Origin: Eledone cirrhosa | Lineage: Eukaryota | Length of the DNA stretch: 64,000 bases | Reading direction: 5' to 3' | Assembly: GCA_964016885.1 (NCBI GenBank) | Contig: OZ024740.1 | Coordinates: 19,468,001 to 19,532,000, forward strand | In this document: positions 1 through 64,000 of the stretch, in pieces | Position numbering within the stretch: the first letter of the stretch is position 1 | Layout: each line of letters opens with the position of its first letter | Made by a program: the position numbers and the translations under genes | Notes under the pieces: model-generated | Database searches by the model: none | What the model saw: the letters and a program-made list of their open reading frames with translations, nothing else | Told to the model about the DNA's origin: nothing

Positions 1-2972
1 AGCTTTTCTCGAACGGGCAGAGCCCCCCGGTAACACTGCCAGGCTAGGGACCTCTGGAAGTTGTCCATGGGTCCCGGGCCGAAAGTTCTACCGAACAGGC
101 TGGCCAGTTCGTCCTCCTCCATGCCTAGCGACTCTCCAAGGGTGTCGTCGCCCCTGCTGGCCACCAACCCTCTATAGAATGTTGAGGTGGATTCTCCACT
201 GACAGTCGGGTCCGCTTGCCAGATAGCCGTGAGCGCCTGGGCACACTCAGTGTGCCAGTTGCCCAGTTTTCTCGGTCTTTGCTTCACCCAGGATTGCAGT
301 TCGGTGAGCGAGACGAGCTGTGGGAAGGCTCGCCTCACAAACGGGGCCCACACCGGCTGACCGTTGAGGAATACCTGTAGATGCCGTAGCCTCAATGCGT
401 GCCTACGCATCAACAGCCACGGCATACCCAGCCCTCCTTTCGAAGGGTGCTGGCAGCAGATGGATCTCCTCACCATGGGAGGCCGCTTCTTCCAGAGGAA
501 CTGGAAGAGCATGCGTTCCATGATGGTGAGCTTTTCCTTGGGGCAAGGCACGACGGTCAGGCGGTAGTAGATGACGGACGCTATGTAAGCGTTCGTCACC
601 TCCGCCCGACCTTTCAGTGATAGTTTGCACTTGGCCCACTTCTGGGTCAGCGCAAACACCCTGCTCGTCACCTCGCCCCAATTCTTCTCCACCTGGAGGT
701 CCGGTCCGAACCAGACCCCGAGCAGCTTCACCGGGCCCTCCGTCCACCGCCCGACGACACCGTCTAACGGCATCGGTTTGCCCCTCCACGTTCCGAGTTG
801 CAAACCGACTGACTTGTCCTGGTTCAGCTTAGCCCCCGTCAGCCTTTCGTATTCCTCCAGTAGGGTGGCGATCGCCCCGATTTCCGAGGCGTCCGCCACC
901 ATTACTGTTACGTCGTCGGCATAGGCCGAGACCGCTTTGTGCAATCCCGGTTCCAGGGGTATGCCCCGCAGCAACTCCAACTTCCGCAGCAGTGGCTCGA
1001 GAGTCAATACGTACAGAAGGGAGGAGAGGGGGCACCCCTGTCTGATGGATCGGGTGATTTGAAACGGCTCCGAGAGGTAGCCGTTTACTTTAATCCTAGA
1101 GTAGATGTTGCCACTGTGCATGGCAGAAATCCAGCCCCTGAAAACGGGTCCGAAGCCCGCCGCCGCTAGCACCGCATCCAGGTAACCATGGTCGACCCTA
1201 TCGAACGCCTTAGATTGATCCAAGTTGATCAGGGCCCCACCAAAGCCGGGTTCGTAGCCAACCCTCTCTATGATGTATCGCATGAGGTGGAGGTTGTCGT
1301 GAATGGACCTGGACGGGATAGCGCATGTCTGCGCGTCTCCCACCAAACCACCCACCACAAGCGCCAACCTCTTCGCCAACACCTTGGCCAAAATCTGTAA
1401 CTCTGCATTCAGCAGAGTTATGGGCCTAAAGTTACTTAAGTCGTCCCCCTTGCTCTCGTCCTTCCTCACTAGCGTGACCACGCCCTTGGTCACAGAACAG
1501 GGAATTCTCCCGTTCTGTTGCCAGTTGCAATAGACAGCCTCGAGGAGTTCGGAGAACAAGACCGGCATAGCTAAATAAAGTTCGTATGGTAGACCATCGA
1601 GACCCGGGGATTTGCGTCTGCTGCATTGGCTGAGCGCTTCCCCGATTTCAGTGGCTGTGATTGGCCCTTCGCAGCACTCCGCTTCGCCGCTCGAAAGACG
1701 CGGTAGACCGTCGAGGTATGGACCGAAGTCCACATCCCCGTCCGGCCCCCCGCCACCTCCGAACAGTCGAGCAAAGTGCCTTTGAAAGGTCTCGCACATT
1801 CGCTCAGGTTCAAGGATCACCCGTCCATCCTGGTCTCGCAAAGACCGAATGGTGGATTTAATCCCACTCTTGGCTTCTGTCACGCGGGCCCAGCTAACAG
1901 CTTTGGTCCCCTCGTTTCCTAAAGCACGTATTTTACTTCGGACAACGCAGCCTTCGTGCTTCGTGTCAAAGAACTGGCTCAATGCCGTTCTCGTCGCTAA
2001 CACTCTGGCTACGTCTCCGCTCCTAATCGCCTCTTCTAGTTTATCTGTTAACTCCCTTTCCCTCCTATTTCTATTCGCCGCTAGTTCCTTACTGTAACCT
2101 ATCGAACTTACTCTAATCTCTCTCTTTAGAGATATCCACCACCTACTGTTGACGATCGCTCCCGTCAACCGCATCTTAACTAAGCTACTAATCCGGTTTC
2201 TGTAATCTTTCTTTGTCGGTAAGGACAAGTTCATCTTCCAGTAACCGGGACCCTGTCTATGCGTTCTATCAAGGTTGACCACGCAGGTCACTAATTTGTG
2301 ATCTGAATAGCCAACCATGATCAGTTCTGGACAACTAAATACGTCCCTATCCTTACTCCTAACCAAAAACCTATCTAGGTACGATCTAGATTGTCCACTG
2401 CGGTTTGCCCAGGTCCAGGTTGGCGCAGTTGGACAATCTAGTCGAAATCTATCGACCAGGTCGAATCGATCGAGTAACCCCTTGAGGCTGCTACACCCCC
2501 CTCTATCGGGACATGCCCCTGCATAGTCCCAACGCGCATCTAGGATTCCATTCCAGTCCCCCACTAAAAGCAGGGAACGCGACGTTCCTAGAAAAGTCTC
2601 CAGACGTTGGAAGAAGTCGGCTCTCTCCGCCCCGAAGGGAGCATAAAGACCGACCAGTCTGAAAGCCCCGCCTTCACCACCTCCGACGTCCAGCACCAGT
2701 AATCGACCCCCCGGGTCCGAGTGAACAATCTGTACGTCGAGAGTTAGACGTTTATCCAGCAGTACGGCAACTCCCCCCCCCCCGCCTCCGGGTTGACAGA
2801 GAGATGCGTGCATCTCAAAGTCATCGAAGGCGGGCGCCAGCTGTCTCACGCTGCTGATCCGACTCTCGCAAACAACCATCACATCTATACTTTGTGACCT
2901 GAGGTCACTTAGAAGCTTTGCTTGCTTCCAAGCTGAGCTCAGGCCACGCGCGTTCAAACAGCCAACTCTCAA
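1..2972 (-). CDS. ORF2 (APE endonuclease + reverse transcriptase) of Tx1 copy 1, open to window edge, no AUG at the homologous start
   Basis: One frame carries LRVGCLNARGL (2972), VGDWN (~2555), YADD (923) and SLAWQCYRGALPVRE (50). It is absent from the ORF track, consistent with having no stop inside the window. Confidence 0.9.
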   Translation of the reverse strand, partial: MRVGCLNARGLSSAWKQAKLLSDLRSQSIDVMVVCESRISSVRQLAPAFDDFEMHASLCQPGGGGGGVAVLLDKRLTLDVQIVHSDPGGRLLVLDVGGGEGGAFRLVGLYAPFGAERADFFQRLETFLGTSRSLLLVGDWNGILDARWDYAGACPDRGGCSSLKGLLDRFDLVDRFRLDCPTAPTWTWANRSGQSRSYLDRFLVRSKDRDVFSCPELIMVGYSDHKLVTCVVNLDRTHRQGPGYWKMNLSLPTKKDYRNRISSLVKMRLTGAIVNSRWWISLKREIRVSSIGYSKELAANRNRRERELTDKLEEAIRSGDVARVLATRTALSQFFDTKHEGCVVRSKIRALGNEGTKAVSWARVTEAKSGIKSTIRSLRDQDGRVILEPERMCETFQRHFARLFGGGGGPDGDVDFGPYLDGLPRLSSGEAECCEGPITATEIGEALSQCSRRKSPGLDGLPYELYLAMPVLFSELLEAVYCNWQQNGRIPCSVTKGVVTLVRKDESKGDDLSNFRPITLLNAELQILAKVLAKRLALVVGGLVGDAQTCAIPSRSIHDNLHLMRYIIERVGYEPGFGGALINLDQSKAFDRVDHGYLDAVLAAAGFGPVFRGWISAMHSGNIYSRIKVNGYLSEPFQITRSIRQGCPLSSLLYVLTLEPLLRKLELLRGIPLEPGLHKAVSAYADDVTVMVADASEIGAIATLLEEYERLTGAKLNQDKSVGLQLGTWRGKPMPLDGVVGRWTEGPVKLLGVWFGPDLQVEKNWGEVTSRVFALTQKWAKCKLSLKGRAEVTNAYIASVIYYRLTVVPCPKEKLTIMERMLFQFLWKKRPPMVRRSICCQHPSKGGLGMPWLLMRRHALRLRHLQVFLNGQPVWAPFVRRAFPQLVSLTELQSWVKQRPRKLGNWHTECAQALTAIWQADPTVSGESTSTFYRGLVASRGDDTLGESLGMEEDELASLFGRTFGPGPMDNFQRSLAWQCYRGALPVREK

Positions 2973-2977
2973 TTGAT

Positions 2978-4813
2978 CTATTTTGGTGTTGAAAGTGAAG
3001 AAAGAAAAGCACTTACCTCTCCGGGTTGCGTAATTTCCATGGCATCAGGTGTGTTGGGTGGAGGGATGTTTTGTGGTGGTGTGGGGGTACACGTGTGTGG
3101 TGGGGTTGGGGTATTTGGAGTTGTGTCAGGGAGAGGGGCGGTTATGGGGAAATCTTTCAAGAGGACGCGATTCAACGGTTTTAAACAGGGGGGGCTCACG
3201 TCCCGTCTAAATTGTTCTTTTAAGGAACGATAAAGGTCCAGAGGGACCTTTATCATTTTTAAATGGGTGAAGTTCTCTGTTGAGATAAAGTTTGGCCCTT
3301 CGGTCTGCACCATAGGGTTATTGTTTATTAATTTAACCAGTTTTTTGTTTTCTTTATTTATATATGTGTATTGCAACGTCTTTTTTTGTGATGCTGTCAA
3401 TGTTTCGGAGAGGGGAGGCGCAGATTTATTTTTGTTTGTTGAGGGTGGGGTGTTTTTGATTGGAGTTGGTGTTTGTGTGTGGGTTATTTGTGGTGTGCTG
3501 GGTGTGTGTTTTCTTTTTTTTCTTTTAACTTGTCTGAAGGCTTCTCCTCCTTCTTCTTCAGAAGTTGGGGGAAACTCTTCAGCGCTAGGTGGGAGGGACG
3601 TGTTGTGTGGTTGTTTTTTTTTTGCGGGAGGGGTAGATTTGTTACTGTTTTTTTTATTATTTGTTTGGAATGGGTTTTGTGGTGGTGGTGGTGGTAATGT
3701 TTGTGTCGTGCTTGTGGTTGGTAATGGTGGTGGTGATGTTTGTGTTGTGGTTGGTGGTGGTGATTTTTGTGTCGTGCTTGTGTTTGGTGCTGGTGGTGGT
3801 GATGTTTGTGTTGTGTTTGTGGTTGGTGGTGTCTGTATTTTGTTTGCTGTGTGTGGTATTAGTGTATTTTTGGAGGTGGGTGGTGCTGGTGTACTGTTTG
3901 TGGTGGGTGTGGGCAATAGTCCTTTTTGGGGGATACGTTTCGGGCAGTTAGCCTTAACGTGTCCCCTTTCCATGCATAAATAGCATGCTGGTCTTCTCCC
4001 CTCTACAATTATGTCTATTGGGGTAAGGTCATCCAGCCAGATGCGATCCGGGATTTGTGCTATTCTTTCGGGCCTCATTTGGACTAGTATGTCGAGGCCC
4101 ATTCCCAGGAACGCATCTCCAGTTGCCTTCCCCATTGACAGCATAGTGTCTTCGCCCATATCAATGAAGCCAGCAATAGCCCACCAGAAGTCCATTGTGG
4201 GCAGCATTGTTTTTACTTTTACCCTCTGTGTTCTTCTACCCATGTAGGAGGGATAGAAGCTATATGTTGTCGACGAGAGTGGGCTTAGGGAAAGCTGAAC
4301 CGCCGTTTCTTTGTCTCTTGTTAGGACCGAAATGCTGCCATAGAGTCGGTCCTTTCGTATGAAGAGAATATTCTTCATATAGTCTTTTAGGACTAACTCT
4401 ATTTCCATTTGGCTGGGCTGTGCTGGCTTTCTTGACTGGTTTAGTATAGTTCTGTATATAACTGTGTTTTCTTCTCTGGCTTTCTTGAATTCTGGGGGGG
4501 AGTTAATGGAAAACATTCCGTTCTCTCCCAAAACAATATGTTTCTTTGCTTCGGCCAGTTTTTCTCTGGCGGCAGTTAGGTCAATTGGTGTGTATGTAAT
4601 GGATTGCTTTGTTTTCTGGGCGAAAGTTGCCCTGTCGTTATTTGTATTATTTTCTGTTTGTTTGTTTTCTGTTTGCTCATTTTCCTTAACATTTGTTTTT
4701 TCATTTTGTTTGTTTGTTTCAATGTCTAATTTTGTTGTAATTATTTTTTGTTCTTCAGACTTGGGGGGCGTGGCAGAGCTAATGGCAGACATGTCTGCCA
4801 TCTTTTCCGCCAT
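2978..4813 (-). CDS. ORF1 (gag-like nucleic-acid-binding protein) of Tx1 copy 1
   Basis: 620-aa ORF in the track, first ATG at 4813; CYLCMERGHVKANC zinc knuckle, Pro/Thr-rich linker, KRKKRKH basic motif; homologous to ORF1 of copy 2. Confidence 0.9.
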   Translation of the reverse strand: MAEKMADMSAISSATPPKSEEQKIITTKLDIETNKQNEKTNVKENEQTENKQTENNTNNDRATFAQKTKQSITYTPIDLTAAREKLAEAKKHIVLGENGMFSINSPPEFKKAREENTVIYRTILNQSRKPAQPSQMEIELVLKDYMKNILFIRKDRLYGSISVLTRDKETAVQLSLSPLSSTTYSFYPSYMGRRTQRVKVKTMLPTMDFWWAIAGFIDMGEDTMLSMGKATGDAFLGMGLDILVQMRPERIAQIPDRIWLDDLTPIDIIVEGRRPACYLCMERGHVKANCPKRIPQKGLLPTPTTNSTPAPPTSKNTLIPHTANKIQTPPTTNTTQTSPPPAPNTSTTQKSPPPTTTQTSPPPLPTTSTTQTLPPPPPQNPFQTNNKKNSNKSTPPAKKKQPHNTSLPPSAEEFPPTSEEEGGEAFRQVKRKKRKHTPSTPQITHTQTPTPIKNTPPSTNKNKSAPPLSETLTASQKKTLQYTYINKENKKLVKLINNNPMVQTEGPNFISTENFTHLKMIKVPLDLYRSLKEQFRRDVSPPCLKPLNRVLLKDFPITAPLPDTTPNTPTPPHTCTPTPPQNIPPPNTPDAMEITQPGEVSAFLSSLSTPK

Positions 4814-5016
4814 GCTGCCAAGAAAGAAATTTTTCGGCAAAAATAGATATTTATTTTACCCCCTAAAAAGGGGGTAAATGCAAAAATGTTTCCCTAAATA
4901 ACAGGGGTTAGTGTTCCAAATGTGTTGCACTAAAAATTTTATCCGGTACTTACAATAGTAAGGGTAAATCCCGATGGAATAGCGGAGCCGATGCGAAGCG
5001 TGTCTTACTCTATCAA

Positions 5017-5040
5017 GATAGATAGATAGATAGATAGATA
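5017..5040. repeat. (GATA)6 tract between the two LINEs (tail/target site)
   Basis: Directly read; abuts the 3' end of copy 2 and the 5' end of copy 1. Confidence 0.95.
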
Positions 5041-5304
5041 AGTTTCTTTTATTTGCCACTAGGGCATCAAAAGTGGGACAAGTACAAAGGGGGGAGTTTA
5101 CACAAAAAGGCGTCCTCAATAAGGAGGAGGCAATAACAAAATATAAAAATAAAATAAGATATAACAAAAAATAAAATTTTTAACAAAATCCTCAATAGAG
5201 AGGAGGCGCCTTGGGGGGTCGCACACACCCCCGAAAAAAGTGTGCAACCCTTCTCCTCAGGAGCACAGAGAAGGGGTGCTCCCTTGGTCTTTCATCTTCC
5301 TCAC

Positions 5305-8300
5305 CTATAGTCTGATGTAGAGTGAAGGCCCATTCACACAGGCCATTCTCGCCACTTTCACCCATCTTTCATAGAAACGGCTGGGGTGCAGCACCTCTCT
5401 CTCCATCCTGATCCTTCTTCCGAAATGATATCGGAAGAAACGGACCAGTTGTTGGCCAGAGAGAAAGGTGCCTGACCTCAGTCCTTTCAGACGCGTCCAC
5501 CATACAACCTCTTTCGCCATGGCTATTACGCACAGAAACACCGCCTCTGCTTCATCTTTGAAGGGGGGAGGCGGCTTGATCATTACAATAGACTCGGTGG
5601 TCAACCGGATCGGTCCCACCCTTGACAGCAGTTGTTCGACATAGCCCAACAGATCGGCTACGCCCGAGCAGTGTACCAATGCGTGTGCAACGGTTTCCTC
5701 GTCGCACACGCATCTGGGACAGATCTTTTTGGCGGGGTCCCTACCCGGGCGCCCGTGTCTGTAGAGCCTTTCTCGAACGGGTAAAGCCCCTCGGTAGCAC
5801 TGCCAGGCCAGGGACTTCTGGAAGTTGTCCATAGGTCCCGGGCTGAATGTCCTACCGAACAGGCTGGCCAGTTCGTCCTCCTCCATGTCTAGGGCTTCTC
5901 CGAGGGCGTCGTCGCACCTGCTGCGTACCAGCCCTCTATAGAATGTTGCGGTGGAGTCTCCACTGATAACCGGATCCGCCTGCCAGAGGGCGGTGAGCGC
6001 CTGGGCACACTCAGTGTGCCAGGCGCCCAGTTTTCTCGGTCTTTGCTTGACCCAGGATTGCAGCTCGGTGAGTGAGACGAGTCTGGGAAAGGTTCGTCTC
6101 ACAAACGAGGCCCACACCGGTTGTCCGGTGAGGAATACGTAGAGGTGCCGTAGCCTTAATGCGTGTTTACGCATCATTAACCACGGCATCCCCAGCCCTC
6201 CTTTCGAAGGGTGTTAACAGCAGATGGATCTCCTCACCATAGGAGCCCGCCTCTTCCAAAGGAATTGGAAGAGCGCGCGCTCCATCTTGGTGAGGGTTTC
6301 CCTTGGGCAGGGCACTACGGTCAGGCGGTAGTAGATGACGGACGCTATGTAGGTGTTCGCCACCTCCGCCCGACCTTTCAGGGATAGTTTGCAACTGGCC
6401 CACTTCTGGGTCAGTGCAAACACCCTGTTCGTAACCTCCGCCCAGTTTTTCTCCACCTGGAGGTCCGGTCCGAACCAGACCCCGAGCAACTTCACCGGGC
6501 CCTCCGTCCAGCGTCCGACGACGCCATCGGAGGGCATCGGTCTGCCCCTCCACGTGCCGAGTTGCAAACCGATCGACTTGTCCCGGTTCAGCTTAGCCCC
6601 TGTGAACTTTTCGTACTCCTCCAGTAAGGTGCCGACCGCCTCGATTTCGGAGGCCGTCGACACCATTACTGTCACGTCATCGGCGTAGGCCGACACCGCT
6701 TTCCGCAATCCCGGTTCCAAAGGGATGCCCTGCAACAACTCCAACTTCCGCAGTAGTGGCTCGAGAGTCAACACATACAGAAGGGAGGAGAGAGGGCACC
6801 CTTGTCGGATGGACCGCGCGATTTTGAACGGCTCCGAGAGGTAGCCGTTCACCTTGACCCTAGAGCAGATGCGTCTGCTGTGCATAGCAGTGATCCAGCC
6901 CCTGAAGACGGGTCCGAAGCCTGCCGCCGCTAGCACCGCATCCAGGTAACCATGGTCGACCCTATCGAACGCCTTAGATTGATCCAAGTTGATCAGAGCC
7001 CCACCAAAGCCGGGTTCGTTCCCAACCCTCTCTATGATGTTTCGCATGAGGTGGAGGTTGTCATGGATGGACCTGGACGGGATATCGCATGTCTGCGCAT
7101 CTCCCACCAGGTTGCCCACGACAAGCGCCAACCTCTTTGCTAGCACCTTGGCCAAAATTTGTAACTCTGTATTTAGCAGAGTTATGGGCCTGAAGTTACT
7201 TATTTCGTCCCCCTTGTTCTCGTCCTTCCTCACTAGCGTGACTACGCCCTTGGTCACAGTACAGGGAATTCTCCCGTTATGTTGCCAGTTGCAGTAGACC
7301 GCCTCGAGGAGATCGGGGAACAAGTCCGGTATAGCTAGATATAATTCGTAAGGAAGACCATCGAGACCCGGGGATTTGCGTTTGCCGCATTGGCTCAGCA
7401 CGTCCTCTATCTCAGCGGCCAAAATCGGCTCCTCGCAGGACTTCGCTTCCCTGTCCGAGAGGCGCGGCAGGTCGTCGAGGTATGGACCGAAGTCCACGTT
7501 CCCAACCGGCTCCCCGCCCCTCCCGAACAGTCGGGCAAAGTGCCTTTGAAAGGCCTCACACATCTGCTTAGGCTCAAGAATCGCCCGTCCATCCAGGTCT
7601 CGCAAAGACCGGATGGTGGATTTAGTTCCACTGTTGGCCTCTGTCACGCGGGCCCAGCTAACAGCTTTGGTCCCCTCGTTCCCTAGAGCACGTATTTTAC
7701 TTCGGACAACGCAGCCTTCGTGCTTCGCGTCGAAAAACTGGCTCAAAGCCGTTCTCGACGCTAGCACTCTGGCCACGTCGCCGCTTCTAATTGCCTCTTC
7801 TACTCTATCTATTAGCTCCCTTTCCTTCCTATTCCTATCCGCAGCTAGAACCTTACTAAATTCTATCGAGACTACTCTAATCTCTCTCTTTAGAGATACC
7901 CACCACCTGCTGTTGACGATCGCTCCAGTCAACCGTTCCTTAACTAACGTACTAATCCGATTCCTGTAGGCTCTACTTGCCGGCAAGGACAAGTTGAGCT
8001 TCCAGTAACCGGGGCCCTGTCTATGAGTTCTGTCAAGGTTGACCATGCAGGTCACTAATTTGTGGTCTGAATAGCCAACCATGCGCATTTTTGGACAACT
8101 TAAAAAGTCCTTATCCTTAATTCTAACTAAGAACCTATCTAGGTACGACCTAGATGATCCGCTACGATTTGCCCAAGTCCAGGTTGGCGCAGTCGGAAAA
8201 TCTAGTCGATATCTATCGGCCAGGTCAAATCGACCGATTAACCCTTTGAGGCTATTACACCCCGCTCTATCGGGGCAGGCCCCTACGTAGTCCCAGCGTG

Positions 8301-8742
8301 CATCTAGGATACCATTCCAGTCCCCCACTAATAGCAAGGAGCGGGACGTCCCTAGAAAAGTCTCCAGACGATGGAAGAAGTCCGGCCGCATTGACCCGAA
8401 AGGGCCGTAGGCGGCTACCAACCTAAACGCTCCGCCTTTACCACTGCCAAGGTCCAGAACCACTAGTCGACCCTCCGGGTCCAAATGTACCATCTGTGTT
8501 GCGAGACCCAGATGTTTTTGCAGCAGAACGACAACTCCACCCCCACCTCCGGGCTGACAGAGAGATGCGTGCATCTCAAAGTCATCAAAGGTGGGGGCCA
8601 GCTGTCGCACGTTGCTGATCCGGGCCTCGCAAATAACCATCACATCTATACGTTGTGACCTGAGGTCATTTAGATGCATTGCTTGCTTCCAAGTTGAGCC
8701 CAGGCCACGCGCATTTAAACAGCCTACTCTTAGCATAGCCAT
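5305..8742 (-). pseudogene. ORF2 of Tx1 copy 2 (APE-RT-zinc knuckle) with one in-frame TAA at 6214-6216
   Basis: GDWN, YLDRF, SDH (APE); QGCPLS, YADD (RT); CPRC..HALVHC at the C-terminus. ORFs 6214-8766 and 5305-6189 share a frame, and copy 1 has a Gln codon at the stop. Confidence 0.9.
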
Positions 8743-8766
8743 GTTGGTGGTGAAGAGAAAAGGCAC

Positions 8767-10565
8767 TTACCTCTCTGCGTCCCGGGTATCGGGCTGCACA
8801 ATTTCCATTAGGGTGGGGGATGGGTTGTTGGGTGGGGTGGTGGTTTGTGGAAGTGTAGGGGCATCAGTGTGTTGTGTGGTTGGGGAGCTTGGAGTTGTGT
8901 GGGTGTTTGGGGAGGGGGTGGGGTAGTTTTTTAGGAGGACGCGGTTAATGGGCCCGACGCAGGGGGGGGGGGGGCACGTCCTCTTTAAAATTGTTTTTTA
9001 AAGTTTTATAGGTGTCCTGTGGGGCCTTAATCATTTTGAGGTGGGGGAAATCCCCTGCCTGGGTGAAGTTAGGCCCTTGTGTTTTTATTAGATTGTTGTT
9101 GTACACAATGTTTAACAGTTTTTTTGTTTCTTGTGTTTATGTATGTGTATGCATGTTTTTGTTTTTGTGTGGTGTTTTTTGTTTGCTGTTGTTGTGAGCT
9201 CTTTTGTGTTGGTGTCAGTGTTATGTTTTGGGGAGGGGTTGTTTTCATTTGTGTGTCTGAGGTGTGTTTTCTTTTTTTTCTTTTGATTGTGTGGAAGTGT
9301 TCCTCCTCGTCTGACGACGAACTAGGGTCATCTTCCGCGTTGGAGGGGAGGGGTATATTTTCGGGTTGTGTTTGCGGTACGGGTGTTTTGGAAATTGTTT
9401 TTGTTTTTTGAGTGGAGGGGATGGGTTGGACATTGTTTTGTTTTGGTTTGAGCTGTGGTGGTTGTTTTTGTAGTGGTAGTTGTGGTGATTGTGTTGGTTG
9501 TGCAGTTGTTGGTGGTGTAGGCAGGATTGGGGTTTTCTTATTAAGTTGGGGACAGACAGCCCTCAGGTGACCTCTGGTTCCGCAGAGGTAACACGAGGGC
9601 CGTCTACCCTCAACGGTAATGTTGATGAAGGTTAGATCATCCAGTATGACGCGTTCAGGGATCTGGGCGATCCTTTCGGGCCTCATTTGAACTACAAGTT
9701 CGAGGCTCGTTCCACTGAACGCGTCACCCGATGCCTTTCCCATGGACACCAGCATGTCATCCTCCAGGTCCAGAAAACCTGTCAAAACCCACCATATGTC
9801 CATAATCGGCAGGATGGTGTGGATTTTTATTTTTTGTGTTCTTCTACCCATGTACGTAGGGTAGAAGGTGTATGCGGTGGATGTGATTGGTTTGATGGAC
9901 AGTTTCACTGCTGTGTCCCTGTCCTTCATCAGAATGGATAGACTCCCGTAGAGTCTATCCTTCTGAATGAAGGTGATGTCCTTCATGACGTCTTTTAAAA
10001 CCAGCTCTATCTCGCTCTGTGATGGTTGAGCTGGTTTTTTACTTTTGTTCGAGATTGTCCTAAACATGACCGTGTTTAGGAGTCTCTGGCTTTTTAGTTC
10101 CGGGGGGGAATGGATTGTGAATGAACCATTTTCTCCGTACACTATATATTTGTTCGCATCCGCCAGTAGCTCCTTCGCTTTTGTTATATCTACTGGCAGA
10201 TAGTCGAGGGTTTTCTTTGTCGTCTCGGCGAAAGATAAATTTTGTTTGTTTGTGTTGTTGTTGTCGTTGGTGGTGTTGTTGTTATCATTGTTGTTGTTGT
10301 CACCGTTATTGGTCTTGTTGTTGTTGTTATTGTTATTGTTATTGGTGTTGTTTTCGTCCGTCGCATTGTTGTTGTTGTTGCTGTTGCTGCTGGTTCTTTG
10401 GGTTGTTGCCATGGCAACGTCAAGTTGTCGGTTAACAGGTGGAGAGAATTCTTCCTCTGGCTGACCTTTCTTCTTGACCTCTGCTACTGTGACAGTGGCA
10501 GGGGGAAGCTGTAAGTTCATCTTCCCCTTTCCTCCTTCGAATTTTGGTGAAGAAGCTTCGGCCAT
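8767..10565 (-). pseudogene. ORF1 of Tx1 copy 2 with two +1 frameshifts in homopolymers (~9119-9125, 8962-8974)
   Basis: CYLCGTRGHLRAVC knuckle; homology to copy-1 ORF1 (GPNF..HLKMIK..NRVLLK..MEI) continues in shifted frames to TAA 8769-8767. The frameshifts may be sequencing errors. Confidence 0.85.
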
Positions 10566-11129
10566 TTAAAAAAATATTGACTTTTCAACAAGAAAAAACT
10601 TTTTTTTTTGTTTAACTATTTCGCCTAAAGGCGTAGAATATTTTGAGAGACTGACCAGATCAAAGTTTGACCTGGCAGTCCCTCTACAAAATGGTACAAA
10701 AATTAAAGTTATCAGACAAGAATTTCTATAGAAATTTAAACAGAACTTACTCAGCAAGTTATACGCGTGTGTCCATCCCAGAGACAGACAGATAGATAGA
10801 TAGATAGACAGGCAGCTGTAGTTCTGTGATATACAGATATAGAATGTACCCTACCTACACCCATGGGGCATTCATTCTAAATGACTGAATCATCACTTAA
10901 CGGGGCTACATATATCAACATCGCAACAACGGGAATGTTTAGGGGGAGGGGTCATATCTTCTACTTTTGTAGTTGTTATTGTTGTTGTGGGTAATAATGA
11001 TGATGATGATGATGATGATGATCTCAGGAATGTTTCTGAAACGAAAGGGGTCTTCGGCGGTGCAGGGAGGGGGGCGTCGTCATATGTTCTACTGTTTTAG
11101 TTGTGGTTATTGTTGTTGTGGATAATAAA

Positions 11130-25223: not shown

Positions 25224-25370
25224 ACGAAGGAAGTGTGGTAAGGAACCAGGTGGACCATAACGCACCAGAGTACTCGATACTTTGTACTTTGAGTAGTAGA
25301 GTGGGTAATATGACTCTACTACCCAAAGTATCGAGCTTGAGCTCTGCCGTCGGGATCTTGACTCTTTTCC

Positions 25371-25405
<35 letters not shown>

Positions 25406-25559
25406 TAGACAAGACAAGACCTAATTCGCTTAACGAGTGGGGTGGAGCACGTCAAATTGGACCGAGGAAACAATGTTTCCACTGCTCTTTTCAATTGCTA
25501 ATACTATCTACCAGACGCAAATCTAGGCAGAGGGAAATAAAATGTCTTGCTCAAGCAAC

Positions 25560-25700
25560 GTGAAATAAAGTGTCTTGCTCAAGCAACGTGAAATAAAGTG
25601 TCTTGCTCAAGGACATAACGCATCACCCGGTTCGGGAATCTAACTCACAATCTCACGATTGCAAATCCAATCCCCTAACCACCCAGCAACGCACCTTCAC
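25560..25700 (-). mobile_element. 5' part of a second tRNA-derived SINE family
   Basis: GTCTTGCTCAAGGAC...GGGAATC.AACTCAC...CCCTAACCAC. Confidence 0.55.
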
Positions 25701-26242
25701 TTCCTGTCGATATAATATATTAATTAGGTGCGTAACAACAGTTACTGGTGCCGCGCCATTCCAAGTACTCAATACTGTTACGAGGTCCGTTTCATTTGTG
25801 TTGTATTCCAATGTTACAGCTGTAGTGTACAGAGTGTAAAATAGATTTAAAAGGGTCAAAGTCAGTGTTGCAGCAAATGTACAAACTTTATTTGTATATT
25901 ACAATTGTTTCGATATCGATCAGCTCAGGGTACAACCAAGGTGAGGGAGCTCGATCATTTTTCGACATCTCATCAGATATGCGAGCTTATATGTGCAAAG
26001 ACGCATGTATACGTAAATAAAACCGTTATTGCTCCAATCAGTCCACAAACACTCAGCAAACACCGTAAACCGAACGTCAAATTACACGCATGACTGCTAT
26101 ATCACTAAACCTCACTCACCCTCCAAATTCAGTGGACCACCCATCCTCCCAAACTTGACTTACATAACCGGACCACAACAGCCACCTAATGAGGAAGACA
26201 GGCATTATCAAGACGCAGCTGTCATATTACATAGTTTCTATA

Positions 26243-26419
26243 TAATTGTTTCTACTGTTGGCACAAGTCCAGCAATTACCAGTGCATTACTGGTACTTTA
26301 TTTTATCGACCCCGTAAGGATGAAAGGCAAAGTTAACCTCGACGGGATTTGAACTCAGACCATAAAGGGACATAACTCTTTTCTGCAAAGCATGACATCA
26401 GATCCTCTACCGATACTGC
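26243..26419 (-). mobile_element. tRNA-derived SINE
   Basis: Same major family. Confidence 0.8.
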
Positions 26420-26536
26420 TATATAATAAAGCCCAAAAAGCTATTATTATCTGCAGCATATATATACTCACATATACATATATATACTTACACATATATA
26501 TATATGTGTGTGTGTGCGTGTGTGCGTGCGTGTGTG

Positions 26537-26641
<105 letters not shown>

Positions 26642-26976
26642 TTAACGTTAAGATAGATTACATTTATGTAACATCTATCTTAACGTTAAGTCATTCAAAG
26701 AAACTCCGTCGCGTTTGATCACCGCCGTAATGCTGGATAGATACGGCGAGTGTGGAGTGCTTTTATCTGTTTAGACCCCTTTATCAACGAGGTGTCGCAT
26801 CGCAATTCTTGCAGATAAGCAACACAGTAATTATCTATAAGTTTCTATTAATGCACTTGTGGTGAATAGTCCTATCTTATAAAGTATCCGAAACTATAAT
26901 GCTGGTGCACGGGAATTCTCCATGTACTTGTCTCTTCCACATTTTCTGTTTCCTACATTTCTCCCACGTGTTTTTC

Positions 26977-27012
<36 letters not shown>

Positions 27013-27013
<1 letters not shown>

Positions 27014-27136
27014 AAGGTAAACTGAAAGAGTCTTAACGTTTCGTACGCTAGTCTTTCATCAGAAAAAAGTATATATATATTTTCTTCTGATGATAGACTA
27101 GCGTACGAAACGTTAAGACCCTTTCAGTTTACCTTT
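27013..27136. mobile_element. Short fold-back element with a hammerhead motif on each strand
   Basis: Arms 27013-27066/27082-27136; tctt-CTGATGA..GAAACGTT-aaga; related tandem copies at ~56850 and ~57240. Confidence 0.6.
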
Positions 27137-27222
27137 TACACACACACACATATATATAGAGAGAGGGGGGTCTATATATATGTAGTCTCGATAGATAGAA
27201 AGAAAGAAAGAAAGAAAGAGAT

Positions 27223-27407
27223 AATTGTTTCTACTTTTGGCACAAGGCCAGTAATTACCCAGTGTATTACTTGTACTTTATTTTATCGACCTCGTAAGGA
27301 TGAAAGGTAAAGTTAACCTCGGCGAGATTTGAACTCAGAATGGAAAGGGCTGTAACTCTTTGCGTCAAAGCATGGCGTCCGACCCTCTACCGATACTGCC
27401 ATCCACC
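27223..27407 (-). mobile_element. tRNA-derived SINE
   Basis: Same major family; a diverged relative at 28625-28791. Confidence 0.8.
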
Positions 27408-28549
27408 AGAGATAATGGAAGAGAGTAAGATTTTTTTGATTTAAAGTGTTTAAAAAATCGTTGAGACCCAGAAAAATAAAATAAACATTACAAATTGTGT
27501 TAGAGAACTGCAACGTTTGTAGTGTGAGGAAAGCAGACGATAAGTAAATAGGAGCGAGATGTTTTTGAGAGGGGGACAACGTCTGTTATCTACATTAGTA
27601 TTTAACGTATAAAGTTACCTTTAAATAAATGTAAGGGCGATACATACCTTACCATGGCTGGAAATAGGGCTAACGGAAGTATAAAAAATAAGGGAGGAAC
27701 GACAGAGAAGATAGTAGTAGTGGTGGTGGTGGTGGTGGTGGTGGTGGTAGTAGTAGTAGTAGTAGTGGTGGTGGTGGTGGTGATGGTGGTGGTGGTGGTG
27801 GTGGTGGAAGTAATGGTGGTGGTGGGGGAGATCTCCCACCCACCCGAAAGTGGGTGGGAGATGTCTTCTCTTGTGAAAATTGGTATAGCTTTCATTATGT
27901 AAAATCTACCCATTTTGCCTCATTTCTTTCCGTTTTGGGGCACTTTTCTTCATGGTACTCCCCGTTTGGGTTTTTATAGGTTGGCCTGTCTGTAAGGACA
28001 GTTGTTCTATCTTCGTGATAAATTCAGCTGGTGGCCGGATCTGTCCTTTACACAATAACAGACATAAACACAGCAATCAGTAGTATATTAACACTGAAAG
28101 AACATATGACAGTCGGTTTGGTCACTCTGTACATATCTTTGACAGGTTCGGTTGCTGGTAGTTCCAGCACTGCCACGTATGTTGTATGTATGGTCCCATA
28201 ACTCCTGATAGAAGCGTAGGGGCGCCGTATTGGCATACAACGTTTCGTGAGTATTTTAAACCTGGCGGAGCCCATCCCTCCCCAGGCCTGAGTACAGCAG
28301 ATTTCTTCCAGAGAAGGATAGAAAATGAGAGAGGAAATGAGAAAGAGATATAGAAGAAGAATCGACCCCAGTACTAGACTGGTACTATATATATATATAT
28401 ATATATATATAACAAAGGAAATGTGGTAAGGCACCAGATGGACCATAACGCACCAGCGTACTCAATACTTAGGGTAGTAGAGTGGTAAATAGGAAAAAGT
28501 ATGACCCCGACGGCAGAGCTCTAGCCGTTTCGACGGGGTCATACTTTTT

Positions 28550-28606
<57 letters not shown>

Positions 28607-28799
28607 TGAGAGAGAGATATAGAGGAAGAATTGACCCTAGTACTAAACTGGTACTTTTTTTATCGACCTCGAAAGGATGAAAGGCAAAGTTTACCTTGGC
28701 TGGATTTGAACTGAGAGAGCAGAGAGCAGAGCTAGAAGGAATACCATAAAGCATTCTATCTGACATTCTAACGACTCTGCCAATTCACCACCTATCACG

Positions 28800-29045
28800 T
28801 ATGTTGACGTTATCCTAAACCAACAACGCTTCTGCCGGGACAGTTAAGTTGGCCCAGGTTTGCTCCTGTTTGATGAGCTTTCATGCCTGGGCCAACTTTG
28901 TTTCCTTGTCTGTCAAGTCTATGTTGAAGCATGGCCTTTTCTTGGCTGCTGCCGCAGCGAAAGTGTTCTTGTTGTTGTCGTTGGTGTTGTTGTTGTCGTT
29001 GTTACTGTTGGTGTTGCTGCTGCTATCACTGTTGCAGCCGGTATT
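28800..29045 (-). pseudogene. Degenerate Tx1-family ORF1 N-terminal fragment
   Basis: NNDNNNTNDNNKNTFAAAAAKKRPCFNIDLTDKETKLAQA*KLI aligns with copy-1 ORF1 NNTNNDRATFAQKTKQSITYTPIDLTAAREKLAEAKKHI. Confidence 0.6.
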
Positions 29046-29047
29046 AT

Positions 29048-29153
29048 AAAAATCAGTTTAATATCGATGGTTCCATATAGAGACCGTATCAGATATTAAG
29101 CTGATAAGAACAGATACTATACTTTGATCTTAACCAAAAGGCCGAGAAGCGGT
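29048..29153 (-). pseudogene. RNU2: U2 snRNA 5' portion (~nt 1-105, up to the Sm site), pseudogene
   Basis: Minus strand reads ACCGCTTCTCGGCCTTTTGGTTAAGATCAAAGTATAGTATCTGTTCTTATCAGCTTAATATCTGATAC...GATTTTT. GTGTAGTA is changed to GTATAGTA and the 3' stem-loops are absent. Confidence 0.92.
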
Positions 29154-29242
29154 CTTTTGGTTAAGATCTGGTTTCTCCTCACCCCGAGCGGATAAATATT
29201 TCGCCTTTTACTAAATCAACAACATTATCAGAATGTAGTAGA

Positions 29243-29431
29243 GGGCGGTGGATTGGCAGTATCGGTAGAGGGTCGGATGCCATGCTTTGCAGCACAGTTA
29301 CGTCCCTTTACGGACTGAGTTCAAATCCCGTCGAGGTTAACTTTGCCTTTCATCCTTACGGGGTCGATAAAATAAAGTACCAGTAATACACTGAGATAAT
29401 TGCTGGCCTTGTGCCAAAAGTAGAAACAATT
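29243..29431 (+). mobile_element. tRNA-derived SINE
   Basis: Near full-length copy with A- and B-boxes. Confidence 0.85.
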
Positions 29432-29839
29432 TTCATAATGTAGTACTACTAAGCCAAGGGAGTTTAGAATAAACCCCAGTGTGAATGTCCTCCAGAAGAA
29501 ACTACTTAATGTCCTCGTCAGCAGCCAAAATTGCTCCCATACTATCGATAATCTTATCATGAACTAACCCTCCTTGAAATATCATAATTGCCTTTATACT
29601 GACCACCTACCCAGCAGGTAGAGTACAGTTAGAGCCTAGCACCATGCCTGATGCCAAAGGTCAAATTTTGGTTTGCACTTCTCCTGGGAAGGACTACAGC
29701 TTGGTCAAAGAGAAGAGCATCCAACAATGGCAACGAATGAGGAAACATTTACAGTTACAAAGGTAGATTACTGACAGAGAAAGGCCACGTATTTGGGAAG
29801 GAAAGGCGTATAGAAGATTTCTACCTAGCCCAATATTTG

Positions 29840-30357
29840 ATTGGTCCTTTATTTTATCAGCACCGGAAGGATGAGAAACAGTGTTGAGTCAGACGGGATT
29901 TGAACATAGAAGTGTAAAGATCCATAAATACACAGGAAGTATGCTGCCGACATTCTACCGATTCTGCCATCCACTGAGCCCTTAATATCTAACATAACAC
30001 CGCAAATATTTTATATGTATATGTAAGGGGAATGTATTGTGTGGTTGGAAGGTGTGGTGAGTGTAGGAGTGTAAAGATGAAAGGCAATAATTTGAACTGA
30101 GATTGTAAAGGGCCGTAACTCTATGCTACAACGTATGCTGCCGATGCTCTACCGACACTGTCAATCCATCGCCCTTAATTCGGTGAATATACTTTTGGCA
30201 CAAGGCCAGCAATAACGCCAGTGTATTACTGGTACTTTATTTTATCAACCCCGTAAGGATGAAAGGTAAAGTTAACCTCGACGGGATTTGAACTCATACC
30301 ATAAAGGGACATAACTCTATGCTAGAAAGCATGGCGTCCGACCCTCTACCGATACTG
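29840..30357 (-). mobile_element. Cluster of three SINE copies/fragments (~29840-29975, 30070-30175, 30191-30357)
   Basis: Family body motifs present. Confidence 0.7.
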
Positions 30358-30429
30358 ATTATTTCGTACATTGGTAGATGACAATATAGTGTGGGGGAGG
30401 GGGCTATAGTTGATTATATCGTATAAGAT

Positions 30430-30774
30430 GGAAGAATGAATGAAAGAATAAATGAAAGAAAGAGAAAAAGAAAGAAAGAAAGAAAAAATGAATGAATGAA
30501 AGAATGAATGAGAGAAAGAAAGAATGAATGAACTATTGAATGAAAAGAGATAGAAAGAAAGAAAGAAGGAAAGAAAGAAAGAGAGAAAGAAAGAAAGAAA
30601 GAAAGAATGAAAGAAAGAAAGAAAGAAAGAGAGAAAGAAAGAAAGGAAGGAAAGAAGAAAGAGAGAAATAAAGAATGAAAGAAAGAAAGAAAGAAAGAAA
30701 GAAACAAGGAAAGAAAGAAAGAATGAAAGAAAGAAAGAAAGAAAGAAACAAGGAAAGAAAGAAAGAATGAATGT

Positions 30775-30806
<32 letters not shown>

Positions 30807-31590
30807 AACAAGGAAAGAAAGAAAGAATGAATGTAAGAAAGAAAGAAAGAAAGAAAGAAAGAATGAAAGAATGAAAGAAAGAAAAAAAAAGAAACAAAGA
30901 AAGAAAGAAAGCGGCCATGAAGAAATATGAAGTAAATAAATAACGGGAAAATAAATATGACGAAATAAAGAAAGAAAAAGAAAGTGTACAAGATAACAGA
31001 ATGAGATAAAGGGGGGAGAAAGTGAAGGTAGAGGGAGAGAGGGGGAGAATAAGAGAGAGAGAGTGTGTGAGAGAGAGGGAGTGAGAGAGAGAATGAGAGA
31101 GAGAGAATGAGAGAGAGAGAGAATGAGAGAGAGAGTGAGAGAGTGAGAGTGAGAGAGAGAATGAGAGAGAGAGTGAGAGAGTGAGAGAGTGAGAGAATGA
31201 GAGAGAGAGTGAGAGAGTGAGAGAGAGTGAGAGAGAGATGGTTTATGTGTCAGTTTACTGGTATCACGTGAGATTTAATGAATGAAAACTGCTGATTGTT
31301 CACCAGCTGCTTCCTTTACTCATCTTTACTACACCATAACCACCACCATCACCATCACCATCACCACCACCATCACCATAACCACCATCATAAACATCAC
31401 CATCACCACCACCATCAACATAACAATCATCATAACCATTACCATCACCATCATCATAACCATCACCATCATCATAACCATTACCATCACCATCATCATA
31501 ACCATTACCATCGCCATCATCATAACCATCATCATAACCATCACCATTACTATTCACATTACTATTAACTCCACTACCATCACCATCATT
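30430..31590. repeat. (GAAA)n, (GA)n and (CAT/CAC)n simple repeats
   Basis: Directly read. Confidence 0.95.
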
Positions 31591-31774
31591 ATTATCCATC
31601 AGCAAGGTATCTTGGACAAGTGACCCCACCTTGGCCTCGGGTCGGCCCAAGCCTTGAGAGTGAAATATTGTTAGATGGAAACTGTATGGGACCCATTAGA
31701 TGTATTGTACCTGTAATATATTATGTCAGGTTCTGTCGGAGAACTACGTTAAGGGCAGTACTGGACTACCTATA

Positions 31775-34700
31775 AGCTAAATAAGTCATAGCTTAGGGCC
31801 ACACGCCCTTGGGAGAGCCTCAATGTAGACAGTGCTAGACTTACCTATAAGTCATAGCTTAGGGCCACACACCCTCAGGGGGGCCTCAATGTAGACAGTG
31901 CTAGACTTACCTATAAGTCATAGATTAGGGCCACACACTCTCGGGAGAGCCTCAATGTAGACAGTGCTAGACTTACCTATAAGTCATAGCTTAGGACCAC
32001 ACACCCTCAGGAGGGCCTCAATGTAGACAGTGCTAGACTTACCTATAAGTCATAGCTTAGGGCCACACACTCTCGGGAGAGCCTCAATGTAGCCAGTGCT
32101 AGACTTACCTATAAGTCATAGCTTAGAGCCACACACCCTCGGGAGGGCCTCAATGTAGACAGTGCTAGACTTACCTATAAGTCATAGCTTAGGGCCACAC
32201 ACCCTCAGGATGGCCTCAATGTAGACAGTGCTAGACTTACCTATAAGTCATAGCTTAGGGCCACACACTCTCGGGAGAGCCTCAATGTAGCCAGTGCTAG
32301 ACTTACCTATAAGTCATAGCTTAGGGCCACACACCCTCGGGAGGGCCTCAATGTAGACAGTGCTAGACTTACCTATAAGTCATAGCTTAGGGCCACACAC
32401 CCTCAGGATGGCCTCAATGTAGACAGTGCTAGACTTACCTATAAGTCATAGCTTAGGGCCACACACTCTCGGGAGAGCCTCAATGTAGCCAGTGCTAGAC
32501 TTACCTATAAGTCATAGCTTAGGGCCACACGCCCTCGGGAGAGCCTCAATGTAGACAGTGCTAGACTTACCTATAAGTCATAGCTTAGGGCCACACACCC
32601 TAAGGAGGGCCTCAATGTAGACAGTGCTAGACTTACCTATAAGTCATAGCTTAGAGCCACACACCCTCGGGAGAGCCTCAATGTAGCCAGTGCTAGACTT
32701 GCCTATAAGTCATAGCTTAGGGCCACACACCCTCAGGAGGGCCTCAATGTAGACAGTGCTAGACTTACCTATAAGTCATAGCTTAGGGCCACACACCCTC
32801 GGGAGAGCCTCAATGTAGACAGTGCTAGACTTACCTATAAGTCATAGCTTAGGGCCACACGCCCTCGGGAGAGCCTCAATGTAGACAGTGCTCGACATAC
32901 CTATAAGTCATAGCTTAGAGCCACACGACCTCGGGAGAGCCTCAATGTAGACAGTGCTAGACTTACCTATAAGTCATAGCTTAGGGCCACACACCCTAAG
33001 GAGGGCCTCAATGTAGACAGTGCTAGACTTACCTATAAGTCATAGCTTAGAGCCACACACCCTCGGGAGAGCCTCAATGTAGCCAGTGCTAGACTTACCT
33101 ATAAGTCATAGCTTAGGGCCACACACCCTCGGGAGGGCCTCAATGTAGACAGTGCTAGACTTACCTATAAGTCATAGCTTAGGGCCACACACCCTAAGGA
33201 GGGCCTCAATGTAGACAGTGCTAGACTTACCTATAAGTCATAGCTTAGGGCCACACACCCTCGGGAGGGCCTCAATGTAGACAGTGCTAGACTTACCTAT
33301 AAGTCATAGCTTAGGGCCACACACCCTAAGGAGGGCCTCAATGTAGCCAGTGCTAGACTTACCTATAAGTCATAGCTTAGGGCCACACACCCTCGGGAGG
33401 GCCTCAATGTAGACAGTGCTAGACTTACCTATAAGTCATAGCTTAGGGCCACACACCCTAAGGAGGGCCTCAATGTAGACAGTGCTAGACTTACCTATAA
33501 GTCATAGCTTAGGGCCACACACCCTCGGGAGGGCCTCAATGTAGACAGTGCTAGACTTACCTATAAGTCATAGCTTGGAGCCACACACCCTCAGGAGGGC
33601 CTCAATGTAGACAGTGCTAGACTTACCTATAAGTCATAGCTTGGAGCCACACACCCTCAGGAGGGCCTCAATGTAGACAGTGCTAGACTTACCTATAAGT
33701 CATAGCTTGGAGCCACACACCCTCAGGAGGGCCTCAATGTAGACAGTGCTAGACTTACCTATAAGTCATAGCTTGGAGCCACACACCCTCAGGAGGGCCT
33801 CAATGTAGACAGTGCTAGACGTACCTATAAGTCATAGCTTAGGGCCACAGACTCTCGGGAGAGCCTCAATGTAGCCAGTGCTAGACTTACCTATAAGTCT
33901 TAGCTTAGGGCCACACGCCCTCGGGAGAGCCTCAATGTAGCCAGTGCTAGACTTACCTATAAGTCATAGTTTAGGGCCACACACACTCGGGAGAGCCTCA
34001 ATGTAGACAGTGCTAGACTTACCTATAAGTCATAGCTTAGGGCCACACACCCTCAGGATGGCCTCAATGTAGACAGTGCTAGACTTACCTATAAGTCATA
34101 GTTTAGGGCCACACACACTCGGGAGAGCCTCAATGTAGACAGTGCTAGACTTACCTAGAAGTCATAGCTTAGGGCCACACGCACTCGGGAGAGCCTCAAT
34201 GTAGACAGTGCTAGACTTACCTATAAGTCATAGCTTAGGGCCACACACCCTCAGGATGGCCTCAATGTAGACAGTGCTAGACTTACCTATAAGTCATAGC
34301 TTAGGGCCACACACCGTCAGGAGGGCCTCAATGTAGACAGTGCTAGACTTACCTATAAGTCATAGCTTAGGGCCACACACCCTCAGGATGGCCTCAATGT
34401 AGACAGTGCTAGACTTACCTATAAGTCATAGCTTAGGGCCACACACCCTCAGGACGGCCTCAATGTAGCCAGTGCTAGACTTACCTATAAGTCATAGCTT
34501 AGGGCCACCCACCCTCGGGAGAGCCTCAATGTAGACAGTGCTAGACTTACCTATAAGTTATAGCTTAGGGCCACACACCCTCGGGAGAGCCTCAATGTAG
34601 CCAGTGCTAGACTTACCTATAAGTCATAGCTTAGGGCCACACGGCCTCGGGAGAGCCTCAATGTAGCCAGTGCTAGACTTACCTATAAGTCATAGATTAG

Positions 34701-37700
34701 GGCCACATACCCTCAGGATGGCCTCAATGTAGCCAGTACTAGACTTACCTATAAGTCATAGCTTAGGGCCACACACTCTCGGGAGGGCCTGAGTGTAGCC
34801 AGTACTAGACTTACCTATAAGTCATAGCTTAGGGCCACACACTCTCGGGAGGGCCTGAGTGTAGCCAGTGCTAGACTTACCTATAAGTCATAGCTTAGGG
34901 CCACACACTCTCGGGAGGGCCTGAGTCTAGCCAGTACTAGACTTACCTATAAGTCATAGCTTAGGGCCACACGCCCTCGGGAGAGCCTCAATGTAGCCAG
35001 TACTAGACTTACCTATAAGTCATAGCCTAGGGTCACACATCCTTAGCAGGGCCTCAATGTAGACAGTGCTAGACTTACCTATAAGTCATAGCTTAGGGCC
35101 ACACACTCTCGGGAGAGCCTCAATGTAGACAGTGCTAGACTTACCTATAAGTCATAGCTTAGGGCCACACACTCTCGGGAGAGCCTCAATGTAGACAGTG
35201 CTAGACTTACCTATAAGTCATAGCTTAGGGCCACACACCCTCGGGAGAGCCTCAATGTAGACAGTGCTAGACTTACCTATAAGTCATAGCTTAGGGCCAC
35301 ACACTCTCGAGAGAGCCTCAATGTAGCCAGTGCTAGACTTACCTATAAGTCATAGCTTAGAGCCACACACCCTCGGGAGGGCCTCAATGTAGACAGTGCT
35401 AGACTTACCTATAAGTCATAGCTTAGGGCCACACACCCTCAGGATGGCCTCAATGTAGACAGTGCTAGACTTACCTATAAGTCATAGCTTAGGGCCACAC
35501 ACTCTCGGGGAGCCTCAATGTAGCCAGTGCTAGACTTACCTATAAGTCATAGCTTAGGGCCACACGCTCTCGGGAGAGCCTCAATGTAGACAGTGCTAGA
35601 CTTACCTATAAGTCACAGCTTAGAGCCACACGCCCTCGGGAGAGCCTCAATGTAGACAGTGCTAGACATACCTATAAGTCATAGCTTAGAGCCACACGCC
35701 CTCGGGAGGGCCTCAATGTAGACAGTGCTAGACTTACCTATAAGTCATAGCTTAGCGCCACACACCCTCAGGATGGCCTCAATGTAGACAGTGCTAGACT
35801 TACCTATAAGTCATAGCTTAGGGCCACACACCCTCAGGAGGGCCTCAATGTAGACAGTGTTAGACTTACCTATAAGTCATAGCTCAGGGCCACACACCCT
35901 CAGGAGGGCCTCAATGTAGACAGTGTTAGACTTACCTATAAGTCATAGCTTAGAGCCACACACCCTCAGGAGGGCCTCAATGTAGACAGTGCTAGACTTA
36001 CCTATAAGTCATAGCTTAGGGCCACACACTCTCGGGAGAGCCTCAATGTAGCCAGTGCTAGACTTACCTAAAAGTCTTAGCTTAGGGCCACACACCCTCG
36101 GGAGAGCCTCAATGTAGCCAGTGCTAGACTTACCTATAAGTCATAGCTTAGGGCCACACACCCTCAGGAGGGCCTCAATGTAGCCAGTGCTAGACTTACC
36201 TATAAGTCATAGCTTAGAGCCACACACCCTTAGGAGGGTCTCAATGTAGACAGTGCTAGACTTACCTAAAGTCATAGCTTAGAGCCACACACCCTCAGGA
36301 GGGCCTCAATGTAGCCAGTGCTAGACTTACCTATAAGTCATAGCTTAGGGCCACACACCCTCAGGAGGGCCTCAATGTAGACAGTGCTAGACTTACCTAT
36401 AAGTCATAGCTTAGGGCCACACACCCTCGGGAGAGCCTCAATGTAGCCAGTGCTAGACTTACCTATAAGTCATAGCTTAGGGCCACATACCCTCAGGATG
36501 GCCTCAATGTAGCCAGTACTAGACTTACCTATAAGTCATAGCTTAGGGCCACACACTCTCGGGAGGGCCTGAGTGTAGCCAGTACTAGACTTACCTATAA
36601 GTCATAGCTTAGGGCCACACACTCTCGGGAGGGCCTGAGTGTAGCCAGTGCTAGACTTACCTATAAGTCATAGCTTAGAGCCACACACCCTTAGGAGGGT
36701 CTCAATGTAGACAGTGCTAGACTTACCTATAAGTCATAGCTTAGAGCCACACACCCTCAGGAGGGCCTCAATGTAGCCAGTGCTAGACTTACCTATAAGT
36801 CATAGCTTAGGGCCACACACCCTCGGGAGAGCCTCAATGTAGCCAGTGCTAGACTTACCTATAAGTCATAGCTTAGGGCCACACGCCCTCGGGAGAGCCT
36901 CAATGTAGTCAGTGCTAGACTTACCTATAAGTCATAGCTTAGGGCCACATACCCTCAGGATGGCCTCAATGTAGCCAGTACTAGACTTCCCTATAAGTCA
37001 TAGCTTAGGGCCACACACTCTCGGGAGGGCCTGAGTGTAGCCAGTACTAGACTTACCTATAAGTCATAGCTTAGGGTCACACACTCTCGGGAGGGCCTGA
37101 GTGTAGCCAGTGCTAGACTTACCTATAAGTCATAGCTTAGGGCCACACACTCTCGGGAGGGCCTGAGTGTAGCCAGTACTAGACTTACCTATAAGTCATA
37201 GCTTAGGGCCACACGCACTCGGGAGAGCCTCAATGTAGCCAGTACTAGACTTACCTGTAAGTCATAGCTTAGGGTCACACATCCTTAGCAGGGCCTCAAT
37301 GTAGACAGTGCTAGACTTACCTATAAGTCATAGCTTAGGGCCACACACTCTCGGGAGAGCCTCAATGTCGACAGTGCTAGACTTACCTATAAGTCATAGC
37401 TTAGGGCCACACACTCTCGGGAGAGCCTCAATGTAGACAGTACTAGACTTACATATAAGTCATAGCTTAGGGCCACACACCCTCGGGAGAGCCTCAATGT
37501 AGACAGTGCTAGACTTACCTATAAGTCATAGCTTAGGGCCACACACTCTCGAGAGAGCCTCAATGTAGCCAGTGCTAGACTTACCTATAAGTCATAGCTT
37601 AGAGTCACACACCCTCGGGAGGGCCTTAATGTAGACAGTGCTAGACTTACCTATAAGTCATAGCTTAGGGCCACACACCCTCAGGATGGCCTCAATGTAG

Positions 37701-39703
37701 ACAGTGCTAGACTTACCTATAAGTGATAGCTTAGGGCCACACACTCTCGGGAGAGCCTCAATGTAGCCAGTGCTAGACTTACCTATAAGTCATAGCTTAG
37801 GGCCACACGCTCTCGGGAGAGCCTCAATGTAGACAGTGCTAGACTTACCTATAAGTCATAGCTTAGGGCCACACACTCTCGGGAGAGCCTCAATGTAGCC
37901 AGTGCTAGACTTACCTATAAGTCATAGCTTAGGGCCACACGCCCTCGGGAGAGCCTCAATGTAGACAGTGCTAGACATACCTATAAGTCATAGCTTAGAT
38001 CCACACGCCCTCGGGAGGGCCTCAATGTAGACAGTGCTAGACTTACCTATAAGTCATAGCTTAGCGCCACACACCCTCAGGATGGCCTCAATGTAGACAG
38101 TGTTAGACTTACCTATAAGTCATAGCTTAGGGCCACACACCCTCGGGAGAGCCTCAATGTAGACAGTGCTAGACTTACCTATAAGTCATAGCTTAGGGCC
38201 ACACACCCTCAGGAGGGCCTCAATGTAGCCAGTACTAGACTTACCTATAAGTCATAGCTTAGAGCCAAACACCCTCGGGAGAGCCTCAATGTAGCCAGTG
38301 CTAGACTTACCTATAAGTCATAGCTTAGGGCCACACACCCTCAGGAGGGCCTGAGTGTAGCCAGTACTAGACTTACCTATAAGTCATAGCTTAGGGCCAC
38401 ACACCCTCGGGAGGGCCTGAGTGTAGCCAGTACTAGACTTACCTATAAGTCATAGCTTAGGGTCACACACCCTTAGCAGGGCCTCAATGTAGACAGTGCT
38501 AGACTTACCTATAAGTCATAGCTTAGGGCCACACACCCTCGGGAGGGCCTGAGTGTAGCCAGTACTAGACTTACCTATAAGACATAGCTTAGGGTCACAC
38601 ACCCTCGGGAGGGCCTGAGTGTAGCCAGTACTAGACTTACCTATAAGTCATAGCTTAGGGTCACACACCCTTAGCAGGGCCTCAATGTAGACAGTGCTAG
38701 ACTTACCTATAAGTCATAGCTTAGGGCCACACACCCTCGGGAGGGCCTGAGTGTAGCCAGTACTAGACTTACCTATAAGTCATAGCTTAGGGCCACACAC
38801 CCTCAGGAGGGCTTGAGTGTAGCCAGTACTAGACTTACCTATAAGTCATAGCTTAGGGTCACACACCCTTAGCAGGGCCTCAATGTAGACAGTGCTAGAC
38901 TTACCTATAAGTCATAGCTTAGGGCCACACACCCTCGGGAGGGCCTGAGTGTAGCCAATACTAGACTTACCTATAAGACATAGCTTAGGGTCACACACCC
39001 TCAGGAGGGCCTGAGTGTAGCCAGTACTAGACTTACCTATAAGTCATAGCTTAGGGCCACACACCCTCAGGAGGGCCTGAGTCTAGCCAGTGCTAGACTT
39101 ACCTATAAGTCATAGCTTAGGGTCACACACCCTTAGCAGGGCCTCAATGTAGACAGTGCTAGACTTACCTATAAGTCATAGCTTAGAGCCACACACCCTC
39201 AGGAGGGCCTCAATGTAGACAGTGCTAGACTTACCTATAAGTCATAGCTTAGGGTCACACACCCTCAGAAGGGCCTGAGTGTAGCCAGTACTAGACTTAC
39301 CTATAAGTCATAGCTTAGGGCCACACACCCTCAGGAGGGCCTGAGTCTAGCCAGTGCTAGACTTACCTATAAGTCATAGCTTAGGGTCACACACCCTCAG
39401 GAGGGCCTGAGTGTAGCCAGTGCTAGACTTACCTATAAGTCATAGCTTAGGGCCACACACCCTCGGGAGGGCCTGAGTGTAGCCAGTGCTAGACTTACCT
39501 AAAAGTCATAGCTTAGGGTCACACACCCTCAGGAGGGCCTGAGTGTAGCCAGTGCTAGACTTACCTATAAGTCATAGCTTAGGGTCACACACCCTCAGGA
39601 GGGCCTGAGTGTAGCCAGTACTAGACTTACCTATAAGACATAGCTTAGGGTCACACACCCTCGGGAGGGCCTGAGTGTAGCCAGTACTAGACTTACCTAT
39701 AAG
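31775..39703. repeat. 66-bp satellite array (~120 copies)
   Basis: Unit ACTTACCTATAAGTCATAGCTTAGGGCCACACACCCTCGGGAGAGCCTCAATGTAGACAGTGCTAG; period 66 (31971 to 32037). Confidence 0.98.
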
Positions 39704-39777
39704 CTAAATAAATTAGTATAAAAAGTACCAGTAATGCACTGGGTAATTGCTGGCCTTGTGCCTAAAGTAGAAACAAA

Positions 39778-40385
39778 TATATTATATATTATATATTATA
39801 TACAGTATATATTATATATTATATACAGTATATATTATATATTATATACAGTATATATTATATATTATATATTATATACAGTATATATTATATAATATAT
39901 ATTATATACAGTATATATTATATATTATATATTATATACAGTATATATTATATATTGTATATATTATATATTATATACAGTATATATTATATATTATATA
40001 TTATATACAGTATATATTATATATTATATACAGTATATATATATTATATACAGTATATATATTATATACAGTATATATTATTTATTATATGCAGTATATA
40101 TTATTTATTATATATTATAAACAGTATATATTATATATTATATATTATGTACAGTACATATTATTTATTATATACAGTATATATTATTTATTATATACAG
40201 TATATATTATTTATTATATATTATATACAGTATATATTATATATTATATATTATATATTATGTACAGTACATATTATTTATTATATACAGTATATATATA
40301 TTATATACAGTATATAGATTATATACAGTATATAGATTATATACAGTATATATATTATATACAGTATATATTATTTATTATTTAT
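39778..40385. repeat. AT-rich low-complexity tandem repeat (TATATTATATACAG-like)
   Basis: Directly read; preceded by a SINE 3' fragment at 39720-39778. Confidence 0.93.
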
Positions 40386-40727
40386 CATTAACATTAATAT
40401 AAAAAATGATTATCATGGATAATTTAAAAAAACTTTTGCTCTAATTCTTTTTTTAGAAAAGGGTCCCAAATTTTATATAGCTTAGGGTCTCAGCAGGTGA
40501 AATTAAGGGTACACGTGTCTGTGGAATATTCAACTACTTACACGTTAATTTACAAGTTGGAGGTTCAGTTGATCGAATATCTGAACGTTCAACGTCGACA
40601 CCGACGAAGGATTCCTCATCATCACCATCATGATCATCATCATCATGATCATCATCATCACCACCATCATCACCATCATCATTATCATCATCATCATCAT
40701 CGTCATCATTATTTAGGAGAGGGGGAG

Positions 40728-42630
40728 ACTGTTACACCCCAGTCTGTTACACCCGATTCTGGTACCCCACAGTCTGTTACACCCCAGGGTTACACCTCAG
40801 TCTGTTACACCCCAGTCTGTTACCCCCAGGTTTTTTACACCCCTGTCTGTTACACTCCAGTCTGTTACACCCCAGTCTGTTATACCCCAGTCTGTTACCC
40901 CCTGTCTGTTACATCCCAGTGTTACACCTCAGTCTGTTACACCCCAGTCTGTTACACCCCTGTCTGTTACACCCCAGTCTGATACACCCCAGTCCGTTAC
41001 ACCCCAGTCTGTTACACCCCTGTCTGTTACACCTCAGTGTTGCACCCCAGTGTTACGCCCCAGTCTGTTACACCCAGGTGTGTTACACCCCAGTCTGTTA
41101 CACCCCAGTGTTACAGCTCAGTCTGTTACACCCCAGTCTGTTACACCCCAGTCTGTTACACCACAATGTGTTACACCCCAGTGTGTTACACCCCAGTGTT
41201 ACACCCCAGTCTGTTATACCCCAGTCTGTTACACCCCAGTGTTACACCTCAGTCTGTTACGCCCCAGTCTGTTACACCCCAGTGTTACACCCCAGTGTTA
41301 CACCTCAGTCTGTTACTCCCCAGCCTATTACACCCCAGTGTTCCACCCCAGTCTGTTACACCCCAGTGTTACACCCCAGTCTGTTACACCCCAGTGTTAC
41401 ACCTCAGTTTGTAACACCCCAGTCTGTTACACCCCAGTGTTACACCTCAGTGTTACACCCGAGTTTTGCACCCCAATCTGTTACACCCCAGTCTGTTACA
41501 CCCCAGTCTGTCACACCCCAGTCTGTTACTCCTCAGTCTGTTACACCCAAGTGTTACACCCCAGTTTGTTACACCCCAGTCTGTTACACCCCAGTGTTAC
41601 ACCCCAGTGTTACACCTCAGTCTGTTACACTCCAATCTGTTACACTCCAGTGTTACACCCCAGGTTGTTACACCCCATTGTTACACCCCAGTATGTTACA
41701 CCCCAGTCTTTTACAGCCCAGTGTTATACCCCAGTCTGTTACATCCAGTCTGTTACACCCCAGTCTGTTACACCCCAGTGTTACACCTCAGTATGTTACA
41801 CACCAGTGTTACACCCCAGTCTGTTACATCCCAGTGTTACACCCCAGTCTGTTACACCCAGTGTTACACCCCAGTAAGTTACACCCCAGTCTGTTACACC
41901 CCAGTCTGTTACACCTAGTCTGTTACACCCCAGCCTGTTACACTCCAGTGTTACACCCCAGTCAGTTACACCCTAGTCTGTTACACCCCAGTGTTACACC
42001 CCAGTCTGTTACACCCCAGTCTGTTACATCCCAGTGTTACACCCCAGTCTGTTACACCCCAGTCTGTTACATCCCTGTGTTACACCCCAGTCTGTTACAC
42101 CCCACTCTGTTACATCCCAGTGTTACACACCAGTCTGTTACACCCTAGTGTTCCACCTCAGTCTGTTACACCCCAGTGTTACACCTCAGTCTGTTACACC
42201 CCAGTGTTACACCTCAGTTTGTAACACCCCAGTGTTACACCCCAGTATGTTACACCCCAGTCTTTTACAGCCCAGTGTTATACCCCAGTCTGTTACATCC
42301 AGTCTGTCACACCCCAGTCTGTTATTCCTCTGTCTGTTACACCCAAGTGTTACACCCCAGTTTGTTACACCCCAGTCTGTTACACCCCAGTGTTACACCT
42401 CAGTCTGTTACACACCAGTGTTACACCCCAGTCTGTTACATCCCAGTGTTACACCCCAGTCTGTTACACCCAGTGTTACACCCCAGTCTGTTACACCCCA
42501 GTCTGTTACACCTAGTCTGTTACACCCCAGCCTGTTACACTCCAGTGTTACACCCCAGTCAGTTACACCCTAGTCTGTTACACCCCAGTGTTACACCCCA
42601 GTCTGTTACACCCCAGTCTGTTACACCCCT
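40728..42630. repeat. 13/15-bp minisatellite TGTTACACCCCAG(TC)
   Basis: Directly read. Confidence 0.96.
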
Positions 42631-42964
42631 GTTGACAGGTGCTTTAGTCGCGCCCCACGGACAAAATGACAAACATATTACCGCGGAGAATGGCCAGAGA
42701 CACCCGCTACACTAGCCACACCACCTCACGGAGCTCCCTCCTCAAGTGGCTCCATAATATACAGCACAAGAAAGAGAAGAAGGAAGAACGACATGACGGA
42801 AGGAAGAGAGTAAAGATGGAATGAAAAAGGAATGAAAGAAAGACGGGAGAAAGGAAAGAAAAATGAAAAACTACAATGGACTGTGATTCCTTCATTATAT
42901 GAGGGCATAAAAATCTATATCTTGTCGCAATGCTGATTCTGGTATGGATATATATATATATGTT

Positions 42965-43052
<88 letters not shown>

Positions 43053-43183
43053 TGTATGTTTGAGTCTGTGTGCCTGTATAAGCATGTATGTGTGTGTATA
43101 TGCGTACAATGAGCCAATCCTCTGCGAAACGCGCGTACACAATAAGAAAACTAACGACATGTAAACGAAATTTCATCGTTTTT

Positions 43184-43227
<44 letters not shown>

Positions 43228-43229
<2 letters not shown>

Positions 43230-43301
43230 CGCCTTTTTGTGTAAACTCCCCCCTTTGTACTTGTCCCACTTTTGATGCCCTAGTGGCAAATAAAAGAAAC
43301 T
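43228..43301 (+). mobile_element. 74-bp solo 3' end of the Tx1 copy-2 family inserted in (TA)n
   Basis: Exact reverse complement of 5041-5114. Confidence 0.92.
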
Positions 43302-43334
43302 TATATATATATATATATATATAAAGGAAACTAT

Positions 43335-43525
43335 ATATTGTTATAATTTGGGAGGGTCATGCTGCCAATAAAAAGAAATGCACTTGTTAGTTTTCACTTT
43401 AATTTATTACAAATTTCTTGGTTTATTGGCAGCATGACCCACCCAAAATATCAAAATATGACAATCTGATTCAGCACACCTTTTGAGATAAGAATTCTTG
43501 CAAAAGAAATACAAAAACGAAGTAT
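43335..43525. mobile_element. Inverted pair of PLE terminal fragments
   Basis: TTTGGGAGGGTCATG.TGCCAATAA in both orientations; matches 16655-16760. Confidence 0.6.
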
Positions 43526-43542
43526 ATATACATTGCGTGAAG

Positions 43543-43577
<35 letters not shown>

Positions 43578-43579
43578 CT

Positions 43580-44625
43580 GTCTGTCTAAGTCCTCCACCG
43601 GCTACCGAAGCCTATCTATGTCCCCTTCCGGCTACCGAAGCTTGTCTAGGTCTCCCACCGGCTACCGAAGCTTATCTAAGTCCCCCACCGGCTACCGACG
43701 CCTATCTAAGTCCCCCACCGGCTACCGAAGCCTATCTCTGTACCCTACTGGCTACCGAAGCCTATCTATGTACCCTACCGGCTACCGAAGCCTATCTATG
43801 TACCCCACCGGCTACCGAAGCCTATCTATGTACCCCACCTACTACTGAAGCCTATCTAAGTCCCCCACCGGCTACCGACGCCTATCTATGTACCTTACCT
43901 GCTACCGAAGCCTATCTAAGTCCCCCACCGGCTACCGAAGCCTATCTATGTACCCTACCGGCTACCGAAGCCTATCTATGTACCCTACCGGCTACCGAAG
44001 CCTATCTATGTCCCCCACCTGCTACCGAAGCCTATCTATGTACCCTACCGGCTACCGAAGCCTATATATGTACCCTACCGGCTACCGAAGTCTATCTATG
44101 TACCCTACCGGCTACCGAAGCCTATATATGTACCCTACCGGCTACCGAAGTCTATCTATGTACCCCACCTGTTACCGAAGCCTATATATGTACCCTACCG
44201 GCTACCGAAGCCTATCTATGTACCCCACCTGCTACCGAGGCCTATCTATGTACCCTACCGGCTACCGAAGCCTATCTATGTACCCTACCGGCTACCGAAG
44301 CCTATCTATGTACCCTACCGGCTACCGAAGCCTATCTATGTTCCCTACCGGCTACCGAAGCCTATCTATGTACCCCACCTGCTACCGAAGCCTATCTATG
44401 TACCCTACCGGCTACCGAAGCCTATCTATGTCCCCTACCGGCTACAGAAGCCTATCTATGTCCCCTACCGGCTACCGAAGCTTATCTATGTCCCCCACCG
44501 GCTACCGAAGCCTATCTATGTACCCTACCGGCTACCGAAGCCTATCTATGTCCCCCACCGGCTACCGAAGCCTATCTATGTACCCTACCGGCTACCGAAG
44601 CCTATCTATGTACCCTACCGGTTAC
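43580..44625. repeat. 30-bp minisatellite CCTATCTATGTACCCTACCGGCTACCGAAG (~35 copies)
   Basis: Directly read. Confidence 0.96.
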
Positions 44626-44841
44626 CCAACAAACATCCTACTGATGCCACCTCAACAACATAATACATATATGTCGCATTTGTTTTCAATATTCCATTCA
44701 TATATTATTTCGTCATAACTGATTGTTGATCATATATCGATGTTAGTAGATTTTCATGTCTGATATTGTATCGATCTCTTTTTGTCCTGCTGATAACACG
44801 CATACAAACACACATATATAAATACATATCTGTGTGTGTAG

Positions 44842-44876
<35 letters not shown>

Positions 44877-44911
44877 ATGTGTATATATATATATATATTA
44901 ATATATATATA

Positions 44912-44946
<35 letters not shown>

Positions 44947-44957
44947 CTAACATTTCT

Positions 44958-45005
<48 letters not shown>

Positions 45006-45178
45006 CAAAGAAGGTGTGGTAAGAAGCCAGATGGACCATAACGCACCAGAGTACTTGATACGTAGGGTAGGAGAGTGGGTAATAGGAAAAGAGTCAGGAC
45101 CCCGACGGCTGAGCTCCGGCCGTTTCGACAGCTAGATCCGAACTGTTTGGAGCTCAGCCGTAGGGGTCTTGACTCTTT

Positions 45179-45311
<133 letters not shown>

Positions 45312-46637
45312 ATACATTGAGCCTATCTCATCTTGCCAATGAAAATACTGAAGTATTACACTATAACCTTATATATATCCTAAACGGACTACCGTCCGTT
45401 TAGTAATATTGTTGTGGTCGTGTTTTCGTTGGCAATCGTCTGTTTACGACAGTACAGCGCAGCTCTACTTTATTTAACTGAGATAAAACTTATATGAACA
45501 TGAACAGTAGATCATTACGCATCCTTTGGCTTAAAAATCTAGAAATTTGGTCCAGCGGGAAAAAGTTTATAATCAAAGTTTGCTAATAAATCTTGTGTTC
45601 AAGTGATGAGTAGTAAGCGTGACGCTAGGGGAGGTAATCCAGAAATGACGACGTTTGGAAAAGTTTAATTACTGCATGAAAGAAATGATTCAAAAATTGA
45701 ACTTGCCCAGTTTGAAAATTGGTCAAAATTTGACAAATCTGACTTCAAACCAGATATGATTCATTTGAACAATGTTGGAAATCTTAAATTGACACAAATT
45801 TTTGGCAATGTTTTTGCCACCTGATCCTTGTTCTATGGCTGACTGACTAATTTTGTGACTTAATAAAATGTCATCATACTAGTAATGCACAATGGTCATT
45901 TTTAAATTTAAATTTTATTAAATAGTTGTTGCTTGCATTGCCTTAAAATAGTAACAAGAATGTACACATACTTTTTAAAAATACATCATTATCAGTCAAA
46001 TCAGTCAAATGTCACTAAAAACAAGGTGGTCGATAACAACTTCTATAAGATTAGTTACATGCTCACACATTGGATCACCTCTCATCAATGGCATTGGGTG
46101 TCTGAGATAATCGTGGAGATAACTGATGAAGTCACAAATGAAGTGATGGTCTTCCAGTGTGAACAACTCCCTATATCCATTGATATATGTGATGGCTTCC
46201 GATTCATAGGTGCATTTTATGAGGAATTCCAAGCATCCGATTTTCAGTGATTCAATGGGCATTTTATCAGAGATGATAAGGTATTTGACCACGTTTTGCT
46301 TTGTAAGTAAATTGGAGAGAATCACTGCAGTCAAAGTCATTTCTTTGCATGGGTTTTTGTCCATTCTAAAAAGTTAAAATGATAAAGTATTACTACTATA
46401 TAACTTACATCTATTGTTGTAACACCATTGAAATGCACAAGTTTCACCAATTCACTATTATGCACTAATCATCTCAAATGCATTCATGATTTACTAGCTT
46501 TGTCATTAAGCCAGTTGCCTCAACTAGATTGCAATTATACTCAAAAGAACTTTAAAATGTCAATCACTTGTCAGTAATTCACTATGATCATTTAATTATT
46601 AGATAGTTGTTGCTTGCATTACCTTAAAAAATAGTAG

Positions 46638-47730
46638 ACCAGATAGAAAAATGCGTACAGCAAAAAAAAGTAATATTGTTGGAATATAAACCTTTAAAAA
46701 TACAGGACAAGAAACTAAAATAAAACTTTAAAAGAATAGGACAAGAAACTAAGATAAAACTTTAAAAGAATAGGACAAGAAACTAAGATAAAACTTTAAA
46801 GAATTGGACAAGAAATAAAAAAATGTTACAATAATATTAGTGGCAAAATGTTTTTATTCGTTTCCTGTGCTATGCCCCAGTATCTTCTTGATTAGTGCAT
46901 AATAATTGTCATGCTCTCATTGTGCGTTGCCCCTGAGCGGTTGGTTCTGGTTGGGGTTGGTTGGCTGAGCAGTTCTGCTCCGCCAGAATGACCATTGCAA
47001 GAAGAATTGGCCGATGCAGCTGCAGGTCTCCTCCAAGAATGCACCTCTGGTCCCGCAACACCAGACGAAGATGGAGAAGACGACCGGGACAAGATGTCGA
47101 CTCTGACCACCGACTACGGCACCTCCCTCAACCACCGGTCCTCCCTCCCTCTGTCCCGTCATCCCTCCAGTCCTCCTGCTCCCCCTTCCTGTACCAGAAA
47201 GCTGTGGCACGCATTCATCTGGACTGCCGGACTTGAACTCAAGGACAAGATGCAAGGAGAAGATGGACGGGTTGGTCAAGATCAAGGATGAGCGGGACGA
47301 CAAGACCGTCCGCTGCTGCTCAAGATCTGTGCTCATGGGCCCATGGGTCCATTCACATTATGCATGACACATGAGGTGTGTCGCCGAATGATGAAATAGG
47401 GGTATGGTTATGGCCCAATTGGTATTCAAACCAGGATCAAATGATCTCCCCGGTCTGACGACGACCTCTGAATGTGGAACCCAGAGCCTATGAATGTGGA
47501 ACTCGATTTTTTACCAATAAAAATTTTGCCACTAATATTATTGTAAAATTTTTTATTTCTTGTCCAATTCTTTAGAGTTTTATCTGAGTTTCTTGTCCTA
47601 TTCTTTTAAAGTTTTATCTTAGTTTCTTGTCCTATTCTTTTAAAGTTTTATTTTAGTTTCTTGTCCTGTATTTTTAAAGGTTTATATTCCAACAATATTA
47701 CTTTTTTTTGCTGTACGCATTTTTCTATCT

Positions 47731-47733
<3 letters not shown>
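46638..47733. mobile_element. Non-autonomous DNA transposon with ~210-bp TIRs and subterminal tandem repeats (EnSpm/CACTA-like)
   Basis: 46638-46850 is inverted at ~47522-47733; (A)CCAGATAG ends; ~32-bp subterminal repeats GGACAAGAAACTAAGATAAAACTTTAAAAGAATA. Confidence 0.75.
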
Positions 47734-47790
<57 letters not shown>

Positions 47791-48077
47791 TAAACGGAAT
47801 AGAAAATGCTGACAAATTGGTCACAGTTGAAAAATAGTTTAATTAGGAATAAAAGAGTATTAGTAATTGTATTGGTTAGTATTCAGTTGTGGTTTTAAGT
47901 TTTTACCGGTGGTTGCGCATTTCTAAATGCTTTTCAAAAATAATTTTGAGATAGAGCGTCCGTGTTGTTTGCTCTTTTATTCCTAATTAAACTATTTTTC
48001 AACTGTGAACAATTTGTCAGCATTTTCTATTCCGTTTACCAATATATAATAACTTGTGTGTTACACCTCTATTCTTT

Positions 48078-48116
<39 letters not shown>

Positions 48117-48254
48117 GTATATAAATTTTATTTATTTATTTACAGTAATAATTGTTTCTACTTTTATCCCAGCAATTATCACAGTTCATTACTGGTACTT
48201 TATTTTATCGACCCCGTAAGGATAAAAGGCAAAGTTAACCTCGGCGGGATGACA

Positions 48255-48560
48255 ACTATAATAACGGCAATAATAAAAAAGAAAAGGAACCAAAAGAAAA
48301 AAGAGCAGGAAGGGAAGGGAGGATGGCAAGTGCTCTCGTGTCGCAGAAGAGAGGGGAGAGGTGAAGAGGGAGTGATTGGGTTTTGGCCTCGGACAAGGGG
48401 GAAGAAGTACTGCACCCCGCGGACAAGACAGCAGAAGCATTCCCGCGGCCGATGGACAGTGACACCCGCTGCAACAGTCACCCAGCCTCGCGAGGCTCCT
48501 TCTTTAGACGGGCTGCCAACGTTCCCATCTTGTGGAGGAGCTGGGCTGTACGGCGTCAAA
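48255..48560 (-). pseudogene. 3' end of a second CRE-like element
   Basis: EPREAG*LLQRVSLSIGRGNASAVL matches the RLE C-terminal motif also seen at 13330-13450. Confidence 0.6.
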
Positions 48561-48592
48561 GTACGCCTGAGGTCTCAGGCGTACTTATATAT

Positions 48593-49407
48593 ATATACGA
48601 TATTAATAAATGGAAACTATATTTATAAAACCATATTTATTTCATTATATATATTTCAAGGATACCAAGTTACATTATGGTATGCCTTCATCAGACAAAA
48701 TACAATATATAACAGTTTTATAAATAGACATTGACGTACCCCTTTAAAAATTGACAGTTGCTTTTGGAGGCCATCAGGATAGTGATTTGTTTACTTTAGT
48801 AAGTTATAGTGTTCAGAGTAAGTAAAAAGATGGAGAGAGAGAGAGAAACGTGGAGAAAAGAAAGGCAGAGATAGATAAAGAAAAAGAAGAAAGCAAAAAG
48901 AAAAGAGAAGAGAGGAAAAATAACGGAGAGATATCAAACCATCAGACAGAGAAAAAAATCCAGAGAGAGATATATAGAGAGAGGGGGGAGAGGTTTTCGT
49001 TCTCTCCCCCCTCTCTCTATCTCTATATATCTCTCTCTGGGTTTTTTTCTCTGTCTGATGGTTTGATATCTCTCCGTTATTTTTCCTCTCTTCTCTTTTC
49101 TTTTTGCTTTCTTCTTTTTCTTTATCTATCTCTGCTTTCTTTTCTCCACGTTTCTCTCTCTCTCTCCATCTTTTTACTTACTCTTAACACTATAACTTAC
49201 TAAAGTAAACAAATCACTATCCTGATGGCCTCCAAAAGCAACTGTCAATTTTTAAAGGGGTACGTCAATGTCTATTTATAAAACTGTTATATATTGTATT
49301 TTGTCTGATGAAGGCATACCATAATGTAACTTGGTATCCTTGAAATATATATAATGAAATAAATATGGTTTTATAAATATAGTTTCCATTTATTAATATC
49401 GTATATC
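48593..49407. mobile_element. ~400-bp-arm near-perfect palindrome with a hammerhead in each arm
   Basis: Centre ~48995; plus-strand HHR 49298-49360 (CTGATGA..GAAA-TATATA-TA); same family at 61045-61333. Confidence 0.75.
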
Positions 49408-49488
49408 TACTCCAAATATTTGTCGAGTGCTTTATATCAGTTATAAAAATATTTGCTTGTTGTAACCCAACAATTTAAATAAAACTTT

Positions 49489-49547
<59 letters not shown>

Positions 49548-50374
49548 CAATATATTTAGAAACACACAGATACATGCGGACACACACATATATACATGAA
49601 TGCATCCGCACCCAACTGTGAGTTAAGGGTGCCAACTTCACCGATGTTGCTCAATGAATGACTGGGACAGACCAATTCAGTTGAACCAGACTGAACCAGT
49701 ATCAGAGTTAAAAATACATTATGAAGAGAGAAGAAACATTTAGATATAATTAGTAATAAAACGTATCATACCTAAACTGCTCCTAAATTCCTCGACTACG
49801 TAGTTTCGTGGCATAAACAAAAACAATATATCATAAAGATATAGAGTCCTTGCGAGGTCTGCCGACTTAGAGGCTTAGCTCTGTTTCTCGACCGTTATAT
49901 CGCGTGACTATCTCCCCCTCCGCCTTTTGGGATTCTTTCTCACGTCGTGTAGACGCGTTCTTGAGACTAGTAAAATGAGGTATCCTCTTGATAAGTCGGC
50001 AGAGCTCGCAAGGACTCTATATCTTTATGATATATTGTTTTTGTTTATGCCACGAAACTACGTAGTCGAGGAATTTAGGAGCAGTTTAGGTATGATACAT
50101 TTTATTACTAATTATATCTAAATGTTTCTTCTCTCTTCATAATGTATATATATATATATATATATATTAGAAAAATGGAGCGCTGCGTGGTTTCACATGG
50201 GTTACATATGAATAAAATTAGTCCTTCATCAGTGATCTTCCAACTTTCATTGGTATTTCACCATAAATATATATATATAGGAAAATGTATGACCCCGACG
50301 GCAGAGCTCAAGCCGTTTCGACGGCTATTTCTGTTGCGTTATGGTCCATTTGGTTCCTTACCACAACTCCTTCG

Positions 50375-50448
<74 letters not shown>

Positions 50449-50449
50449 G

Positions 50450-50481
<32 letters not shown>

Positions 50482-50659
50482 TTATAAAGATATATATTAT
50501 AAAGAGCCAGTTCCAGTCTGGAACTGGCTGTGGAGGCTACGGGTGCTCGACCGTCTGGGTCCCGATTCTTTATAATATAGTCACACTGTACCACCCCAAG
50601 TATCGAGAACTCCTGATGAGTAATCGTTTAAACAGTTTCAAACTGAATTCATCCTGATT

Positions 50660-50695
<36 letters not shown>

Positions 50696-50861
50696 CGTGT
50701 GTGTGTGTGTGTGTATGTGTAAGCATGTGGGTGTATATATATGTGTGTGTGTATGTGTGTATGTGTCTGTGTATATATATATGCGTGTGTGTGTGTACAT
50801 GTGTGTATGTGTTTGTGTGTATATATATATGTGTGTGTTTATTTATAACAACACAATATAC

Positions 50862-51061
50862 NNNNNNNNNNNNNNNNNNNNNNNNNNNNNNNNNNNNNNN
50901 NNNNNNNNNNNNNNNNNNNNNNNNNNNNNNNNNNNNNNNNNNNNNNNNNNNNNNNNNNNNNNNNNNNNNNNNNNNNNNNNNNNNNNNNNNNNNNNNNNNN
51001 NNNNNNNNNNNNNNNNNNNNNNNNNNNNNNNNNNNNNNNNNNNNNNNNNNNNNNNNNNNNN
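50862..51061. other. Assembly gap (200 N)
   Basis: N run. Confidence 1.
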
Positions 51062-51609
51062 ACATGCTAAAATAGAACATAAGGGCAAATTAGAGAACAT
51101 AGAAATAAAAATAAAATCTACACACAGAAATGACGCAATGTTTAGACAAATCACAGAGGCAATAAACATAAATGAACTCCAACCAAAATTAAATAGAAAA
51201 CATGAATGGAATAGCAACATCACAACTTAAAATTAAGGACAAAATGAAAACACACACACACACAGAACAAACAACCAGCCAGTAACATGTAAATAAACAA
51301 ATAAATAAACAAATAAAAACACACACAGACACCCGGATGTAACACATGCGCAAACTAAGCACACAACACACACAAAAACAAGATGGCGTAGGAAAGAACA
51401 AAGGAGAGGCACAAAACAAAGAAAAGAATCTCTAGTCAATGAAGAGGTCACAGAATGTGTGACGAAAGAACTTTGACAATATATGAACAACCGTCCGGTT
51501 GTAGAACCAACCAACCAACCGGAAATTTATGAATTTAATTTATAATAAATGGGAGTGAAAACAACTGGTGCGCGTGTTTCTTATTGGCAACATGACCCTC
51601 CCAAAGTAT

Positions 51610-51615
<6 letters not shown>
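51062..51615 (+). mobile_element. PLE 3' end (GIY-YIG C-terminus + 3' region), paralog of 16710-17265
   Basis: [16 protein letters not shown]...[13 protein letters not shown] plus matching UTR; cut by the gap. Confidence 0.85.
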
Positions 51616-51659
<44 letters not shown>

Positions 51660-51662
<3 letters not shown>

Positions 51663-53186
51663 TATGTACACGTACATACATATACGTATACAGACGTACA
51701 GTAGTATGTATATATATATACATACATGCACACATATATATATGTACGTATGGATTCACCGAACATTTATTATAATGCTCGGTGTGTTTGTAAACAAACA
51801 TCTCGTATTAAGCCGTAGTCTCTAGCAACCATCGTTGCTCGTTTGTTCAACACTGACAAAGGAACACTGTACTAGTTTCAAGCTTATTAGCTATCGTCAG
51901 CAACGTATACCTTCCTACCAGATGGTTGAACGTCTGAAAGTATATACTTACCTTATGCATATTAACGGCTGAGTAGCCCAATTTGCATATCGAGTGGGTT
52001 AACCGGCCGGGGTACCGAAAACGATAAACGGAAAAAAATGAAACGAAATTTCATTTCCCACTCTTAGTACGGCTGTTACCTAAATATAAGTATGTATACG
52101 TTCATACATATATGTATACAGACGTACAGTAGTATGTATATATATATACATACATGCACATATATATATATGTACGTATGGATTCACCGAACATTTATTA
52201 TAATGCATGGTGTGTTAGTAAATAAACATCCCGTATTAAGCCGTAGTGTCTAACAACCACCGTTGCTCATTTGTTCAACACTGACAATGAACGCTGTACT
52301 AGTTTCAAGCTTATTAGCTATCGTCAGCAACGTATACCTTCCTGCCAGATTGTTGAACGTATATACTTACCTTATGCATATTAACGGCTGAGCAGCCTAA
52401 TTTGCATATCGAGTGGGTTAATCGGCCGGGGTACCGAAAACGATAAACGGAAAAAATGAAACGAAATTTCATTTCCCACTCTTACTACGGCTGTTACTTA
52501 AATATAAGTATGTACACGTACATACATATATGTATACAGACGTACCGTAGTATGTATATATATATACATACATGCACACATATATATATGTACGTATGGA
52601 TTCACCGAACATTTATTATAATGCTCGGTGTGTTTGTAAACAAACATCCCGTATTAAGCCGTAGTCTCTAGCAACCATCGTTGCTCGTTTGTTCAACACT
52701 GAGAAAGGAACGTTGTACTAATTTCAAGCTTATTAGCTATCGTCAGCAATCGTTTCATTTTTTCCGTTTATCGTTTTCGGTGCACCCGGCCGATTAACCC
52801 ATTCGATATGCAAATTGGGCTACTCATCCGTTAATATGCATAAGGTAAGTATATACGTTCAACAATCTGGCAGGAAGGTATACGTTGCTGACGATAACTA
52901 ATAAGCTTGAAACTAGTACAGCGTTCCTTTGTCAGTGTTGAACAAATGAGCAACGATGGTTGCTAGACACTACGGCTTAATACGCGATGTTTGTTTACAA
53001 ACACACCGAGCATTATAATAAATGTTCGGTGAATCCATACGTACATATATATATGTGTGCATGTATGTATATATATATACATACTACTGTACGTCTGTAT
53101 ACATATATGTATGTACGTGTACATACTTATATTTAAGTAACAGCCGTACTAAGAGTGGGAAATGAAATTTCGTTTCATTTTTTTCC

Positions 53187-53190
<4 letters not shown>
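51660..53190. mobile_element. 427-bp retrozyme-like array: ~2.6 minus units, then an inverted plus unit
   Basis: HHRs at 51864-51906 (-), 52291-52333 (-), 52710-52749 (-, stem III mutated) and 52882-52924 (+); inversion at ~52750. Confidence 0.75.
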
Positions 53191-53221
<31 letters not shown>

Positions 53222-53733
53222 TAAATGTAGAGAATCAACCGTGAGCTCGGTAGTTTCCTCTACTAATCTACCCACTCTGCATCATACCATGTGTGCTGTT
53301 TCCGGTCCCACGACCGCAGATTATCAATATATACAAGGGTGAGTGGAAAATGAGTGATGCTAGTGATGTGAAATCTTGCATGCATTAATTACAACTCTTC
53401 TTATTAATAACTACATTGTGTCTTTCTGGGACTATGTTGAAAAATAAACCCCATTTGGCCATTCCATGAGAGTATCTTGGTCAGCCTATGAACTTTTCAG
53501 CCGATGCTCGTATATATGTATGTATGCATATATATATACTTTATCCCGGGTTCAATCGGGGGTAACTACAGTAAGTAAGGTACTCAACACAGCAGAGTAT
53601 AAATATTTAATATAGAAAGGTTTCTACAGAACTAGAACTGTTTCATTCGGGAGAAATCATCAGGAAGCCCTGATGCTTCCTGATAATTTCTCCCGAATGA
53701 AACAGTTCTAGTCCTGTAGAAGCCTTTCTATAT

Positions 53734-53899
<166 letters not shown>

Positions 53900-54297
53900 C
53901 GCGTGTGTATACAAAACCTCTTTCATCCATACCATCCGACTCACTTATCACCTAGGCTGTTTTATATATCTACCGTCAAATACGTTAAGGTGTTGTGGAT
54001 AAGAAGTAACTGCCATTTCATTACATAATTGAATGTTTAACTTTCTTCTCTTCTGATATAACTGTTCTCTACTATAAGAGATATGTTTAGTCATTCATAT
54101 TTCACCTAACTTCCGGTTTACGTCACAACTTAATAATATGTATGACAACTATCGTAGGAATTGAAGTTGCTTCTTTTTCTTCTTCGCACTCGTTGTCGCC
54201 TTTATTCATTTATGTATCTCTTTCACTCTTCTTTATATATCTTTCTTTCTCTCTCTCTCAATCCCTCTCTCTCCCACTTTCTGTCTCTGTCTCTGTC

Positions 54298-54985
<688 letters not shown>

Positions 54986-55999
54986 GAATCAGGATGGTGG
55001 ATCGTATTGTTTGATCCACCTGTTGAAAGGCCCTCCACGGTGTGATTCTACACTTTATTTGTGGCGAAACATGCTATAGAGCATGTCTAGGAGATAAAGT
55101 TATAAAAGAATGGTTTCTACACTTTAATTTATTCGTTTAATTGATATGTATTCTCCATTCCTTTCGTAGACAATATGGTTTTCACTCTGGTGGTATTCTA
55201 TCCCCTATAATTGAACACACCTCTTTGTGTATTTCTCTATATACTGTCTTATAAAGAGCCCGGTATCTATTCCTGGAGCTCATTAAATGATGGGGGATTA
55301 ATGTGAGTCTTTAACTCGCTTTTTTGAATTTTATATATATAGTTGATATAAAATGCTCGGATCTATTCATTGGAATCTGTGAGCTTATTCTACGGTGGAT
55401 ATGGCGCATGTCTCGGACATGACTCCCTTAATTTAATTTAATTTAATTAATTTTAGATATATAAACGGCTCCTTAATTGTAGAACTTATTCAGTTGAAAG
55501 GACCCGGCTGCTATTTATAGCTGTCGATCACCCTATTCACGCCACTGGGATGACGCTAGCATGTTGTTGGTAGTTTTAGAAATGCAACACGTGCGATGGC
55601 TCACTCGCATATTTGTATTTGATGTGTAAACACAGATAGTTAAATCTTCTCCCTTTCTGAAGATCCGGAATTTGACTACTGTGACTTTACGGATTAACAG
55701 TGAAATATATTTCTTTAATGAAATATATTCAAGGAAGATTAATAATTTTTTAAAAGGTAATATTTGAAACTCTAGTTAAACTTTAATTAGTTACCTACAT
55801 AACTATGTGTGATTACACACTTTACAAATTATCCTCTGTGATTGTTTCATGTGTTTATTTTAAATATATAAATATGTCAATTAATTTCTAGTTGATATAA
55901 AATGCTCGGATCTATTCATTGGAATCTTTGAGCTTATTCTACGGTGGATATGGCGCATGTCTCGGACATGACTCCCTTAATTTAATTTAATTAAATTAA

Positions 56000-56280
<281 letters not shown>

Positions 56281-56527
56281 ATTTTTTGTTTGTTTGTTTT
56301 TTGCTCATTAAGCGCTTTGTTTTGTAAAAACAAATTTCAAATTTATTGTAAAGCTTCACGATTACCCTCAAAAGGTAAATTTCCAGATTTCCCTAAGAAA
56401 ATACTCTAATCCATATGCTTAGGAGTAGAAGGTACATTACCTCCCTTTACTTTCATCTTTGATTCCTACGGTGTCTGAAAAGTTCAAATTTCCTCCCTCC
56501 GTAGTTTGGTTCCATTGTGTTCAGACC

Positions 56528-57404
<877 letters not shown>

Positions 57405-57524
57405 ACGCCACAATAATTATTATATATGATTAACCTTATTAATCAACAAGACTTACTATTTAACTTTTATGCGGACTATAAAACTGAAAACTACATTGTG
57501 TGAAGTGTACTTCTTAACCACTCT

Positions 57525-58905
57525 GCCATGCTTGCATAGAGAACACATTTGTATGTGATCCACTGTGCCATGCTTGCATAGAGAACACATTTGTATGTGT
57601 TCCACTGTGCCATGCTTGCACAGAGAACACATTTGTATGTGTTCCACTGTGCCATGCTTGCATAGAGAACACATTTGTATGTGATCCACTGTGCCATGCT
57701 TGCACAGAGAACACATTTGTATGTGTTCCACTGTGCCATGCTTGCACAGAGAACACATTTGTATGTGTTCCACTGTGCCATGCTTGCACAGAGAACACAT
57801 TTGTATGTGTTCCACTGTGCCATGCTTGCACAGAGAACACATTTGTATGTGTTCCACTGTGCCATGCTTGCACAGAGAACACATTTGTATGTGATCCACT
57901 GTGCCATGCTTGCACAGAGAACACATTTGTATGTGATCCACTGTGCTATGCTTGCACAGAGAACACATTTGTATGTGTTCCACTGTGCCATGCTTGCACA
58001 GAGAACACATTTGTATGTGATCCACTGTGCCATGCTTGCACAGAGAACACATTTGTATGTGATCCACTGTGCCATGCTTGCACAGAGAACACATTTGTAT
58101 GTGATCCACTGTGCCATGCTTGCACAGAGAACACATTTGTATGTGATCCACTGTGCCATGCTTGCACAGAGAACACATTTGTATGTGATCCACTGTGCCA
58201 TGCTTGCACAGAGAACACATTTGTATGTGATCCACTGTGCCATGCTTGCACAGAGAACACATTTGTATGTGATCCACTGTGCCATGCTTGCACAGAGAAC
58301 ACATTTGTATGTGATCCACTGTGCCATGCTTGCACAGAGAACACATTTGTATGTGATCCACTGTGCCATGCTTGCACAGAGAACACATTTGTATGTGATC
58401 CACTGTGCCATGCTTGCACAGAGAACACATTTGTATGTGATCCACTGTGCCATGCTTGCACAGAGAACACATTTGTATGTGATCCACTGTGCCATGCTTG
58501 CACAGAGAACACATTTGTATGTGATCCACTGTGCCATGCTTGCACAGAGAACACATTTGTATGTGATCCACTGTGCCATGCTTGCACAGAGAACACATTT
58601 GTATGTGATCCACTGTGCCATGCTTGCACAGAGAACACATTTGTATGTGATCCACTGTGCCATGCTTGCACAGAGAACACATTTGTATGTGATCCACTGT
58701 GCCATGCTTGCACAGAGAACACATTTGTATGTGTTCCACTGTGCCATGCTTGCACAGAGAACACATTTGTATGTGATCCACTGTGCCATGCTTGCACAGA
58801 GAACACATTTGTATGTGATCCACTGTGCCATGCTTGCACAGAGAACACATTTGTATGTGATCCACTGTGCCATGCTTGCACAGAGAACACATTTGTATGT
58901 GATCG
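57525..58905. repeat. 42-bp minisatellite (~33 copies)
   Basis: Unit CACTGTGCCATGCTTGCACAGAGAACACATTTGTATGTGATC. Confidence 0.97.
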
Positions 58906-59143
58906 TTTCTTCTTAGATATCGTGAGGCACACCCAAGGTATGAATCACTAAAAATAATACTTATTACGAAAAGGCAAACCAATACAAACATTCTAAAATA
59001 ATTGGAAAACTTATTAAATCTGTACTGAAGTTGTTTGACAGCTAAAATGGCGGATTGCATTATCGACTTCAAATATAAAACAAGCAATTTTTAGGGTTTA
59101 TCGAAGAAAAAGAATCAAATATGTTTCTTCTTCTTCTTCTTCT

Positions 59144-59555
59144 TCTTCTTCTTCTTCTTCTTCTTCTTCTTCTTTCATTTATTTATGGGAGGGTCGTGGG
59201 GGAAGAGTCCTCAAACACTCCTTCCATCGGGTCCTGTCAGATGCAACCATCTCCAACTGATCCGGCTGGATCTCCAAGTGAGACCAGCCAAGCTCATGGA
59301 TATTATCCAACCATCTTGCTCGGGGTCTACGCCTATTGGTCTCCTGCCAATTGGTTTTGCCTGAAAAATCTGTCCAGCGATTCTTTCCTGAGACATTATA
59401 ACCACATGTCTGTAATATCAGAGCTGTGATCTCTCACTTCGGAGAAGTAGTGGCTCTATCTGGAGTGACTCTTTGATCTCCGAGCTACGAACTCTATTGA
59501 GTAACGTTACTCCAAAGATCCTTCGGAGGAACCCGACTTCAGTCGCTTGTATAAG
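59144..59555 (-). mobile_element. RTE-like LINE 3' fragment with (AAG)n tail
   Basis: EVGFLRRIFGVTLLNRVRSSEIKESL...GRRP..RPRARWLDNI...DRTRWK, followed by the (CTT)n tract at 59144-59172. Confidence 0.75.
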
Positions 59556-59579
59556 GGATGTGTGACAAAACATTGACTG

Positions 59580-59810
59580 CGTTGAACTACCATCACCACA
59601 AGACTTGAAACTGAGACCAGTTGTCATGGGCTAACATATGAAAGGTTAAGCAGTTTCTTAGGTATTCTGTTAAAATCTTTTCTACAATGTGTACCATGCT
59701 TTTTTGGTGATGAATTGGGTATGCTTAACTATCTATCAGAAAAAGTAAACTAAGACCCAATTATTGTTTCGTTCGATGTTGTTAGTATTACACTAATATA
59801 TCACACAAAT
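59580..59810 (+). pseudogene. Degenerate Penelope-type RT fragment
   Basis: LKLRPVV...RLSSFL.ILLK...IVSFDVVS.YTNISH with frameshifts. Confidence 0.6.
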
Positions 59811-60490
59811 TGATGCTAGAAATAAAATTAATTTTTCGCTCTAACATAGCGGATACGTAAATGAATTCATGAGTTTTATATCGAATAATAATAATGTTCG
59901 ATTTGTTTGCAAGCAAACAGCCTCATTACGCTATGTTTTTTAGACGACCATCACCAGCCTTTTGTTCGAGTGGTGACAGAGAGAAACAATAGACAATATT
60001 GTTTCTGGGCTATTGCCCTTTGTCAAGATTGTATAACTCTCTTCTGTCACTCATTAGAACTCTTGAGAATATACAGTACTCTCTAAAGTATACATCGACT
60101 GATTAGCTTAATTTGCATAACGAGCAAAAGCATAGCGCAGTGAACCTGTTTACTTGCAAACACATCGATTATTATTATTATTCGATATAAAACTCATGAA
60201 TGAATTTATCGAATAGAGGTTATTCAGTAATGGTTCAATATGCGCTAATTTGAATTACTGGACCGTGTAGAAATAAATTTTGTTATCGATAACTTTAGAT
60301 TTATTCTACAAAACAATTATTTTGTGTTCGATGAATTTACTCAGCGCCAAACATCCAGAACATTCGATAGTAGCACCAAAGTGTAGTAAAGTTACACCAA
60401 CAATCGCCAATGTAGTTAGTGTTACCCACGAAAATAAAATTTATGATGAGTCACTGAAAAGAATGGCAGATAATTTTTATTCATGCTTAA

Positions 60491-60726
60491 CCCTCTAGTT
60501 ACGAACCAGTCCAAAACTAGCTCTGGTTCTATGAAATAAAACTACCCATGTTTAAATTAAACTTCCAGTTTAAATTAAAATATTTAAACATAATTTTATA
60601 TAATAAAATTACATTAAGTTACAATCTTAGTAATGAAATGATTAATAATTTTAGTAAATCTCTCAAAATTCTTTATTAATTAATTGAAATAGAGTGTATT
60701 TCATTAGAAATATGGTCATGAAGGGG
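60491..60726. mobile_element. piggyBac-like MITE
   Basis: TTAA|CCCT...AGGGG|TTAA termini. Confidence 0.5.
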
Positions 60727-60921
60727 TTAAAAGAAAATTGAAAAAGGTTTAAATAATAAGAATGATGAGGACACCAAAAGGTTTCAAAATCGATTCAAGG
60801 TATTTATCATTGCAATTTACAGGGAAATACCTATATTTGTCATGTGTTCGTGTCTAGTCACTCCATATTTATATACACAACACATACACATTTATGTAAT
60901 CTCGATTACTTCTATACAGTA

Positions 60922-60958
<37 letters not shown>

Positions 60959-61044
60959 GTAAAAGTTCTATTTAAATTGTTGGGATACAACAAGCAAATA
61001 TTTTATAACTGATATAAAGCACTCAACAAATAATTGGAGTAAAA

Positions 61045-61329
61045 ATACGATATTAACAAATAGAAACTATATTTATAAAACCATATTTATTTCATCATAC
61101 ATATTTCAAGGACACCAAGTTAAATTATGGTGTGCTTTCATCAGATAAAATATAATATAGAGCAGTTTCATAAATAAATATTTTAAGGGTATGTCAATAT
61201 TTATTTATAAATCTGCTCTATATTATATTTTATCTGATGAAAGCACACCATAATTTAACTTGGTGTCCTTGAAATATGTATAATGAAATAAATATGGTTT
61301 TATAAATATAGTTTCCATTTGTTAATATC

Positions 61330-61333
<4 letters not shown>
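61045..61333. mobile_element. Fold-back element with hammerheads (family of 48593-49407)
   Basis: Plus-strand HHR 61227-61289 with 7-bp stem I attttat/atgaaat. Confidence 0.7.
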
Positions 61334-61396
<63 letters not shown>

Positions 61397-61449
61397 AAGA
61401 AAGAATGAAGAGTAACATGGTTGGCTGTACAACAAGGGGCTTTATTTCA

Positions 61450-61561
61450 GGTATTAACAATTGTTTCATTGATCAGATGAGTCGAGAGGCCGCTAATCAC
61501 TCGAAGTTGCGTCACTTGATCTTCATTACATTATTTACCTCTGACCAAATCCTCAGAATAC
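61450..61561 (-). ncRNA. Hammerhead ribozyme with long stem-II insertion, inside fold-back 61401-61651
   Basis: gtatt-CTGAGGA-t-ttggtcag...ctgatcaa-t-GAAAC-AATT-GTT-aatac; the inverted arm has GTC. Confidence 0.6.
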
Positions 61562-61819
61562 GGCCTCTAGACTCACCTGATCAATGAAACAATTGTCAAT
61601 ACCTGAAATAAAGCCCTTTGTTGTACAGCCAACCATGTTACTCTTCATTCTATCACTCTTATTACTCCAAGTACAACCTACATAGGAATTATCGAGAACT
61701 CGCTGCCTAACTATGGAAAGATCTTGTTGAGTCAAACAAAGCCGTACGTTAAAACTATCCACGACGCAGAGTACTCACAACCTCTAACTGGATTACCTAT
61801 AACGATAACTTGTTATCCC

Positions 61820-61880
<61 letters not shown>

Positions 61881-61981
61881 GAGAGAGAAAGATACTCATA
61901 TATGGCAAAAGTAGTGATTTTTGCTTAAATTTGTATCTGTGCTACTAATAAAAATATATATATGTGTGTGTGTGTATAGAT

Positions 61982-62021
<40 letters not shown>

Positions 62022-62493
62022 CAACCCTGAAGTATGCTCACCTAGAAAGCTAGCCAGCAATCTGACTGTTATCTTCCGATATGATAAATATTTAAAATTC
62101 TCCGACTTTGAAATGAAATGTTAAAAGATCTTTGGCTTGATACAGCTTAACATTAGCGATGATTTAAGAAGGGCTCTTCATCACCACACACACATACACA
62201 CACACACACATACACACGCACACACACACACATGAATATTTCCTGTAGGAACACTATCATTTCACTTACATCGCTAATGTAGACTGCCTACTTTTAAGCA
62301 TCATTAAATGTATGATATATATATGTGTGTATATATATATGTGTGTGTGTACATACATATACAAAGATATATATATATATATACATACATAAATATATAT
62401 AAATATGTATATAATATATTTAGAAACACACAGATACATGCGGACACACACATATACATGAATGCATCCGCACCCAACCGTGAGTTAAGGGTG

Positions 62494-62562
<69 letters not shown>

Positions 62563-62650
62563 CTGTATATAAAACATATATATGTGTGTGCGTGCATGCA
62601 TGTATACATATATTCACGCACATACATACATAGAGACAGACATTCAGGCA

Positions 62651-62687
<37 letters not shown>

Positions 62688-62814
62688 CACCTGATGAGGG
62701 GTATAGTTTTCGAAGCAGAACATTTTGTAGCGGAAGACATGCAAAGAGGTAAAAATCACGCATTTTACCTTTATGCTGTGTATCAGCTGGCCCCATTCGT
62801 CTACTCTTTCACTC

Positions 62815-63036
62815 AATAGGCTTACGTCAGCACCGCGAATAGTTAATAGGTTTATGTCAGCACCGCGAATAGTTAATAGGTTTATGTCAGCACCGCGAAT
62901 AGTTAATAGTCTTATGTCAGCGCCGCGAATGGTTAATAGTCTTATGCCAGCACCGCGAATAGTTAATAGTCTTATGTCAGCACCGCGAATAGTTAATAGG
63001 CTTATGTCAGCACCGCGAATAGTTAATAGTCTTATG
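62815..63036. repeat. 30-bp minisatellite (~7 copies)
   Basis: TTATGTCAGCACCGCGAATAGTTAATAG(G/T)(T/C). Confidence 0.93.
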
Positions 63037-63070
63037 AGAAGTGTGGTGAAAAGGTCTCCTCACCTATCAT

Positions 63071-63133
<63 letters not shown>

Positions 63134-63288
63134 AAATAAGTAAGTCAAATATGTAAAATTTGGCTTCGTTTATTATAAATAATAAATTTACTGCTATATA
63201 TATTTCGGTGACAGCTATTATTGGCTGTATTGACAGAGTGAAATACACTTCAACAACATGTGTACCTGTCTTTTCCACACCAATTCGG

Positions 63289-63343
63289 ACTGCCTGAAGA
63301 GATCACAGCCAATAATAGCTGTCACCGAAATATATATAGCAGT
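63289..63343 (+). ncRNA. Hammerhead ribozyme inside fold-back 63127-63407
   Basis: actgc-CTGAAGA-gatc-acagc-caataata-gctgt-cacc-GAAA-TATATA-TA-gcagt. Confidence 0.7.
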
Positions 63344-64000
63344 AAATTTATTATTTATAATAAACGAAGCCATATTTTACATATTTGACTTACTTATTTT
63401 ATTTTACATACTCCGGAGTAAACAAACCAACCTGCGTACTTCGTCGAGTGCTCCAATCTGCATACATATACGCAAATATTATATATATATATATATATAT
63501 TGACTGTTTAATAGCTTTGTTATATTTAACCACTCTGTCGTGAGCTTTATTCGATTTGTGATATTTTGCATTTTCGCAATATTACACACAACTGAATTCA
63601 TTCGCCTAATATAGGTGTTGCCTCCCTTGCTGAACGCCACGTGGGGTCAGTTACAGACACATTTATGTGGACTTTCGAACTGAATCCCGTTGACAACGCG
63701 TACTCCTAGTTCAGTTGGGATACCATAAGCCTAACATCCTTTATGTAAGTGGACAGTAAATGACTTATGGAGCCGCAGAAACCCAAATACTGGATTTTAC
63801 CATCTCTCCAGGGGTCCGGGTAAATTTTCAACCATATATATTTTTATATATTTTTATATTTGTATATCTGTTTGACCCGAATTAGGCGGTCGAATTTTCG
63901 CTGTGCGGATGATTAGTTTAACCACTATCTCAGTGTGTTTGGCCTTTAACGTAAGTTGTAAGCTCTAATTCATATGAATTATCGAGCGCTTGCCACACAA

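Follow-up and report, generated by a model that had tools for sequence, protein, structure and literature searches.

The window (the whole 64-kb stretch of DNA analysed) contains a composite unit made of a U5 snRNA half, a U2 snRNA half and a fragment of a LINE ORF1, which was probably laid down as a single, now dead, insertion by an octopod reverse transcriptase of the L1/Tx1 type. In this reading the enzyme would have switched from the LINE RNA to U2, the cDNA would have snapped back on itself, U5 would have been added by twin priming, and the 3' part of the element would have been lost later. Read along the minus strand, the unit consists of an inverted U5 5' half (29167..29215, plus strand), an inverted copy of nt 14-28 of the U2 copy (29154..29168, plus strand), U2 from nt 1 to about nt 105 (29048..29153, minus strand) and the ORF1 piece, comprising an Asn/Ser-rich low-complexity segment directly after U2 (28971..29047, minus strand) and a conserved N-terminal block with two in-frame stops (28794..28970, minus strand). 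The unit is a real composite. Its junctions are each of a known kind, but neither their combination nor the host was found in the literature searched, and it is most likely a one-off copying accident of kinds known piecewise from mammals and crocodiles.

A single match reaches the Rfam gathering score in the 64-kb window: U2 (RF00004), running from 29153 to 29036 on the minus strand with 101.9 bits (E 2.2e-19). From model position 1 to the U-run of the Sm site at 29048 the alignment is reliable, and the 3' 77 positions of the model are missing from the copy. An earlier sequence-only reading of this DNA had placed U2 nt ~1-105 at 29153-29048 of the minus strand, and these coordinates were right. 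It had also held that the junction with ORF1 differs from the site used by Keno, with which our alignment agrees: Keno and Utopia both insert at U2 nt 38/39 (PMC4640811), whereas the junction here lies at about nt 105. As the U2 copy runs continuously through nt 38/39 to about nt 105, identity with Keno or Utopia was ruled out.

Directly adjoining U2 nt 1, positions 29154-29168 form a perfect 15-bp inverted copy of 29126-29140 (nt 14-28 of the U2 copy), so that the inverted repeat described from the letters is real; when extended to 29151, the arms match at 17 of 18 positions. Folded as DNA, the fold-back gave a z of -10.1 (0 of 200 shuffles). Perfect inverted repeats of at least 15 bp are not rare in the window, which holds ten of them, four of these being complex (including the fold-back), and the present one is noteworthy because one of its arms sits in U2. 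At a position where C is conserved in the Rfam U2 consensus, both arms carry a T, which is what copying of one arm from the other would produce. The comparison is with the Rfam consensus, not with true octopod genes, and the shared T could also be native or stem from later conversion.

The fold-back arm continues directly into the 5' half of U5 on the plus strand, opposite to both U2 and ORF1, with an overlap of 2 nt (29167-29168). This U5 half is the third part of the unit and was missed in the earlier reading. The alignment covers model positions 1-49 of RF00020 (29167..29215 itself being about nt 5-49), the 3' side being cut just after loop 1, and scores 30.4 bits (E 8.2e-4) from a 54-nt stretch that was picked once the loop had been seen; in a Rfam scan of 801 nt, loop 1 alone scores (19.4 bits, E 3.7). 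The piece is taken as real because the alignment comprises an exact 17-nt run through loop 1 together with upstream matches in the correct order, and because it lies 45 nt away from U2 nt 1. An inverted, 3'-truncated U5 beyond the fold-back speaks for twin priming and against insertion into a real U2 gene. The outer flank of the piece is a 27-bp stretch of presumed target DNA (29216..29242, no strand assigned), followed by a SINE-like repeat (29243..29431, plus strand), a separate later insertion with its own flanking duplication of 12 bp with one mismatch (29229-29240 / 29434-29445).

On the other side of U2, one reading frame gives an Asn/Ser-rich tract followed by a block with two stops. 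The fragment P0001 (28970-28788, minus strand, translated with X at both stops) was identical in 29 of 59 residues to CAI9741097.1 from Octopus vulgaris (P0086), a score reached by 0 of 5000 shuffles. Support independent of P0086 came from a profile of 26 family members from which that protein had been left out, built from the ORF1s of the neighbouring elements A and B (see below) and 24 hand-picked proteins chosen for covering the N-terminal or central part of ORF1; the fragment scored 15.3 bits against it, with a shuffle maximum of 6.8 (0 of 1000). The Asn/Ser-rich segment aligns to the Asn tract of P0086, and the ORF1 of element A has a similar tract. Direct comparison of the fragment with the ORF1s of A and B gave weak similarity (scores reached by 54 and 13 of 2000 shuffles, respectively). 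A full protein scan with element B ORF1 returned 124 proteins, including P0086 and the 24 used in the profile, some of the 124 matching the zinc knuckle only, while word-index protein searches with residues 60-320 of the same ORF1 and with the fragment gave no matches. Eight of the ten family proteins that were looked up belong to Octopus vulgaris, O. sinensis, O. bimaculoides or Argonauta hians, and on this ground the host is presumed to be an octopod. Judged by these alignments, the ORF1 homology is real, and the fragment is assigned to the same family as the ORF1s of A and B, but to a different subfamily.

The sequence-only reading, which stood or fell with this homology, described U2 as followed at once, and in the same sense, by the N-terminus of a Tx1 ORF1. 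The adjacency and the homology were borne out; the very N-terminus was not, since ATG is absent in 29060-28964, and none occurs in the 27 codons that separate U2 from the conserved ORF1 motif. Before this motif P0086 has 125 residues and element A 110, and several other members begin only 3-6 residues ahead of it, which makes the missing ATG weaker evidence than P0086 alone suggests; decay could also have removed the start codon. At its far end, the ORF1 similarity stops near 28793, at a dispersed repeat (28626..28793, start approximate, minus strand) that we presume to be SINE-like and that has many copies in the window (blastn). Neither tblastn nor the family profile found further ORF1 or ORF2 of the element in 11000-64000, and no LINE 3' end or tail for the fragment was found in the window, so that a chimeric retrocopy would call for later loss or for internal priming.

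The window is repeat-rich, with many nested repeats. It holds a satellite of 66-bp period (31781-39703, 120 copies, 93% matches), tandem arrays of ~55-bp period (12058-12927, 16 copies) and 10-bp period (20829-24041, 325 copies), and a dispersed repeat (28386-28589) with a palindromic centre (28486-28557) and further copies near 25200, 45000 and 50300. An open frame at 17094-18131 (minus strand) had no Pfam match at E 0.1; its C-terminal half resembles what we take to be the GIY-YIG end of a Penelope-like element. The sole N gap lies at 50862-51061.

Two LINEs at the window's start are related to the ORF1 fragment. Element A (5040..10790, minus strand) is a near full-length L1/Tx1-type LINE with (TATC)n at both ends; its ORF1 (9069-10565) includes a CCHC zinc knuckle, and its ORF2 (8766-5305) has APE, RT and zf-RVT domains, one internal stop and human L1 ORF2p as its best solved relative (E 4.9e-45). 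Element B (1..5016, minus strand; ORF1 2978-4855) is a related LINE that begins after (TATC)n and runs off the window edge. The two stand in tandem, with 83.5% DNA identity over 3420 nt and 59% identical ORF1 cores, and their (TATC)n flanks suggest a microsatellite-targeting lineage. By homology, the ORF1 family is that of APE+RT elements of the L1/Tx1 group. The label Tx1 as against L1 is compatible with the architecture and microsatellite flanks of the neighbours, from which it was taken, and not from a tree; no named Tx1 reference was present among the 120 ORF2 relatives listed for element A. For the RT of this element, many relatives at 50-55% were found in ENA records and closer ones at NCBI and JGI (66-79%).

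The 5' regions of A (10640-10795) and B (4855-4937), both on the minus strand, have a U-rich motif of Sm type with a hairpin after it. Their Rfam matches were all sub-threshold (U2 at 14.2 bits, E 1.2, and SL2 at 20.3 bits for A; SmY at 20.6 bits for B), and an AT5-6G motif also turns up in 233 and 339 of 2000 shuffles. When these heads were aligned to the U2 and U5 pieces in eight tests, only the reversed U5 against head A stood out (14 of 1000), the alignments of A and B to the U2 piece being non-significant (348 and 628 of 1000 shuffles). An snRNA origin of the heads is not claimed; the Sm-RNA-like signals may be chance in AT-rich UTRs.

For the unit itself, the sequence establishes which parts are present, with their order, orientation and breakpoints; from these we infer six steps, with three RNAs as templates, and their unity as one event. 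A first-strand cDNA, corresponding to the plus strand, would have been copied from the LINE RNA through the conserved ORF1 block to a point about 27 codons upstream of it, whereupon the reverse transcriptase would have jumped to U2 snRNA at the single-stranded U-run of the Sm site and copied to the U2 5' end. The 3' end of the cDNA would then have snapped back on itself and been extended by ~15-18 nt, while the other target strand would have primed on U5 at loop 1, with U5 then copied towards its 5' end (twin priming). The two cDNA ends would have been joined across the 2-nt overlap, and the portion of the LINE beyond the ORF1 N-terminus, on its 3' side, would have been lost later at a SINE, or never copied. 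As a variant of the third to fifth steps, the U5-primed strand itself may have jumped onto U2 nt 28, from which the same sequence results.

This one-insertion reading is preferred because each junction fits one known step (switch, snap-back or twin priming). U2 and ORF1 abut in the same sense without spacer, and upstream of U2 nt 1 lie the fold-back and U5 in place of an ordinary flank; by the rule given by Law and Burns (PMC13174262), same-sense partners come from switching or ligation and opposite-sense partners from twin priming. The inverted U5 is cut at model nt 49, near the human twin-priming cuts: Doucet et al. 2015 (PMC4476161) ascribed four human U5 copies lying opposite to L1 or SVA to this process, the inverted copies being cut in the same loop at nt 36, 43, 46 and 48, whereas U5 copies from sense switches start internally; truncations of snRNA retrocopies in that study fall in single-stranded segments. 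The non-consensus T common to both fold-back arms favours the reading as well, as does a junction inside ORF1 without ATG, P0086 having its long N-terminal extension before the motif. Snap-back and extra-template 5' junctions, for their part, have been seen directly in R2 insertions (PMC11331408). Against a single insertion, the reverse transcriptase would have copied some 5 kb before switching, as estimated from element A, and the human U2/L1 chimeras of PMC4476161 are inverted, not sense, with switching mostly to U6. The 3' end of the element, which would prove a single event, is missing, as ORF1 and ORF2 do not continue in 11000-64000, and with it gone no credible target-site duplication around the unit was found in 20001-29050, the best match being 10 nt within an AAC microsatellite.

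It is rather unlikely that two events were involved, with a twin-primed U5/U2 retrocopy landing in or beside an ORF1 fragment that had decayed before. Such a history would sit well with the lack of a duplication bracketing the whole unit, the absence of the element body and the density of nested repeats in the window, and most human snRNA retrocopies stand alone and are 3'-truncated (166 of 256, PMC4476161). The abutment in the same sense to the 5' part of an ORF1 would, however, be chance, and the family profile finds no ORF1 beyond U5; a comparison of 29432-29845 with residues 1-110 of P0086 gave a score reached by 22 of 500 shuffles in the best frame, and by 496 and 345 of 500 in the others.

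The unit could instead be one copy of a propagated family, either an octopod Tx1 lineage headed by U2 (or by U5/U2) and comparable to Tx1-11_Crp, or a non-autonomous element resembling SINEU, which we regard as unlikely. In crocodilians, Tx1 families headed by U1 or U2 have been described (Kojima 2015, PMC4494074), so that a U2-derived 5' end is already a known state, and SINEU grows by repeated 5' additions in the same account. In O. vulgaris, 80 L1-Tx1 families have been reported together with one SINE family 'U' (369,490 bp) and one 'U-L1' (52,753 bp) in the repeat table (PMC13282606), and the 5' region of element A has the sub-threshold U2 match given above. Contrary to this, the stretch from U2 to the ORF1 block has no ATG and the fragment carries two stops, the window contains one such unit, and neither the head of A nor that of B shows significant alignment with the U2 piece. 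When metagenome contigs were scanned with two ORF1 alignments, none of the pattern hits (270 with one, 595 with the other) was confirmed. In a search of sequencing runs, 20 of 23 rows had a small share (at most 0.13) and none had half, with no RNA run among those listed, a result uninformative on the junction. The wider proposition that octopod L1/Tx1 elements carry and pass on spliceosomal-RNA 5' ends, the unit being a copy of a propagated family and the 5' regions of A and B older heads, is a long shot; such a family would perhaps be the SINE 'U' or 'U-L1' of O. vulgaris. If true, SINEU and Tx1-Mar would have an invertebrate counterpart, one with an inverted head of two snRNAs, and this would suggest that these LINE particles work in contact with spliceosomes containing U2 and U5.

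Very unlikely is a Tx1 lineage whose target is the Sm site of U2 genes, in which case the unit would be a 5'-truncated insertion into U2. Tx1 elements that target small RNAs do exist, such as Keno for U2, and the legend to Fig. 3 in PMC4494074 lists a U5 target; an insertion truncated at its 5' end would likewise put the junction inside ORF1. Yet the sequence upstream of U2 nt 1 is fold-back and U5, not a gene flank, the window's relatives A and B sit in (TATC)n, and the known U2-targeting lines use the more 5' site (PMC4640811). That no U2 3' half is found in the window says little on targeting, because the 3' end of the element is missing. Of the options in the sequence-only reading, a template-switch chimera or a Tx1 lineage with either a new U2 target or a U2-derived 5' end, the first is the best reading, the second has little support, and the third is a state already known in crocodilian Tx1 (PMC4494074). 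Also very unlikely is a DNA-level rearrangement of U2 and U5 genes that were linked, or a misassembly at the hairpin: U2-U5 linkage is known in fishes and Drosophila (PMC3464664) and fold-backs form at broken DNA ends (10.1101/2024.12.14.628481), but such linkage fits poorly with two 3'-cut RNAs without spacer DNA, both ending in single-stranded segments and U2 beginning exactly at nt 1, and the sole N gap lies elsewhere.

Taken as one insertion, the unit is a single dead copy with no likely function, and what makes it valuable is the mechanism it records. A single junction here combines a switch of template, a snap-back and U5 loop-1 twin priming, in a mollusc and with a non-mammalian LINE, and suggests that priming on loop 1 of U5, as seen with human L1, is general to this group of enzymes. 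Should the junction recur, it would mark an snRNA-headed retroposon family outside crocodilians.

The literature search returned no cephalopod snRNA-LINE chimera and no inverted-U5/U2/LINE unit, although subscription papers, Repbase and the supplements of PMC4494074, PMC4476161 and PMC13174262 may hold some; further context is provided by PMC5786205 and 10.1101/2024.12.14.628481. Among known systems, Keno (Tx1) and Utopia (RLE) share with the unit U2 5' sequence upstream of a non-LTR element (PMC4640811) and differ in their insertion site, and no U2 3' part is present in the window. The crocodilian Tx1-Mar and SINEU also combine a Tx1-type LINE and its U2-derived 5' part with stacked snRNA pieces (PMC4494074). 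These are propagated families, whereas the octopod unit is known from one copy with an ORF1 without start, and the main text of PMC4494074 describes no U5 piece or inversion. In sense snRNA/LINE and triple chimeras, the 5' part of an snRNA likewise lies in sense on a 5'-truncated LINE, and three-part chimeras, also cited in PMC4476161, are known in human, mouse and Magnaporthe (PMC4476161, PMC13174262); the octopod unit has U2 in place of U6, cut at the Sm site, with one part inverted and the junction near the ORF1 start. R2 5' junctions resemble the unit in carrying a short inverted copy of the cDNA end and a second copied RNA, and come from a different clade, with engineered templates in human cells (PMC11331408). 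From the human inverted U5/L1 chimeras (group IV in PMC4476161) the octopod unit differs in its sense U2 half and fold-back between U5 and the LINE, and in showing neither a duplication nor a LINE 3' end. In both, an snRNA is joined directly 5' of LINE sequence, and the LINE has on its 5' side, in opposite sense, a 5' half of U5 that ends within loop 1 or immediately after it.
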